DNA of 64,000 nt, taken from the NCBI GenBank assembly GCA_017427715.1, contig JAFRSF010000024.1:30268-94267 (forward strand), read 5' to 3'. Under the pieces are notes generated by a model. The model did no database searches, was not told the origin of the DNA, and worked only from the letters and a program-made list of their open reading frames with translations. The stretch comes from Alphaproteobacteria bacterium. GTDB taxonomy: Bacteria; Pseudomonadota; Alphaproteobacteria; Rs-D84. The position numbers and the translations under genes are program-made. This document shows, one piece after another, positions 1 through 64,000 of the stretch. Position 1 is the first letter of the stretch. Every line of letters begins with the position of its first letter.

Positions 1-1
1 T

Positions 2-2713
2 TCTGTCGTCAATAAAAATGCGCGCAATATTGCGTCTGTGCAAAGCAGGACTACAACAAAAAAACAATCTGTTGTTAAACAACGTGCTGGTGCAACAAAC
101 ACAACAAAAAATGTTACCACACGCGTACCATCTGCACAACGACGCAATGTTTCATCGTCACGTACTGCAACACGTCAGGCCGTTTCGCCAATACAAACAT
201 CGGCGCGTGCTGGTGCAATTCAACAAAAAAACAGTCGCAATGTACGTGCCGCTGAATTGGATGGCGCAAAAATAACCGCAATTAAATCCAGAGATTATTC
301 TAAATGCAGAACTGTTTACCAAGATTGTATGGACGAATTTTGTGCAAACAAAGACACATCTTTGCGCAGATGCGCTTGTTCCGCCCGAATTCATGAATTT
401 GACGGCATAAAAAAACAGTTAAGTAATGTCGAAGAACAGATGTTTGGATTTAACCAACGTTTGCTGACTGTGGGCATGGACAAAGAAGATGCATTATCTA
501 TAAACCGTGCAACAGAAGGTGAAACAGCATTTTCCCAAACAGACAAATCTGAATCTGAAAAATTATTACAAAAAATCACGCAAACTCTTAACAGTTCCAG
601 TGATTCAAAAATAACAAATAATTTATCTGCTATTTCTTTGGATCTGGACATGGACAGCGCATGGGATTCTGTTGATTCTTTAAGTGGTGTGTCAACAACT
701 GCTAAATCGGGTCTGGATTTATATAATGCTGCACAACCTGTGTGTATTGAAATGGCCAAAGAAATCTGTTCTGACGAAGAACTAGAAATTGCAGAAAACA
801 GTTATAAATTATCTATTCAGAACGATTGTAATACTGTATCAAAGGCATACACTGCAAAATATAACACAGCGATTGACAAAGTTCACGAAAGCAGTGCTTT
901 GTTGGATATGGCGCGCCTGAACGCATACCAACAAAGAAATTCAGACGATATTTTAACCTGCAAAAAGAAAATGTTGAATCAATTGTCAGATTCTTCTGTG
1001 TGTGGCGAACAACTGTATAAATGTTTGGATATAACGGGACAATACATAGATCCATCTACTGGGGATGCGTTTTTATCTGCTGATTTGATGAATATTACTA
1101 CATTATTAACTGCACCAACTGATGACACAAAATGGTCTAGATTGTCCGACAACAAAGCATTTGTTAATTTTTTGAATTCTAAAAAAGCATTTCTAGAAAC
1201 TGCGACCGAACAATGTCAAGATTTGGCCAACGATGTTTGGGATGATTTCATAGAAGATGCATTGGCACAAATAAAATTGGCACAAAATGCAAAATTGGAA
1301 AAAATCAGACGTAGTTGTGTGACATTGATTGCAGAATGTAAATCAAATGCATATAAAACTTTGGAAGATTTTGATGTTCGCGCATTGTCCACATTTGCGG
1401 TGGCAGCTGATACTACGGTGAACACGATGTGTAAAGACATTCAAGATGCTTGTTTGACATTGGTTGAAGGCAGCGATTGGACAGAAGGACTAGCAGGATT
1501 ATCTTCTGATATATCAAAAGAAAAAATGATTGAAAATTGCACAACAATCGGACAAACGTGTATGATACAAAAATGTAGTGGTATATCTGGCGATTTTGCA
1601 TTATGCGATGCAACAAATGAACCAATGCGCAGTTCTATATTAAATCTCAGCACCTGCTGGCAGGATGTATTTAATTGTGTATCCCAATCAACGAATATTG
1701 ATTATAGTTATAATATTCAAGATGACGGTTATCTGAATTGTACCGATAAATATGCCGATAATGAATCAAAACAAAAAATCTGCAGAGTGGCACATAAAAT
1801 CTGGGGCGATTGCCAATCTGAAATAGGCCCCGAAAATACCGATAATAAAATAATAAAGACCCCAGAATATGCCAATTCTTTGTTATATTGGTTCCAACAA
1901 CAAACAGGCAATGAATTTTGTGTGGCCACCGAATGTAACGTTGGTTTCATCAAAAGTACTTGTACAGAAACATGCCAACAGGCAATACCATTAAATGGCA
2001 CAAGTACCTCGGAATTCTTGAATTGGACATATGCAGTTATCAGGCATGTTACTGACTGGGATGCAGATACTGTTATAACCATTGATGAAACCATACCTAT
2101 GCCTCAGCTAACTAGTATAGGTATATCATATGAAGGATATGATGATCATACATATGATGTATTGTTGGGATACTGCCAAGATGGTTGCAATAAAAAAGAT
2201 AAGTACGGTAATTGTTGCTTGAACCACGTTGATACTGATACAAAAATATGCGTTCCAAATGAAAATTATAAACCAAAACTTGTTCAAACGGTAACATGTA
2301 ACGGCACTGATTCATATTATTGCGCGGGCGCTAATGATGCAGGTAAAACAATTGGTCTGTATTGCCTGACAAAGGACCCAGACCACTACCCAAAATTGGG
2401 AATATCTGATGATTCTATTGATTGTGGTAATGATGGTATATGGACATTGGTTGACCAATTTGGTAATTATTTCGGACCAGCCATAGTAACCGGTCCAAAC
2501 TATTCCCCTATATACCCTAACGATGAAATAGAAATGTCAATACTGCCAAACACAAATGAACCTGATGCAACGGACTGGCCATATATTCTGATACGATATG
2601 AGAATGGATGGAAACATTGTAATACCAGCGAATGTCAAGAGATGCCGACAAAATACGGACCTGCAGGTGGTTCCCCAGATCAACATTTTTATATTCAATA
2701 TCACGTTGATTAA
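2..2713 (+). CDS. Cys-rich secreted/surface protein, paralog family member (5' end runs off the window)
   Basis: The frame is open from the window edge, so the GTG at 38 is probably internal. An R/T/N/V-rich low-complexity N-part is followed by the motif C-x6-CM-x2-FC-x9-RC-x-CSA (YSKCRTVYQDCMDEFCANKDTSLRRCACSARI). This motif recurs in 56241..57224. The rest is very Cys-rich with no enzyme motif recognised. Confidence 0.6.
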   Translation, partial: SVVNKNARNIASVQSRTTTKKQSVVKQRAGATNTTKNVTTRVPSAQRRNVSSSRTATRQAVSPIQTSARAGAIQQKNSRNVRAAELDGAKITAIKSRDYSKCRTVYQDCMDEFCANKDTSLRRCACSARIHEFDGIKKQLSNVEEQMFGFNQRLLTVGMDKEDALSINRATEGETAFSQTDKSESEKLLQKITQTLNSSSDSKITNNLSAISLDLDMDSAWDSVDSLSGVSTTAKSGLDLYNAAQPVCIEMAKEICSDEELEIAENSYKLSIQNDCNTVSKAYTAKYNTAIDKVHESSALLDMARLNAYQQRNSDDILTCKKKMLNQLSDSSVCGEQLYKCLDITGQYIDPSTGDAFLSADLMNITTLLTAPTDDTKWSRLSDNKAFVNFLNSKKAFLETATEQCQDLANDVWDDFIEDALAQIKLAQNAKLEKIRRSCVTLIAECKSNAYKTLEDFDVRALSTFAVAADTTVNTMCKDIQDACLTLVEGSDWTEGLAGLSSDISKEKMIENCTTIGQTCMIQKCSGISGDFALCDATNEPMRSSILNLSTCWQDVFNCVSQSTNIDYSYNIQDDGYLNCTDKYADNESKQKICRVAHKIWGDCQSEIGPENTDNKIIKTPEYANSLLYWFQQQTGNEFCVATECNVGFIKSTCTETCQQAIPLNGTSTSEFLNWTYAVIRHVTDWDADTVITIDETIPMPQLTSIGISYEGYDDHTYDVLLGYCQDGCNKKDKYGNCCLNHVDTDTKICVPNENYKPKLVQTVTCNGTDSYYCAGANDAGKTIGLYCLTKDPDHYPKLGISDDSIDCGNDGIWTLVDQFGNYFGPAIVTGPNYSPIYPNDEIEMSILPNTNEPDATDWPYILIRYENGWKHCNTSECQEMPTKYGPAGGSPDQHFYIQYHVD

Positions 2714-3228
2714 ATATTAATCGTTTTGATTACTGATTTTATCGCTTTTAATTGGTCTGTATCCAATTTACCCAACACCCAATCAACAGGCGGAATTGGC
2801 GAATCGAAATCACGCGGATGTCCAATACCAATTCTGATGCGCTTGTATTCATTACCAATTGCTGCATCTATGGATTTTATTCCGTTATGCCCCGCACTGG
2901 TGCCACCAATTTTTTCTTTTTTGTCACCAACACGAATATCCATATCATCGTGTATCACAATCAGATTTTCCAACGGTATTTTATAGAAAGTCATCAAAGG
3001 CAACACTGCATCCCCACTGTTATTCATAAAGGTTTGCGGTTTAGCCAAAATAACTTTGTGTCCGTCTATTTCACATCTGGTAGTCAATGCATTTTTTTCT
3101 TTCTTCCACCCAGAATCTTTTGGTGCCAGCGCATCAATCGCCATAAATCCCACATTGTGGCGTGTTAATTCATATTCAGTTCCTGGATTTCCTAATCCAA
3201 CAATTAAAATCGGTTTATTTTCTTGCAT
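2710..3228 (-). CDS. pth: peptidyl-tRNA hydrolase
   Basis: 172 aa. The N-terminal LIVGLGNPGTEYELTRHNVGF and the IVIHDDMD segment are typical of Pth. Confidence 0.9.
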   Translation of the reverse strand: MQENKPILIVGLGNPGTEYELTRHNVGFMAIDALAPKDSGWKKEKNALTTRCEIDGHKVILAKPQTFMNNSGDAVLPLMTFYKIPLENLIVIHDDMDIRVGDKKEKIGGTSAGHNGIKSIDAAIGNEYKRIRIGIGHPRDFDSPIPPVDWVLGKLDTDQLKAIKSVIKTINI

Positions 3229-3275
3229 GTTATGCCCTTTGTTTTATACTATAATATCATATAAAGGAGAAAAAT

Positions 3276-3833
3276 ATGAAAATAAATTCAATATCATTAA
3301 TTTCAATTGTAACCATATTAACAGGAACAGCCACTGCTAATGCTGGCGTTATGGCGGATTTATACGTCGGTGGTATGGTTGGTGCTGGTGGTCAAACGTT
3401 ATTTACACGTGACGACAACAAAACAGATTCTGCCATGTTATTTGGTGCAAGTATGGGTATAGATATCCCACTGTTCAGATTAGAAGCCGAATATAACCGC
3501 TTGCATTCTGCGGATTTGGACACAAATACAGGTATGGTAAATGCTATGTTCAAAGTACCATCCACAATTATTCAACCATATTTTGGTATTGGTGCAGGTC
3601 TTGTATTTGACGGCAAACATAAACCTGCTGATAATGTTGAATACAGTTTAGATTCTACTGCTGCTTACCAAGCAATGCTGGGGGCAACAATTGACGTTTT
3701 GGCACTGCCAATTAAATTCGACATCGAAGGACACGCGTTATATGCACCAAACATCTATAAAATTGATGCAACAAACACAACCCCAGACATGTTGCAATAC
3801 AATGTGCGTTTGAAAATGCGTTATATATTCTAG
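3276..3833 (+). CDS. small outer-membrane beta-barrel protein (OMP_b-brl/Opa-like)
   Basis: Signal peptide (..GTATANA), alternating amphipathic strands, C-terminal aromatic residue (..RYIF), AAGGAG RBS upstream. Confidence 0.6.
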   Translation: MKINSISLISIVTILTGTATANAGVMADLYVGGMVGAGGQTLFTRDDNKTDSAMLFGASMGIDIPLFRLEAEYNRLHSADLDTNTGMVNAMFKVPSTIIQPYFGIGAGLVFDGKHKPADNVEYSLDSTAAYQAMLGATIDVLALPIKFDIEGHALYAPNIYKIDATNTTPDMLQYNVRLKMRYIF

Positions 3834-3842
3834 GACCCATAA

Positions 3843-6620
3843 ATGATAACATTGATTGACGGAAATTCTTTGGTGTTTCGTGCATATTACGGCATGCACA
3901 ACAGTTTGACCAGACAAGATGGTATGCCCATTGGTGCAGTTTATGGCTTTTTTAACATGATATTGCCATTGCTGGCCAAAGCCAAAGAAAATGATTCTTT
4001 TATATGTGTTTTTGACGCATCAAGAATCTCTTTCCGTCAAGATATTTATCCACAATACAAAGCAAACCGCAGTGAAACGCCTGCTGATTTGCTACAACAA
4101 TCAGAATTAATTCGAATCGGCACACGTGCGATGGGTGTTCCTGTATTATGTATCCCCGGGGTCGAAGCAGATGATGTCATTGCCACAATTGCAACACAAA
4201 ATTGTAACAACACAGACAGCACACGTATTATAACTGGCGATAAAGATTTAATGCAATTGGTGTCTGATTGTGTGTTTTTATATGATGGCATGAAACAACG
4301 TGACATTCGTGAACCACAAGTGTTTGAAAAGTTTGGTGTTAAGCCGTCTCAGGTTGTTGATGTCCAATCACTGATGGGTGATTCAACCGATAATGTTCCT
4401 GGTGTTCATGGTATTGGTCCAAAAACAGCAACAGATTTGATTTCAACATTTGGCAGTTTGGACAATTTATACGCAAATATAGATTCCGTTAAAAACGAAA
4501 GGATTCGCAAATTATTATCAGACAACAAAGATTTGGCTTATATTTCCAAACAATTGGTCACTTTGAAAAAGGATGTTGATTTATCAGATTTACATATCGA
4601 ACCATTCGTGTTTAATAAACAATCTGCACTTGATTTTGTAAAAACAAAAATAGAAAGCAATGCATTGGTTGCAAAAATTGAAAAATTGTTTCCTGGCGAT
4701 ATAAAACAACCCACTGCACCAATTCAAGATTATGCAAAATCTACCTGTCCAATAGTCGAAATACCAGATATACAAAAACCAATACCCAATGTAACATTTG
4801 ACAAAATGGATATCGTAACTATTACCACAGAAAACGAACTGGACGCGTTTTTGTCACATGTTCATGACGTTATTGCTTTTGATACAGAAACAACTGGACT
4901 AAATCAAATAGATGATAAAATTGTTGGTATATCTTTGGCATACGATAATACGCATGGTGCATATATCCCAATCAGACATATTTCTAAATCAATGGATTTA
5001 TTTGGCGGCGATACTTTGGTACCGAATCAATTGACTATGGAATCCGTATATAAAAAATTGTGGCCAATATTTACAAACCCAAAAATCACAAAGATTGCAC
5101 ATAATTTGAAATATGATTTACATATTTTGGCAAACGAAAACTGGGATATAACAAAAATCCAACCGTTTGATGATACAATGTTGCTGTCTTATGCTTTGCA
5201 TGGTTCGTTGCATGGTCATGGTCTGGATGAGTTGGCGGAAAAATATCTGGGACATACAGACATAAAATTCAGCGAATTATTTGATTCACAAATCAAAGAT
5301 GCTGACAGACATTTTGCCACCCTGCCCGTTGATGTTGCTGCAAAATATTCTGGTGAAGATTCTGTCGTTTGTATGGCGCTTTACAATTTAATGCGACCTG
5401 AATTAAACGCAAATGAACAATTAAGAAAATTATATGAAAACTGTGATTTACCATTATGCTTGGTTTTGTGCATAATGGAAAGAAACGGGATTATGGTTAA
5501 TCGCGAAAGATTAAATCAATTATCTGGTGTATTTCACAACCAATTATCAAATCTGGAATCTGAAATATACAAATTGGCGGGTCACGAATTTAATATTGGC
5601 AGCCCAAAACAGTTAGCAACAGTGTTATTTGATGAACTGCAATTGCCGGCGGGGAAAAAACGCTCTACTGATGCAGATAAATTAAATGATTTAATTGAAT
5701 CGCACCCAATAATTGAGAAAATATTAAATTGGCGCTCGGTGGCAAAATTGGCAGGAACGTATGCAGATGCCCTGCCACACCAGATTGCACAGGATGGTCG
5801 TATACATACAACTTACCTGCAAACCAGCACAAATACAGGTCGACTGTCCAGTCGTAATCCAAATCTACAAAATATCCCTATTAAAACTGAACTGGGCGAA
5901 GAAATCAGAAAATGTTTTGTGTCCCAACCCGACAATATGCTGATAAGTATTGATTATTCTCAAATTCAACTGCGTTTGTTGGCACATGTTGCAAATGTCG
6001 CAGTATTCAAAGATACTTTCAATGCAGGGTTAGATATACACGAACAAACAGCACGTAAAATATTCAATATTCCAGAAAACCAACCGGTACCAAAAGATTT
6101 AAGACGTGCCGCCAAAACAATAAACTTTTCTATTATTTATGGTATATCTTCATGGGGTCTGGCGAACCAATTAAATATTTCGCGCGAAGCAGCCAAAAAC
6201 ATAATAGATTCTTATATGGCTGGATTACCAGAAATCAAAGATTATATTAAATATATGACCGATTTTGTATTGGAAAATCATTGTGTTTATACACCATGGC
6301 ATCGCAGGATTGAGATTCCAGAAGCATCTAATCCACGTATGCGTGGGTATGCAACACGTGCCGCAATCAATGCACCAATCCAGGGATTCGAAGCCGATTT
6401 AATGCGCTTTGCAATGGTAAACATATATAAAAAAATAATCGTTCCGAATAAAAACAATATAAAAATGTTATTACAGGTTCACGATGAAATCGTATTTGAA
6501 TGTGTCGCAGACAAAGCAGAACATTTCGCTGAATTGATTAAACACGAAATGGAAAACGTCACAAAATTGTCTGTTCCATTATTGGCAGAAGCCACTATTG
6601 CACCAATTTGGGATAAATAA
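3843..6620 (+). CDS. polA: DNA polymerase I
   Basis: 925 aa. It has a 5'-3' exonuclease N-domain, a 3'-5' exo-like middle domain (FDTETTGL) and family A polymerase motifs (RRAAKTINFSIIYG, LQVHDEIVFE). Confidence 0.95.
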   Translation: MITLIDGNSLVFRAYYGMHNSLTRQDGMPIGAVYGFFNMILPLLAKAKENDSFICVFDASRISFRQDIYPQYKANRSETPADLLQQSELIRIGTRAMGVPVLCIPGVEADDVIATIATQNCNNTDSTRIITGDKDLMQLVSDCVFLYDGMKQRDIREPQVFEKFGVKPSQVVDVQSLMGDSTDNVPGVHGIGPKTATDLISTFGSLDNLYANIDSVKNERIRKLLSDNKDLAYISKQLVTLKKDVDLSDLHIEPFVFNKQSALDFVKTKIESNALVAKIEKLFPGDIKQPTAPIQDYAKSTCPIVEIPDIQKPIPNVTFDKMDIVTITTENELDAFLSHVHDVIAFDTETTGLNQIDDKIVGISLAYDNTHGAYIPIRHISKSMDLFGGDTLVPNQLTMESVYKKLWPIFTNPKITKIAHNLKYDLHILANENWDITKIQPFDDTMLLSYALHGSLHGHGLDELAEKYLGHTDIKFSELFDSQIKDADRHFATLPVDVAAKYSGEDSVVCMALYNLMRPELNANEQLRKLYENCDLPLCLVLCIMERNGIMVNRERLNQLSGVFHNQLSNLESEIYKLAGHEFNIGSPKQLATVLFDELQLPAGKKRSTDADKLNDLIESHPIIEKILNWRSVAKLAGTYADALPHQIAQDGRIHTTYLQTSTNTGRLSSRNPNLQNIPIKTELGEEIRKCFVSQPDNMLISIDYSQIQLRLLAHVANVAVFKDTFNAGLDIHEQTARKIFNIPENQPVPKDLRRAAKTINFSIIYGISSWGLANQLNISREAAKNIIDSYMAGLPEIKDYIKYMTDFVLENHCVYTPWHRRIEIPEASNPRMRGYATRAAINAPIQGFEADLMRFAMVNIYKKIIVPNKNNIKMLLQVHDEIVFECVADKAEHFAELIKHEMENVTKLSVPLLAEATIAPIWDK

Positions 6621-6621
6621 C

Positions 6622-6655
6622 AAAACACCGCCAATCTTGGCGGTGTTTTATTTTA
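6622..6655. terminator. bidirectional rho-independent terminator between convergent genes
   Basis: AAAACACCGCC / GGCGGTGTTTT 11-bp stem flanked by A and T runs. Confidence 0.7.
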
Positions 6656-6657
6656 AA

Positions 6658-7371
6658 TTAACGATTTTTGACATACAACATGCTTTGAATCATAGCAATA
6701 TTTTGTTCCTTTGCCTTGTTCAAAGAAGCAGATGGTTTATCATCAACAACTGTGTTCCAATCTAAAATTGGTGACAATCTATCTTCTTCTGTTGGAAGAT
6801 CATGATTGCCATGACAACCACACACAATATCTGCCCCAAAAGATTGTGGATTACATATACGTCTATCTGGCACACAATGATCACGGTTAAATACGAAAAA
6901 TTCTGAATAACCACTTTCACGTATACAAATAATGTGTGATCCACGATCATGTATCAAATGACGTTGACCTTGTTCATCTATTTCTGTCCGATATTTGAAT
7001 TCCGCTTCGTATTTCCATTCGTCATCAGCACCACAAAGTCCTTCAAAAATCATTTTGTCTCGTTTAGCAATTATTTGTTTAATAACTTCATTGCTTACCT
7101 TTGTCTTTCCCGCAGAATATGCTGCTTCTTGATTTTTCGCATCTTTAATATAAGCATCTACACGACCACTATATTTTTGATATAAATATGGACTGTTTTT
7201 AAATTGTTCTTCAAATTCCAATTCTTGTGACCCAGATTTAACCAATCTTTCTTTGTTATTGGACACAGAATGTTGTTTTACAGCTGCTTCTGAAATAGTT
7301 GGAACCGCTGTTAAAGCTACTACACTAGCACCAACAACAACTTTTTTAGCTTTTTTTATTAAATTTTTCAT
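6658..7371 (-). CDS. secreted hypothetical protein (Cys/His-rich C-part)
   Basis: The N-terminus MKNLIKKAKKVVVGASVVALTAV looks like a signal peptide. Its first 6 codons and RBS are duplicated at the next gene. No known motif. Confidence 0.5.
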   Translation of the reverse strand: MKNLIKKAKKVVVGASVVALTAVPTISEAAVKQHSVSNNKERLVKSGSQELEFEEQFKNSPYLYQKYSGRVDAYIKDAKNQEAAYSAGKTKVSNEVIKQIIAKRDKMIFEGLCGADDEWKYEAEFKYRTEIDEQGQRHLIHDRGSHIICIRESGYSEFFVFNRDHCVPDRRICNPQSFGADIVCGCHGNHDLPTEEDRLSPILDWNTVVDDKPSASLNKAKEQNIAMIQSMLYVKNR

Positions 7372-7397
7372 TTTTCATCCTTTTTGTTATCATCCAA

Positions 7398-7961
7398 TTA
7401 TTTGGAATTTTGCTTTTCAATGCATTTGCATTGTTTGTATTTTACAACAGCATCATAATCTGCAACAAAATTTTCGCCAGCTTTTTTACATAAAATGTCA
7501 CAAGATTTTTTCATATCATCAGCCTTGTAATCACTATTCATTTGCATACTAAAAACACCACCACAATTACATTCATTAGTTTTTTTGTTGTATTCGGCCA
7601 ACAACGGCATATATTCACCATTTTCTAAAAATGTGCCTTCAGTATGACATAACGCATCACATTTAACACGCTGGTCAAAATCTTTAGTGTGGCCATATTT
7701 TTCATCAGTTTTATTAAAGGTCTTACTAAAACTTAACTTTATAGCAATCTTTTGTTTATCTGTTAATTTTTTACCTTCTTCCATATAGTTTATCAGTATT
7801 GTGGACAAAACTGATTGCATTTTTGATTTAGCAGCCGCATCCCATTTTGCTTTGTTTTGTGTGGTTGCACAACCAGAACCAGCAAACATTAACGCGACAA
7901 AAGTTGTACCAGCAACATATTTTTTGCCAGAAACTAACGCATTTTTTATTAAATTTTTCAT
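7398..7961 (-). CDS. putative lipoprotein, Cys-rich
   Basis: MKNLIKN..ALMFAGSGC contains a lipobox-like sequence. Several CxC/CxxxC pairs. Unknown function. Confidence 0.5.
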   Translation of the reverse strand: MKNLIKNALVSGKKYVAGTTFVALMFAGSGCATTQNKAKWDAAAKSKMQSVLSTILINYMEEGKKLTDKQKIAIKLSFSKTFNKTDEKYGHTKDFDQRVKCDALCHTEGTFLENGEYMPLLAEYNKKTNECNCGGVFSMQMNSDYKADDMKKSCDILCKKAGENFVADYDAVVKYKQCKCIEKQNSK

Positions 7962-8246
7962 CTTTCATCCTTTTGTATTTTTGTTATTTTTCTGGGAATC
8001 TTTCCCATTGCCACAACCATATTATACAAAAAAAAAAAAAGTCAAGCGCTTTTTACAAACTACGATTATTTGTTATCAATATTTTGTGTATTTTCAATAA
8101 GTTATTTATATAAATACCTTTACTATCTTTAATATATAAAAACTCTATCACTTTTTCAAAATAAAGTATCCGATTCGATATAAACAAAAAACAACACCGG
8201 TTATACTTGGTCAAATTTACATATAACAAGTTTTGCCGGTGTTTAA

Positions 8247-8621
8247 TTATCTGCTAATACCATTTTTAACTTTGTTTACAAGCGTTGCCAAAATATTTTG
8301 TTCTTCTATGTTAAACAACATGTTCACAGCCATTAAATCTACTTTTTCACCCTTTTCTATTTTCATAAGGAAATCATGTGTGAACCCGATTACTCTGTCC
8401 CCCGCTGAATCTGGATGTTCAATCAAATTATACCACATAAGAAATACAGGTTCTTCATTAGTAGTATTTTTCCAGATTTTAACGGCCCATAAATCTACCA
8501 TATTTAAATAACTTTCTACGATTTGTCTATCTTTGCACAATTTCAAAGACATATGGTATATGCTCCTTAAATTTTTACATTGATTTAATCTTAATAAATA
8601 TTCTTTTTTATTAAATGGCAT
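8247..8621 (-). CDS. hypothetical protein (124 aa)
   Basis: Start moved to the ATG preceded by AAAGGA. No motif recognised. It lies just outside the left end of the IR-bounded element and reads away from it. Confidence 0.45.
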   Translation of the reverse strand: MPFNKKEYLLRLNQCKNLRSIYHMSLKLCKDRQIVESYLNMVDLWAVKIWKNTTNEEPVFLMWYNLIEHPDSAGDRVIGFTHDFLMKIEKGEKVDLMAVNMLFNIEEQNILATLVNKVKNGISR

Positions 8622-8699
8622 TTTTATTCCTTTCATTCAATTCATTCTTGATATGACAACAACATGTAAAATATATACAAAATAAAAAATTCAGCAAGA

Positions 8700-8707
8700 C
8701 ATTTTTT
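8700..8707. repeat. candidate 8-bp target-site duplication, left copy (CATTTTTT)
   Basis: The identical 8-mer abuts the right end at 19597..19604 in direct orientation. Confidence 0.45.
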
Positions 8708-8891
8708 GGTAATTATATAGATACGCGACTCGCTATATTTTAACATCAAAAAATATTTGTGATAAAAATAACAATTTTCATATCTTATAATTCTTTGTTT
8801 TTAGTGTGTTTTTGTGTTTTAAGTTTGTTGTCTATAACATAAAAAATTTGAAAAGCAATAAAATTCGTTCGTGGTAAAAATGAATTTTTTT
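8708..8891. repeat. terminal inverted repeat, outer block (IR-A, left)
   Basis: The reverse complement of 19411..19596 matches at 183/184 positions (mismatch at 8814), apart from T-run length at the inner edge. Confidence 0.95.
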
Positions 8892-8945
8892 CATTGAACA
8901 AAAATCATACCCTTCGGTGATAAAGGTTATCATAAATTAAAACGA

Positions 8946-9048
8946 ACTACAAAATGTTTTTTATAAAAATGTGGTCGGGCTGGCAAAGGAATGAAAAACA
9001 CCGTTTTCACAAGAAAATCGGTGTTTTTTATGAGTTTGGTGGCATATT
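8946..9048. repeat. sub-terminal inverted repeat (IR-B, left), contains a terminator-like hairpin
   Basis: About 88% identical to the reverse complement of 19153..19257. Contains the hairpin AAAAACACCG..CGGTGTTTTT downstream of the leftward operon. Confidence 0.85.
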
Positions 9049-9117
9049 TTGGAAAATATATCGCTCGCACTAGACTATCACAGTTAAGATTGAATTACAA
9101 AATCTTTTTTATACTTT

Positions 9118-10023
9118 TTATTTTTCCAAAATTGGCATAATTTGGGTTAAGATTTGACCGGTTAATGGGACAACATTCCAAGCAGCCGTTTTCAAACCAT
9201 TAGTATTTTCATTTCCGTGTGGGTTGTCCAAGATAACCAACATTGAATATTCGGGATTTTCTATTGGAAATGTCACAAATAACGCTGTTGTTATTGTTTC
9301 TTTATCAAAGTTAATACTAGCCGTCTTGATTCCAATGTTTTTGATTGGTGAATTTGGAATCGTGATTTGAATGATTTCACGCATAATATCACGAATTTTA
9401 GACGAAGTTTCAGACGAAATAACGCGTTCTGAACTGTGTTTTTGTGAATTTACATATAAACCGTCATTAACAACAGCATTCAGACCATAAATCAAATGAA
9501 TTGGTGTGATTTTGATACCATAACCAATACCTGCTTTTCCACGTTCAGATTTAGTCCATTCTTTTGGCAGGTCTGGTTGGGTGGTTGTATTTGAATCAAC
9601 CGTTAAAATATCGTTAAAATGGATTTTATCAAAGAATTTTGATTGGGCTGATTCTGGTAAATCTGTCGTCAATTTCATCTGTTCATCATTTTTAGGTTCT
9701 AATAATATATTTCTGTCCGCAGATATTCCATTTTCCCACGCAATAACCGTATTAAATACGCTGGTTAAAAGTCCAAATTCAAAGTTTTTGTTAAAAATCG
9801 CATTTTCAGATGAAGTTTCGTATTTTGCTATGATTTTTCCAGTTTTCGCATTTATCAAAATACCGATAGCATTATTTGCCTGATATTTTTCAACGGCAGT
9901 ATCTAGATTGCTTTGTAAAACCGTTTGAATCATTGTCAAACGCGTTGATTTACGGTGTTGAATTACGAATACAGTAAATATAGCCAAACACACTAAAACA
10001 ATCAAAAATACCGCTTTTTTCAT
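9118..10023 (-). CDS. membrane-anchored penicillin-binding-protein transpeptidase-like protein, probably catalytically degenerate
   Basis: N-terminal TM helix. INAKTGKIIA and GIGYGIKITPIHLIYGLNAVVNDG resemble PBP2/FtsI transpeptidase segments. The SxxK position reads ..GLLTSVFN (no Lys) and KTG reads KTAS. Confidence 0.5.
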   Translation of the reverse strand: MKKAVFLIVLVCLAIFTVFVIQHRKSTRLTMIQTVLQSNLDTAVEKYQANNAIGILINAKTGKIIAKYETSSENAIFNKNFEFGLLTSVFNTVIAWENGISADRNILLEPKNDEQMKLTTDLPESAQSKFFDKIHFNDILTVDSNTTTQPDLPKEWTKSERGKAGIGYGIKITPIHLIYGLNAVVNDGLYVNSQKHSSERVISSETSSKIRDIMREIIQITIPNSPIKNIGIKTASINFDKETITTALFVTFPIENPEYSMLVILDNPHGNENTNGLKTAAWNVVPLTGQILTQIMPILEK

Positions 10024-10033
10024 ATCAAACCCT

Positions 10034-10330
10034 TTATTTTAATTTGGTTTTGCAGATTCCATAATATTTATCTAACAATTTATCGGCTTTTTGTTCTGTT
10101 TTTGGGTCGTCTTGTCCATATTTAACCAATTCATCGATAGACATTTCGTCCACAAAACCGTTCAGAACACACTCGCAATAATCACGATTCCCAGGTTTGT
10201 TCGTTTCCATTTTATTAAGACACGAATTTACACCACGTTCAACAAAGGCTTGTTTTGCGTCAATATCATTATTTCTGACACAAGACGCGGTTAAAACACA
10301 AATAACACCTAAAAATATTAGTTTTTTCAT
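10034..10330 (-). CDS. small lipoprotein (98 aa), 4-Cys
   Basis: The lipobox is VLTASC. It shares a CxCV motif (DYCECV) with the next ORF. Confidence 0.5.
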   Translation of the reverse strand: MKKLIFLGVICVLTASCVRNNDIDAKQAFVERGVNSCLNKMETNKPGNRDYCECVLNGFVDEMSIDELVKYGQDDPKTEQKADKLLDKYYGICKTKLK

Positions 10331-10332
10331 TT

Positions 10333-10683
10333 TTAATCCTTTCCTATGTGTTTCAAGGTTAGTTCATAACAATCTTGTTTTGATGTGTTATATAACATCT
10401 TCAAATCGTTATCAGTTTCAATATCATTTCTTAAAACACGTTTTGCCACGCATTGACAAGTTAAAACAACGATATGTGGTTCCGTCTCTTTATATATGTT
10501 TTTTATATCTGTGACACACGTGTTATACACCGTTTCATAAACAGCCAATTCATCGTCTGAATATTGTTCTTCCAACGGTATTAAATCGTCTTTTGGTTCT
10601 GTTTTTTGATGTAATACCCCGTATAACAGAAAACCCGTCAACAATAGTCCAAATATCAAAACGTGTTTTATTGAAAATATCAT
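10333..10683 (-). CDS. small membrane-anchored periplasmic protein (116 aa), weak paralog of 10034..10330
   Basis: N-terminal TM helix and an LTCQCV motif. The stop/start junctions with both neighbours are tight. Confidence 0.5.
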   Translation of the reverse strand: MIFSIKHVLIFGLLLTGFLLYGVLHQKTEPKDDLIPLEEQYSDDELAVYETVYNTCVTDIKNIYKETEPHIVVLTCQCVAKRVLRNDIETDNDLKMLYNTSKQDCYELTLKHIGKD

Positions 10684-11366
10684 TTAGATTTCTTCCCTTT
10701 TTTCTTTTCCGCAACAACTTCAATCAAGCCATTACTTGCCGCCTTAAACAATACCGCGTCAATATAACCACGTGGAAAACCTGTTTCTTTGATTAAATGA
10801 TTAAACATATCATCACATACTCGCTGTATTTCGGGGGTTAATTTTGCGTTGTTTTCTTCTAGTTTGTTATTTCCACTATAAATAATACCCAATCTTTGAA
10901 CCCAAATATCATATTTAGGTGTATCTTCACCAAGATTTCTGGCTAAATGTCTGTTAGTGATTTTTCCGATATATGGCAAAGTTTCAAGAAAATTCAATTT
11001 ATCTTCCAAGGTTTTACATTCATAATAATCAGCACAGTATTCATTGCGATTATTCCAAATTTTCCAAATAGCATACATTTTATTAGCATTTTCAAAAATA
11101 TCTAATAAATCTTCCAAATGTGGATTTTCGGGTAATTTTTTCATAACTTGCTCGTGGTATGTTTTCGCGGTTGTTTGTTTGAAGCCGCTGGCAAGTATTG
11201 AATATGCAGCACAAGAAACAAACTCATCAGGCGAAACACGGTAGGTTTTACTTTTTATATGTTTCAAGGTTTCGTCAAACGAATACAAATCTGAATCTAA
11301 ACCCATAGCACGTATTTTTGAATCCAGTTGTTCAAACCACGATTTTGAAAACATTTTTTCGGTCAT
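10680..11366 (-). CDS. HhH-GPD (endonuclease III-like) DNA glycosylase-fold protein, tentative
   Basis: LETLPYIGKITNRHLARNLGEDTPKYDIWVQRL resembles the helix-hairpin-helix plus catalytic Asp segment of EndoIII (LPGVGRKTANVVL..VDTHIFRV). 4-nt overlap with the downstream gene. Confidence 0.35.
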   Translation of the reverse strand: MTEKMFSKSWFEQLDSKIRAMGLDSDLYSFDETLKHIKSKTYRVSPDEFVSCAAYSILASGFKQTTAKTYHEQVMKKLPENPHLEDLLDIFENANKMYAIWKIWNNRNEYCADYYECKTLEDKLNFLETLPYIGKITNRHLARNLGEDTPKYDIWVQRLGIIYSGNNKLEENNAKLTPEIQRVCDDMFNHLIKETGFPRGYIDAVLFKAASNGLIEVVAEKKKGKKSK

Positions 11367-11368
11367 AA

Positions 11369-12562
11369 TTATTGCTCCTTTGTTTCGTATATTGTTTTAA
11401 AACTAATTTGGTCATTTGTTTCATTTGAAAAGTATAAGCATTCGCCAACTTTGTCAATGTTAAAAGCCACCCGATTTTGAAAAATTTCCATAAAATCAAC
11501 AGACAACAAGTCAATTTTACGTGTCGCCGCAATAATATGAATCTTTGGATTTTCTGCTAAATTTACCAGTATATTTTGAATATCTGGTTTAACGGCTATT
11601 AAATCTGCCAATTCATCTATCACAATTGCGACATCTTCGTCTGATACTTGAAAACGACTTAAATATTCAACCGCTTTAACCGCGTCTGTTATGACTGGTG
11701 TAATTAAATATGTTGATGAATAGCCATTAAAATCGAAGTTTTTCGTATCAATCAATATGATTTTACAATTCGCGTTTTTGGCTTGGCGGTTTATTGACGT
11801 TAAAATCGATTTTAAAAGCGTTGTTTTACCTGTTCCGGTCCGTCCAGTAATCAAAAGATGTTTTATCGCGTATAAATCCTGTTTAAAACCGTTTTTACCC
11901 AATGTTATCGGTAAAGACGTAGAATTTTTAATTTTATAAATACTTTTATCCGCCCATTTATACGATTTAATGATATTTTTTACTCTGTCTATTTCTTGCT
12001 GAGTGATACCATATTTTGTTCCGCAATTTTTAAACCATTCTTCTGATTCTGGGTCGAATTTCTCATCATCATAACGCAGAAGAAAATCATCAACAACATA
12101 GGAATAATATTCTTCTGGATGTTCGTCACACTGTTCGTCCATAACTAATATATCCCATTCGTTTATTTGATTATAATAATTTTCTAACGCTACCCGTATT
12201 CCATCTAAATAGTCCTGTTTGGATTTTGTATACAGGTCGTCGTTTTTTTGGATACCGACAAACGCGATAACATCATCAACATACTCATCGTCACTTGAAC
12301 ACAATACAAACTCTGTATAAATGTTCATTTCTTCTGATATACATAGGTAAAAAAAGTCAAAATCTCCATAAGTTTTTTCTAATTTTTTTATATCTGTTTC
12401 TGGCGATGTCTTTTTGAATCTGTTTTTTTCAGTATTTAATACCATAAATTTTTCTGGTATATCTGACGGAACAATCACTTTTATATCAGAATCAATAATG
12501 TCTGTTTCAAAAACGGCTTTTGTAAACTGTTCAATTTGCAAAAAATACGAATGTTTTTTCAT
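11369..12562 (-). CDS. FtsK/SpoIIIE-HerA-type P-loop ATPase with novel N-terminal domain
   Basis: Walker A is ITGRTGTGKTT and Walker B is VAIVIDELADL. The N-terminal ~200 aa is paralogous to the stand-alone ORF 12564..13253. Confidence 0.7.
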   Translation of the reverse strand: MKKHSYFLQIEQFTKAVFETDIIDSDIKVIVPSDIPEKFMVLNTEKNRFKKTSPETDIKKLEKTYGDFDFFYLCISEEMNIYTEFVLCSSDDEYVDDVIAFVGIQKNDDLYTKSKQDYLDGIRVALENYYNQINEWDILVMDEQCDEHPEEYYSYVVDDFLLRYDDEKFDPESEEWFKNCGTKYGITQQEIDRVKNIIKSYKWADKSIYKIKNSTSLPITLGKNGFKQDLYAIKHLLITGRTGTGKTTLLKSILTSINRQAKNANCKIILIDTKNFDFNGYSSTYLITPVITDAVKAVEYLSRFQVSDEDVAIVIDELADLIAVKPDIQNILVNLAENPKIHIIAATRKIDLLSVDFMEIFQNRVAFNIDKVGECLYFSNETNDQISFKTIYETKEQ

Positions 12563-12563
12563 T

Positions 12564-13253
12564 TTATTTCTCCATTAAATTCATTTTTTTACGTAATTGT
12601 TTCACAATACGGAATTTTTTTACAACATCAGGTTTCAGTTTATAAGAAACTTTGTTCGCGGTTATTCTTGTATTCATAATATGTTTTGCCACCCTGATTT
12701 CTGATTCTGGTATTCCATATTTATTTTTACATCTGCTTAAAAACTCTTTTTCTGATGGATAGTATCTCATTTCTTGATGAAAAAAATAACATCTATCTAA
12801 ATAGTTTTCAGAAAAATTTTCATCGACTACATATACAACCCAATCTTTTACATCGTTGTAATAAAACGCCAATGTCGTCTCAACGTGAAACATATATTTT
12901 TTAGGTTGTTTTTTATAATCTGGGTTGTTTTTGGGGAAACAAACAAAAGCAACGGTTATATCAGATTTTGAAGATAGCTCAAACACTGTTCGCTTGTAAT
13001 CATCCCAATCCACTATATTACTAGAAATATTGAGATAAAAAATATCATAATTTTTATATTTGTTTTTTAATATATTCATACATAATTCTGGGGTTTCACC
13101 ACGAACAATTTCAGATTCTGTGCTTAGTTTCTTAAACCTGTCCGATGTGATGTAAGACGGCAAAACCACCTTTATACCCCCGTCATCTTTAATACGTATA
13201 AAATTTAATTTAGTTAAGTTTTCAACTACTAAAAAATATTTTCGTTCTTTCAT
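12564..13253 (-). CDS. hypothetical protein, paralog of the N-domain of the FtsK-like ATPase
   Basis: MKERKYFLVVENLTK..IKVVLPS.. aligns with MKKHSYFLQIEQFTK..IKVIVPS.. Also KNKYGIPESEI aligns with GTKYGITQQEI. Confidence 0.55.
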   Translation of the reverse strand: MKERKYFLVVENLTKLNFIRIKDDGGIKVVLPSYITSDRFKKLSTESEIVRGETPELCMNILKNKYKNYDIFYLNISSNIVDWDDYKRTVFELSSKSDITVAFVCFPKNNPDYKKQPKKYMFHVETTLAFYYNDVKDWVVYVVDENFSENYLDRCYFFHQEMRYYPSEKEFLSRCKNKYGIPESEIRVAKHIMNTRITANKVSYKLKPDVVKKFRIVKQLRKKMNLMEK

Positions 13254-13258
13254 TTTAT

Positions 13259-13423
13259 TTATATTCCAACATAAGTTTCTGTTTTGCTAGCGTTTGTTGG
13301 TATATATGTCAAATAACCATTAACATAACTAATCAAGCGTCCGTCAAAAACACGTGTGACACCGCCAGTTTGACTTGTGATAATTATTTGATTCCCAACT
13401 TGAACTGCTGTTCCATAAATCAT
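13259..13423 (-). CDS. small protein (54 aa), paralog of 18982..19140; absent from the ORF track
   Basis: Strong RBS (AAGGAG, 5 nt upstream). MIYGTAVQVGNQIIITSQTGGVTRVFDGRLISYVNGYLTYIPTNASKTETYVGI is ~54% identical to the other copy. Confidence 0.55.
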   Translation of the reverse strand: MIYGTAVQVGNQIIITSQTGGVTRVFDGRLISYVNGYLTYIPTNASKTETYVGI

Positions 13424-13442
13424 TTTTACTCCTTTTGTTTTT

Positions 13443-13634
13443 TTAATGTTTCCAAGTTAAATGTTCATAACGATTACGACAATCCACGATAACGGATGGT
13501 GTTTGCATTTGGTCCGCCACCGGGACAACTTCCAGCAATTGTAATGGCTGTCCATCTTCGTCCAACCAACATTCAACCACTTGTTGTCCACGTGATGTCA
13601 TACGTTGTTCAAATCTTAAAGTTTTCCAGCCCAT
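13443..13634 (-). CDS. hypothetical small protein (63 aa)
   Basis: An ORF within the operon with locally higher GC and a weak RBS. Confidence 0.35.
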   Translation of the reverse strand: MGWKTLRFEQRMTSRGQQVVECWLDEDGQPLQLLEVVPVADQMQTPSVIVDCRNRYEHLTWKH

Positions 13635-13692
13635 TTATATTGCCTGTTTTATTTTAGATTTTCCTTTGAGTTATTATTGGTATTTTTATGCT

Positions 13693-14280
13693 TTACCAGT
13701 TTATTCCAGGGTCATTAAAATCTATAAAGGTTATATCGTCAAAAAATGGGTCATAATAATATTCGCCAGTTGCAGGACGTAGTTTGCCCTTAAAAACAAT
13801 GGCGCCACTTGTTGCGCGTTTGGCTATTTGGTCTAATTTTTGAGAATGAACCACCCTTATACCACAAGAACTGTGACCAAAAATCATACCATTTAGACTC
13901 CCACAAAATTTAGCATCTGCATTGACATTGTATAAATCTTGTTTTGAAACATATACCATACCTGGACCGCCATAACCGTTTCCATCCCAATCTTCAACGG
14001 TTAATTGCCCACAAAATTCTTTACGGACACCCACATTATTCCTTAACAATTCTTTACAATTCAATTTCTCGATTTCTTCTTGTGATAATTTCACATATTT
14101 ATCATTTGTAAACCCTGACGTAATATTACCAATACCACCAGCAATCGATTTATAACCTATAAAAAACACTAAAATAATCCCAATTATGACTGCTGTTTTC
14201 TTTTTTATAGACCAGTCCTTTATTGCTTCGTTTACCTTGTCGTTAATATTTTTTATGTATTTTGTTAAAAATTCCGTCAT
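13693..14280 (-). CDS. membrane-anchored hypothetical protein (195 aa)
   Basis: Start moved to the ATG preceded by AAAGGA. One TM helix (VIIGIILVFFIGY). No motif recognised. Confidence 0.5.
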   Translation of the reverse strand: MTEFLTKYIKNINDKVNEAIKDWSIKKKTAVIIGIILVFFIGYKSIAGGIGNITSGFTNDKYVKLSQEEIEKLNCKELLRNNVGVRKEFCGQLTVEDWDGNGYGGPGMVYVSKQDLYNVNADAKFCGSLNGMIFGHSSCGIRVVHSQKLDQIAKRATSGAIVFKGKLRPATGEYYYDPFFDDITFIDFNDPGINW

Positions 14281-14306
14281 TATTTTGTCCTTTGTTTTTG
14301 ATTGTT

Positions 14307-14921
14307 TTACTCCGCGTCTAGTGTTGGCAACCAAAAGTAAAAATCTATGATTTTTGTATCGGTTATGTTTTGAATTATGCGTGGATACCGATTAAAAACG
14401 GATTTGAACCCAGCAATAATTTCTTTACCTGTGTCGCTGTCGCGAAATTCGTGAATAGTATCGGTTAATCGTTTATAAACTTCGCAAGATTCCTTGATTT
14501 TTATTTCTGGGTCTTTGATACCTTTTGCTGTATCGATTAGATTTAAACCGTCAAAAACCGAACTTTGATAAATCGGCAGATCTGGGTTGAAAAAATGTGC
14601 AACCTGACTTGCCAGCAACGGAACCACAATATCGGTTTCTTTGAATAAATTTCTTAACGCAGATTCAAAATCTGGTGTGTTTGGTAAATCTTTATAAGAT
14701 TCTAATAATTCATAGTGTTTTTGTAATATATTCGTGTCTGCATATTTGCGGGCTATAAGTGCATTATGAAAATAATCATTACAAATTCTTTGAAAATTTC
14801 TGCCAGTATTATCGAAAAAATTCCTGTCCGTCACATCAACGGTTTTAAAATTTTCGATTAAATATTTATAATCTAAAATTTCATTTTTAAACCGCTTATC
14901 GGTCCAATCCATTTTGTTCAT
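14307..14921 (-). CDS. hypothetical protein (204 aa), first gene of the leftward operon
   Basis: LLASQVAHFFNPDLPIYQSSVFDGL weakly recalls the SK.LHF..P..PI.D motif that I associate with OGG-fold/unknown proteins. This link is unverified. Confidence 0.45.
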   Translation of the reverse strand: MNKMDWTDKRFKNEILDYKYLIENFKTVDVTDRNFFDNTGRNFQRICNDYFHNALIARKYADTNILQKHYELLESYKDLPNTPDFESALRNLFKETDIVVPLLASQVAHFFNPDLPIYQSSVFDGLNLIDTAKGIKDPEIKIKESCEVYKRLTDTIHEFRDSDTGKEIIAGFKSVFNRYPRIIQNITDTKIIDFYFWLPTLDAE

Positions 14922-15202
14922 ATTTAGCCTTTTTTTAAACTTTTCGTATTTGCCTATCGTGGCAATGATGATAGTAATAAAACCAAGGTTTAATTTGCGA
15001 CGGGCGTTTTGGTTGAATAATAATCGGGAAACACTTATTTTTTGCAGATTCCCGCAAATAAAAAATTCCTAAAAAACTGTTGATTTTTAAGTTTGGTTTA
15101 ATTTCAACGGGTATAAACATTGTCAAACCTGCGCTGGGTGTGGGTTCGAATGCTTTTATTAAACATCAATAAATACCAGTGAACTAACCAAAAGGATTTT
15201 TT

Positions 15203-15811
15203 ATGATTTATGCGTATTGTCGGGTATCAACAACCCACCAAACCGAAGAAAATCAACACTTTGTCATTGAACAATATGCCAAAGAAAACAATTTAACCGT
15301 TGATGTATGGGTGGAAGAAACAATTTCAAGTGGGAAACGATTATCAGAAAGAAAACTGGGTAAATTGATTCCAAAGTTAGAATCTGGGGACATATTGATT
15401 ACAACTGAAATTTCGCGTTTAGCACGTAGTTTAATGGAGTTAATGGGTATATTACAGACATGTCTTGAAAAAGAGTGTCAAATTTGGACTTTGAAAGAAA
15501 ATTTTAGATTGGGAACAGATGTTCAATCAAAGGTTCTGGCGTTCGCGTTTGGTTTATCGGCCGAATTATCAAAATCATTATTACAGGCGCGTGTTCGTGA
15601 AAGTTTAGCAAGATTAAAAGCCAACGGTAAAAAGTTAGGACGACCATTTGGGGCTAAATCACGTGAATTAAAATTGGAAAAACACAGACACAGATTAGAA
15701 CTAATGATAAAACGTGGAATCAGTAAAACAAAAATAGCCAAAACATTGGGTGTTCATAAATGCACAATCTATAACTACCTAAAAGAAATCCGCCAATCGG
15801 CGGATTATTGA
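15203..15811 (+). CDS. small serine recombinase (resolvase/invertase family) with C-terminal HTH
   Basis: MIYAYCRVSTTHQ carries the catalytic Ser context. It also has ISRLARS, GRPFG and a C-terminal HTH (KIAKTLGVHKCTIYNYL). Confidence 0.9.
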   Translation: MIYAYCRVSTTHQTEENQHFVIEQYAKENNLTVDVWVEETISSGKRLSERKLGKLIPKLESGDILITTEISRLARSLMELMGILQTCLEKECQIWTLKENFRLGTDVQSKVLAFAFGLSAELSKSLLQARVRESLARLKANGKKLGRPFGAKSRELKLEKHRHRLELMIKRGISKTKIAKTLGVHKCTIYNYLKEIRQSADY

Positions 15812-16194
15812 CCTTTAATTTGGTCTAATATTTGTTTGAATTCGGTTTCATCGTCAGAGTCGTCTTCATCAAATACTGGTTGATTCAATTCTTTGGTATA
15901 GTCCAAAAAATGTGGTCTATGTTTTGACCTGCCGTCTGAATAGACTATATTCGCCATTTCATAATCGTGATGGTTGGTTTCAACGAATTTCAAATTGGGA
16001 ATATGTGCTAAATTGTCCCTGTCAAATAAATACGGCCATTTTGCTTTGATTTGTGCTAATGACGTGATTTTTGGGTTTTGTTTTTCCCAGTCCATTTCTT
16101 CGTCAACTTGATCTTCGTATAATGGAACCGGAACTGTTTCTGGTCTGTCGCCAACAATCATAACCATAATTATACCGTTTGTTAAAAGTCTCAT
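15805..16194 (-). CDS. hypothetical acidic protein (129 aa)
   Basis: An ORF convergent with the recombinase gene. No motif recognised and the start is uncertain. Confidence 0.35.
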   Translation of the reverse strand: MRLLTNGIIMVMIVGDRPETVPVPLYEDQVDEEMDWEKQNPKITSLAQIKAKWPYLFDRDNLAHIPNLKFVETNHHDYEMANIVYSDGRSKHRPHFLDYTKELNQPVFDEDDSDDETEFKQILDQIKGQ

Positions 16195-16360
16195 AATTTA
16201 CCCCTTTGGTTTTGTTATCTATGCCCGGACATTCCGCTAAAAAATCGTTTTAGACAACAGTTTTTTCTTGATTTTTATCTGCGGAAATCCGCGATTTTTT
16301 AATTTTTTTGTGTTGTATTTCAAAGGTATTTACTGCTATGATGTGAAAAAAGGAAATTAT

Positions 16361-17938
16361 ATGGCAATTGCAAGTTTTGATGATTTTTTTAAACAATATG
16401 ATACAGAACAAAAATTGGAAGATTATCTTGTTCAATATATATGGAACAAAGGTATAGATTGTAAATATTGCGGTCATAAAAACGATAAAAGCGCGTTATC
16501 ACACATAACAGGAAATAAAGAATTTGGCTATTTTACCTGTAAAAACTGCGGTAAAGAATTCTGTGTCCTAACAAATTGGTTGTTTAGCAAAACAAAATTG
16601 ACATATAGAAAATGGTTGCAGGCTATTTATTTCGTTGCTTTATATCCAAAATCTACATCTGCCAATATATTAGCAACCGAATTGAAAATTACACCACTTT
16701 CGGCAAGAGATATATGTGAAAAAATAGATAGATTATTGTATCAAGATATTAAATTGGACGGTATTGTTGAAATGGACGAAACCTATGTAGGTGGTAAAGA
16801 ACAGTTTAAACACAGGAATAAACACACAGTTTTTCCTGATAGAGTTATTGGCGATAAAATACCAGTTTTTGGCATCTATGAACGTTCTGGTGACGATGAA
16901 ACAAAAAAAGGAAGGGTTGTTCTGAAAAAAATAATCACAGAAGAAAATCACAAGGTTCGTGGTAAAGATGTTAAGGAGTTCATAGATATATATATTACAG
17001 ATTCACCAGACGTAATATGTATGACAGATGCCATTCGTATTTATACAAAGAAAATACTGCATGAACGGAAGCGTGAATTTGTTGAACATTCCAAAGCAAA
17101 GAGCAAGAAAACAGGTAAAATAAAACGATATTCTGTTAGATATGTAAAAACATTGAAAAACGGTTTGGTAGTCACGACAAACCACGTTGAAAATCTGTTC
17201 AACCATTTTAAAAAGTATCTGCGTGCAAACTTTACTTCGGTATCAGGAAATCATATTCAAAGGTATGCAGATAGATTTTGTTTTATATGGAATACACAAT
17301 ATTTGCCAATTGAAGAAAAATTGGACATTATCTTTAAAAGAATGGGTGATATGGGACATATTTCATCTGCTGAATTGGATAAAGCCAAGAAAAAAGCCAA
17401 AGGGTGGAAATCACGTGAAATGATACAAAAAACCCGTAATAAATATAGAAAATTACAGCAAGAAAAATTGCTTATAAAACGTAAAGAAAAATGGCCTTTT
17501 GATGTATTGGAAAACAGTGTTATATTGTTTTGGTGGTATGTAAACGGTTTGTCAAAGGAAGAGGACAATATAACGGAAGAATCTAATGAAGATGCTTTGG
17601 CTATTTCAAAGGAAATATGTGAAGATTTAAAAAATCTAATAGGTGAACCAGATAAAAATGGTAAATTGTCCAGAAAAGGTAGATTATACCAGATAATAAC
17701 AAATAAATACGACGAAATTGAAAGAATGCGAACAAAACGTCAAAAATTGGCGGCTGCTAGGAAATTTGCAATCAAAACCGATGAATACTATACGTGGTAT
17801 ATTTACAACCAAGAAGAAAAAAAGAAAGAAAAATTAAAAAAACGACAAGAACAAGCCGAATTGAAACTTCAAGAACAGTCGAAAAACGGCATAAATCTAA
17901 AAAATCCTAAAAAATCGTTGTCTTCCAATAAAAAATAG
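16361..17938 (+). CDS. IS1595-family (ISXO2-like) DDE transposase with long K/E-rich C-terminal extension
   Basis: Start moved to the ATG after AAAGGA. Zn-ribbon CKYCGH..CKNCGK. DDE-type motifs are VEMDETYVGG, MTDAIRIY and TNHVENLFNHFKKYL. About 190 extra C-terminal residues. Confidence 0.8.
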   Translation: MAIASFDDFFKQYDTEQKLEDYLVQYIWNKGIDCKYCGHKNDKSALSHITGNKEFGYFTCKNCGKEFCVLTNWLFSKTKLTYRKWLQAIYFVALYPKSTSANILATELKITPLSARDICEKIDRLLYQDIKLDGIVEMDETYVGGKEQFKHRNKHTVFPDRVIGDKIPVFGIYERSGDDETKKGRVVLKKIITEENHKVRGKDVKEFIDIYITDSPDVICMTDAIRIYTKKILHERKREFVEHSKAKSKKTGKIKRYSVRYVKTLKNGLVVTTNHVENLFNHFKKYLRANFTSVSGNHIQRYADRFCFIWNTQYLPIEEKLDIIFKRMGDMGHISSAELDKAKKKAKGWKSREMIQKTRNKYRKLQQEKLLIKRKEKWPFDVLENSVILFWWYVNGLSKEEDNITEESNEDALAISKEICEDLKNLIGEPDKNGKLSRKGRLYQIITNKYDEIERMRTKRQKLAAARKFAIKTDEYYTWYIYNQEEKKKEKLKKRQEQAELKLQEQSKNGINLKNPKKSLSSNKK

Positions 17939-17975
17939 CGGACCGTTATAGTGTAAAAACAAAAGGATTTATACT

Positions 17976-18965
17976 ATGGCGTTTCAAAGTATTCATAAGT
18001 TAATGCAAGAATACAACACAGAAGATAAATGTCGCGAATGGTTCGTTCATCATCGTTGGCCTAACGGTGTTGAATGTCCATTCTGCAGTAATAAAGACGG
18101 TCAAAAAACAATCTGTCGTTTAACCAAAGGTGCTGAAAAGGGTTGTTTTCTGTGTCGTGCTTGTAAAAAGAAATTTTCAGTTCGTAATAATTCATTTATG
18201 GGTAAATCACGTATTCCATATTCAAAATGGTTAATGGCGATTTATTTCGTTATCAACCATAAACGCGGTATTTCGTCTTTACAGTTGGCGCGTAATATCG
18301 GTGTCACTCAATCAACAGCGTGGTTTATGGCTCAACGTATATTCAATATCGTAAATTCAGATAATGCTGTTTTAAACGGTATTGTTGAAATGGACGAAGT
18401 TTATATCGGTGGTGCTGAAAAAAACAAACGTCCAGACAGACGTGTCAATAATTCAAACAAGTATTTGAACGATAAAATGTCGGTATTGGGTATGTTAGAA
18501 CGTGGCGGAAAGGTTATTTTACGTCAATACGAAGGTAAACAGTATAAATACATGGAACCAGTTATTGAACATCATATCGGTAAAGACGCGACAGTATATA
18601 CTGACGAAAGTCCACTTTATAAAGGCGGAATAAATGGTCGTCAGCATAACTGCGTGAATCACAGTAAAGGTATTTATGGAATCGGCAGTATCACAACGAA
18701 CAGGATTGAGGGTATGTTTTCACAGTTAAAACGTATGATTTTAGGTATTCACGTGTTCGTGACACGTGGACATTTTAAACGTTATGCTGATATGTTCAGT
18801 TTTAGAATGGACACGCGTGAATTGACTGAATACGAACGTTTAGATTTGTTAATGACACAGGTCAACGGAACACGTATCAAATTTGACGAAATATCGTGTC
18901 ACGGTAATCCAGGAACAAAAAAATGGTTTCCACACTACGGAAGCAAAAGAAAAATCGTTTTATAA
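17976..18965 (+). CDS. IS1595-family (ISXO2-like) DDE transposase
   Basis: Zn-ribbon CPFC..CRAC. Motifs are VEMDEVYIGG, VYTDESPLY and TNRIEGMFSQLKRMI..RYADMFSFR. Confidence 0.85.
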   Translation: MAFQSIHKLMQEYNTEDKCREWFVHHRWPNGVECPFCSNKDGQKTICRLTKGAEKGCFLCRACKKKFSVRNNSFMGKSRIPYSKWLMAIYFVINHKRGISSLQLARNIGVTQSTAWFMAQRIFNIVNSDNAVLNGIVEMDEVYIGGAEKNKRPDRRVNNSNKYLNDKMSVLGMLERGGKVILRQYEGKQYKYMEPVIEHHIGKDATVYTDESPLYKGGINGRQHNCVNHSKGIYGIGSITTNRIEGMFSQLKRMILGIHVFVTRGHFKRYADMFSFRMDTRELTEYERLDLLMTQVNGTRIKFDEISCHGNPGTKKWFPHYGSKRKIVL

Positions 18966-18981
18966 ACCGAAAGGATTTAAA

Positions 18982-19140
18982 ATGGGAACAGCGGTTCAAA
19001 TTGGTGATGAAATAGTTGTGTCAAATTCAATCGGAAGTGTGACACGAAAATTCAAAGGACGTTTAATCAGTTATATTAACGGAATCTTGACCTATGTGCC
19101 ATTTAATGGCGGTTTATGTTCAATGTATGTTGGATTATAA
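18982..19140 (+). CDS. small protein (52 aa), paralog of 13259..13423
   Basis: Internal ATG of the listed ORF, preceded by AAAGGA. Sequence: MGTAVQIGDEIVVSNSIGSVTRKFKGRLISYINGILTYVPFNGGLCSMYVGL. Confidence 0.5.
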   Translation: MGTAVQIGDEIVVSNSIGSVTRKFKGRLISYINGILTYVPFNGGLCSMYVGL

Positions 19141-19152
19141 AACCTGTGCGAT

Positions 19153-19257
19153 AATATGCCGCCAAACTCATTAAAAAACACCATTTTCTTACGAAAACTG
19201 GCATTTTTTCATTCCTTTGCCAGCATAACCACATTTTTATAAAAAAGATTTTGTAGT
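19153..19257. repeat. sub-terminal inverted repeat (IR-B, right)
   Basis: About 88% identical to the reverse complement of 8946..9048. Confidence 0.85.
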
Positions 19258-19410
19258 CAGTATTGAATTATGATAAATTGATATGGGGTGTTTCGTTCAA
19301 AATTTGTTCTAACCCTATAAAAATCAGCATTTTTTAACAAAAAACATTTTGTAATATTTGCCAACTTATGCTAAGTTGATATAAATGCATAAATAATAAT
19401 GGGAAGTATC

Positions 19411-19596
19411 AAAAAAAAATTCATTTTTACCACGAACGAATTTTATTGCTTTTCAAATTTTTTATGTTATAGACAACAAACTTAAAACATAAAAACACAC
19501 TAAAAACAAAGAATTATAAGATATGAAAATTGTTATTTTTATCACAAATATTTTTTGATGTTAAAATATAGCGAGTCGCGTATCTATATAATTACC
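19411..19596. repeat. terminal inverted repeat, outer block (IR-A, right)
   Basis: Reverse complement of 8708..8891 with 1 mismatch (19490). Confidence 0.95.
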
Positions 19597-19604
19597 CATT
19601 TTTT
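19597..19604. repeat. candidate 8-bp target-site duplication, right copy (CATTTTTT)
   Basis: Identical to 8700..8707. Confidence 0.45.
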
Positions 19605-19650
19605 TGTTTTTTCGGTTTAAACACACTGTTAGCCACAAGCAAAGTGAAAC

Positions 19651-19678
19651 AAAAAAACACCCACAATAGTGGGTGTTA
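19651..19678 (-). terminator. rho-independent terminator of the DsbA-like gene
   Basis: ACACCCA/TGGGTGT stem followed by a T-run on the minus strand. Confidence 0.6.
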
Positions 19679-19702
19679 TCAAGGTATTACACACAATATA
19701 TT

Positions 19703-20524
19703 TTATTTCAAAGCATCCATGATTCTGCCGTATGGAATTGCACCAGGGAACGCTTTGTCACCGATAATTAAATATGGTGTTCCGCTGATTTCAAAACGTT
19801 GTGCCAATTCACGAACATTTCTCAATTCTTTGTTTACGACATCGCCTTTCATATCTTCTGCCAATTTTTTGGTATCCAAACCAGCTTCTTTTGCTAATTT
19901 CATAACATTATTTTCGATAATTTCAGGCAATTTTGCTTGATCTTTCAAATCTTCTTGTTTGTAATATTCTTTGTCCATCAACAATTTATCCAATGCAGCT
20001 GCTTTTGCATTGTCTTGGATTTTTGCAGCAATAACTGCCTTTGCTGGTGCATCAGACAAAGCCCCATGAATAGAGAAGTTTTTCAAAACCAGACGAACAT
20101 CATTACGTTCTGCTAATACACGCATCAAATCACCATGAACACGACGGCAATATGGGCAAGAATAATCAGACCACAAGAAAATAGTTTTCTTGGCATCTAC
20201 GTTACCTGCAATTGGTGCTGAACCAACCATTTCATCAGCATGCTTTGAAACATAATCACGAACGATTCTGTTTTTTGCTTCTTCTTGTTGTGCCTGCATA
20301 GCAGCAACCATTTCTTGCAAAATTGCAGGATTTGTTTTTGTTAAATATACAGGTGTAACCAAACGACATACACAGGCCGCCATCACGACAGCTGCAATTG
20401 CGTTAACACCTTTGTGCATCAAAATACCCGTAGTTGACGCTTTCTTGCCGTCCAGTTTGAACAATTTGAATCCAAACATGTACAAAGCAATTGCTATAAC
20501 CAGGATGATAAGTGTCCAAATCAT
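19703..20524 (-). CDS. membrane-anchored DsbA-family thiol:disulfide oxidoreductase
   Basis: Start moved to the ATG after AAGGAG. Two N-terminal TM helices. CPYC active-site motif (WSDYSCPYCRRVH). Confidence 0.8.
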   Translation of the reverse strand: MIWTLIILVIAIALYMFGFKLFKLDGKKASTTGILMHKGVNAIAAVVMAACVCRLVTPVYLTKTNPAILQEMVAAMQAQQEEAKNRIVRDYVSKHADEMVGSAPIAGNVDAKKTIFLWSDYSCPYCRRVHGDLMRVLAERNDVRLVLKNFSIHGALSDAPAKAVIAAKIQDNAKAAALDKLLMDKEYYKQEDLKDQAKLPEIIENNVMKLAKEAGLDTKKLAEDMKGDVVNKELRNVRELAQRFEISGTPYLIIGDKAFPGAIPYGRIMDALK

Positions 20525-20598
20525 ATTTTTCTCCTTTGTAATTGAACAATGGAATATTAGAAAAAAAAATCTATTTGAGCAACAAAAAAATGACAATA

Positions 20599-21246
20599 TT
20601 ATAATATTTTTCTACTTAATGGAACATCTACACCCTGGATATTGCAAATATTCTCAATAAATCGTTCTGAAACCGCCAAAGATAACGGCATTTTATACAA
20701 TTTATCTTTGTATGGCGCGCCACAATTTGCGCATACCGCCCGTCCAGTTTTAGGTGAAATATAACACAAATCATCTGATTTACCACACCCGGAACATTTA
20801 CTAAAATCCAACGCATACCCCAAATCCCCCAACAAACCAATTTCCCAATTCAAATATGATTCATACGGCGAATCGGTATGTGACAAATCATTTAATAATT
20901 GCAATGTCTGTTCATACAGTTTTTCATATGATTCACGTTCTGGAATCAAAGTGTAAATTAATGCAAAAGCGGCATTCATTATTTTTAGCAAATCAAATCT
21001 TAACATCAATGGCACAGACAGATTTTTTTCAGATTCCCAATGAAACACACCCAACTGAGAATCTAATCTTGCAGTCCAAGAAACATTGCCACATTGTCCG
21101 ACCAAAGGTTTGTTTTTCTTTGCGATGGCCGCTCCACGTAACATTCCAACCAAAACGCCATTATCTTTGGTAAAAATGCGTGCTATCATGTCACGTTCAG
21201 AAAACGGATACATATTTATCAAAATACCAGATGATTCTATTTGCAT
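20599..21246 (-). CDS. recO: DNA repair protein RecO
   Basis: 215 aa. OB-fold N-part and a C-terminal zinc motif CSGCG..CANCG. Confidence 0.8.
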   Translation of the reverse strand: MQIESSGILINMYPFSERDMIARIFTKDNGVLVGMLRGAAIAKKNKPLVGQCGNVSWTARLDSQLGVFHWESEKNLSVPLMLRFDLLKIMNAAFALIYTLIPERESYEKLYEQTLQLLNDLSHTDSPYESYLNWEIGLLGDLGYALDFSKCSGCGKSDDLCYISPKTGRAVCANCGAPYKDKLYKMPLSLAVSERFIENICNIQGVDVPLSRKIL

Positions 21247-21310
21247 ATCATGATTATAATAAATGAAAATATATTTATAAACAAAAATCGCCTGTCTAGG
21301 CGATTTCTGT

Positions 21311-22723
21311 TTATTTTACAATAAATCTGTCATAATTTTTCTGGTTTAATTTCACAGGATATTTACGTTTCAAGAATTGTCCGTAATCTTCACTGACATA
21401 ATGTCCAGATATATTATTCAATTCTTTGCGAATCGCTTCTTTTTTCTTGTTATCTGATTTCGGTGCAACATTTTTTCCTGTGTGTAAAACATAAAACGTG
21501 TCAACATCTTCAACAATGGTGTTTACACCATCATTACTTGCAAACGCAGCATTTAATACAACCAGTGGGGCGCCTTCGGTTCTGGACACTGTCGCAGATT
21601 TCGCATTCACCAAAGATTTACCGTTATTCAAATCAACCAATTTTTCATTTGCCACCACATAGGCATTTTTGCGTTGTTCTGATTTTTTCCAGCCCGCAAC
21701 CAAATCTTGTTGAACAGATTCAAATGTTGCGTTATGTTCCGCAACAACATCATCAATACGCAAAATTGCAAAGCCGTTTTTCAATTCCAACAATTCGCTT
21801 TCTATGCCAGTATTCATAGAAAACGCTTTATCAATCAAACCATCAGATAATATTTTATCAGATATTTTTTCATTACGCGCAAACAAAGGCACTTGGACGA
21901 ATTTAATTTTATATTTATCTGCAACTTCTTTCATAGAAGAACCAGAAATAATCATATCTTCAACCTGTTGTGCAACTTTAAATCCGGCGTCATATTCATC
22001 AGGTTTATTCATGTCCGCACCAACAAACACATAAGACACCGAACGTTTTTCAGGAATAACCTTTGGATTTTGTGCATAATATACCTTTAACTGTTCTGTT
22101 GTTGGTTCTGCAACTTTGAAATCCGCAAACTTAACAGGCACATATTTAATTTCACGTTTGGCATATCGACCATTATAAAATGCATCTACTGCAAATTGTG
22201 GTACGGCTACAGGCACAGTCATCACCCCAACAGCCATTTGACGCAAAATATCTGTCCGCAAAATATTTGCAAAATCTTGTTCCGTCATACCATATTGTTG
22301 CAATACCATATCAAACAGCCAAGGCACAAATTGACCCTGATTTTGAAACTGCGGATATGTGCGGATTTCATCTGCGATTCGTTTATCAGACACAAAATAC
22401 CCTAAATCTTTGGCACGATTCAACGCCAATTGATTCATCGTTAACGTAGACATAACCGACTGTGTCAACGCAGCAGATTTGACAGAATCTGTATATGCCG
22501 CACGTTGTTCATCTTTGGACATTTCAGATAATTTGCGTGAACGTTCATTATTAAACTGTTGCACAGAAATATCAGCATTGCCGACATGCAACAAAGTTGT
22601 GTCACGTGTCGCACTGCCAAAAATCCATTCAGCAGCACCCCAGCCCACAAAACTGAAAATCAAAATAAACATTAAAATCTTTGCCCAAGTTTTTTCGGCA
22701 GCATTACGTAAATATTCTAGCAT
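21311..22723 (-). CDS. PpiD-like periplasmic chaperone / peptidyl-prolyl isomerase
   Basis: Start moved to MLEYLRN.. (RBS AAGGTGA). An N-terminal TM helix is followed by a SurA-like domain. Length and architecture fit PpiD. Confidence 0.65.
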   Translation of the reverse strand: MLEYLRNAAEKTWAKILMFILIFSFVGWGAAEWIFGSATRDTTLLHVGNADISVQQFNNERSRKLSEMSKDEQRAAYTDSVKSAALTQSVMSTLTMNQLALNRAKDLGYFVSDKRIADEIRTYPQFQNQGQFVPWLFDMVLQQYGMTEQDFANILRTDILRQMAVGVMTVPVAVPQFAVDAFYNGRYAKREIKYVPVKFADFKVAEPTTEQLKVYYAQNPKVIPEKRSVSYVFVGADMNKPDEYDAGFKVAQQVEDMIISGSSMKEVADKYKIKFVQVPLFARNEKISDKILSDGLIDKAFSMNTGIESELLELKNGFAILRIDDVVAEHNATFESVQQDLVAGWKKSEQRKNAYVVANEKLVDLNNGKSLVNAKSATVSRTEGAPLVVLNAAFASNDGVNTIVEDVDTFYVLHTGKNVAPKSDNKKKEAIRKELNNISGHYVSEDYGQFLKRKYPVKLNQKNYDRFIVK

Positions 22724-22787
22724 TTTTTCACCTTTTGCGATACCATAGCAAAATAACACATATAAAATCAATAAAAAAGGAAAAATT

Positions 22788-23489
22788 ATGAAAATATTGG
22801 TTGGAAATTGGAAATCTAATGGAAATATGTCTGACAAAAAGAAACTTTTTGCTGCCATTGAACGCACAAAAACCGATATAAAAATAATTTTATGCCTGCC
22901 ATATACTTTGCTGTGTTGCAATAAAAGCAACAAAATCGCGATTGGCGCACAAAACATCAGTGATTATACAAATGGTGCATTTACTGGTGATATTTCTGGA
23001 CAAATGATACATGATACAGGTGCAAAATATGTTTTGGTCGGTCACAGTGAACGCCGCACATATCATCATGAAAATAATGCCATTGTTAAAAACAAAGCCA
23101 ATTTGGCCGTTCAAAATAAACTGATTCCCATTATATGTATAGGCGAAACTTTGGCAGAACACCAATCCAATAAAACAAAACCTGTCATAAAAAAAATGCT
23201 ACTGAACAGCATCCCTGATTATGGCAATTTTATAATTGCTTATGAACCACGTTGGGCAATTGGCAGCGGCAAAACCCCCAAACAAACCGAAGTTGCAAAA
23301 ATACATCAAATGATTTTTGATATTTTGAAAAGTATTGATAAAGAAAAAACACCTATTTTGTTTGGTGGCAGTATAAATGCCAAAAATATAACCAGATTTA
23401 AAAACATACCGCATGTTGACGGATTTATGGTTGGACGCGCATCCTTGAAATCAGAAACTTTTTTACCTATAATAAAAAGCATGAATTAA
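22788..23489 (+). CDS. tpiA: triosephosphate isomerase
   Basis: Motifs NWKSNG, VGHSERR, YEPRWAIGSG and GGS. Confidence 0.9.
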   Translation: MKILVGNWKSNGNMSDKKKLFAAIERTKTDIKIILCLPYTLLCCNKSNKIAIGAQNISDYTNGAFTGDISGQMIHDTGAKYVLVGHSERRTYHHENNAIVKNKANLAVQNKLIPIICIGETLAEHQSNKTKPVIKKMLLNSIPDYGNFIIAYEPRWAIGSGKTPKQTEVAKIHQMIFDILKSIDKEKTPILFGGSINAKNITRFKNIPHVDGFMVGRASLKSETFLPIIKSMN

Positions 23490-23519
23490 ATGTATAATTA
23501 TAAAACATAGGATGTAATC

Positions 23520-24050
23520 ATGGAAGAAAACACAAAAAAAGAAGTAGAAATAGAAACTGTATCCATAGACAACAATGCATCACCTGAACAAAAAACCGTA
23601 GATTCAGAACACAGCATTAAAATCATAGAAGAATTAAATACAAAAATCGCTGAAACGAATGATAAGTATTTACGCATGGCTGCTGAACTTGAAAACACAC
23701 GGCGCCGCGCGACTTTGGACATAGAATCTGTATCACGCAATCGCGCGATGAGTGTCGCTGAAAAGTTTTTACCGGTTATGGATGCTGTTGTGGCTGCTTT
23801 GAAACACAATCCAGATGACGAAGGTGTAAAATCTTTGCAAAAATCAATCGAAAATGCGTTCAGTCAAATTGGTATTGTTAAAATAAATACCATTGGCGAA
23901 ATATTAAACCCACAATTTCATAACGCAATTCAAATTGTTGACAAACCAACACCAGAAACTGCAACTAATACCATTGTTGAAGAAATGCAAACCGGGTATA
24001 TGTTCGGCGATACAGTATTACGTACTGCAATGGTTATTGTTTCTAAATAA
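23520..24050 (+). CDS. grpE: nucleotide exchange factor GrpE
   Basis: YLRMAAELENTRRR motif and a length typical of GrpE. Confidence 0.9.
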   Translation: MEENTKKEVEIETVSIDNNASPEQKTVDSEHSIKIIEELNTKIAETNDKYLRMAAELENTRRRATLDIESVSRNRAMSVAEKFLPVMDAVVAALKHNPDDEGVKSLQKSIENAFSQIGIVKINTIGEILNPQFHNAIQIVDKPTPETATNTIVEEMQTGYMFGDTVLRTAMVIVSK

Positions 24051-24199
24051 CAAACATAACTTTATGAAATTAGGCAAAAAACACTTGTATAAAAATATAT
24101 AAATTGTTATCATAACAAAGTAAGGGTGTGTATTAACGGGAGAATAAAGCGATACACACACCGAAAAATATATTTTTATCGTTTTTATACGCAGTTTTT

Positions 24200-26401
24200 T
24201 TGTATGCATTGACTGTATTTATCCCCATTGATTTTGCCTATGCGAACGGTTGCACAGAAAATCAAATACCATTACCAGACGGAATAAATTGTGTTGATAC
24301 TAAATTGGCGATTACAACAACAAACATGTCAGCCAACACAGATTTTCAATTTGCAATTTCTGCCCAGGGAACTTTTTATATCGATTGGGGCGACAACACA
24401 GTTGAAATAATTACACGGAATAACACAATAAAAAACACATATTCGCACACATACACAACCACAGGCGCAAAAACTATTAAATTTGGTGGTGTCGCACTTG
24501 GATACAGCCCAAACACAGAAACAGCAGCAATCAGTTTTTCATTACAAACCCCCACATTGATAGAAACTGTATCTGGTTCACTTGGGGCGATATTCCCGAC
24601 ACTGGGTTCTGCAAATGGTGAACAACCGCGCTTTTATGAAACATTCAAAGGATGTTCTAATTTGACAAGCATTCCAGACAATTTGTTTTCTGGTATCACA
24701 GGTTCAACCGACAGTATGTTTCGTTCTACATTTGACAGATGTTCTCAATTATCAACCATCCCATCAACTTTATTTTCTGGTATAACTGGCACCGCACCTA
24801 ACCTGTTTCGCAGTACTTTTTACGAATGTGGCGCATTAAATACAATCCCCAACGGTTTGTTTAGTGGTATTACCGGCGCATCTAATAGTATGTTCAAGTT
24901 TACTTTTTATAATACAACATCCCTAACAGGATTTATTTCACCTGAATTATTCGCAGGATTAAACGGCGAAACCGCCACTGATTTAATGCAAAATATTTTT
25001 TCGGGTTCTGGTTTAATGACGTCTTGCCCAATTGGAACACATCAATTCATCACAGGTTACGAATCCAGTTGGTCTGGCAAAGTCGCATGCCAACCAGATG
25101 ATGACGATTGTGAAAACACAACATATTACGATTATTCAATGCATATGTGCAGAAATTGTCCATATGGATATACAGCCGACACAACCAACGGCAAAAAAAG
25201 CGAAACAGAATGTAAAATACAGTGTCCCGGTGGAACATGGACTGGACAATACACACAATTAGAATACATTGAAAGCACTGGAACACAATACATAGATACT
25301 GGCCATTTAATTTCTTCATCAAACATCAGCGGAAAATTGACAGTTTCAGCACCAATTGTAATATCACCAAATATCGGCGATTTTGCCGGTAATGTTGATG
25401 CCAGCGCCGGTCACAACACGAATTACAAAGGTAACAGTTTTGGTTTATGGGTTGTAAATGGCAACAATGGCAGCAAAATTACAATTTCATCACCATCTTT
25501 TGAAGCAAACACTTTGTATGATATCGCATATAATATTTCAGGCACGACCAGAACGCTTACAATCAATGACACAACCAAAAGCGGTTCATTTGTCGGAAAC
25601 ATTATTTCAACAAACACTTTTAAATTATTTTCAAATGGTTGTACTGGTGGTTGTGGCAATCAGATATTCACAGGTCGCATACACAAATTACAGTTATACG
25701 AACAATCTGTCGCTGTACTGGATTTAATTCCTGCACGTCGTGATTCAGACGGATCAATCGGTATGTATGACAAAATCAGCGGACAATTTTTTACCAATGC
25801 GGGCAATGATGCTTTTTTACACGGTTCAGATGTAACAACATTTGGTGGCGGAACATGCATAAATGTGGGGGATGGATATTACGCGGGTGCCAGCACAACT
25901 AATTTCGGTTCAGTCAGCACACGTAACCGATGTCCAAACAATGCGCCAACAAATATTCCAAACGCAACCAGTATTTCTCAATGTATTGGAACAAATGCCA
26001 TAGTATGTAATCCAGGTAATTACCTAGCGATGAACACCACACAATGCATACAATGCAGTGTTGATTCTTATTGTCCTGGTGGGGAATTTTGGTTTAACCC
26101 CACAACAACCCAAGGAATTTTTGCATGTCCATCCGGATTATATGCACCAATTGGCATGTGGGAATTGGCGCAATGTGGTCGTATATTACATATTGGCGAT
26201 AACATTGTATATTTGCGCAGCATCAAAAAAACAGAACCTTCATTAAACATAGATATTGATAATGATGGAATCCCAGATTTCTTTGGCAATATGACAACAT
26301 CAGATACCGTGATGACAAACGGCGCAACAAAATCATTCAAAGTAAAATACAATTCTCAAACATATTCAATATATGACGACAGCGTAACAATCGGACAATA
26401 A
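24200..26401 (+). CDS. surface protein with BspA-type leucine-rich repeats and Cys-rich/lectin-like C-part; true start unclear
   Basis: About 26-residue repeats (..C..L..IP..LFSGITG....MF..TF..). The signal-peptide-like sequence continues upstream of the listed TTG to 24149 with no ATG/GTG/TTG. Confidence 0.6.
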   Translation: MYALTVFIPIDFAYANGCTENQIPLPDGINCVDTKLAITTTNMSANTDFQFAISAQGTFYIDWGDNTVEIITRNNTIKNTYSHTYTTTGAKTIKFGGVALGYSPNTETAAISFSLQTPTLIETVSGSLGAIFPTLGSANGEQPRFYETFKGCSNLTSIPDNLFSGITGSTDSMFRSTFDRCSQLSTIPSTLFSGITGTAPNLFRSTFYECGALNTIPNGLFSGITGASNSMFKFTFYNTTSLTGFISPELFAGLNGETATDLMQNIFSGSGLMTSCPIGTHQFITGYESSWSGKVACQPDDDDCENTTYYDYSMHMCRNCPYGYTADTTNGKKSETECKIQCPGGTWTGQYTQLEYIESTGTQYIDTGHLISSSNISGKLTVSAPIVISPNIGDFAGNVDASAGHNTNYKGNSFGLWVVNGNNGSKITISSPSFEANTLYDIAYNISGTTRTLTINDTTKSGSFVGNIISTNTFKLFSNGCTGGCGNQIFTGRIHKLQLYEQSVAVLDLIPARRDSDGSIGMYDKISGQFFTNAGNDAFLHGSDVTTFGGGTCINVGDGYYAGASTTNFGSVSTRNRCPNNAPTNIPNATSISQCIGTNAIVCNPGNYLAMNTTQCIQCSVDSYCPGGEFWFNPTTTQGIFACPSGLYAPIGMWELAQCGRILHIGDNIVYLRSIKKTEPSLNIDIDNDGIPDFFGNMTTSDTVMTNGATKSFKVKYNSQTYSIYDDSVTIGQ

Positions 26402-26535
26402 TCAAAAACAACCCCATCTGGTTCCCCAACAGTGGCGGGATAAAACCAAACTGCAACAAAGATACAAGAAAACCACCCAATCACACTTTGTTATCATGTG
26501 AAAATGCGGGTGGTATAGATTTTGTATTGTGTATC

Positions 26536-26775
26536 CTATTTCTTTTTTGCCGTCTTCTTTGCTGTAGATTTCTTGGCACCACCTGATGGCATATTTTGGT
26601 ATGCGTGATACAGATTTTCAACACACATATATATAATCAATGCAGATATTACTGTAAATAAACCAGCAATCAAATCACGTGAAAAATAAAAGAAACAAAT
26701 CAACGCGACAATCAACACGATTGTATACGCAATGTTTTTCAACAATACTTTGCCCAATTTTTCAAGAAAATTCAT
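26536..26775 (-). CDS. small membrane protein with Lys-rich tail
   Basis: Start at MNFLEK after AGGGAG. Two TM helices. Confidence 0.5.
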   Translation of the reverse strand: MNFLEKLGKVLLKNIAYTIVLIVALICFFYFSRDLIAGLFTVISALIIYMCVENLYHAYQNMPSGGAKKSTAKKTAKKK

Positions 26776-26901
26776 GTTTTTCTCCCTTGTTTGGTTGTAT
26801 ATAAATATCATACAACATCGTTGATTATAGCAAACAAAATATAAAACACAAACAAAAAAGCACCATAGATGTATGGTGCTTGATTAAGATGACAATTTTA
26901 A

Positions 26902-27645
26902 TTATAAAATCACTTGGCCCCCAACACGCGCGCTGCGTGGAATTGGACCAAATGCAGAACGCGGATTTACATAAATATTTCCTTTGACTGTAAACGCGCC
27001 ACAGAAACTTAATTTATCTACGTTGCGAATAAACAAATTACCTTTGATTTTTGCGCCACATGGCAAAGTATATTTACGCATATTTTGCAAAAATAAATTA
27101 CCATCTATTGTTACACCATTTGATAATACTGGCGCAGAAGGATACAAATCTACGATAATATCACCCGTTAGATTTTGTTTAGGCAATGATTTTGCTGGCA
27201 AAGAAACCTGTTTAACAATAATCGGTTTTTTAACGCCGATTGTTTTGATTTGTGGTTTAATACCTGTTTTTGCGTTTGTTTGTACTGGCAAAGCAGGTAA
27301 AGATTTTTTAATTGGATTACGGTTAACAACTTTACGATTGTCAATTACCTGTGATTTATTATCAGTATTATTACTTGCAATTTTCACAGATTGTTTGCAT
27401 TGTGTAACATTGATAATCAAACTGGTAAATAAAACGATAATGGCAACCAACAAAGTCAGATTTATCATACCAACAATATCAATACTTTTTAACCAATTCC
27501 AAATTGCTTTGCAGGCACGACAAACCAAGCGCCATGCTTTCTTACACAATTCCCAAGGAAACAAAAGCACTTTTTTGCACCATTGTTTAAAGTTATGCTT
27601 ACGATTATTACGTGTAGCTTGTTTTATTTTTTGTATTTTATTCAT
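26902..27645 (-). CDS. single-pass membrane protein, beta-helix-like C-terminal repeats
   Basis: Basic N-tail, TM helix, repeated GN(L/I)(F/Y)(L/I/V) units. A hairpin terminator lies downstream (26858..26882). Confidence 0.5.
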   Translation of the reverse strand: MNKIQKIKQATRNNRKHNFKQWCKKVLLFPWELCKKAWRLVCRACKAIWNWLKSIDIVGMINLTLLVAIIVLFTSLIINVTQCKQSVKIASNNTDNKSQVIDNRKVVNRNPIKKSLPALPVQTNAKTGIKPQIKTIGVKKPIIVKQVSLPAKSLPKQNLTGDIIVDLYPSAPVLSNGVTIDGNLFLQNMRKYTLPCGAKIKGNLFIRNVDKLSFCGAFTVKGNIYVNPRSAFGPIPRSARVGGQVIL

Positions 27646-27669
27646 ATCAAATCCTTTGTTTACATTTAC

Positions 27670-28044
27670 TTACCGCACATATATTCTCTTATGAATCATA
27701 TTCCACATATCCTGTGCTTGTGTATAATAATAATCTGCTTCATTTTTACGTTTTTTAATAGAGAATCTATCCATACTTATACATACATGACCATTGTCGT
27801 TTTTAACATATTGTATAAAACCACCAGTCATACAATCGAAACTGTACGAAATGCCACAATCGACCCCATTTTTGTAAAAACGTACTGAAACAGGAACCAT
27901 TTTGTCATTTTGTGTGGCTTCATAGAATGCAGACACACCATCTTTAACCTTTTCTTTATTTAATTGAGAAAGACAGACAGTATTTTCCTGTTCATCTGAT
28001 TCCTTTAAAAAATATTTACCTTTTACGTCAAAAATTATATTCAT
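27670..28044 (-). CDS. hypothetical protein (124 aa)
   Basis: ORF with an RBS (AGAGG). No motif recognised. Confidence 0.4.
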   Translation of the reverse strand: MNIIFDVKGKYFLKESDEQENTVCLSQLNKEKVKDGVSAFYEATQNDKMVPVSVRFYKNGVDCGISYSFDCMTGGFIQYVKNDNGHVCISMDRFSIKKRKNEADYYYTQAQDMWNMIHKRIYVR

Positions 28045-28210
28045 ACTATTACCTCTTTTCTGTTATGAGTATAATATAGACGATTTTTCACATTTGTCAA
28101 TAACTATTTTCAAATTTCATAAATTTATCTAAACGGACAACAAGTTAATATAAACATATTGTTATAATTATCTTAAAAAAGTGATACAATATGTTCATAA
28201 AAGGATTATT

Positions 28211-28777
28211 ATGAAAAGAAATCAAGTAATTTTGATATATGGATTACCGGCAAGCGGTAAATATACTATGGCAAAACAAGTACAAGAACACTGTGGTGGA
28301 ACATTATTTGATAATCATTATTTTTACGACATGTTTGAAGGGTTAACAGAAGTTTCTAATGAAAACCACTACAAGTATTTTAACAAAGTTGATACTGTAC
28401 GTAAGGCCTTTCTTGATGTTTTACGAGATTTTTATCCTAGAAAACAACATGTTCGGTATATTTTTACTTCAGGAATATTACGCGGTGAAAAATTGCCCAC
28501 AGTGTTACAAAAGTTTGCAAATGATATAAACGCTGATTTTATTCCAATTGAACTGAATGTTCGTGCAGATATTTTATTGGCACGATGTGATACAGAAGTA
28601 CGAAGAAACAGACGCGGGAAATTAACTAACAAAAACAAGTATAAAGATTTGTTAAAACAATATATGTCAAAAGTATGGCATTCTCGCAACCCAAATAGAT
28701 TAGTATTAAATTCAAGCGATTTATCACCAGAGGAAACTTTTAAACAAATAAAAAAACATCTAAAAAAGTTTGATTAA
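28211..28777 (+). CDS. P-loop kinase-like protein (AAA_33 / zeta-toxin-like fold)
   Basis: Walker A is GLPASGKYT near the N-terminus. Start moved to MKRNQV. Confidence 0.5.
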   Translation: MKRNQVILIYGLPASGKYTMAKQVQEHCGGTLFDNHYFYDMFEGLTEVSNENHYKYFNKVDTVRKAFLDVLRDFYPRKQHVRYIFTSGILRGEKLPTVLQKFANDINADFIPIELNVRADILLARCDTEVRRNRRGKLTNKNKYKDLLKQYMSKVWHSRNPNRLVLNSSDLSPEETFKQIKKHLKKFD

Positions 28778-28876
28778 TGAAGAAGTTTTATCATTTAATA
28801 TTTATTTTTTCAATCATTGCATCTTGTTTTTGTTTAGCATATTAATATGTATATTGAAAACTGCAATTTGACTGAT

Positions 28877-28953
28877 TGGCGCGCCCAGCAGGACTCGAAC
28901 CTGCAACCCACAGATTAGAAATCTGTTGCTCTATCCAATTGAGCCATGGGCGC
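28877..28953 (-). tRNA. tRNA-Arg(UCU)
   Basis: Hand-folded cloverleaf: acceptor GCGCCCA/TGGGCGC, anticodon loop TTTCTAA, T-arm GCAGG-TTCGAGT-CCTGC, encoded CCA. Confidence 0.9.
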
Positions 28954-28995
28954 ATGTGTGCGATTTTATATCAAAACCGCACTGATTGCAACTTT

Positions 28996-30210
28996 TTATT
29001 TTTTAATATTCACTTTTAAAAACACTTTTTTGCCACGTTGAACCATTATTGATTCTGCCGGTTTCACAACATATTCTTTGTCGGTTATTTTTTCACCATC
29101 AATTTGAATACCACCCTGTTCTACCATTCGGCGTGCTTCAGATTTAGAATCAAACAATTTCACAGCAACCAAGAAATCAACAATTCCCATCGGTTCAGAC
29201 ATTTCTAAATCAAAACTCGGCGCATTATCTGCATTACCAGCACTGAACAAAGACGATGCTGTTTCTGCTGCTTGTTTTGCTGATTCTTCACCATGAACCA
29301 ATTTAGTTATCTCAAAAGCCATGCGTTTTTTTGCAGCAATAATGTCGTCTTTGCACATCTTTTTGATTTCATCCATAGGAATATCTGTAAACAAAGCCAA
29401 CAACAATTGTGTATTTTCATCGCCAGTATTGTAAAAATACTGATAAAAATCGAACACCGTTGTTTTTTCACGTGCGACCCACAATGTACCTTTCTCGGTT
29501 TTGCCCATTTTTTTACCTTCAGCAGTCATTAATAATGGCGCAGTCAAACCGTAAATCTCGCCTTTTTCTTTACCATTTTCCAAATTCATTTTTCTAAATA
29601 ATTCCGTTCCAGCGACAATATTACCCCACTGATCAGAACCACCAATCTGTAAAACGCAACCTTCTGCTTCATTCAAATGAACAAAATCATACGCTTGCAT
29701 AGGCATATAACCCATTTCCAAGAAAGTTAATCCACCATTTTCACGACGACGAGAATATGCTTCACTGGCCAACATAGTATTAACATTAAAATGAACACAC
29801 ACCAAACGCATAAAATCAACATAAGTAAACTTATTTATCCAATCTGCATTATTTACAATTTCTGTGCCAGGTAAAACAAAATGCCTAACCAATTCTTTTA
29901 CTTCATTCAAATTATGTTCAACTTCTTCTTTGGTCAGCATTTTGCGCATATCAGATTTGCCTGTTGGGTCACCAATCAAAGCGGTCGCACCACCAATCAA
30001 AACAATTCCGCGATGCCCAGCATTTTGTAAATGTCTACACATACGCAATGCAAAAAAATGCCCGATATGCAAACTGTCTGCAGTTGGATCAATTCCAACA
30101 TAGAAAGTTATTTTTTTATCACCATTTAATATTTCTTTTATTTGTTCTGGATGTGTCATATCTTTGACAAATCCGCGTTCTTGCAACATATCAAATAATT
30201 TTTCAACCAT
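28996..30210 (-). CDS. tyrS: tyrosyl-tRNA synthetase
   Basis: HIGH motif (LHIGHF), KMSKS-type KMGKT, C-terminal S4-like domain. Confidence 0.92.
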   Translation of the reverse strand: MVEKLFDMLQERGFVKDMTHPEQIKEILNGDKKITFYVGIDPTADSLHIGHFFALRMCRHLQNAGHRGIVLIGGATALIGDPTGKSDMRKMLTKEEVEHNLNEVKELVRHFVLPGTEIVNNADWINKFTYVDFMRLVCVHFNVNTMLASEAYSRRRENGGLTFLEMGYMPMQAYDFVHLNEAEGCVLQIGGSDQWGNIVAGTELFRKMNLENGKEKGEIYGLTAPLLMTAEGKKMGKTEKGTLWVAREKTTVFDFYQYFYNTGDENTQLLLALFTDIPMDEIKKMCKDDIIAAKKRMAFEITKLVHGEESAKQAAETASSLFSAGNADNAPSFDLEMSEPMGIVDFLVAVKLFDSKSEARRMVEQGGIQIDGEKITDKEYVVKPAESIMVQRGKKVFLKVNIKK

Positions 30211-30302
30211 TTTTGTTTCCTTATGTTTCTATTGTTATCGGTAATGGTAGCATGATTTTATATTTTATGCAAGAAAACTGCGCTACAAAATCAAACACCG
30301 TT

Positions 30303-30334
30303 AAAAAAACACCACGCTTTGAAGCGTGGTGTTT
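30303..30334 (-). terminator. rho-independent terminator downstream of tsf
   Basis: CACCACGC/GCGTGGTG stem followed by a T7 run on the minus strand. Confidence 0.65.
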
Positions 30335-30355
30335 GTATTCAAGATATTTTCTGAT

Positions 30356-31225
30356 TTAGCCCAACATTTTTGCAACTTCATCAGCCAAATTATCTTCACG
30401 CTTCTGAATACCTTCACCCAATACGTAATACGCGTAACCAGCCAGTTTACCACCGTGTTCGGCGATAACTTCTTTGACTGTCTTGCTTGGATCCATAACA
30501 AAAGGTTGTTCTTCCAAAACGGATTCGCCGTAATATTTCTTAATACGACCTTCAACCATTTTTTCAACGATATTTTCAGGTTTACCAGCAGTTGCGCCAG
30601 ATTCAATAAATACTTTCTTTTCACGTTCAACTGCCTTTGGATCAACATCAGCGATTGTCATAAATTCTGGTTTATTTGCAGCAATGTGCATAGCGATTTT
30701 ATTACCAATTTCATCAATTCTCGCATCATCACCATTGATTGCAACAACAACACCAATTTGTCCCATACCTGGAACCAAAGCATTATGAACATAAGTATAA
30801 ATATGATCACCGTTTACCTTTGCAATACGGCGCAAACTCATGTTTTCACCAATCGTAGCAATAGTTGCAGCAATATCATCTTTGACAGCAGCCAACGTTG
30901 CATCAAAATCACCACCTAATTCAGCGGCTTTATTTGCAACATTTGCGACCAAAGTTTGGAATTTGTCGTTTTTAGCAACAAAATCTGTTTCTGCGTTTAA
31001 TTCAACAACGCAACCCATTTCATCACATTTAACAACCGTCACCAAACCAGATGCAGCAACACGCCCTGCTTTGGATGCTGCTTTGACAATACCTTTTTGG
31101 CGCAACCAATCGGCTGCGGCTTCGATATCGCCATTGTTTTCCACCAATGCTTTTTTACAGTCCATCATACCTGCGGATGTTTTTTCACGCAGTTCCTGAA
31201 CTAATTTTGCTGTTATTTCTGCCAT
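30356..31225 (-). CDS. tsf: elongation factor Ts
   Basis: The N-terminal UBA-like segment is LVQELREKTSAGMMDCKKAL. Confidence 0.93.
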   Translation of the reverse strand: MAEITAKLVQELREKTSAGMMDCKKALVENNGDIEAAADWLRQKGIVKAASKAGRVAASGLVTVVKCDEMGCVVELNAETDFVAKNDKFQTLVANVANKAAELGGDFDATLAAVKDDIAATIATIGENMSLRRIAKVNGDHIYTYVHNALVPGMGQIGVVVAINGDDARIDEIGNKIAMHIAANKPEFMTIADVDPKAVEREKKVFIESGATAGKPENIVEKMVEGRIKKYYGESVLEEQPFVMDPSKTVKEVIAEHGGKLAGYAYYVLGEGIQKREDNLADEVAKMLG

Positions 31226-31249
31226 TGTTAATTCCTTTCTTTATTTTGA

Positions 31250-32101
31250 TTATTTATCCGCTTTGTCCATCATTTTGCTGCGGCGAGCTTCACGGGCTTC
31301 TGATGTCTTAGATTTCTGCTTAGATTCTTTAACCTTCAAATCATGTTCATATTCTTCTGCAGCTGCAGCAGCATTATCGGCATCTGCTTTTTTGCCAGCA
31401 GCCCCACCCAATCTTTTTTCAATACCGGACAAAATAGCATCCACAAACAAATCGCAATATAATTGAGTTGCACGAGATGCATCATCATTACCAGGAACTG
31501 GGTAATCTACCAATTCTGGGTTAGAGTTTGTATCACAAATTGCAACTGTTGGAATATCCAAAACTTTTGCTTCATGTACAGCATTTAATTCACGTGGCAC
31601 ATCAATAACAATCATCGCCTGTGGAATGCCGTGCATTTCCAAAATACCACCAAAAATACTGCGTAATTTAGCAACCTCTTTGGTCATAACACCAACTTCT
31701 TTCTTTGTTAATCCCAGTTTATCAGCATTAGTAATATCTTGTTCCATCTTTTTTAAACGGCGAATACTTTGAGAAACCGTTGTCCAGTTAGTTAACATGC
31801 CGCCCAACCAACGATTGTTTACATAATATTGACCACAACGTTCAGCAGCATCTTTAACGATATCTTTTGCCTGATGTTTGGTAGCAACAAATAAGATTTT
31901 TCCACCCGCTGCTGCGATTGCTTCCAAAGCAACCAAAGCGCGATGCAATAACGGTGCAGTTTTGTTCAAATTAATAATATGAATTTTATCTTTAACGCCA
32001 TAAACATACGGTGTCATCAATGGATTCCAGCGACGTGTATGATGTCCGAAATGAACGCCTGCTTCCATTAATTGTTTCATAGTAAATGTTGGCAATGCCA
32101 T
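31250..32101 (-). CDS. rpsB: 30S ribosomal protein S2
   Basis: Start moved to MALPTFTMKQLMEAGVHFGH. Basic/acidic C-terminal extension. Confidence 0.93.
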   Translation of the reverse strand: MALPTFTMKQLMEAGVHFGHHTRRWNPLMTPYVYGVKDKIHIINLNKTAPLLHRALVALEAIAAAGGKILFVATKHQAKDIVKDAAERCGQYYVNNRWLGGMLTNWTTVSQSIRRLKKMEQDITNADKLGLTKKEVGVMTKEVAKLRSIFGGILEMHGIPQAMIVIDVPRELNAVHEAKVLDIPTVAICDTNSNPELVDYPVPGNDDASRATQLYCDLFVDAILSGIEKRLGGAAGKKADADNAAAAAEEYEHDLKVKESKQKSKTSEAREARRSKMMDKADK

Positions 32102-32355
32102 GATTTTATCCTTTTTTCTGTTGTTATCCTCGGTCAACGGGCGTAACAAAACCAACCTTGTTGGACAGAAATTATACCCATTGCCTGTGTTCTTCGTGCT
32201 AGGCACGTACCACCATAATAACCCAAAGAATACAGAAAATCAAGTATTTTTTAATGTATTTATCGATCTGGTTTTCTCACCCACGGCAATGAACATGCGC
32301 TTGAACTAAAATCCATATTGGTTTTCCATCAACCAGCGGATTACAATGCAAAATC

Positions 32356-33432
32356 TCAATTTACCTTGGCATCCAATACCGGCCATATCTTTTGTTCATC
32401 CAATGGATGTTTTTGGTACTGCACATTTGCAAAATCTATATTATTCAAATCAAACCGCCGAATTGTTGGATTATACATTGTCGTATAATACAATTTGTTA
32501 TTCGTCATATCTGTCACACTGGTCCATTGTGTTGCAGATGGTATATTCGGCACACTTCTAGAATCTGAATATTGCGCACCAATCGGTATCGTCAATGCCA
32601 TCATAATGTGAAATGCCTGGTCAACTGTTTTGTCAGCAGTCGCCAACATTGGCGCACTGTTTTGGAAAAACGCAGCACGAACAAATCTGGATGGTGGCGT
32701 CATATCGCCAGGTAATCCCAACATGCCTGAACCATGCCCCAATGGCGACAAAGATATATTCCCAAATTCATGACCATTCGCATTGCCCGGATGTAAATTG
32801 ATATAATTGCTTAAATTTGTTATATGCCATGGATAACCTGGTGCATTAGTCAAAACTCCCAAATTATTTTCATACACCATCGGGACACCATTGATGTATT
32901 CTATAACTATTTGACGACCATATTTATCTGCGACACGCCAATGCAATGTTTCTGCACGTGGGTCAGTTGCAACAATCCTGATTGTTGGCAAAGCAGCAAT
33001 AACATCTTCGACTGTTTCAAAACTGCCCAGAATCCACGCGACAAATTGTGTATCCGACAAAGTTATGTCTTTTTTATCAGGATTATATTTCGGATAAGAA
33101 CTAAATTTCGGAAAATAAAATAAACCTGCAGAAAGACCCATTTCATTCAAGCCCTCAATCACATAATCTTCTGATGCCAGTCCAACATAACCATAAAAGG
33201 CATCAAATTTCATACCACCACTGGCACCATCTGGCAATGCAGATTGTTCGCTATATCCACGTGGTACAATTATGTAATCACTGGGGGATTCGCCACCTGC
33301 CCATTCAACACTGCGCGCGACAATATTAGCACCATCTGATGATTTTAATGTGATTCCTGTGCAAGAATTAGCATTGCGATGTCCCCCTATAATCGCCAAT
33401 ATCATCAAAAAAGTAAATGTTTTTGTTTTCAT
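32356..33432 (-). CDS. choloylglycine hydrolase family (Ntn) linear-amide hydrolase, secreted
   Basis: A signal peptide is followed by ..NANS-CTGITLKSSDG, the N-terminal nucleophile Cys context of bile-salt hydrolase/penicillin V acylase. Confidence 0.75.
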   Translation of the reverse strand: MKTKTFTFLMILAIIGGHRNANSCTGITLKSSDGANIVARSVEWAGGESPSDYIIVPRGYSEQSALPDGASGGMKFDAFYGYVGLASEDYVIEGLNEMGLSAGLFYFPKFSSYPKYNPDKKDITLSDTQFVAWILGSFETVEDVIAALPTIRIVATDPRAETLHWRVADKYGRQIVIEYINGVPMVYENNLGVLTNAPGYPWHITNLSNYINLHPGNANGHEFGNISLSPLGHGSGMLGLPGDMTPPSRFVRAAFFQNSAPMLATADKTVDQAFHIMMALTIPIGAQYSDSRSVPNIPSATQWTSVTDMTNNKLYYTTMYNPTIRRFDLNNIDFANVQYQKHPLDEQKIWPVLDAKVN

Positions 33433-33505
33433 TCTATTCCCCTTTGGTTATATTTCTTATTCTATGAACATGCACGTATAAAAACATCAGGAACGTATTC
33501 AATAC

Positions 33506-33531
33506 AAAAAATCGCCTATACCGGCGATTTT
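33506..33531 (-). terminator. rho-independent terminator
   Basis: ATCGCC/GGCGAT stem followed by a T-run on the minus strand. Confidence 0.55.
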
Positions 33532-33549
33532 CAAAAAACGAACAATTTT

Positions 33550-36500
33550 TTATATACCTAATCTGTGATGTAATTTGAACATCAATATCGATTCGTTACC
33601 AAACATATCTGTATTATTTGGGTTTAATCGATATATCAAACCAACACCAGCATCTGTGAATTCACCCAGCGCACTTTTATAAGCAGCAGAAAATCTTAAT
33701 TCACGTTTTTGTGCAGATAAATCTATATATTCCATATGTGCATTATTTACTGCAATTTCATATTTACCATTATTTTCAACCACTTCAAAATCAGCATATC
33801 CATATCCCATACGTCCGCTTGTCACAGCCAACGGCATTGCCACGGTAAAACTGAATCCGCCAACATCTGCACCAAACGCAAAAGCGTTAGATTTTATATC
33901 TGATAAACTGGCAACAAAGTCACTTTGGTTATTCGCATGTGTTGTTGCAAAAGTTCCGTGCAAAGATATTTTCACATCATCAAAAGGTTTGTATGTTGCA
34001 ACTGCATCCAAATATTTTGTATTTGCATTGTTCATAGCAAACAGACCATCACTGACCATACCCAACACAGTATTATTTTCCTGCATCATACCGAAAGAAA
34101 CATTCAATCCAAATTTATCATCAATGTATCTTGTATCAAACGAACCACCGTTTGCCAAACCCAAACGACCTGGTTCGAATTGTGATGATATCACAGGGTC
34201 TTTGTCCAACAGATTTTCATCTGTAATTGCACCAACAAATGCACGCCCACCAAATGCAAAACGACCTCTTTTGTACACAGTATCGACAGACAACGTATCA
34301 GAAATCAAACCCAAAACACCATTGGCACGACCATTAAATCTGGATTCACCGTCTGTCAAATAATGCTGATATTCAGCCGCCACATCCAAATTATTATTCG
34401 TCCACGCAATCCGCATTTCATCTAAACCATTTAAATTATCATTATATGCGCGTTGTGACATCGCCATATTTATTGTCAAATTACCAATTTGATTAGAATG
34501 TTTGTTCATTGAATCAACATTAAAATCCCCCAATACATCACCCATATAAAGACCATGTTTATTATCAACAGAATTCAAAGACAAAGTATTCGTCCAAACA
34601 CGTGGCAACGAAACAGAACCATCAGAACTTTCTAATACATCATAGAACGAAGTTGTTATTGATTGACGTCCTGCCAAAGATAACACACTGGATGCACGCG
34701 ATGAATTTGTAGATAGTGCTGTTCCCCAATACGGTTTATTCGTAGAACTAGATACTATACTTGTCCCATCAAAGAAATACACGTTCGTATTGGGTTTTGT
34801 TGCGCGTGCCAGATTTATCATACCATAACCAAATGCCTGTTTAAAATTATCCAGATAAACATCTGCGTTGGTATTCATTCCCAAAGGCAATGTATACAGT
34901 TTGTCCAAATATTCAATTAATTCCGTATCTGATGTCCATACTTTGTCAGTTTCAGGGTTTTTTCCCAGATATGGTCCATCTGCCGTCAAAGCCAACAATA
35001 AAAATACTTGATCGGGACTCATATAATCAAAAGCACTGCGAACCAACGCAACACCACCTGCCATCGCAGCAGTTGCATCTAGATTGGTTTCCCCAGGTGC
35101 AGCAAAACACCAAGGATTTAACGCACCACCATTTCCTGTACCAGTCAGACCACAAATACGCGATTGATAATGATTACCATCTGTGTCACGCCATGTCGAC
35201 AATTCTAGTTTGCCAACATTTTCAGGACTGTAATCAGATATGGTTTGTCCATTTGTTCCTGTATCACTGCCAGGTTTCAACGCAACAACTGTCATAAACC
35301 TGTTCTGCATTGTCGGATAAACCACTGGCATAAAGTTTTCGAATGTCGCATATTGCGGTGTCACAGATTCACCAGAACCTATTCCATATCTGTTCCATCC
35401 CGCAGGATTCACCCATATTTGTGTTTTATATATTCCCAGATTTGTGAATGCGCTATTCGCATCTACATATGGTTGTTTAACACTTGTATCTTCATCATCA
35501 CCAGCATACGTGTTATAATATTGATTAATCAAACCAATATCAGATACAAAAATATCACTGCTACTTCCCGCAAAATCATATAATGCCTTGGCCCCCAAGA
35601 CATCAACATAATCCAATTCAATCGATGAAGCAGGTAATGCAAGATTTACCACAACCCTAGAATCTTGGGCAGAAATTGCTTTGGATATGGCAGAATATGT
35701 TTTATAATCGGCGCTTTGCAAAGTTTTAGACAACGTCAGTGCATGTTCTGCCCCAATTGCGTACATGGCATCTATATCCCCATTTGCAGTTGAACTGATA
35801 TACAAATTATTGTTCACTATGTAACCTTGGTATATTTTTGTAGAATCCGTTTGGTCTTCTGCAGTAAATATCCAACCACCCGCTGAATCAGTTTCAACAG
35901 ATGTGACAACCAATGTTTTTCCAGCAAATGTAAATGTATCATCTTCTGTCAAACCATCGTCAGAAATATTATACGAACCGGTTGCCGGCACCCCAGAACC
36001 AGGTGTTCCCCAATATTGCCCTGCACCCGTTTTATATACAGTTAATTGACCATTTGGAATAAAACCATAATAATCTTCATCTGCACGTCCACCATATTCC
36101 CAACCCGCAATTATTTTTGCCAATTTTGTATCAGAATCGCTTGCCAACCCAAACACAGTTCCCGCCCCTGACAAATCAAATGTTGTAGTTTCATTTTTTC
36201 CAACATTTGGTCCAGAATAATTATAGTATTTGTGTGTTTCTTCATTTAGCGCTGCCACAAACGCGGTTTGACAAAGTGTGCTGTTATCACCATTTGCATC
36301 ACAAATACTCAGAACACTACTAACCTTGTTAGGATCAATCCATGTAATTATGCCGTCCACAGCACTGCCCGTTGTATTTATCCCATTGCTGGTAATCATC
36401 GCAACATTAACCGGCTTTCCGCCACCAACAGGGACACCATCAATATACGGCAAACTTTTTAAATTAAAAGGTGATTTATCGTTAGATATTCTTATTGTAT

Positions 36501-37215
36501 TCATACCCAAATACCCACGAATAAATGGACTGTATGCATACGATGCCATTAAATAATTAAAACCATTGTTTGGGTCTGACATAAATGCAAAATCCAACTG
36601 ACGTAATGGAATGCTTGATTCCGCCCCCCAATCTGTAAAATCAGTCGGACACGTTGTCCCAGAACACGCAGGCCCATACGGTAGATTCTGTGAAAACAGC
36701 GCAGTTCCAGCGTTTGTATTGCCACTGCCATCACCACTGCCGGGACGTGTTCCACCCGAAGATGCAGAATTATTATTTTCTGAATCAAATACATTGGTTA
36801 ACAAAGCCACACCACCAATCACAGCCGCCACACCCACCGCAGACAACGCAACGATATGCGATGAAGACAGACCACTGAAAAAACCATATTCTTCACCAGA
36901 TGCTGCAACTTTGGTTTTTCGTTTGTAATTTTTAATTTGCCTGTCACAATTTGACGCGTCTGCACCATACATTTGTAAAATCTGAATTGCACGTTTATCA
37001 TTATTCATAACGGCAGTACAAACCAACGACAAACCAGTTGAATCTACATAATTTATATCAACACCAGAATTAACCAGAAATTGAATTGTTCGCGTATCAC
37101 CACGCCGCGCCGCAGCCAACAATTGGGCAGCATTTTGAAAATCAGAACCCGCTGCACCAAATGCACAGCATGGTATTAAAATCCCCAAGAACGGCAAAAA
37201 TCTAACACTTTTCAT
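33550..37215 (-). CDS. 1221-aa exported protein: signal peptide, ankyrin repeats, hydrophobic segment, large passenger-like region, C-terminal beta-barrel-like (autotransporter-like) region
   Basis: ANK consensus in ..GDTRTIQFLVNSGVDINYVDSTGLSLVCTAVMNNDKRAIQILQMYGADASNCD. The C-terminal ~280 aa shows an alternating beta-strand pattern. ..DATAAMAGGVALVRS.. faintly recalls the subtilase GTSMAAPHVAG segment but lacks the Ser. Confidence 0.55.
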   Translation of the reverse strand: MKSVRFLPFLGILIPCCAFGAAGSDFQNAAQLLAAARRGDTRTIQFLVNSGVDINYVDSTGLSLVCTAVMNNDKRAIQILQMYGADASNCDRQIKNYKRKTKVAASGEEYGFFSGLSSSHIVALSAVGVAAVIGGVALLTNVFDSENNNSASSGGTRPGSGDGSGNTNAGTALFSQNLPYGPACSGTTCPTDFTDWGAESSIPLRQLDFAFMSDPNNGFNYLMASYAYSPFIRGYLGMNTIRISNDKSPFNLKSLPYIDGVPVGGGKPVNVAMITSNGINTTGSAVDGIITWIDPNKVSSVLSICDANGDNSTLCQTAFVAALNEETHKYYNYSGPNVGKNETTTFDLSGAGTVFGLASDSDTKLAKIIAGWEYGGRADEDYYGFIPNGQLTVYKTGAGQYWGTPGSGVPATGSYNISDDGLTEDDTFTFAGKTLVVTSVETDSAGGWIFTAEDQTDSTKIYQGYIVNNNLYISSTANGDIDAMYAIGAEHALTLSKTLQSADYKTYSAISKAISAQDSRVVVNLALPASSIELDYVDVLGAKALYDFAGSSSDIFVSDIGLINQYYNTYAGDDEDTSVKQPYVDANSAFTNLGIYKTQIWVNPAGWNRYGIGSGESVTPQYATFENFMPVVYPTMQNRFMTVVALKPGSDTGTNGQTISDYSPENVGKLELSTWRDTDGNHYQSRICGLTGTGNGGALNPWCFAAPGETNLDATAAMAGGVALVRSAFDYMSPDQVFLLLALTADGPYLGKNPETDKVWTSDTELIEYLDKLYTLPLGMNTNADVYLDNFKQAFGYGMINLARATKPNTNVYFFDGTSIVSSSTNKPYWGTALSTNSSRASSVLSLAGRQSITTSFYDVLESSDGSVSLPRVWTNTLSLNSVDNKHGLYMGDVLGDFNVDSMNKHSNQIGNLTINMAMSQRAYNDNLNGLDEMRIAWTNNNLDVAAEYQHYLTDGESRFNGRANGVLGLISDTLSVDTVYKRGRFAFGGRAFVGAITDENLLDKDPVISSQFEPGRLGLANGGSFDTRYIDDKFGLNVSFGMMQENNTVLGMVSDGLFAMNNANTKYLDAVATYKPFDDVKISLHGTFATTHANNQSDFVASLSDIKSNAFAFGADVGGFSFTVAMPLAVTSGRMGYGYADFEVVENNGKYEIAVNNAHMEYIDLSAQKRELRFSAAYKSALGEFTDAGVGLIYRLNPNNTDMFGNESILMFKLHHRLGI

Positions 37216-37302
37216 AAAATTGTTCTCTCTTCAAACAAAAGATAGCATAAAAAAATATATTCTGTCCAGTATTTTTACTTACAATAATATATCATTTTTT
37301 CT

Positions 37303-37331
37303 TTGCTTTAATATTTGATTTTTGATATACT
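37303..37331 (+). promoter_or_regulatory. candidate sigma70-like promoter of the secreted-protein operon
   Basis: TTGCTT, 17 nt spacer, TATACT, ending 15 nt before the ATG at 37346. Confidence 0.3.
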
Positions 37332-37345
37332 GTCCCCAGAGAGAA

Positions 37346-38272
37346 ATGAAACATCGCACATTATTTTCAGTAATCGGTTTTTTGTTTGCGCCTGCTGTTG
37401 CGTTTGGTGCATGTTCTGCTAATAATCTGACACGTTGTCTGGATTCTGTATGTGCAATAAACATTGGTGCAAATGCTGCTGCGCGTTGTCAGTATTGCGG
37501 TTCTGCAACTGCTGGCGAACCACCAACGACAAATATTGAAACAATTAACGGTAAAACTGTGCAAATGAAAAATATAACCGCGGGAGGCACGTCAAAATAT
37601 ACTATCTCGGACAAAGAATTAAAGAAAGCACCAAAAGACCCAGGTCAACGGTATGTCTGGGCAACAGAGCAATGCTTGAAAAAAGTTTCTGGTTGTACAA
37701 CAGAAGATGTATCTGACACGTACGATTCTTTGATTGAACAATCTTGCGAAGCGGCCGGAATTGCAGCAGAAATGTTAATCGCTATTACAAATACAAACAA
37801 AACCAAAACAAAAACCGAATGTTCTGCTAAAATTAACGCATGCGTCATTGATGAAAGACATTGTTTAGCAGATTATCGTAATTGCGAATCGGATACTAAT
37901 TTTGATAAATATTTTTCACAATGCAGTATATCTTCACCGGCTACCAAAGATAACAAAATTGAATATGATATATCTGGTTGCGATTCGTTCTTGGCTGATA
38001 TTCGTTCTACATTGATATCAGATAGAAACAGTGCGATAAAAAATGCTGCAACATTGTTACAAAGTATTGTAAAAGCATACCAAGACACACGTACCACAAA
38101 ATTGGCTACGACACAAAAATCATGCAAAGATAATTCTGCAAAACAAATTTGTTTGGCTGATATGTGTGATTCTCATATGCGTCATAAATGCGGTGACGGA
38201 TACGAATATGAACTACAATTGGCTGAACAGTTATGCAAATATTATGATACTGCATGCAGTCGATTAAAGTAG
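37346..38272 (+). CDS. Cys-rich secreted protein (family member)
   Basis: Start moved to MKHRTLF.. (signal ..AVAFGA). LTRCLDSVCAINIGANAAARCQYCGS motif. 20+ Cys. Confidence 0.6.
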   Translation: MKHRTLFSVIGFLFAPAVAFGACSANNLTRCLDSVCAINIGANAAARCQYCGSATAGEPPTTNIETINGKTVQMKNITAGGTSKYTISDKELKKAPKDPGQRYVWATEQCLKKVSGCTTEDVSDTYDSLIEQSCEAAGIAAEMLIAITNTNKTKTKTECSAKINACVIDERHCLADYRNCESDTNFDKYFSQCSISSPATKDNKIEYDISGCDSFLADIRSTLISDRNSAIKNAATLLQSIVKAYQDTRTTKLATTQKSCKDNSAKQICLADMCDSHMRHKCGDGYEYELQLAEQLCKYYDTACSRLK

Positions 38273-38292
38273 AACAAAAGATAAAAAATAAA

Positions 38293-39735
38293 ATGAAAAC
38301 ATTGAACAAAAGATTTTTTCTGACATTAACACCATTAGTAATGGTATTGTGTTCTTTGTTTATAAATATGAATAATTCATTTGCTGCACCACGTGCTGCA
38401 ATTCGTGGGACAGCGGGAACACGTCAACCGGTGGCAAAAACCACAACACAAACAACAACGGTTGAAACGCCTGCCCCGGTTTTGGATGAACCCGAACCGA
38501 TTGAACAAACGACACCCGCGATTAACAAAGCAAGTCAATTTGACAGTGTCATTTCATCATCCGTCAAAACCGCAGCATCTGGGAACAGCGATATTGCAGA
38601 ACGTATACGGGCGCAACGTGCTGCGATAGAGGCACAAGATGCAACATCAGCAACCAAAACAAAAAACGCCAGCGGACGAAATGCGTGTGATTTTGGATTA
38701 CGTGAATGTATGGTTAAAACATGTGGCAAAGATTTTACAAAATGTGCAACAGATGGTGACACAGATTTGGGAATTAAATTTAACGCATGCAAACGCGATT
38801 TAAACTGCACCGGTGAAGAATTCAGATTGTTTACCACAGAAATCAAAGCAGATCGCGACATGAACGTTCGTTTATCATCATACAATGCGGTCATTGATTG
38901 TGGTCTGGCCTATAATGATTGCATATTTACTGAATGTGGGGAAACATTTGATAAATGCTTGGGTAAAAGTGCAGCTGACAAAGCCACAAAGGCATGCAAA
39001 CAAATTGCTGATAAATGCAAAGAACAAGATTCTGGTCTGCCTGGTCGTTTTGGAAATGTAATTGGTCGTTTACGTGAAAATGCTGAAAAAGATGTCAAAG
39101 CAGACGAAGAACGTATGTACAAACTGCGTGATTTGATGCGCAGTGCGTGTACAAAATTAGGTGCAGTATTTGATGAACGTACATTTGATTGCGTTTATAC
39201 AGTTAATTTTTATGCTGGTGACGACCAAGACACACCAAAGGCATCGCGTAAAAGATACGCTGGTGACACATTTGTATGTACCCAGGAATGGTTTGGTGTG
39301 GACGTCACAACATACAAAGAAAACGCGTATCGTGAAACACGTATGCAAACTGCTGCAACATCTGCAATGTTGGGCGCTGGTGTTGGAACGGCGGCTGGTT
39401 TGGTAACATCTGGTGCAATATCACGCGCATTGGATACCCAGAAAGCACAAAAAGGTGTAGACAAAGCAAAGGCCGATGAATGCAAGAACAGCGGTGGATT
39501 ATATGAAAATAACAAATGTAACAAAGCGGGTGATACTTGTGCTAAGAATCGTGGAACAGGGAAATATGCAAAAAATGCGTCTGGACAATTGTTCTGCGAA
39601 TTAGATAAATGTAAAGATGAAAAGAATCGTAAATTAAGTGACGACAAAACAAAATGTGTAAGGAAAGACGGTAAAGAAGATAAGGAAGAAGACAAAAATG
39701 AAGAAAATGCGAACACGAAGATGATGGTAGCATAG
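38293..39735 (+). CDS. Cys-rich secreted protein (family member), K/E-rich tail; possibly frameshifted at its 3' end
   Basis: Start at MKTLNKRFF.. (signal ..NNSFA). CDFGLRECMVKTCGKDFTKC motif. The coding-like sequence continues in the -1 frame after 39701. Confidence 0.6.
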   Translation: MKTLNKRFFLTLTPLVMVLCSLFINMNNSFAAPRAAIRGTAGTRQPVAKTTTQTTTVETPAPVLDEPEPIEQTTPAINKASQFDSVISSSVKTAASGNSDIAERIRAQRAAIEAQDATSATKTKNASGRNACDFGLRECMVKTCGKDFTKCATDGDTDLGIKFNACKRDLNCTGEEFRLFTTEIKADRDMNVRLSSYNAVIDCGLAYNDCIFTECGETFDKCLGKSAADKATKACKQIADKCKEQDSGLPGRFGNVIGRLRENAEKDVKADEERMYKLRDLMRSACTKLGAVFDERTFDCVYTVNFYAGDDQDTPKASRKRYAGDTFVCTQEWFGVDVTTYKENAYRETRMQTAATSAMLGAGVGTAAGLVTSGAISRALDTQKAQKGVDKAKADECKNSGGLYENNKCNKAGDTCAKNRGTGKYAKNASGQLFCELDKCKDEKNRKLSDDKTKCVRKDGKEDKEEDKNEENANTKMMVA

Positions 39736-39971
39736 AAAAACCGGCTGCAACTCCGCCGACGGCTGATGCAGAGCAAGAATACGATCCTGCCAAAGACGAT
39801 TCTTTATCGGCTGAAGAAAAAAAAGCAGCAATGCAATTTGAAATTAACAGTTCAAATTCAGAACTGGCAGATAGATTGGATGATGACTTTTTAACAGATG
39901 ATGCGAAAAAAGATATTACTAAAGAGTACTTACAGAAAAATAAGGCCATTAAGGATAGGTATGGGGCGTAA
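39702..39971 (+). other. open -1 frame continuing the preceding gene (no start codon before codon 44)
   Basis: Protein-like translation: ..EKPAATPPTADAEQEYDPAKDDSLSAEEKKAAMQFEINSSNSELADRL..DRYGA*. There is no ATG/GTG/TTG until the MQFE codon. Confidence 0.35.
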
Positions 39972-39995
39972 ACTATAAAAACAAAACTAAACAAA

Positions 39996-41123
39996 ATGAA
40001 AATAACAAATAAAATCTTAACTGCAATTTTGATATGCCTGCCGATGGTTGGATGGGCGGATGTTGACGTGTTTTCTATTACAGGTGCAAAAGATACGAAT
40101 GAATTGCAAAACAACACTGGAAAAGTATTAAAATCTGTATTGGATAACGAAAAATACAAAGATATTCCACAAGAAACAAAAGATCAGATTTTGGCTGATG
40201 CAAATAAAGCAATGGGATTTGATACAGGTACCAAAAGTTCTGTTGATAAGAAAAAAGTTGCTGACGCACAAAAGAAACTGGATGAAGCAAAGGCAAATCA
40301 ACAATCTTTGGCAAACAGAACATTGACTGCGGCATCTATTGCAACAATGGGAATTGGTGGTATGCAACTGGCCCAAGGTATCGCAGAAAAACAGGCAGAC
40401 AGTGCCGCCGACAAAGATATGGAAGCATACATTGCAACAATGCGTTGCACATATGGTGGTGGTCATTCTGTTAAATTTGGTACAGAACCGATTGAATTAC
40501 CGAGCGGTAATAATTCTGAATTGATGAAATATCGTTCTGAATATATTGCTTTGGCAACCAGTTTAAAAGAACGCAAAACTGCACTGGATTTAAAACCAGG
40601 CATTGAAGCAGAAGAAATATTGGATAAAGCAACGGCTGGATTATATGACGATGAAAATGTCGGCATAACTGGCGGCGCATACGCATCTCGTTATCGTGCA
40701 GCGGCGGGTAATGACAAAGATTCCAAAGGTCTGGCATCTGCCAAGAAAGAAGCAAAAAATCGTATGATTGCGGGCGGCGTAATTGCTGGGGTTGGGTTGG
40801 TTGGTTCTATGGTTGGCAACAGTATTATCAATGGTAAATTGGGCGAATTGATTAAAGAATCACGCGCAGACAAGAAAAAAAGTAAAGACCATGATGCCAC
40901 TGTGAAATCTATTAAACAGGCATTGAAAGCCAAGGGCTATACAAACGTAGACAGTTTGAATTTTGATAATGTTGATGTTGGGGCATTAAAAGATGCCGAT
41001 TTCAGCAAACTAAAAGAACCAGAATCTGGCAAACGTGATGCAACATCGTTAATCAGCACAGCGAATGCAACTTCTTTGACCAGTTCTTTCAAAGATTTAG
41101 GGGTACAAGGCACCGAAGATTAA
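39996..41123 (+). CDS. secreted/membrane-anchored coiled-coil protein
   Basis: Signal peptide (..PMVGWA), coiled-coil-like K/A/D-rich region, one internal TM helix (MIAGGVIAGVGLVGSMVG). Confidence 0.55.
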   Translation: MKITNKILTAILICLPMVGWADVDVFSITGAKDTNELQNNTGKVLKSVLDNEKYKDIPQETKDQILADANKAMGFDTGTKSSVDKKKVADAQKKLDEAKANQQSLANRTLTAASIATMGIGGMQLAQGIAEKQADSAADKDMEAYIATMRCTYGGGHSVKFGTEPIELPSGNNSELMKYRSEYIALATSLKERKTALDLKPGIEAEEILDKATAGLYDDENVGITGGAYASRYRAAAGNDKDSKGLASAKKEAKNRMIAGGVIAGVGLVGSMVGNSIINGKLGELIKESRADKKKSKDHDATVKSIKQALKAKGYTNVDSLNFDNVDVGALKDADFSKLKEPESGKRDATSLISTANATSLTSSFKDLGVQGTED

Positions 41124-41127
41124 TTAA

Positions 41128-42300
41128 ATGAAATATAAAATAATATTTTCTTTATTGTTAATTTTTATATCAACACATCCTGCAATATGTGCAAAAGGAA
41201 GTGTTGTTGATATTCAGGAAGTTATTAATGCTGGTGGTGAAGTGATAATACGAAAAGCAGACGGAAAAACACCCGTTGCTAAGGTGCGAAAACAAAAAAA
41301 CAGTTCCGATGAAGATGATTTTGTTGTTGATTCACGTGACGATGAAGATGACGATTTGGACGATGATGATGCTGGCACAGACGCGCCACAAGAATCACAA
41401 AATTCACAGCAATCGTTTATTGATTATTGCCAAACCATTGATGGCACCTTAATGCATGAAAATAAAGAATGTAAATTGCTAATTACAACCCCTGTTGAAT
41501 ATGCTAAAATTGGTGGTTTGTTTGAAACAATAAAAGAAAAACTTAAAATTTGTGAAAAAGAATACCATTACAATTCTGAAAATGAATGGGAAATTATGTG
41601 TAGTGCTGGTACACTGAAAATCACTATTTGGGATGTAACCTGCCCTGATGGTCAAACTTTTAATTCTGATTCTGGTAAATGCGATACAGTGGATTCTGCA
41701 GATGCCCAACCCGAACAGCCCGCAGATAGTGCCGGCACCGCACCAGCAGAAGAAAATCCAAAATCAGAACCCGCCGCCCAGGCAAATGCACCGGTGGCAG
41801 CGGAAAGTGCCGAATCTGCTGAAACACAACCGGCACCAGCCCCATCTGGAACACAAACATCTGCATCACGTTTAAAATCTGTGCCAGAAAATGCAGAACA
41901 ATGTAAAGAAGACATTCGCGTTGATGTCGTGGAAATTGTTGAAAGCCAATCACCAAAAACAAAATTAATTCCAAAATCCGATTGGACACATATAGAAGAA
42001 CAATATATAGAATATGAATCCCAGCATGAATCTGGCGATATCAAAATAACCGCAATGGAATATTTAAAACGTGAAATGGTTGAATTATATTGTGACGGTG
42101 TGGGTGACAGCAATACGGCAAAAAACGATGCCGAATCTGCCGAACCAGGTAACAGCAATAACGCAAATACCGATGAATCCAAACCAAGCACGGAAGAAAA
42201 CGCCAATACAGATGCAATGAACAAATTAATAAATGAATTAAAAGGTGAAGTTAATCAAATTGTTACTGCATTTAATACAAAGAAAAAAACACTAAAATAA
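41128..42300 (+). CDS. secreted acidic protein with conserved C-terminal KLINELK..IVTAFN.KK motif
   Basis: Signal peptide (..HPAICA), D/E run and PA-rich low complexity. The C-terminal motif is shared with the next ORF. Confidence 0.55.
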   Translation: MKYKIIFSLLLIFISTHPAICAKGSVVDIQEVINAGGEVIIRKADGKTPVAKVRKQKNSSDEDDFVVDSRDDEDDDLDDDDAGTDAPQESQNSQQSFIDYCQTIDGTLMHENKECKLLITTPVEYAKIGGLFETIKEKLKICEKEYHYNSENEWEIMCSAGTLKITIWDVTCPDGQTFNSDSGKCDTVDSADAQPEQPADSAGTAPAEENPKSEPAAQANAPVAAESAESAETQPAPAPSGTQTSASRLKSVPENAEQCKEDIRVDVVEIVESQSPKTKLIPKSDWTHIEEQYIEYESQHESGDIKITAMEYLKREMVELYCDGVGDSNTAKNDAESAEPGNSNNANTDESKPSTEENANTDAMNKLINELKGEVNQIVTAFNTKKKTLK

Positions 42301-42366
42301 AAATCGCTATAAAGGGGTTCACAAATGGCTGTACACCGCGGAATGCTAGAGAGAGAGAGTAAATAT

Positions 42367-43188
42367 ATGTTCTGCCCTTCCCGTTTTTTTGTTTGTTTGA
42401 TTACTTACGCAATCGTTATGTTGGGTGGGATTTCGGTATCTGTTGCTGATAATTTGTTTTCTTTGAGTGATACTGATTATATTACTATTTCCGATTTTGA
42501 AAACAATGGTGTTGCATCTGTCACGGCTGCAGAATCGTTAATTGAACAATCAAAATACAAAGATAAAATGGTACCACCATGCAGTAACAACGTTCATGCG
42601 GACAGACCATATATTCAATGCCCTGTATCAGAACAAAGTAAATCTAAAAAATATTACAGATTTTATTTTATGTCTTTGGGATCCGACACATCAGGACAAC
42701 CAAGTTATCCAACCACTGTGTCGGTCAATATGCCTTTGACACCAGCCGCCGCCGCGCTATATGTAGAAGATTATAAAAAAAGAAAACAAATTGATTTAAC
42801 GGATTGTGAACTCAACGAAACTGACCAATCTATTACTTGTAATAATCCAGATAATACGAAATGCACGTTTACATTCTCAAAGTTTATAAATGAAAATCAA
42901 TTTGAAAACGATACAGCAGAATCTCATGAAGACGCACAAGACAAAGTTATGGAATATGCGGGCTGTTCCGGCACAAGTTGGGCCGCCAAAAACCAAAATA
43001 TTGTAAATTGCAGAGTTGATGGTGATGGTTTCCAACAAGAATTCAAATTCAACTTTAAAGAAATTAAAAACCCGTCTTGGTCCGAAGAACAACAAAAATT
43101 AATATCTGAACTGAAATCTGATATTCAAATAGTTGTTGATGCTTTTAACAACAAAAAAGCAGAATTGGAAAAAACAGACAAAAAATAA
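42367..43188 (+). CDS. secreted protein with conserved C-terminal KLISELK..IVVDAFN.KK motif
   Basis: Start moved to MFCPSRFF.. (hydrophobic signal/anchor). The C-terminal motif is shared with 41128..42300. Confidence 0.5.
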   Translation: MFCPSRFFVCLITYAIVMLGGISVSVADNLFSLSDTDYITISDFENNGVASVTAAESLIEQSKYKDKMVPPCSNNVHADRPYIQCPVSEQSKSKKYYRFYFMSLGSDTSGQPSYPTTVSVNMPLTPAAAALYVEDYKKRKQIDLTDCELNETDQSITCNNPDNTKCTFTFSKFINENQFENDTAESHEDAQDKVMEYAGCSGTSWAAKNQNIVNCRVDGDGFQQEFKFNFKEIKNPSWSEEQQKLISELKSDIQIVVDAFNNKKAELEKTDKK

Positions 43189-43193
43189 AACGC

Positions 43194-43437
43194 TATTATT
43201 TGTTCCCCGCCCGTGGCGGTCAGACAGCCCATCGGGCTGTGTCATTGCGAGCGAAGCGTGGCAATCCAGGTAAATCAGTGTTCGGCTTTGCCGAACTACT
43301 TTTTTTATTGACCTGGATGCTCACACTCGCTTTGCTTGTTCAGCATGACACAACTGCGTTGTGTTAACCTCCCTCCCGTCCTGCGGACGTACTCCCCCCA
43401 AGGGGAGAATCTTATTGGTTCCCCACCCATGGCGTTG
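43194..43437. repeat. GC-rich nested-hairpin element bounded by 23-bp imperfect direct repeats
   Basis: Direct repeats are TTATTTGTTCCCCGCCCGTGGCG (43196..43218) and TTATTGGTTCCCCACCCATGGCG (43412..43434), 20/23 identical. It contains several perfect 6-7 bp hairpins and a long imperfect hairpin (43239..43351). Confidence 0.6.
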
Positions 43438-43451
43438 GAACTGGTATACCA

Positions 43452-43483
43452 ACAAAAAAACAAAGCGCTGTCCAACAGACAGC
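43452..43483 (-). terminator. rho-independent terminator of rplI
   Basis: GCTGTC/GACAGC stem followed by a T-rich run on the minus strand. Confidence 0.55.
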
Positions 43484-43511
43484 ACTTTTATTTCAAACCA
43501 ATAAATCCAAA

Positions 43512-44114
43512 TTATTCTGCAACTTTTTCTGATTTTTCAGATTTTTTTGCTGATTTAGCAGTTTCTTCAGATTTTGCTTCTTCTGCTTTGTCTTCTGTTG
43601 ATTCTTCTTCTACTTTCTTGGTTCCAAAGGTCAATTTTTTACCTGCAACCAACGCATCAATTTCATCTTGTGACTGTGCAACATAAACTTTGACATCAAC
43701 TATAACATCTGGATGTAAAGCAATTTTTGTATCAAACACACCCACAGATTTAATTGGTGAACCCAACATAACCTGAGCAGAACCAATATTGACACCTGCA
43801 ATTTCTTTCAACGCAACTGCAATATCACGCGAAGACACAGAACCATATAATTGACCTGTATCACCCGCCTGACGAATCATATGCAATTTTGCGTTCTTAA
43901 CAACATCAACATGTGATTGGGCATCTGCTTTTGCTTTTTCGTGACGCGCAACCAATTCTGCTTTTTGTGCTTCGAACAAAGCGACATTTTCTTTTGTAAA
44001 ACGCATGGCCTTGTTGTTTGGCAACAAATAATTACGAGCATAACCAGTTTTAACTTCAACTGTATCACCAATGTTGCCTAATTTTGTAATTTTTTCTGTT
44101 AAAATAACTTTCAT
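43512..44114 (-). CDS. rplI: 50S ribosomal protein L9 (with acidic/Lys-rich C-terminal extension)
   Basis: MKVILTEKITKLGNIGDTVEVKTGYARNYLLP. Confidence 0.92.
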   Translation of the reverse strand: MKVILTEKITKLGNIGDTVEVKTGYARNYLLPNNKAMRFTKENVALFEAQKAELVARHEKAKADAQSHVDVVKNAKLHMIRQAGDTGQLYGSVSSRDIAVALKEIAGVNIGSAQVMLGSPIKSVGVFDTKIALHPDVIVDVKVYVAQSQDEIDALVAGKKLTFGTKKVEEESTEDKAEEAKSEETAKSAKKSEKSEKVAE

Positions 44115-44149
44115 TTTATCTGTCCTTTTTTTAATTAAAAAGTTAGAGA

Positions 44150-44377
44150 TTAACCCAAATTATTACGAACAAAAGGCATTAATCCCAAATGACGCGCACG
44201 TTTAATAGCAATCGCCAATGCACGTTGATCTTTCTGAGAAACCCCAGAAATACGAGATGGAACAATTTTTCCACGTTCTGTGATGTAATGAGATAACAAT
44301 TTTACATCTTTGTAATCAATAACTTTGCCCTTTAATGGGTTAGATTTTTTACGATAAATTGCTGCACGAACTGCCAT
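44150..44377 (-). CDS. rpsR: 30S ribosomal protein S18
   Basis: 75 aa with ..[36 protein letters not shown].. Confidence 0.92.
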
Positions 44378-44718
44378 TATGCCACCTCTTCTTCTGTATT
44401 TTTCTTCATCATAACGGATGGTGTTTTAGATAATTCTTCAACACGAACGTTTAAGAAACGAATAACATCTTCGTCAATTCTGGAACGACGTTCCAATTCT
44501 GTAATCTGTGAACCCGGCAATTCAATATTCAGCATTACATAATGCGCTTTGCGATTTTTGCGAATTACATAAGCAAGATTTTTTAATCCCCAAAACTCTG
44601 TAGATTTTACATCGCCACCCAATTCTTTGATGATTGCTGTGAATTTTTCCGCTTTTTCTTTTACCTGCGGTTCGGTCAAATCTTGGCGAAAAACCAAGAC
44701 ACTTTCATAATAAGCCAT
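44377..44718 (-). CDS. rpsF: 30S ribosomal protein S6
   Basis: [14 protein letters not shown].. Sits in the conserved rpsF-rpsR-rplI order. Confidence 0.92.
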
Positions 44719-44845
44719 TTTATTTCCTTTGGTTTATAACAGCCGACAACCCCATGTCATCAGCAGGAACAAACCAATTATGCAGTTTTTTTATAAAAAA
44801 TCAAGTATTTTTACACAGATTATATAATTACGAATTAAATCCCTA

Positions 44846-44875
44846 TTGACACACACCAAAATAATTTATTATGAT
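44846..44875 (+). promoter_or_regulatory. candidate sigma70-like promoter of the stator-like pair
   Basis: TTGACA, 18 nt spacer, TATGAT, ending 23 nt before the ATG at 44899. Confidence 0.35.
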
Positions 44876-44898
44876 TTGTGTATATCGAGGGATTTATT

Positions 44899-46047
44899 AT
44901 GAAAAAGTTTCACAGAAACCTTAATATTATGTCACTTTTTACAGCGGCTTTGTTGGTCGTTGTGTTGTTGTTTTGGCGTACTGTAATGAATATAGCGGTA
45001 TCTAATGTGTTGTTAAACGGTATAATTATTGGTACTACGATTTTTGGAATTGGACTGTGTTTTGTTAATATTTTCAAATTGTTGCCAGAGTACAAATGGT
45101 TGCATGCGTATTTTGATGGTCGTGCAATTTCTGGCTTTGTACCGAAATTGCTACGTCCTGTGGCGTTGGCTTTGCGTAACAGACACACACATATAAATAC
45201 TGCAACATTGACAGATTTATTAGATTTGGTTTCTATCCGCATCGAAGATGAACGTGATTCTGTGCGTTACGTGACGAATACTCTGATTTTTTTGGGGTTA
45301 TTGGGAACTTTCTGGGGATTGATTTTGACAGTCGGTGGATTTGCGGAATTACTGATGGGACTGGATTTTAACGATGCATCAGTTTTGCAAAACATGCAGA
45401 TGGGATTGGCAAAACCTTTAAGTGGTATGGCAACCGCGTTCACCAGTTCTTTGCTTGGTCTGGCGGGCAGTTTGGCTGTTGGGTTCTTGGGATTACAATT
45501 ACAATTTGCACAAAACACTATTTTCCAAGATTTGACTGATTTTATGTCTAAATACGTTTTGCAAAAACCAGATATAAATCCACAATCTGTTGAATTGATT
45601 CAAAAAGCACCTGTAAATGAAGGTATTTATAACAAAATATCTGATATGTATGATGCATTTTTGGATAATGGTTATGAAATCAGTGATATTATCAGAATTG
45701 ATGGAAAACATCCTGCATTGGTTGCAATTGGAACAAACGAGACAATGTTTATTGCCACACCAAAAATTGATTCCGAAACGTTAAAAAATGTTGCTAAACG
45801 TATTGAATTGTGTTTTGCAGACACTTTGGAAGGTGTGACCATCAATTTCAAGATTTTATGTGTATCTGGACGCAAAGAAGAATCAACAAACAATATAATC
45901 TATTTCGCGTCTGTTGATACATTGCGCAAATATCTGGAAAAACATAGAAATATTCGTCCAAAAACACAACAAGATTGGGAAACTTTTGATGCGTACGCGG
46001 AATATATTCGTGTTGCAACAGAATATTTATTCAAACCGAACAAATAA
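44899..46047 (+). CDS. MotA/TolQ/ExbB-family proton-channel protein with ~160-aa extra C-terminal domain
   Basis: Four TM helices. LIFLGLLGTFWGLILTVGG and MATAFTSSLLGLAGSLAVGF are typical of the family. The C-terminal soluble domain is not recognised. Confidence 0.7.
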   Translation: MKKFHRNLNIMSLFTAALLVVVLLFWRTVMNIAVSNVLLNGIIIGTTIFGIGLCFVNIFKLLPEYKWLHAYFDGRAISGFVPKLLRPVALALRNRHTHINTATLTDLLDLVSIRIEDERDSVRYVTNTLIFLGLLGTFWGLILTVGGFAELLMGLDFNDASVLQNMQMGLAKPLSGMATAFTSSLLGLAGSLAVGFLGLQLQFAQNTIFQDLTDFMSKYVLQKPDINPQSVELIQKAPVNEGIYNKISDMYDAFLDNGYEISDIIRIDGKHPALVAIGTNETMFIATPKIDSETLKNVAKRIELCFADTLEGVTINFKILCVSGRKEESTNNIIYFASVDTLRKYLEKHRNIRPKTQQDWETFDAYAEYIRVATEYLFKPNK

Positions 46048-46070
46048 AATTAAAACCACAGGGGGGAAAC

Positions 46071-47186
46071 ATGTTAAATATTCGTTATCGTGAAAAAACA
46101 AATGCTTGGCCTGGATTCGTAGATTTGTTTTCAAATCTGGTTATTATTTTGATTTTCTTGTTAATTGTGTTTGTGTTTTTATGGACAACAACAAACGTAT
46201 TTAACAAAAATACTAATGCCAAAAAAATGGCGGAACTGGAACAAACTACCCAGGCCCAAGCAGAAGAAATTGTCCAAATGACAGAAGACACTGTGACTGC
46301 TACTGAATTGTTGGTACGTGCCAGAGATGCCCTTGAAACCCAAGAACAAGAAAAAGCCGTATTGGCAGACACTTTTGAGCAGCAAAAGGAAGACATTGCA
46401 AATGCATATGAACAAAAATTGGCGGAATTAACAACTCAGAAAAATGACATTGCCAAACAATATGAAAATCAAATTGCAGAACTGCAAAGCAAATTGCAAC
46501 AGGCAATATCTGACAAAGATAAATTGGTAGAAAAAGAAACTGAACAAAACGAATTGAATAATCAATTGATTGCTGAAAAAAACAATTTGAGTAATCGTAT
46601 AACCGAATTGACGAATCAACTAAACCAAGCAGAAGAATTAGCAAAACAACAAGATGTTGAATATGTTGAAATGTCAAACCGTTTAAATAAAGCATTGGCC
46701 GATAAAATTGCTGAATTGAATGCTATGGCACAATATCAATCTGAATTTTATAAACAGGTAAAAAATGCCCTGGGTGACAGAACCGTGATAAAACAAGACG
46801 GCGACAGATTTATCGTATCCAGCGATATTTTATTCCCCAGCGGTTCTTATAAAATAAGCCAAAACGGTAAATCTCAATTAAGAATACTGGCAAATATTAT
46901 CAAGGACTTTGAAGAAAAAATCCCGACAGATATTGATTGGATTATACGTGTTGATGGACACACTGATAACAAAGATGTTGTACGCGGAACACGTGGATAT
47001 ACCAACAATATGCAATTATCATTATTACGTGCCACAGCAGTCACAAATGAATTGGTAAAAAATGGTGTGTCAAAGCGCAGATTGGTTCCATCTGGATTTG
47101 GTGAAATGCACCCTATTGCATTGGGCAACGATGCAGCCAGTTTACAGAAAAACCGCCGCATAGAATTACAGTTGACTAATAAATAA
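46071..47186 (+). CDS. MotB-like protein: TM with conserved Asp, ~170-aa coiled coil, OmpA-type peptidoglycan-binding domain
   Basis: AWPGFVDLFSNLVIILIFLL (MotB-like TM helix plus Asp), heptad-rich Q/E/L region, C-terminal ..VDGHTDN..NMQLSLLRA..NRRIEL. Confidence 0.75.
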   Translation: MLNIRYREKTNAWPGFVDLFSNLVIILIFLLIVFVFLWTTTNVFNKNTNAKKMAELEQTTQAQAEEIVQMTEDTVTATELLVRARDALETQEQEKAVLADTFEQQKEDIANAYEQKLAELTTQKNDIAKQYENQIAELQSKLQQAISDKDKLVEKETEQNELNNQLIAEKNNLSNRITELTNQLNQAEELAKQQDVEYVEMSNRLNKALADKIAELNAMAQYQSEFYKQVKNALGDRTVIKQDGDRFIVSSDILFPSGSYKISQNGKSQLRILANIIKDFEEKIPTDIDWIIRVDGHTDNKDVVRGTRGYTNNMQLSLLRATAVTNELVKNGVSKRRLVPSGFGEMHPIALGNDAASLQKNRRIELQLTNK

Positions 47187-47207
47187 TGACGTTTTGAATC
47201 CAATTCC

Positions 47208-47239
47208 AAAAAAACACCGCCAAATGGGCGGTGTTTTTT
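47208..47239. terminator. bidirectional rho-independent terminator
   Basis: CACCGCC/GGCGGTG stem flanked by A7 and T6 runs. Confidence 0.7.
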
Positions 47240-47252
47240 AAATGTGATTCTG

Positions 47253-47510
47253 TTATTTTCCCAAACTTCTTCTCAATGCACAAACATCCGCCAATAACTG
47301 TTTGGTTTGTTCTGCAAACAAAGATACTTGATGCTTTAAAACGTACATCTGCAGTTCAGGGTTGCTTCCTATCTCGTCCCCGATTTCTTTTCTGATTACA
47401 GCAGGTATGTTTTTATCATTCAAATCAATCAAATATTTTGTCATTTTTTCTTTTTTAATATTCGCTTTGATTTCATCTTGTCGATAAAATGCGGGTATAC
47501 TTTTATTCAT
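47253..47510 (-). CDS. hypothetical protein (85 aa)
   Basis: ORF with tight spacing to the upstream ORF. No motif recognised. Confidence 0.4.
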   Translation of the reverse strand: MNKSIPAFYRQDEIKANIKKEKMTKYLIDLNDKNIPAVIRKEIGDEIGSNPELQMYVLKHQVSLFAEQTKQLLADVCALRRSLGK

Positions 47511-47526
47511 GTTTTTATCCTTTGAT

Positions 47527-48198
47527 TTATTTTTCTTGCTCTTTGACCTGTTTTAACAGTTTAGCATAATGTGGAAACTGAGACAAATCATTTATATCAG
47601 GCATTTTTTCACCAGGTTTTAAATCAACAACTTCTTTTTTTCGCCCTATTTCATTTCGCATATTTAATAATTCTTTTAAATCGGCAACTTCTGCATTTTC
47701 ATTGTTTGCAATGACAGTCAAAGCACGTTTAATATCTGATTCTTTGGTCAAACCTGCATTGTATGCAAACGCATGCAAAACATGATATTGTGCTTTGATA
47801 TCTGGCAATATATTTGGTAAATCTGCAAAAACTTTGAACGCCGCCACAGAATCCAAAGGTCTTGATTTATGCGGAAACAGCAAATATATTGCGTTCCATA
47901 AATCTATAAATGCTTTTGTCTGTGGAGAATTCGGATTTTTCCTGATAAAAAATACTAATTGATTCAAATATATTTTATCTTCAACAATTTGCGCATTATA
48001 TTGTAATTTCCATAATTCAGAAAATTTTTTGGTATCATGTACAACGACTTCAACATCTTGAAAAGCCATCTTATCTTTGATGTTTTCTGATTTAATTCCA
48101 GCAACACAATCAAACAATGCTCTGTTAAAATCCCACACTGTGTCTATGGCACGTACAAATCTGTTTTTATCGAAAATGAACTGTGGTGTCTGTGTCAT
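47527..48198 (-). CDS. hypothetical protein (223 aa)
   Basis: ORF with an RBS (AGAGG). No motif recognised. Confidence 0.45.
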   Translation of the reverse strand: MTQTPQFIFDKNRFVRAIDTVWDFNRALFDCVAGIKSENIKDKMAFQDVEVVVHDTKKFSELWKLQYNAQIVEDKIYLNQLVFFIRKNPNSPQTKAFIDLWNAIYLLFPHKSRPLDSVAAFKVFADLPNILPDIKAQYHVLHAFAYNAGLTKESDIKRALTVIANNENAEVADLKELLNMRNEIGRKKEVVDLKPGEKMPDINDLSQFPHYAKLLKQVKEQEK

Positions 48199-48346
48199 AT
48201 CAAACCTCTTGTTTGTTTTGTTAACCCACCGATGTATATCATGATAGCCGAAAATATAACTTTGTCAATCGTTTTTAACAAATAACAAATTATGCACAAA
48301 ATATATTTGCAATTTATAAAAATACAGTTATAATAAAACAAGTTTT

Positions 48347-48423
<77 letters not shown>

Positions 48424-48431
48424 GAAAATTC

Positions 48432-48458
48432 AAACCACCACTTTTGTGGTGGTTTTAA
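48432..48458 (+). terminator. hairpin terminator directly after tRNA-Pro(UGG)
   Basis: AAACCACCAC/GTGGTGGTTT 10-bp stem followed by a T-run. Confidence 0.6.
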
Positions 48459-48485
48459 TTTTGTGTTCTGGCGAAATTTGGATTT

Positions 48486-48592
48486 GATACATCACAACGA
48501 AGTTGTCAGGTTCGACAAGCAGTAGATTTTGCAAGCGCAAGCGTAGCGAAATCGTCACGATTGCCCCACAGACACGAAGTGTCGAGGGAATC
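48486..48592 (+). other. conserved tRNA-Pro-linked block, copy A (candidate structured RNA or integrative-element arm)
   Basis: About 75% identical to 54210..54309. Three hairpins have co-varying stems and the linkers between them are conserved. Confidence 0.5.
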
Positions 48593-48610
48593 TCTCGCCC
48601 CGACCAGAAA
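48593..48610 (+). repeat. 18-nt exact direct repeat of the tRNA-Pro(UGG) 3' end plus flank (att-like)
   Basis: TCTCGCCCCGACCAGAAA is identical to 48410..48427. Confidence 0.9.
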
Positions 48611-48614
48611 GATT

Positions 48615-48644
48615 AAACCGTTCGTTAAGAGCGGTTTTATTTTG
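48615..48644 (+). terminator. hairpin terminator-like structure after the repeat
   Basis: AAACCG/CGGTTT stem followed by a T-run. Confidence 0.4.
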
Positions 48645-48790
48645 GTTTCCAATACTTGCAATTAGTTTGAAAACTGTGTTTTTGGAAATGGCTATTTTTT
48701 AACATATTCTCGGACTTGTTACAAAAATATTGAAAAATATTATTGTTGTTATATAATCCCGTTGAACAAACAACATTTATCAAAAATGCT

Positions 48791-49618
48791 ATGACACAAA
48801 AATATACTTTACACACACACACAATTGGGTTTGATGGACAAGATTCTATTATTAATATGATTGAAACAGCCAAACAGCGTGGCTTGCATACAATTGGTAT
48901 CTCGAATCATTTTATTGTACATCCAAATATAAAAAAATCAAAAATGTATGAATTTGCTGTACGCGGTGGATATAGCAATATTTATGCAGAAACCTTCCAA
49001 ACAGCATTAAATCGTTTTATTCCACATTATGCAGAAATTGATGTTTTAAGAGAACAGTATCCAGAAATTCGAATTTTAAAAGGTATGGAAGTTGATTTTT
49101 TTAACAATCCAATTTGGCATAACAAATTTGAACAAGCAATTAACATTTTACAACCTGATTATATTATTGGTTCTGCACATTTTATTGAATATGGCGATAC
49201 AATCTTAAATACTCACGACTGGGCCAAAGCAGATACATCAACCAAAGATATCTTATTAAAGAAATATTGGATAAATCTTGCAAACGCCGCACAGTCCGGT
49301 TTATTTACCTGGATGGCACATTTGGATTTACCAAAAAAAGTTGGATTGGGGTGCGAAGATTATTGGGCAGAATATGAAAATAATGTAATTGAAGAAATAA
49401 ATAAATCAAAAACCGCTATTGAAATAAACACCTCTTTTTATAAACCTGATTGCTATGAACCATACCCATCAAATCGCATTATGCAAATGGTAAAGCATGC
49501 CAACATTCCTGTTTTAATAAGTGATGATGCCCACCGGGCAAAAGATTTATGTCGCCATTTTGACAAGGCAGAAAATATCATCATAAATATGAATCTGCAA
49601 CATTATCAAATAAGATAA
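48791..49618 (+). CDS. PHP-family histidinol-phosphatase-like hydrolase
   Basis: Start at MTQKYTLHTHT (the H-x-H motif). A further His/Asp pattern (..SNHF.., ..GSAHF.., ..HLD..) is typical of the PHP/HisJ family. Confidence 0.65.
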   Translation: MTQKYTLHTHTIGFDGQDSIINMIETAKQRGLHTIGISNHFIVHPNIKKSKMYEFAVRGGYSNIYAETFQTALNRFIPHYAEIDVLREQYPEIRILKGMEVDFFNNPIWHNKFEQAINILQPDYIIGSAHFIEYGDTILNTHDWAKADTSTKDILLKKYWINLANAAQSGLFTWMAHLDLPKKVGLGCEDYWAEYENNVIEEINKSKTAIEINTSFYKPDCYEPYPSNRIMQMVKHANIPVLISDDAHRAKDLCRHFDKAENIIINMNLQHYQIR

Positions 49619-49684
49619 TAACCAATCTTTCTTATTTTGTAGATACAGCACAAAATTACATTATAAAAAAAATCAAACCCAGAA

Positions 49685-50107
49685 TTATTTTATACTATCT
49701 ACTTTCTGTTTTAAAGAATGTAAATCGGGTTTATGGTAATTCGGACCTTTCATAATTTTTCCATCTTCACGAAAAATAGGTTTTCCATCCAAACCAAGTT
49801 TTGACATATTACTTTCATGTGTCAAATCAAAGGCCTGTTCAATTGGAATTCCAAAAGAAACACTGAATCCCGATAAAACATATTGTACATCAGCTGTTTC
49901 TTTACAAATATTTTCAAATAATTCTTGGGGAACAACCTCACCTTTTTGCGTTAGAGCAATTGCAGAATCCAATTCAATAAACAATTCATCAATTTCTTCT
50001 TGCAACAATCGCTTACGCAAAGCCAATAAATCTGCACTAAATGGCATATTTACAGGCAAATTCATAGCCCTGGAAAACTGCTCAACTTTATCTTCGTATT
50101 TACTCAT
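49685..50107 (-). CDS. MazG-like all-alpha NTP pyrophosphohydrolase
   Basis: EExxE-type LLQEEIDEL and ETADVQYVL metal-binding helices. C-terminal ..KGPNYHKPD. Confidence 0.6.
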   Translation of the reverse strand: MSKYEDKVEQFSRAMNLPVNMPFSADLLALRKRLLQEEIDELFIELDSAIALTQKGEVVPQELFENICKETADVQYVLSGFSVSFGIPIEQAFDLTHESNMSKLGLDGKPIFREDGKIMKGPNYHKPDLHSLKQKVDSIK

Positions 50108-50367
50108 TTTTGTCTCCGTATAGTGCGACTATATTCCAATATGTTTTATTTTTCAATATTTAATTTTCGTTCCGCATCTTCAATTTCCCGGTCAATTCCA
50201 ATAATATTGGCTCAAAAATTATTCATTAAGCATGACTAGATTTAAATAAAAAGACCGCTTGTACGCGGTATCTTCATTTTATACTGTGTTCGGGTTCCAA
50301 AGTTCAATACATCAAATTGTCAACGGTACAGTAAATACCGTTAAAAAACAAAGTTTCTAGGGTGACT

Positions 50368-50892
50368 TTACTTAATCACACCACAGGCGATACGCGTACC
50401 GCCACCCCCCAGTGGCAATGGTTCATCTTTGTAATTATCCCCATTGGCATGAACCATAATCGAACGATTTTTAATTTCTTTAACATGCAGATTTTGTACT
50501 GTAAATGATGTTTTAACTGTGCCATCTTTGGAAACCATTAAAACAGGTAAATCCCCTCTGTGACCATTATGTTGATTTGGTCCCAAATGATGTCCTGTTT
50601 TATCAGGGTCATAATGTCCGCCTGCCTTTAATGCCGGTTGTATTTTACCTTGGGCATCAGCCATTACACCACAATCTGGATTTTCATGAATATGGAAACC
50701 ATGTTCACCCGATGGTAGATTTTGCAAATTGACATTTACCAAAAGTCCTGATGGGGTATCTTTAAAAGAAACCTCGCCTATTTTCTGACCAAGACCTGAA
50801 TTCGTTGTCAAATAAACATCTGAATGTGCAGTGTTATAATAACCTTCACAACCTGCTAGTAACAAAGTTGATCCCAATAATATCTTTTTCAT
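50368..50892 (-). CDS. sodC: periplasmic Cu/Zn superoxide dismutase
   Basis: Lipoprotein-type signal peptide (LLAGC lipobox). Motifs GFHIHENPDCG, GGHYDP and GGGGTRIACGVI. Confidence 0.9.
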   Translation of the reverse strand: MKKILLGSTLLLAGCEGYYNTAHSDVYLTTNSGLGQKIGEVSFKDTPSGLLVNVNLQNLPSGEHGFHIHENPDCGVMADAQGKIQPALKAGGHYDPDKTGHHLGPNQHNGHRGDLPVLMVSKDGTVKTSFTVQNLHVKEIKNRSIMVHANGDNYKDEPLPLGGGGTRIACGVIK

Positions 50893-51007
50893 AATTCTTT
50901 CTCCTGTGTTAATGATATCTTCTGCATAATTTTAATATAAAGGTTATATTTATTTTTTGCACAAAAAAGTATTCCTAAACCAATCAATATTTTGTAAAGC
51001 CACAACT

Positions 51008-51034
51008 AAAAAAACCGACCATTTGGTCGGTTTT
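51008..51034 (-). terminator. rho-independent terminator
   Basis: AAAACCGACC/GGTCGGTTTT stem followed by a T7 run on the minus strand. Confidence 0.65.
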
Positions 51035-51042
51035 ATAAATAC

Positions 51043-51870
51043 TTATTTAGCACGCATCAGACCTTTTGCACTTATGCCTTTGTTTATTTTAAGCACAGGT
51101 TTATCTGATGATACTACACCCGTATTCGTTGTTGTATTATTATTTTGATTAACATTTGATTCTACGGAAACCCCTGCTGATATTAATTGCTTTGCAATAT
51201 CCGTAGCAGAAATATCTGGTTGCGCGGTCACAGAAACAGTCGGTGTTGTCCCATAATATATTTTTTTGTTATTGCTTTGACTATATCTATAACAATCTGT
51301 TAGTTTTTTAGCACCTGAATCAGACAGAGGATGTGTCACCGGACACCGAAAAACTTTTTGCATAGCTGCACTACTCGGGAAATATATTATATCATTACCA
51401 ATTCTTCCATAACCGCCTAAATATTCTCCAGGTTTCTGTGGATCGTAATACAATTCCGAAAACTCATCGATAAAATAATTAAACTTGTCGATTTTTCCAG
51501 AGGCAGTTCCAGACGAATATGCATCACGATTACATATTATCAAATAAGCACCAATCCAGACATAACCAGGAACAAAACAAGCATAACCTTCAGGTGCAAA
51601 TGGCTTGTCAGCACCTGCATTTTTATATACTAAGCGCTCTTTATCAAAAACAGGTGTCGGTGAACCTTGACAAAGTTCTTGCATTTTTTTTACACCCTCT
51701 CCATTTTGATTTCTATCATCATATGATCCAAAAAATATGGTTTCACTATCAAACTGCCCTTCATTCAAACAAAAACACCCTTCTGGGCATGATAACATCT
51801 CAGCGCCCACATCTAAGCAAGCACTAAACAGACATAACATTATGAATAAAATCTTTACAGTAAATTTCAT
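51043..51870 (-). CDS. secreted Cys-containing protein, CPEGCFCLN family (paralog 1)
   Basis: Start at MKFTVKI.. after GAGGT. Signal peptide. CPEGCFCLNEG, FRCPVTHPLSDSGAKKLTDCY. Confidence 0.55.
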   Translation of the reverse strand: MKFTVKILFIMLCLFSACLDVGAEMLSCPEGCFCLNEGQFDSETIFFGSYDDRNQNGEGVKKMQELCQGSPTPVFDKERLVYKNAGADKPFAPEGYACFVPGYVWIGAYLIICNRDAYSSGTASGKIDKFNYFIDEFSELYYDPQKPGEYLGGYGRIGNDIIYFPSSAAMQKVFRCPVTHPLSDSGAKKLTDCYRYSQSNNKKIYYGTTPTVSVTAQPDISATDIAKQLISAGVSVESNVNQNNNTTTNTGVVSSDKPVLKINKGISAKGLMRAK

Positions 51871-51892
51871 AACCACCTACCTCACCATCATA

Positions 51893-52660
51893 TTATTTTT
51901 GATTTCGAATTCTTAAAGATGTGCCTTTTACTGGTCTCATTTGGTTAACATCAGCTGACACATTTACGAAATCAACATCTTTACTATTATTCTGTCTCGG
52001 TTTATAATAGGTCTTGTTACCATTTATATCATACGTAAAACATTCATTTAACGTTTTCGCCCCCGATTTAGACAAAGGATAAGATACAGGACACGGAAAC
52101 ACACGTTGTTGCATAATGGGAAAATATACTATATCTTTTCCCTTTATTCCATATCCACCAAATTTCATCTCGTAAGAATATGCTGCATCCGTATAAAATT
52201 CCAAAAAATCGTCAACATTATAATCTACATGATCACCATCTGACACATAATTGTTCAAATATCGTTGCCGATCACACACAACATTGGATTTTCCAACTTT
52301 TATCCAGCCAGTGGCTGTACAACTCAATAGTTGTCCCGGATTCAAAGGAAACGCTGGCAAGCCACAAAGTGTTCTCAATTTTTTTGCACCCTCTGTTAAC
52401 GATGCTTCGTACTCTGCTTGTAATCTCGCTTTATTAGCAGCAGACATTTGGCTTGCATCAATATAAGGATTTTCTTCCCACATTTCTGGGCTTGAACCAT
52501 TGCCACCCCCTAAGAAAAAAATTTCTGTGGAATTTTTTTCAACCTTACCATCATTTAAACAAAAACATCCTTCTGGACACAGAAAGGTGTTTGCGTTTAC
52601 ATCACACAAACACAATACAGACACGACTATACCAAACAACAATCTAATACTGATTTTCAT
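51893..52660 (-). CDS. secreted Cys-containing protein, CPEGCFCLN family (paralog 2)
   Basis: Start at MKISIRL.. CPEGCFCLNDG, FPCPVSYPLSKSGAKTLNECF. Collinear with 51043..51870. Confidence 0.55.
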   Translation of the reverse strand: MKISIRLLFGIVVSVLCLCDVNANTFLCPEGCFCLNDGKVEKNSTEIFFLGGGNGSSPEMWEENPYIDASQMSAANKARLQAEYEASLTEGAKKLRTLCGLPAFPLNPGQLLSCTATGWIKVGKSNVVCDRQRYLNNYVSDGDHVDYNVDDFLEFYTDAAYSYEMKFGGYGIKGKDIVYFPIMQQRVFPCPVSYPLSKSGAKTLNECFTYDINGNKTYYKPRQNNSKDVDFVNVSADVNQMRPVKGTSLRIRNQK

Positions 52661-52723
52661 GATTTGCTTTCCCATTACTTCATTCAGCACTATTTTATCA
52701 TATTTCAACAGGTTATCAAAATA

Positions 52724-53950
52724 TTATTTCTGTGTTGTAGGAACTGTTCCACCAAAACCTAAATCAACATTCAAATGATTTTCAGAATCATAAAAGCCCC
52801 ATTCTTGTTTTACATCATCATATGTCAATTCGGTATTCAACGGATCTTCTGGTGCATCTTGTGTAACCCAATGTCCTGGACTGCCAGCGGGGTTCCATTG
52901 ATGTTGATATTGAACCAACGCAACACCTTCGTTTGGCATGCTGTTATCACCATAATAACCAGTTTGCATAACCATTGAATGTTCAAGCATTTCACTAGTT
53001 AATCCAGCCGGAGATGTTTCTATGTAATAAGGCGAATCGGATTCAAGATAATTTGTAATAACTTTGAATTGATTTGTCTTATTTGCTGCTTGAATGGCTT
53101 CTATCTTGGCCCAATTGGAAAAATCAGCAGCCAACGTTTGTGTACCATCTTGTGCAAATGTCAAAGTTGCTTGATTATCTGTTAAACCACCTTCTAGCAT
53201 AACATCTACACCTTCGCCATCAAAGCCCTTGGTCCAATCATGATAAGACACCTGTCCCTTTGCCAAACCAGTAAACACTATATTACCATTTTGAACCAAA
53301 TTATTCATTTGTTCATTATTGATATTCTTTTCATCATAACCACCAGCAAACGGCATATCATAAACACCATAATCTTTTAATTCAGCAATACCGGTGCCTG
53401 ATACATCCATTCTTAATACACCAAAATCAGAATATTTTAAATTATAATTTTCTGCGTAACTTATGTATTTTACTGGAATATCTATTTGTTTTTGTCCGGA
53501 CTCTGTATCAATAACATCATGGTCAATAAATACATTTGTGTCACCTTGACGTTTTATTTCCCCAACAGTAACATCTGAACCAGGATGTTCTTGCATAATT
53601 TTTGCTGCATCAAGAAATTCGATAGATACTATTTCCCCATTATCATCAGTATGAAACATTAAATCAGAAATAACCCCAGATGTTGGAATCGTTTTTAATG
53701 TTACATTTTCTAAATCATATTTTTTACCGCCATCATCCAAAAATGATACGTGTGTTGATGCGGCACGCGCGTTTGGGTTTACTGTTGGATTACTGCCACC
53801 AACAACAATAAACGAATTCATATTTGTAACATTTTTATTACTGGCCATGGCACGCTGTTCTGGGGTAAGCACATCATCCCCATTACCACCATTGCCACCA
53901 CCACATGCAGACAAAGCCAACAAAGACACAAACAAACTTAATTTTTTCAT
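52724..53950 (-). CDS. surface lipoprotein with Gly-rich linker; C-terminal TbpB/HpuA-like beta-barrel, tentative
   Basis: Lipobox LLALSAC followed by GGGNGGNG. Motifs ..YSDFGV.., ..FAGGYD.., ..F.GLAKG.., C-terminal ..LGFGG... Confidence 0.5.
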   Translation of the reverse strand: MKKLSLFVSLLALSACGGGNGGNGDDVLTPEQRAMASNKNVTNMNSFIVVGGSNPTVNPNARAASTHVSFLDDGGKKYDLENVTLKTIPTSGVISDLMFHTDDNGEIVSIEFLDAAKIMQEHPGSDVTVGEIKRQGDTNVFIDHDVIDTESGQKQIDIPVKYISYAENYNLKYSDFGVLRMDVSGTGIAELKDYGVYDMPFAGGYDEKNINNEQMNNLVQNGNIVFTGLAKGQVSYHDWTKGFDGEGVDVMLEGGLTDNQATLTFAQDGTQTLAADFSNWAKIEAIQAANKTNQFKVITNYLESDSPYYIETSPAGLTSEMLEHSMVMQTGYYGDNSMPNEGVALVQYQHQWNPAGSPGHWVTQDAPEDPLNTELTYDDVKQEWGFYDSENHLNVDLGFGGTVPTTQK

Positions 53951-54070
53951 AAATACACCCCTTTCATTTATATGAAAAAAGTATATATTTTTATTAAAGA
54001 CAAATCAATCAAAATAAGAATAATTTCATTTGTGTTTTATAAAAAAATTGTATAGTATTCTGTTTGTCAT

Positions 54071-54147
54071 CGGGGTGTAGCGCAGCCTGGTAGCGCGTTT
54101 GTCTGGGGGGCAAAAGGTCGCGGGTTCGAACCCCGCCACTCCGACCA
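54071..54147 (+). tRNA. tRNA-Pro(GGG)
   Basis: Hand-folded: acceptor CGGGGTG/CACTCCG (one G-U pair), anticodon loop CTGGGGG, T-arm GCGGG-TTCGAAC-CCCGC, encoded CCA. Confidence 0.85.
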
Positions 54148-54156
54148 AAATAAAAG

Positions 54157-54180
54157 AATACCACAGCGTGGTATTTTTTT
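54157..54180 (+). terminator. hairpin terminator directly after tRNA-Pro(GGG)
   Basis: AATACCAC/GTGGTATT stem followed by a T7 run. Confidence 0.6.
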
Positions 54181-54209
54181 GTTTTGTTGTGGTGTCACAG
54201 TTTGAACAC

Positions 54210-54309
54210 GATACATTGCACTGCAATGTCGGGGTCGACAAGCAGTAGATTTCACAAGTGTTAACGCAGTGAAATCGTCACGGTTGACCCACAGGCATTT
54301 ATGCCGAGG
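54210..54309 (+). other. conserved tRNA-Pro-linked block, copy B
   Basis: Homologous to 48486..48592 with compensatory stem changes. Confidence 0.5.
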
Positions 54310-54337
54310 GAACCCCGCCACTCCGACCAAAATAAAA
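54310..54337 (+). repeat. 28-nt exact direct repeat of the tRNA-Pro(GGG) 3' end plus flank (att-like)
   Basis: GAACCCCGCCACTCCGACCAAAATAAAA is identical to 54128..54155. Confidence 0.9.
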
Positions 54338-54343
54338 AAAACA

Positions 54344-54371
54344 AAAAGCCACACAAAACGTGTGGCTTTTT
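54344..54371. terminator. bidirectional rho-independent terminator
   Basis: AAAAGCCACAC/GTGTGGCTTTT 11-bp stem. Confidence 0.65.
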
Positions 54372-54372
54372 A

Positions 54373-56112
54373 TTAATATTCTTTTTTGCCCCCAAATCCC
54401 ATCATGAAATGAACACCGTCTACGTTATCATAATGCCCTGCGTTCTGATTATACGGAACATTTTCATGATACATTACCATACCACTGAATTCAGTTGGAT
54501 TATTAGACGTTGATCCGAAATAATCCAAAACCATGCTTCCTTCTGTGCGACCTGTTACAGTTGGGTCTGCATCGCTAAAATGTGGTGTTTGTATTGTTGT
54601 AAAGTTTTCAACAACATATGCAGCGTTACTGTCACGATTGACCAATTCATCATCAACATTTACACGTTTGAATTTAAAGGAATCTTCTGCATCATGGTAA
54701 TTGGCAAAAGTTATACTGTTGGAATCTGTGTTACGTTCAACAGTCACATCGTACCATTTATCAAAATTAACAGTCAAAGTTTCTTTGCCATTATTTGCAA
54801 CAACCAAATCTGCAGTACCCGTTAAATCCAACTTTCCAGTTGTTTGTGAAGTATTACCTGATTCGATAGATTTTTCAACAATACCAACTGCATTACCTTT
54901 GAAATTAATTTCTTTGTTCAAATCACGAATCGTTGCCAATTCAACTTTGTTATCCGGATATCCACCATGAAAGATTTCATTATCACCATCAATCTGGACA
55001 ATTCCAAAATCAGAATATGCCAAGCCCAGGTTTTTGCCAACTGATTGAAAATCAACCGTGGTATTTATTTCTTCTTCTGCAAATTCTAAATCTTCAATAC
55101 TCTGTAAATCATTTATTTGTTCCAACACTTCCGCATATAATGCGTTAACTATCGCAGTTTGCATATCACCTTCGTATTCACCATTTTCCGCTGGCCATGA
55201 GTGGAAAGTATCAAAAAATCCACCCTGCTCTTTATAATATGCTATCAATTTTTTTAATTTGTTCTGTGCTTCTGTTAAATTCAATGGTTTATCAGAAACC
55301 AAAGTTATTTCACGACCACCATCTACTGCACTGGCTGGATCATATTTAATTCCTATACCGCCCAAAGTGTAACTATACAGTTTTGTATCCATTTTGAATT
55401 TTGTATCATTACTGTCTATACGATCCGCAATCAATGTTGAAACAACACCAGGTGCATGTGTAACAATATATTCTATACCGGATATTTCTTTGTTTTTACC
55501 AAATACAAATTTTACCTTGGCATCACCATCCATATGTGAAATAACAGATAAATCTGATTTTGTTATATCAAAATCTTGGTGTTCACCGATATCAGAATAT
55601 ATATCTTGGGCTTGATTTCTAATTCTGGCCCAATTATCCCGCGCCCAATCTTTGATATCATCCCAATTTCCATGTAAATAATTACCAAAGCCAGCCAATT
55701 TCAAAGCATTTCTTAATTCTTTGTTATCTGTCCAATTATCAAATTCAGATATATTATCAATTAACCATTTTTTCATGTTATTAAAAGCAACATCATTACA
55801 TTCACGTGGATTAGAACAATAATCTTTGTTATTTGACATCGGTGGGCGTGAAGCACGCGCAGCAGTAACCGTCCCGTTACTAATATCCGTATAATAATCT
55901 TCACCCAACATATTTATTACGTGTGCAGAACGTTTCGATTCATTATCTATGTTAGAAGATACAACAAGATTAGAAGTTCTGACCTGATTTTCCGTAGGCG
56001 TCACAGATGGTCGCATAACATTTTGTCCCCCAGAAACATCATTTCCACCGCCACTGCCACCACCACACGCAGATAAAACAAACAAAGACAACACTATGAA
56101 ATATTTTTTCAT
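54373..56112 (-). CDS. surface lipoprotein with Gly-rich linker; C-terminal TbpB/HpuA-like beta-barrel, tentative
   Basis: Start at MKKYFIV.. after AAAGGA. Lipobox FVLSAC followed by GGGSGGGN. Motifs ..YSDFGI.., ..HGGYP.., ..FKGNAVG.., C-terminal ..MGFGGKKEY. Confidence 0.5.
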   Translation of the reverse strand: MKKYFIVLSLFVLSACGGGSGGGNDVSGGQNVMRPSVTPTENQVRTSNLVVSSNIDNESKRSAHVINMLGEDYYTDISNGTVTAARASRPPMSNNKDYCSNPRECNDVAFNNMKKWLIDNISEFDNWTDNKELRNALKLAGFGNYLHGNWDDIKDWARDNWARIRNQAQDIYSDIGEHQDFDITKSDLSVISHMDGDAKVKFVFGKNKEISGIEYIVTHAPGVVSTLIADRIDSNDTKFKMDTKLYSYTLGGIGIKYDPASAVDGGREITLVSDKPLNLTEAQNKLKKLIAYYKEQGGFFDTFHSWPAENGEYEGDMQTAIVNALYAEVLEQINDLQSIEDLEFAEEEINTTVDFQSVGKNLGLAYSDFGIVQIDGDNEIFHGGYPDNKVELATIRDLNKEINFKGNAVGIVEKSIESGNTSQTTGKLDLTGTADLVVANNGKETLTVNFDKWYDVTVERNTDSNSITFANYHDAEDSFKFKRVNVDDELVNRDSNAAYVVENFTTIQTPHFSDADPTVTGRTEGSMVLDYFGSTSNNPTEFSGMVMYHENVPYNQNAGHYDNVDGVHFMMGFGGKKEY

Positions 56113-56240
56113 GATATAATCCTTTCCCAATACACCATGGTTTGACGATACAATGTTTTAATACCAATGTCAATTTTTTCTGATGCCAAGTATTCATTTT
56201 TTTCCTTGTTTATTTACGATAAAAAAATTAAAATAGCAGT

Positions 56241-57224
56241 ATGCGGAAAGGGATATTTTTATTTTCTTTGTTGGTTGTTTGTTCCACACCTGTGGTGGCT
56301 GCGAATTATGTACCTAAACAATTATTTACAGATACAAACACAGGCGAAGGTTTGTATCCATATTCTTTGAACAACAGAAAGCATCAACCAAAAGTAAGAA
56401 ATTATATTTCACCAATTGGTGGCGGTATTACCCCGATGCAACAAACGGGTAAACGCGGTGTTGTCAAAAGACCGGTACGCGCACGTGCGCGTACAGCAAC
56501 AACATCGTCCGTTGTAACACAACCCAGAAATGTTGTTCAGCGAACAAACGTCGCACGCAGTGCTGCAAATACGACTATGATGCGAAATAATACAAATCGC
56601 AATGTCGGTAATCGTGGTGTTGTGGCGCGCAGTGCATCCACACAATCGGTGGCACGTTCCGCAAACATAAGACGCGTTGCGACAACGTCTGAAACAAATA
56701 TTGTTTCATCACAAAAATGTTTTGCAGGTTACAAAGAATGTATGGAAATGTATTGTTTGCGCGAAGATACACCATATAATCGCTGTTATTGCAGTGCAAA
56801 ATTGGCACAAATTGATTCAAAATATCAAAATAAAATTGATTCTTTAATTCAAGAAATAATGTTACTGGCAAATAAAACCGATGGTTCTGATTCAACGGAA
56901 ACTTTGACACCTGTTGAAGATTATTGGCAGGAAATGGTTGGGGTTTATACTGGAACGAATCCTTGGTTCAATATTGATGAAAATATCAAACAGGTATATG
57001 AAAATCTGAATTGGGCGGACACGGAAACCCGTGTTCGTGGTCAAAATGCATTTAACATAGGTCATCAATATTGTGTACAATATTTGCATTCGTGTGCTTA
57101 TATGGCTTCTAATTTGCGTGATGCATATAAATCAGAAATTGCACGCGATTGTTCCACATATGAAGATACGTTAAAGAAAATCAAAAACATCGCTGAAAGT
57201 GTTATTGAACATTACAAAGAATAA
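56241..57224 (+). CDS. Cys-rich secreted protein (family member closest to 2..2713)
   Basis: Signal peptide (..TPVVA). R/N/T/V-rich repeats (VV.R..SA..). Motif C-x6-CM-x2-YC-x9-RC-x-CSA (QKCFAGYKECMEMYCLREDTPYNRCYCSAKL). Confidence 0.6.
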   Translation: MRKGIFLFSLLVVCSTPVVAANYVPKQLFTDTNTGEGLYPYSLNNRKHQPKVRNYISPIGGGITPMQQTGKRGVVKRPVRARARTATTSSVVTQPRNVVQRTNVARSAANTTMMRNNTNRNVGNRGVVARSASTQSVARSANIRRVATTSETNIVSSQKCFAGYKECMEMYCLREDTPYNRCYCSAKLAQIDSKYQNKIDSLIQEIMLLANKTDGSDSTETLTPVEDYWQEMVGVYTGTNPWFNIDENIKQVYENLNWADTETRVRGQNAFNIGHQYCVQYLHSCAYMASNLRDAYKSEIARDCSTYEDTLKKIKNIAESVIEHYKE

Positions 57225-57341
57225 GAATCTATTTGTTTTTCACACTTTAAATTATGCTCATATATATGACGCGCTAGATCGTCACTGATTGTGTTCCAAT
57301 CAGATAATCGACCATAAATAATGTCACAAGAACACAATGAA

Positions 57342-57581
57342 TTATTCCGATATTGTGTATTTAGATTGCAAGATGTGACGAATATCAGACACCCCAGTTT
57401 TATAAACTTGATCATGTAAAATCCTGTTGTTTTGTAAAGTTATTTTTTGTTGTTTTTGTGTTGTAATCAAAGATTCTTGGGCAATTTGCATATGACATTT
57501 TGTATCTGCAATTTTCAGTCCAACAACATATGCCCCAAAAACGCAAACACAAAAAAATATTATTACATATATTTTATTCAT
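57342..57581 (-). CDS. small membrane-anchored protein (79 aa)
   Basis: Start at MNKIYVII.. after GGAG. One TM helix. Confidence 0.4.
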   Translation of the reverse strand: MNKIYVIIFFCVCVFGAYVVGLKIADTKCHMQIAQESLITTQKQQKITLQNNRILHDQVYKTGVSDIRHILQSKYTISE

Positions 57582-57651
57582 AAAAATCTCCGCAAATAAA
57601 AAATCCACTGCATAAAAATCAGTGGATTATAACATAAACACAAACGATTTC

Positions 57652-58920
57652 TTATTGATTCATAGAATTAAAGAAATCTTCATTTGTTTTTGTTAAACGC
57701 AATTTATCCAACAAAAATTCCATTGCTTCCAATGTTCCCATCGGATTTATAATACGTCTTAACACATACATCTTGGACAAAGTATCCTTGGACACCAACA
57801 AATCTTCTTTTCTGGTTCCTGATTTAGTAATGTCGATTGCAGGATATACACGTTTGTCTGACAATTTTCTATCCAAAATAATTTCACTGTTACCAGTTCC
57901 TTTGAATTCTTCAAAAACAACTTCGTCCATTTTGGAACCAGTATCAATCAACGCAGTCGCAATTATTGTCAAAGAACCGCCACCTTCGATGTTACGGGCG
58001 GCACCAAAGAAACGCTTTGGTCGCTGCAATGCGTACGCATCAACACCACCCGTCAAAACTTTACCACTGGATGGCACAACGGTATTATATGCACGCCCCA
58101 AACGTGTAATAGAATCTAACAAAATAACAACATCTTGGCCTGCTTCTACCAATCTTTTTGCTTTTTCTATAACCATTTCTGCCACTTGAATGTGTCTTGT
58201 TGCAGGTTCATCAAACGTAGAAGATATAACTTCACCACGGACACTGCGTTGCATGTCTGTCACTTCTTCTGGGCGTTCATCAATTAACAAAACAATCAAT
58301 TTTACATCAGGATAATTTGTTGCAATTGAATGTGCTATGTTCTGTAACATAACAGTTTTACCTGTTCTTGGTGGCGCAACAATCAAAGAACGCTGTCCCT
58401 TGCCGGTCGGAGAAATCAAATCAATCACACGCGCAGATAAATTACGACCTTTGTCTGTATCATTTTCAACTTCCATTTTTAATTTTTCATCTGGATACAA
58501 CGGCGTCATATCATCAAATGAAATACGATGACGCAGATTTTCAGGATCGCCACCATTTACACGTTCTATGGTTTCCAGTGCAAAATAACGTTCAGATTCG
58601 TTTTGCGGGGCCTGGATTTGACCTTCTATGTAATCACCTGTCTTTAAACCGTATTTTTTAATCAAATTCGGAGACACATATAAATCATCTGGACCTGCTA
58701 AATAATTACTTTCTGGGGCGCGCAAAAAACCGAAACCATCTTGCATACGTTCCAATACACCATCACCAATCAAAGTGATATTTTTATCTGCAGCATACAC
58801 GCGCATAACTGCAAAACGTAACTGTTGCACATTTAACTGAGAAGGATTTTCAATCCCCATATCTTCTGCCATCTTCAACAATTGTTTTGGTGACTTTGTT
58901 TTTAATTCATTTACATGCAT
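57652..58920 (-). CDS. rho: transcription termination factor Rho
   Basis: Start moved to MHVNELK.. after AAGGA. N-terminal RNA-binding domain. Walker A is PPRTGKT. The C-terminal ..KSGTRKE.. segment is typical of Rho. Confidence 0.95.
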
Positions 58921-59058
58921 AAAAAAATCCTTGTTTTTACCTGGAAATTGCACACAGAGAACCCCGGTGCTTAGTCAGTGAGAATTGTAACAAAAAACGA
59001 TGAAAAAGTCAAGTTATTAAAGAAAAGTGGCCAAACACAGACCACTAATCAAATTTAA

Positions 59059-59226
59059 TCAAGCAGACCGTTTATCGTTTTGAATTTCAAACATGGCAAC
59101 ATCAACATCACGTTTTTCAAATTCTGCAACAAGATTATATTTCTTCATTGCGTTTCTAAAACCAGCCACTTTATTAGCAGCACCAACTTCTACCTTTGCC
59201 TTTCTAAGAGAATCTAATTTTGCCAT
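59059..59226 (-). CDS. small hypothetical protein (55 aa); absent from the ORF track
   Basis: Sequence: MAKLDSLRKAKVEVGAANKVAGFRNAMKKYNLVAEFEKRDVDVAMFEIQNDKRSA. RBS-like GGTGA 5 nt upstream. Lies between the ompA-like gene and rho. Confidence 0.35.
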   Translation of the reverse strand: MAKLDSLRKAKVEVGAANKVAGFRNAMKKYNLVAEFEKRDVDVAMFEIQNDKRSA

Positions 59227-59308
59227 AATATCACCTTTTAAATACTATTACTTACACTTATAATATACCAAACTTGATTTTTGTCAAGAACAATTTACTA
59301 TCTTTCTA

Positions 59309-60712
59309 TTATTCTTCATTACAATCTTCACAATCGTCTGATTCCGTGTATTCTTCCACGACAATTGGAGCGGCTTTCGGTTGTTCTGTGTAATGCACTT
59401 CTTTGACAACACGAACACGACGATTCGCCGCATTTGGTGTATTATTCGGAGTTGGTACTTTTAAATCTTCTTCGCCCGCAGATACTGCAATTATCTGAGA
59501 CGAAGGTATACCATATTTAATCAGCATTTTTTGAACCGCTTCTGCACGACGTCCACCCAACGCATAATTATAATCTTTGGTTCCGGCAGTATCGGTATGT
59601 CCAACCACAGAAACCTTGATATTTTTGTTTGCCTGGGTTGTTGTTGCCAATTTTCTGATTAAATCTTCATATTCAGGTTTAATATTTGCTTTGTCAAAAT
59701 CAAATCTAATTTCAAAAATTTCTTCCATAACATGCTGTTTTGGTTCCAAAGGAATCTGTTGAACCTTTATAACGGTCTTGTCACCTGTTTGTGCTGGCAC
59801 ATTTCCCATATCATCCAAACGTTTATTTATTTTCGCCAATTCAGCACGCATAGCCATCATCATATTGATAAACTCATCACGCGAAACGTATTCATCACCC
59901 AATTCTGGAACATCTCCGTCATTTGCCCCTTCACCACCATAAATATTTTGATTAAATACTATTGGTTGTTGCGCATTCTGCGTTTGTTGCGGCACTGGGA
60001 TGGCCTGGACTAAATTAGAAGGAATATTCACATTATTAACAATGACAACACCGTCACGTGTTCTGCTGGTTCCAGACATCGCATTCAGACGACGTGTTTC
60101 TGGATAATATTTTTCTTCTGTTTCTGTTTTATCAACAATTATTTCAGATTTAACATGCGTAGGCGCAATTACTTTGCCTTCTTTACAATCTTTCAATGTT
60201 TGTAGTGTATTCAAGAAACGCTGTTTGCACCCTTCTGCGGTTGCATTTTGACCACTGGCCGCCGCAGACAACCAACAATCAAATTTTGCCTGGGCTTCTG
60301 CCGCCAATTGTGGTTGAACATCCACAGCATCATTTTTTAATTCGCCCATTAAATTATTATATGCCGTGTACAGTTCAAACCTTTCGTTATCATTTTTGAT
60401 ATTCCATGCCCCCAGTGTTTCAGGAAAGGGTGTTTCACCAGAAAACGCGCTGACTGCTTTCTGGGCAAACAATTCACCAATATCAGGATAATCACTGGTT
60501 CTAGCATTATAAATCGCATAAGAACGATAATTCATAGCCAGTTGATTCAGAAAAGAATCTTGATGTGGGGCATTATTAACATCCAACCGTTCAACATAAT
60601 CAACAGTCGGTGTATCATATACAACCGTTTCAACATTATCATCCTTTGTTCCCGTGGCACAACCAGCCAAAACCACACAGCCCAACAACAACACAGAACT
60701 TTTGTTTTTCAT
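59309..60712 (-). CDS. OmpA-family peptidoglycan-associated lipoprotein (467 aa)
   Basis: Lipobox VLAGC. C-terminal OmpA domain (..VVGHTDTAGTKDYNYALGGRRA..NRRVRV). Acidic Cys-containing tail. Confidence 0.8.
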   Translation of the reverse strand: MKNKSSVLLLGCVVLAGCATGTKDDNVETVVYDTPTVDYVERLDVNNAPHQDSFLNQLAMNYRSYAIYNARTSDYPDIGELFAQKAVSAFSGETPFPETLGAWNIKNDNERFELYTAYNNLMGELKNDAVDVQPQLAAEAQAKFDCWLSAAASGQNATAEGCKQRFLNTLQTLKDCKEGKVIAPTHVKSEIIVDKTETEEKYYPETRRLNAMSGTSRTRDGVVIVNNVNIPSNLVQAIPVPQQTQNAQQPIVFNQNIYGGEGANDGDVPELGDEYVSRDEFINMMMAMRAELAKINKRLDDMGNVPAQTGDKTVIKVQQIPLEPKQHVMEEIFEIRFDFDKANIKPEYEDLIRKLATTTQANKNIKVSVVGHTDTAGTKDYNYALGGRRAEAVQKMLIKYGIPSSQIIAVSAGEEDLKVPTPNNTPNAANRRVRVVKEVHYTEQPKAAPIVVEEYTESDDCEDCNEE

Positions 60713-60819
60713 CTCTGATTCCTTTCCTTAAAATCAATTTACGTTAATTATATCTTTTTTTCAAAATCTAGTAAAGCAAAAAAGCACATCAAAAACAATT
60801 TCCTTGGATTAATTTTTGA

Positions 60820-61596
60820 TTATTTATCCATCATTTGTGTTGCCATACCACCAAACTGTCCCAACATATTAGAAACACCACCACCACCTGCACCAAATTG
60901 AGAAGCCATCTGCATAACATCACCAACACCTGCAACACCGGCACTGCTGCCGACCTGGCTAATAGTATTAGTCAAGAAGCCACCCCATAATTCACGCTTT
61001 TTTGCACTAATTTTGCTAGGCATACATCTGTCTGTTTTTTCTATTAACGCCTTTACCTGTGCCGCCTCTGATTTAGTGTAATCATCAAACCCAAACGGTA
61101 TCTTGGTGAAAACATCATAAAAATTAGAATAAGTTTTTTTATTGACAGTCGCAGAACTCGCCATCGGATAACCGTTCCAAATCTTGCCATTTTCAACAAA
61201 CCAGACTGCACACCCCTTTTCACCACCATCTTGCGTTACGTGTGCTTCATAAGTACCACCTAAACACTGGTCAAGCCCAGATCTTGCACCATTTTCATCT
61301 GTATCACCCACCCTGGCCCATTCTTTGACCAATTCATTGACCAAAGATATATCACTGCCACTGGGTGCGCAATCCGCCCCCAACGCCTGGGTTGCCTTTT
61401 TCAGTTCCATAACCCCAGACACAGTACTAATCACCGCTGGCAATAAACTGCTTACAGAAGCCAATCCACTGGTCTTTTGTGTTTCTACAGATGCTTTCTT
61501 GGTTACCGCAGATTTTTTATTAACAGTCACGGCACCGAACGACACAAATGGTGCCAACAGACCAACAATAACAAAGATACTTAATATTTTTTTCAT
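60820..61596 (-). CDS. secreted hypothetical protein with Gly/Met-rich C-terminus
   Basis: Signal peptide (..VSFGA). No motif recognised. Confidence 0.5.
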   Translation of the reverse strand: MKKILSIFVIVGLLAPFVSFGAVTVNKKSAVTKKASVETQKTSGLASVSSLLPAVISTVSGVMELKKATQALGADCAPSGSDISLVNELVKEWARVGDTDENGARSGLDQCLGGTYEAHVTQDGGEKGCAVWFVENGKIWNGYPMASSATVNKKTYSNFYDVFTKIPFGFDDYTKSEAAQVKALIEKTDRCMPSKISAKKRELWGGFLTNTISQVGSSAGVAGVGDVMQMASQFGAGGGGVSNMLGQFGGMATQMMDK

Positions 61597-61683
61597 TCTC
61601 TCTTGGTGACCATTATATCACAAAAAAAAGATTAGATAAATATAAAAATTGCATTTTTATTTACAAAATATTAAACTGGGTTT

Positions 61684-62163
61684 GTGAAACAAAATAATCG
61701 CAACTTTATAATCATATCAAAACATAAACGTTTAACCCGTTTATGGCAGTTTTTCTTCACTGGTTGGGGGCTTGTTATGGTTGCAGTGTTGGTTGCTGCA
61801 TCTTTGTTTACAAAACAAATTTTATGGACCCCGATTACCGCAATTAATATGAAAGACATTGTTCGTAATCAGTTCAAAATGACAAACGCCACTTTTGTTG
61901 GGACGGACAAAGACAATAATCCATTTAAAATTCAGGCGGTATCTGGTAATCAAGAGTTTAATAAACCAGATATTGTTTTTTTAACAAAACCTTCTGGAAC
62001 CATCGTTCGTAATACTAAAAATGGCAAAATCACAGATAAAATATCTGCAAACCGGGGGCAATTTAATCACAAAACAAAAATACTAAAATTGAATGGCGAT
62101 GTCCATGTTAATTCCAGCAATGGAGATAAAGTATTAACAGACGAATTGGTGATAAAACTATGA
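61684..62163 (+). CDS. lptC: LPS export protein LptC-like (membrane-anchored OstA-fold)
   Basis: GTG start, one TM helix, beta-rich remainder, 4-nt overlap with lptB. Confidence 0.6.
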   Translation: MKQNNRNFIIISKHKRLTRLWQFFFTGWGLVMVAVLVAASLFTKQILWTPITAINMKDIVRNQFKMTNATFVGTDKDNNPFKIQAVSGNQEFNKPDIVFLTKPSGTIVRNTKNGKITDKISANRGQFNHKTKILKLNGDVHVNSSNGDKVLTDELVIKL

Positions 62164-62891
62164 TAAAAAAATCGGTATTAAAAATTGAACATCTTTCAAA
62201 AAATTATGGCAAACGCGTTGTGTTGCGTGATATTTCTATGATTGCAAACCAAGGCGAATCTGTTGGATTATTGGGACCAAATGGTGCAGGTAAAACAACC
62301 GCTTTTTATTGTATAACCGGACAATTGGCGGCAACCAGCGGACAAATATTCTTGAATTCCCAAGATATCACACACCTACCCTTTTACCAACGTTCACGCC
62401 TGCATATCGGCTATTTACCCCAAGAAAACAGCGTATTTCGTGGTCTGTCAGTGGAAGATAATATTATGGCGATATTGGAAGTTGTCGAACCGAATCGGGA
62501 CAAAAGATATGAAAAACTTGATGCTTTGTTGAACGAATTTTCTATTGCGTTTTTACGCAAAGCACCCGCTACTTCGTTATCTGGTGGTGAAAGACGCCGC
62601 GTTGAAATTGCACGTGCATTGGCCAATGACCCAAAGTTTATATTATTAGATGAACCTTTTGCAGGTATTGACCCAATCGCAGTAAACGAAATCCGCGAAT
62701 TGGTTTCACAGTTAAAGCATCGTGGGTTGGGTGTAATCATCACAGACCATAATGTACGCGAAACTCTGGGAATTACAGATCGCAGTTATGTTTTACATGA
62801 TGGTCAAATATTAAAACACGGAACAACTGATGAGATTGTTCAAGACGAAATGGTTAAAAAGGTTTATCTGGGCGAAAACTTCACCATGTAA
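62160..62891 (+). CDS. lptB: LPS export ABC transporter ATP-binding protein LptB
   Basis: Walker A is GPNGAGKTT, signature is LSGGERRRVEIARAL, Walker B is ILLDEPFAGIDP. Confidence 0.9.
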   Translation: MIKKSVLKIEHLSKNYGKRVVLRDISMIANQGESVGLLGPNGAGKTTAFYCITGQLAATSGQIFLNSQDITHLPFYQRSRLHIGYLPQENSVFRGLSVEDNIMAILEVVEPNRDKRYEKLDALLNEFSIAFLRKAPATSLSGGERRRVEIARALANDPKFILLDEPFAGIDPIAVNEIRELVSQLKHRGLGVIITDHNVRETLGITDRSYVLHDGQILKHGTTDEIVQDEMVKKVYLGENFTM

Positions 62892-62936
62892 CATTTTACA
62901 TTTTATCAAAAGCAAAAAACTAAAGGAGAACAAGAA

Positions 62937-64000
62937 ATGTTTGCTATTGAAAAAATACACGCACGACAAATTATGGACAGTCGTGGAAACCCAACAATTG
63001 AATGTGATATAACTTTGTCAAATGGTGCTTTTGGTCGCGCATCTGTACCATCCGGTGCATCTACGGGTTCTTTTGAAGCATTGGAATTACGTGATGGTGG
63101 CGATGCTTATATGGGCAAAGGCGTTTTGAAAGCAGTCAAAAATGTAAATGAAATTATTGCACCAGCACTGATTGGTATGGATGGGGAAAATCAAACAGAA
63201 ATTGACGAAAAAATGCTGACCCTGGACGGCACACCAAACAAAGACAAACTGGGGGCGAATGCAATATTATCTGTATCTTTGGCTGTTGCACATGCGGTTG
63301 CAAATGCGAAACATATTCCTTTGTATAAACATATTGCCGATATATTTGGAAATACAAACCCATGCGTTTTACCTCGTCCAATGATGAATATTATAAATGG
63401 GGGTGCACATGCAGATAACGGTTTAGATGCCCAAGAATTCATGATTATTCCAAATGGTGCCAAAAATGAAGTCGAAGCGATTCGCATGGGATCTGAAATA
63501 TTCCATAATTTGAAATCTATTTTGAAAAAATCTAAACACAGCACTAATGTTGGTGACGAAGGTGGTTTTGCACCAAACTTTAATACATGTCGCGAAGCAT
63601 TAGATACGATTGTAGCGGCAATTCGCGCTGCTGGCTATAAACCAGGTGAACAAGTATCTATTGGTTTAGATGTTGCATCATCAGAATTTTATGATAACGG
63701 TGTATATAATTTTGAAGGTTCACAAAAAACATCCGATGAAATGATTGAATTTTATGAAAAATTAATCAATGAATACCCTGTTATTTCCATCGAAGATGGT
63801 ATTGCAGAAGAAGATTGGGACGGATGGAAAAAATTAACCGACAAAATTGGTGACCGATGCCAATTGGTTGGTGACGATTTGTTTGTTACTAATCCGATTC
63901 GCTTAAACAAAGGAATTGAAAATGGTGTTGCAAATGCAATACTTATCAAAGTTAATCAAATTGGTTCGTTGACGGAAACACTGCACGCAATTAAAATGGC
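62937..64000 (+). CDS. eno: enolase (3' end beyond window)
   Basis: Hand-translated: [57 protein letters not shown]. Not in the ORF track because there is no stop within the window. Confidence 0.93.

Follow-up and report, generated by a model that had tools for sequence, protein, structure and literature searches.

Positions 8708-19596 of the window, by which is meant the whole 64,000-nucleotide stretch of alphaproteobacterial DNA analysed, very probably constitute an IS1595-family transposon of 10,889 bp that is autonomous, has been active recently, targets sites upstream of promoters and carries an invertible switch and a cargo operon. It belongs to a modular family whose hosts are Alphaproteobacteria of the gut and rumen (Candidatus Enterousia and relatives). 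An earlier note made from the letters of the window had proposed an IS1595-type transposon; this reading is borne out by an empty site, an identical copy at another locus (L008), perfect 8-bp duplications around all 11 complete family members, and transposases that pass the family thresholds. The tests by which that note would have had its reading refuted all came out in favour of a transposon. The features are collected in Table 1.

Table 1. Features of the element and its insertion site (window positions)
Feature	Position	Strand	Remarks
Predicted host promoter at insertion	8670..8697	-	-35 TTGCTG (8697-8692), 16-nt spacer, -10 TATATT (8675-8670)
Target-site duplication, left	8700..8707	.	CATTTTTT, read directly; single copy at empty site (L018/L021)
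Left terminal inverted repeat, 184 nt	8708..8891	+	outer 25 nt (8708-8732), GGTAATTATATAGATACGCGACTCG, kept family-wide
Inner inverted block, left	8927..9048	.	repeat alignment; holds terminator-like hairpin
Cargo gene 10, 301 aa	9118..10023	-	membrane-anchored, penicillin-binding-protein transpeptidase-like; Pfam PF00905, E = 1.1e-12
Cargo gene 9, 98 aa	10034..10330	-	predicted lipoprotein (translation); no family match
Cargo gene 8, 116 aa	10333..10683	-	N-terminal membrane helix; no family match
Cargo gene 7, 228 aa	10680..11366	-	OGG-like (DNA-glycosylase-like); PADLOC PDLC00910 'OGG', E = 1.7e-16
Cargo gene 6, 397 aa	11369..12562	-	family-specific N-domain and FtsK-type P-loop ATPase
Cargo gene 5, 229 aa	12564..13253	-	paralogue of ATPase N-domain (BLASTP 32% identity, E = 2e-26)
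Cargo gene 4, 54 aa	13259..13423	-	paralogue of small ORF after short transposase
Cargo gene 3, 63 aa	13443..13634	-	conserved in all switch-bearing variants
Cargo gene 2, 195-213 aa	13693..14334	-	membrane protein (translation)
Cargo gene 1, 204 aa	14307..14921	-	all-helical orphan; always first gene behind switch
Switch recombination site, left	14973..14998	.	TAATAAAACC-AA-GGTTTAATTT, core AA 14985-14986; crossover from aligning both orientations
Invertible segment	14987..15092	.	orientation 'A' in window
Switch recombination site, right	15081..15106	.	AAGT-TT-GGTTTAATTTC, core TT 15093-15094
Serine DNA invertase, 202 aa	15203..15811	+	catalytic motif YCRVST; NCBIfam, PHROG, Pfam
129-aa ORF	15805..16194	-	conserved beside invertase; homologues in L028; no function assigned
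Long IS1595-type transposase, 525 aa	16361..17938	+	from ATG at 16361; D-D-E intact; lysine-rich C-terminal extension
Short IS1595-type transposase, 329 aa	17976..18965	+	D-D-E intact; K at +7
52-aa ORF	18982..19140	+	after short transposase; paralogue of cargo gene 4
Inner inverted block, right	19153..19276	.	repeat alignment; weak hairpin
Right terminal inverted repeat, 184 nt	19413..19596	-	repeat alignment
Target-site duplication, right	19597..19604	.	CATTTTTT, read directly; direct orientation as left copy

Termini, empty site and further copies

The element terminates in GGTAATTATATAG. Its two arms are 99% complementary, the sole mismatch being G versus A at arm position 107; the earlier description of the arms thus holds, except that the right one starts at 19413 and not at 19411. 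The window contains exactly two occurrences of the terminal 30-mer, where 0 matches are expected from 100 shuffles. The base at arm position 107 differs among copies of the element, for which a phasing error of short-read assembly could be the cause. The second inverted block, first given as about 88% identical throughout, is real but consists of two pieces, 8927-8998/19205-19276 (72 nt, 88%) and 8994-9048/19153-19207 (55 nt, 78%). Spacers of 35 nt (left) and 136 nt (right), unrelated to each other, separate it from the outer repeats. On the operon strand, a hairpin resembling a terminator lies in the left copy at 8994-9028, with a fold of -16 kcal/mol (z = -5.2) and a U-run after it; the hairpin of the right copy is weak. 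The block would provide a terminator whose strength is high on the cargo arm and low on the opposite one, and the left-arm terminator should limit read-out of the operon across the left tip. The 184-nt repeat itself is a duplication of one end that is specific to this lineage, and conversion between the arms may have kept it uniform.

The same 8-mer, CATTTTTT, abuts both ends in direct orientation, as had been noticed. A search for the empty site, proposed in the earlier note, found it in a conspecific contig (L018 and L021), which reads ...GCAAGA-CATTTTTT-TGTTTTTTCGG... with one copy of the 8-mer; there, a DsbA-like gene directly adjoins the 124-aa gene. Further copies carry different 8-bp duplications, as foreseen. 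One of them, L008, is 100.000% identical over 10,889 bp and lies at another site within the duplication TATATTTG, where the flanking rho gene is only 80% identical. Identical copies are therefore present at two loci in two species.

Eleven complete members were found at 11 different sites, each with a perfect 8-bp duplication. Besides the window element and L008, these are four 0.82-kb cassettes without transposase (L001, AAAATTTA; L002, AATATTTT; L041, AAAAAAAC; L042, AATTACTA); a 4.2-kb cassette, also without transposase, with eight genes including one for an FtsK-type ATPase (L030, CTTTTTTA); three autonomous relatives with paired long and short transposase genes (L033, GTCTTTTT; L044, AAAAACCA; L048/L049, CTAAAAAA); and a 48%-identical relative of 4.6 kb with 24-nt repeats and ends GGCAATTATATAC (L026, GTTTTTTT). 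As the cassettes carry passenger genes and have no transposase, they must be moved in trans. The worry that a T-rich 8-mer might recur by chance is removed by the single-copy empty site and by the ten further members with their own duplications. Long terminal repeats are a property of the window element and not, as might have been thought, of the family, in which only the outer 25 nt are conserved: sister elements have terminal repeats of 32 nt or about 97 nt, and the same 25-nt ends are common to sister elements (9.8 and 11.0 kb) and transposase-less cassettes (0.8 and 4.2 kb).

Transposases

The presence of two IS1595-family DDE transposase genes was confirmed. The proteins score 160.9 and 89.1 bits against NCBIfam NF033547 (cut-off 75), both pass the IS1595 thresholds, with the Pfam domains DDE_Tnp_IS1595 and Zn_ribbon_IS1595, and their catalytic triads are intact. 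Assignment to the ISNwi1 subgroup, with its end consensus ggnnatTAT, is presumed. The two genes lie in tandem and their products are 29% identical. They stay paired in diverged autonomous relatives (window type, L033, L044, L048/L049 and L028), defined as those with either the common 25-nt end or a closely related short transposase. Because the pair is kept in these relatives, transposition probably needs both genes. The DDE transposase(s) would bind the 25-nt terminal repeat and insert the element with an 8-bp stagger.

Target sites

The element and its relatives invariably insert 2 bp upstream of a TTGnnn hexamer: at all 11 complete sites the duplication is followed by NN-TTGnnn, on exactly one flank. 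In ten of them a -10 box lies 16-18 nt after the hexamer, which is then the predicted -35 box of a sigma-70-type promoter; the remaining site, L002, has the TTG and no clear -10. The promoter predicted at the window insertion reads into the 124-aa gene (8247-8621, minus strand). In the background, TTG is found at the same offset in 5.7% of AT-rich 8-mers and the promoter-like arrangement in 1.6%. The chance probabilities are P(9 of 9) = 6.5e-12 and P(at least 8 of 9) = 3e-14, computed on nine sites; two later ones (L044, L048/L049) also fit. As insertion takes place 2 bp upstream of the -35 box, the duplicated 8-mer covers about -38 to -45, which coincides with the proximal UP-element subsite, and one copy is left adjoining the promoter. 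The orientation of the element relative to the promoter is not fixed. Three insertions sit 48-50 nt upstream of tRNA genes.

The promoter would mark the target, through either bound RNA polymerase or DNA shape. Such targeting would let the element settle harmlessly in a compact genome; a literature search found no description of a promoter-proximal target rule of this kind. To a serious alternative we give somewhat less than an even chance: a pure DNA-sequence preference (A/T-rich 8-mer, two bases, TTG) combined with the survival of harmless insertions, promoter and RNA polymerase being uninvolved. It would account for TTG being the only invariant part of the hexamer and for the L002 site, and selection against genic insertions is strong since these genomes are compact. 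It fits less well with a motif on one flank only and a random orientation of the element, as one would expect palindromic targets from a symmetric transpososome that reads the DNA. Moreover, 14 of 15 TTG sites have a -10 box at 16-18 nt, where the background implies about 27% given TTG.

Invertible switch

The small serine recombinase of the earlier note is more exactly a DNA invertase of the Mpi family with an invertible switch. It matches NCBIfam NF009949 'master DNA invertase Mpi family' (E = 8.2e-76; 254 bits, just below the equivalog cut-off of 272), PHROG 125 'DNA invertase' (E = 6e-41) and the Pfam Resolvase domain. Between the operon and the invertase gene lies a segment of 109 bp that is found both ways in otherwise identical copies and is therefore a phase switch; it is inverted relative to the window in L006/L012, L011, L014, L016, L017 and L046. 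Two diverged lineages each show both orientations, with the outer half-sites constantly 132 bp apart, and both also occur at one and the same chromosomal site. Alignment of the orientations shows that the segment flips by recombination at two hix-like sites with an AA core. The flip would be catalysed by the adjacent invertase.

Promoter scans of the segment in orientation A, that of the window, found a -35-like TTGATT (15080-15085) and TTGCGA-18-AATAAT (14995-15024). These promoter-like sites are directed towards the invertase gene, and in this state the cargo would be off. Only in orientation B is a hybrid promoter formed, with TTGATT inside the segment and TACTAT outside, 17 nt apart, which would turn the ten-gene operon on. 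It is conserved in three lineages; the TTGATT, however, might also be conserved because it shares bases with an invertase half-site. The switch promoters are weak, matching 8-9 of 12 consensus positions.

It is improbable that the recombinase instead serves to resolve cointegrates of a replicative transposon, in the manner of Tn3, with inversion as a by-product. Pfam does name its domain 'Resolvase', and the way in which IS1595 elements transpose is not known to have been established. However, the two sites are inverted and 109 bp apart beside the recombinase gene, their outer half-site spacing is exact in both orientations of two lineages, the best family match is to the Mpi invertases, and no res-like array of three subsites was seen.

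Cargo operon

The cargo consists of ten co-directional minus-strand genes, from 14921 down to 9118. An eleven-gene operon had been described; the operon is real, and the eleventh minus-strand ORF (15805-16194) is set apart from it by the recombinase gene. Seven of the ten proteins gave no match in family searches. The product of gene 1 has only 17 homologue clusters, none of them named, and its AlphaFold2 model (pLDDT 92.8) found no significant match in a fold search of PDB and BFVD. That of gene 6 matches Pfam FtsK_SpoIIIE (E = 4.4e-11) and, both by sequence and by fold (fold E = 6e-10), the FtsK motor domain in the PDB. The gene 10 protein has TSVFN in place of SxxK and KTA in place of KTG in its translation, and its transpeptidase is probably inactive. 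The recognisable parts are thus an FtsK-type ATPase, an OGG-like glycosylase, membrane and lipoproteins and this probably inactive PBP-like protein. With low confidence, the cargo may be viewed as a phase-variable envelope or anti-invader module. The relative L028 carries a PD-Lambda-5 defence pair as cargo.

Other readings of the whole element

In a compound transposon, two inverted IS copies would bracket chromosomal genes, one copy having lost its transposase. This very unlikely reading could explain the 340-440 nt or so of similar sequence shared by the ends as a remnant of two IS copies, and is already largely refuted: no inward-facing copy of the 25-nt end exists anywhere in the element with up to 5 mismatches allowed, both transposase genes are in tandem at one end, and sisters with 32-nt or about 97-nt repeats move as a unit with perfect duplications. 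The cargo genes are not host chromosomal genes, because the empty site has none of them.

Even less credible is an integrative island that owes its movement to the serine recombinase, with the DDE genes as passengers or dead. The recombinase is present, but it is a 202-aa invertase-type protein whose observed product is a local inversion, whereas serine integrases are large and are not known to leave an 8-bp duplication. The DDE triads are intact, and cassettes devoid of recombinase and transposases keep the same ends and 8-bp duplications, which points to trans-acting enzymes recognising the 25-nt ends.

That the inverted repeats (a concern of the earlier note) or the flipped segment are assembly artefacts can practically be dismissed. 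All data do come from short-read metagenome assemblies, but independent assemblies of more than ten samples, made with different assemblers (MEGAHIT-type, scaffold-type and Logan), recover the same 10,889-bp structure. The switch repeats of about 20 nt are far shorter than the k-mers used, so that reads determine which way the segment lies, and the two orientations are found at one chromosomal site as well as in a second lineage.

Comparison with known systems

IS1595-family elements with passenger genes, of ISNwi1 type, have been named 'transporter IS' (Siguier, Gagnevin and Chandler 2009, as cited in PMC3129680 and PMC7986276). The window element resembles them in its DDE_Tnp_IS1595 domain with N-terminal zinc ribbon, its 8-bp duplication, its inverted repeats starting with GG and the passengers inside its ends; L026 is a typical 4.6-kb example. 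It differs in having two diverged tandem transposase genes, 184-nt repeats, its own invertase with a switch, a promoter-proximal target rule, and a length of 10.9 kb, elements of the largest subgroup in the ISfinder table not being known to exceed about 8 kb.

As in Hin/hix, Gin and Bacteroides Mpi, a small serine recombinase gene lies beside a short invertible segment, bounded by inverted sites of about 26 bp with a 2-bp core and found in both orientations in nature. The left site contains AAAACCAAGGTTT, which we take to match the hixL core, and the sites presumably lack the Mpi repeat motif. Apart from the sub-threshold score of the invertase, the difference from Mpi switches is that the host is an alphaproteobacterium and the switch lies inside a DDE transposon, not in an ICE or the chromosome. 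In PMC8748976, switches of this kind on mobile elements are reported from Bacteroidales ICEs only.

The transposase-less 0.82-kb and 4.2-kb cassettes recall MITEs and the MICs of Bacillus cereus (MIC231). Unlike MICs, they derive from an IS1595-type element and not from IS231/IS4, and the larger one holds eight genes. Insertion at a short and constant distance from transcription signals, by which coding sequence is avoided, is shared with Ty3, Dictyostelium TRE5-A and Tn7 at attTn7, and the three insertions near tRNA genes resemble those of tRNA-gene-targeting retroelements. The window element is, in contrast to Ty3 and TRE5-A, a bacterial DDE cut-or-copy DNA transposon, and the mark for its family would be the -35 box of sigma-70-type promoters generally, instead of one locus (Tn7) or Pol III genes. 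With the Tn3 family it shares a DDE transposase, a small serine recombinase and cargo within inverted repeats, but the transposase is of another family, the duplication is 8 bp instead of 5 bp, and the recombinase inverts a switch instead of resolving at a res site.

Boundaries and gene content of the element

The earlier note had described an element flanked by 184-nt inverted repeats, and this was borne out by the arms, the junction sequences and the counts of the terminal sequence. A repeat finder run on the window returned both arms, together with an inner inverted block in two pieces (see the table). At the left junction, the sequence reads ...AGCAAGA CATTTTTT followed by the element start GGTAATTATATAG..., and at the right junction the element end ...CTATATAATTACC is followed by CATTTTTT TGTTTTTTCGG. 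Two copies of the terminal 30-mer are present in the window, and none in shuffled sequence. The element proper measures 10,889 bp and is set in ordinary chromosome, with a 124-aa gene and PolA as left-hand neighbours, and a DsbA-like gene and RecO as right-hand neighbours. An Rfam search of window 8000-20500 gave no match. Elsewhere in the window, positions 27000-29000, which adjoin tRNA-Arg(tct) at 28877-28953, have a GC content of 0.30-0.32 compared with about 0.37, and might be another island.

Features of the element, of its relatives and of the promoters beside insertion sites
Feature	Location	Size or strand	Duplicated 8-mer	Details	Promoter beside the site
Element of the window	8708-19596	10,889 bp	CATTTTTT	duplication at 8700-8707 and 19597-19604	TTGCTG-16-TATATT, 42 nt upstream of 124-aa gene
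Terminal arms	8708-8891 / 19413-19596	184 nt		99% complementary	
Inner inverted block, piece one	8927-8998/19205-19276			88%	
Inner inverted block, piece two	8994-9048/19153-19207			78%	
Cargo operon	14921 down to 9118	minus		ten co-directional genes	
Invertible segment	14976-15103				
Serine recombinase gene	15203-15811	plus		202 aa	
129-aa gene		minus			
Terminator-like hairpin	16280-16293				
IS1595-type transposase genes	16361-17938 and 17976-18965			two in tandem	
52-aa ORF	inside element				
Identical copy	L008		TATATTTG		TTGCGT-16-TATAAT, ends 10 nt before tRNA-Pro
Locus of the 80% lineage	L007				TTGCAT-17-TAGAAT, before tRNA-Arg
Sister autonomous element	L033:1070-10867	9,798 bp	GTCTTTTT	repeats only 32 nt	TTGACA-18-TATTAT
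Sister autonomous element	L044:338-11373	11,036 bp	AAAAACCA		TTGATT-17-TATAAT, before S1 gene
Third autonomous type	L048/L049		CTAAAAAA	ends on separate contigs	
Cassette without transposase or invertase	L030:8977-13212	4,236 bp	CTTTTTTA	FtsK-type gene inside	
One-gene cassette	L001	829 bp	AAAATTTA		
One-gene cassette	L002	823 bp	AATATTTT		
One-gene cassette	L041	829 bp	AAAAAAAC		
One-gene cassette	L042	829 bp	AATTACTA		
Relative, transposase 48% identical	L026:9489-14081	4,593 bp	GTTTTTTT	ends GGCAATTATATAC, 24-nt repeats	TTGACA-16-TATACT

Assignment to the IS1595 family

The placement of both transposases in IS1595, also proposed in that note, agrees with NCBIfam NF033547, which gave 160.9 bits for the short and 89.1 bits for the long protein with a cut-off of 75. 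Pfam PF12762 (DDE_Tnp_IS1595) matched the two with E = 2e-30 and 6e-17. The zinc ribbon PF12760 was found in both at 28.8 and 25.2 bits for a cut-off of 25.4, the long transposase falling 0.2 short. The two proteins are 29% identical to each other, and both keep the catalytic triad, D, D and E being invariant in alignment A5. The ISNwi1 subgroup is distinguished by a 'DDEK' signature with a K at +7, and this residue is present in the short (TNRIEGMFSQLK) and the long (TNHVENLFNHFK) transposase. The element ends read GGTAATTAT and those of the 4.6-kb relative GGCAATTAT; both would fit ggnnatTAT, an end consensus that makes ISNwi1 a candidate subgroup. The nearest annotated plasmid transposases, from Bacteroides/Phocaeicola, are about 36% identical and carry the name 'IS1595 family transposase'; the nearest annotated plasmid IS, in Bacteroides faecis, is interrupted by the record origin. 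ISBun1 of Bacteroides uniformis is tabulated as ISNwi1-type (PMC12382657). The plasmid matches and this listing are no more than suggestive of an ISNwi1-type transposase.

No inward-facing family ends were found within the element and both transposase genes lie at one end, so that it does not have the IS copy at each end of a compound transposon. It is a new, unusually elaborate variant of the IS1595-type transposon. The range of IS1595 is thereby widened to an autonomous 10.9-kb transposon that encodes two transposases, has a phase switch of its own and has given rise to non-autonomous cassettes.

Recent transposition

The element is a transposon that was recently active. This reading, already favoured from the sequence, was confirmed by an empty site, an identical copy elsewhere and distinct 8-bp duplications. 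Two loci found through the left flanking gene (L018 and L021) are 98.7-99.6% identical to the flanks of the window and read ...TTCAGCAAGA-CATTTTTT-TGTTTTTTCGG..., with a single copy of the 8-mer; the element is absent and the 124-aa gene directly adjoins the DsbA-like gene. At a different locus (L008), a copy 100.000% identical over all 10,889 bp has its own duplication on both sides. It is inserted between tRNA-Pro and rho, and this rho is only 80% identical to that of the window. Perfect 8-bp duplications were present in 11 complete elements at 11 sites, a duplication of this length being a trait of the IS1595 family. An assembly artefact is excluded, since more than ten samples independently yielded the same structure. 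One MEGAHIT contig of 10,896 bp (L013) begins exactly where the element begins and extends 7 nt beyond its last base, which fits branching of the assembly graph at the element tips if several insertion sites coexist in the sample. Inversion of the whole element through its 184-nt arms was considered, but all contigs at the window site share one element orientation.

When the genome collection was scanned for the terminal 24-mer, seven loci were returned, all in gut or rumen alphaproteobacterial MAGs, several of them named Candidatus Enterousia, and ten more loci were reached via contigs encoding the same recombinase. The element is 100% identical over 10.9 kb where a housekeeping gene is only 80% identical, which indicates that uncultured gut Alphaproteobacteria of different species exchanged it very recently. 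The plasmid and phage collections, searched by megablast with the whole element, and the viral contigs, scanned with the 24-mer, gave no match, so that no vehicle of this transfer was identified.

The two empty-site contigs also lack 1,580 bp at window 6653-8232, and in them PolA directly adjoins the 124-aa gene. This stretch holds a pair of paralogous genes, of 237 aa and 187 aa, whose 5' regions are similar, and direct repeats at 7349-7384 and 7939-7974; its break-points fall within two similar terminator-like hairpins.

A modular family and its terminal repeats

The outer 25 nt, GGTAATTATATAGATACGCGACTCG, are the only sequence common to all ends and are present at both tips of all members, which were found with this 25-nt end as probe. 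The family comprises autonomous elements, cassettes and more distant relatives (see the table). The 4.6-kb relative carries eight small passenger genes and resembles published IS1595 elements with passengers. Another relative (L028) has kept the pair of long and short transposases, the short one being 73% identical; the PD-Lambda-5 defence pair (L028:1145-3477; PADLOC A 2e-22, B 5e-104) replaces the window-type cargo.

From the short transposase gene to the element end, the DNA of the 9.8-kb sister element is 88.6% identical to that of the window, the short transposase being conserved. The long transposase (L033:2586-4238) is only 28% identical, although its last 12 residues (KKSLSSNKK) and the adjoining DNA are conserved. 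This pattern looks like an exchange of the central part of the gene. In the 11.0-kb sister element, at L044:7240-9964, the predicted invertase has 182 aa and the long transposase is broken into ORFs of 115 and 413 aa; judging from these reading frames, this copy looks as if it were decaying. At L038:1953-2248, only 296 bp separate two family ends that face each other and whose flanking 8-mers do not match; they may represent a MITE-like remnant, or two partial elements that abut. The NCBI contig with the 4.2-kb cassette (L030, L031, L032) is labelled as a 'Clostridia bacterium' MAG. Its genes for SurA, TIM and GrpE are alphaproteobacterial-looking and ordered as in the right flank of the window; the bin may be mislabelled.

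The sister elements have repeats of 32 nt or about 97 nt, yet are mobile; the 184-nt repeat is a lineage-specific feature and not a requirement. The arms differ solely at position 107 (window 8814 and 19490). In the window and in L008 this base is G on the left and A on the right, whereas L009 has A and L010 has G in both arms. This pattern suggests conversion between the arms, the other explanation being an error of assembly phasing. On the operon strand, the left inner block forms a strong hairpin of terminator type (-16 kcal/mol, z = -5.2), which would stop operon transcription running out towards the element tip; the right copy is weak.

The invertase and its switch

The earlier note had called the recombinase a small serine recombinase. 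The class was right, catalytic and HTH domains both being present (Pfam Resolvase, E = 1e-28, with HTH_7/HTH_23; motif YCRVST), and its identity can be sharpened to a DNA invertase next to a switch. PHROG 125 'DNA invertase' matched with E = 6e-41, and NCBIfam NF009949 (Mpi, 'master DNA invertase') with 254.2 bits, the cut-off of 272 not being reached. By these profiles the protein is a close relative of the Mpi family, below equivalog level.

The segment between the invertase gene and the cargo operon is reversed in L006/L012, L011, L014, L016 and L017 compared with otherwise identical copies. Alignment of both forms mapped the exchange to a 2-bp core, within a left site TAATAAAACC-AA-GGTTTAATTT and a right site AAGT-TT-GGTTTAATTTC. 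Orientation A, that of the window, was found in 13 contigs including the window, and the flipped orientation B in 9, over two lineages; both occur at the chromosomal site of the window and at a second site. A lineage about 80% identical also has both orientations (L007, L048, L049 and L050 versus L044 and L045), and the outer half-sites are spaced by exactly 132 bp in every lineage. The adjacent recombinase presumably catalyses the inversion.

The promoter-like hexamers of the segment all point one way, towards the invertase gene in orientation A and towards the cargo operon in orientation B. Orientation B places TTGATT of the segment 17 nt from TACTAT of the fixed flank, and this hybrid promoter can be formed in three diverged lineages. 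Given the weakness of the matches, and the overlap of one of them with a half-site of the invertase, it is only inferred, as somewhat more likely than not, that orientation B turns the cargo on. Simple read-through from the switch into the transposase genes is disfavoured by the terminator-like hairpin and the opposed 129-aa gene that lie between. A transposon-borne invertible switch outside Bacteroidales indicates that simple DDE transposons, and not conjugative elements alone, can spread phase-variable cargo.

The cargo

The invertase, the switch and the genes of 204, 63 and 54 aa are kept together in every switch-bearing variant, the rest being swapped. The first gene behind the switch encodes a 204-aa all-helical orphan (AlphaFold2 pLDDT 92.8), for which fold searches of the PDB and BFVD gave no significant match (best TM-score 0.34, archaeal Ogg, E = 6.7). 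A second HhH-GPD protein is thus unsupported, and profile comparison with the OGG-like cargo protein (PADLOC 1.7e-16) was negative too. An FtsK-type ATPase, with the Walker A motif GTGKT, was recognized by sequence and fold. Its family-specific N-domain is duplicated as a separate cargo gene; in the model only the ATPase half was built, the N-domain having a pLDDT below 50. The cargo further includes a membrane-anchored PBP-like protein without the catalytic lysine, one lipoprotein and two membrane proteins. Seven cargo proteins had no Pfam match at relaxed thresholds. PADLOC found no described defence system complete in the cargo, with isolated matches to OGG and of a P-loop to mad8/HerA/SspH. 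A phase-variable role at the envelope or against invaders is a tentative proposal.

In the third autonomous type (L048:6359-7891 and L049:8194-9726), the FtsK-type ATPase has 510 aa and its N-terminus has a faint Pfam match to the cell-cycle regulator GcrA. An N-terminal fusion of this kind also occurs in clusters P0139 and P0140.

Target sites beside promoters

The most consequential point is the rule followed by the insertion sites. When all flanks are read outward from the element ends, exactly one flank at each of the 11 complete sites consists of the 8-bp duplication, two bases and TTGnnn, and at 10 of them a TAnnnT-type -10 follows after 16-18 nt. Three insertions sit 48-50 nt upstream of tRNA genes, and the promoter is faced by either element end. 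Of eight loci with one end only, four have the motif, in agreement with its being one-sided. The background was taken from AT-rich 8-mers of the window without the element, the TTG offset being checked on either side: TTG lies at that offset in 5.7% of them and the promoter-like arrangement in 1.6%. For nine sites, P was 6.5e-12 for the TTG rule (9/9) and 3e-14 for the promoter-like arrangement (at least 8/9); two further sites, added afterwards, both fit.

The duplicated 8-mer spans about -38 to -45, and one copy remains beside the -35 box. Integration would be guided by a directional mark outside the transpososome, either bound polymerase or the shape of promoter DNA. Plain sequence preference plus selection would be a plausible origin of the rule, though less likely than not. 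In a more speculative reading, the transpososome would be brought to RNA polymerase-occupied promoters via sigma region 4 or, at the UP element, via the C-terminal domain of the alpha subunit. Insertion would occur 2 bp upstream of the -35 box, and the host promoter would survive because the 8-bp duplication would rebuild the proximal UP subsite. Machinery-guided targeting, if true, would be the prokaryotic equivalent of targeting of the Ty3/TRE5 type. Landing at a fixed offset from -35 boxes would account for the persistence of large elements in compact genomes, as no genes would be destroyed; in uncultured bacteria the rule would mark promoters for annotation, and it could yield a tool for promoter-proximal insertion.

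In the limited collection of literature searched, no description of a -35-proximal target rule for a bacterial transposon was found. The invertible switch on a transposon and the promoter-proximal target rule are two apparently unreported layers. That they belong to one picture, a DDE transposon family which targets via the transcription machinery and carries an invertase-toggled ten-gene cargo of undescribed kind, is a speculative reading. Two insertions at unrelated sites (L036:1421-1428 and L039:184-191) are flanked by the window's own 8-mer, CATTTTTT, and this recurrence agrees with T-runs being strongly preferred as the duplicated sequence.
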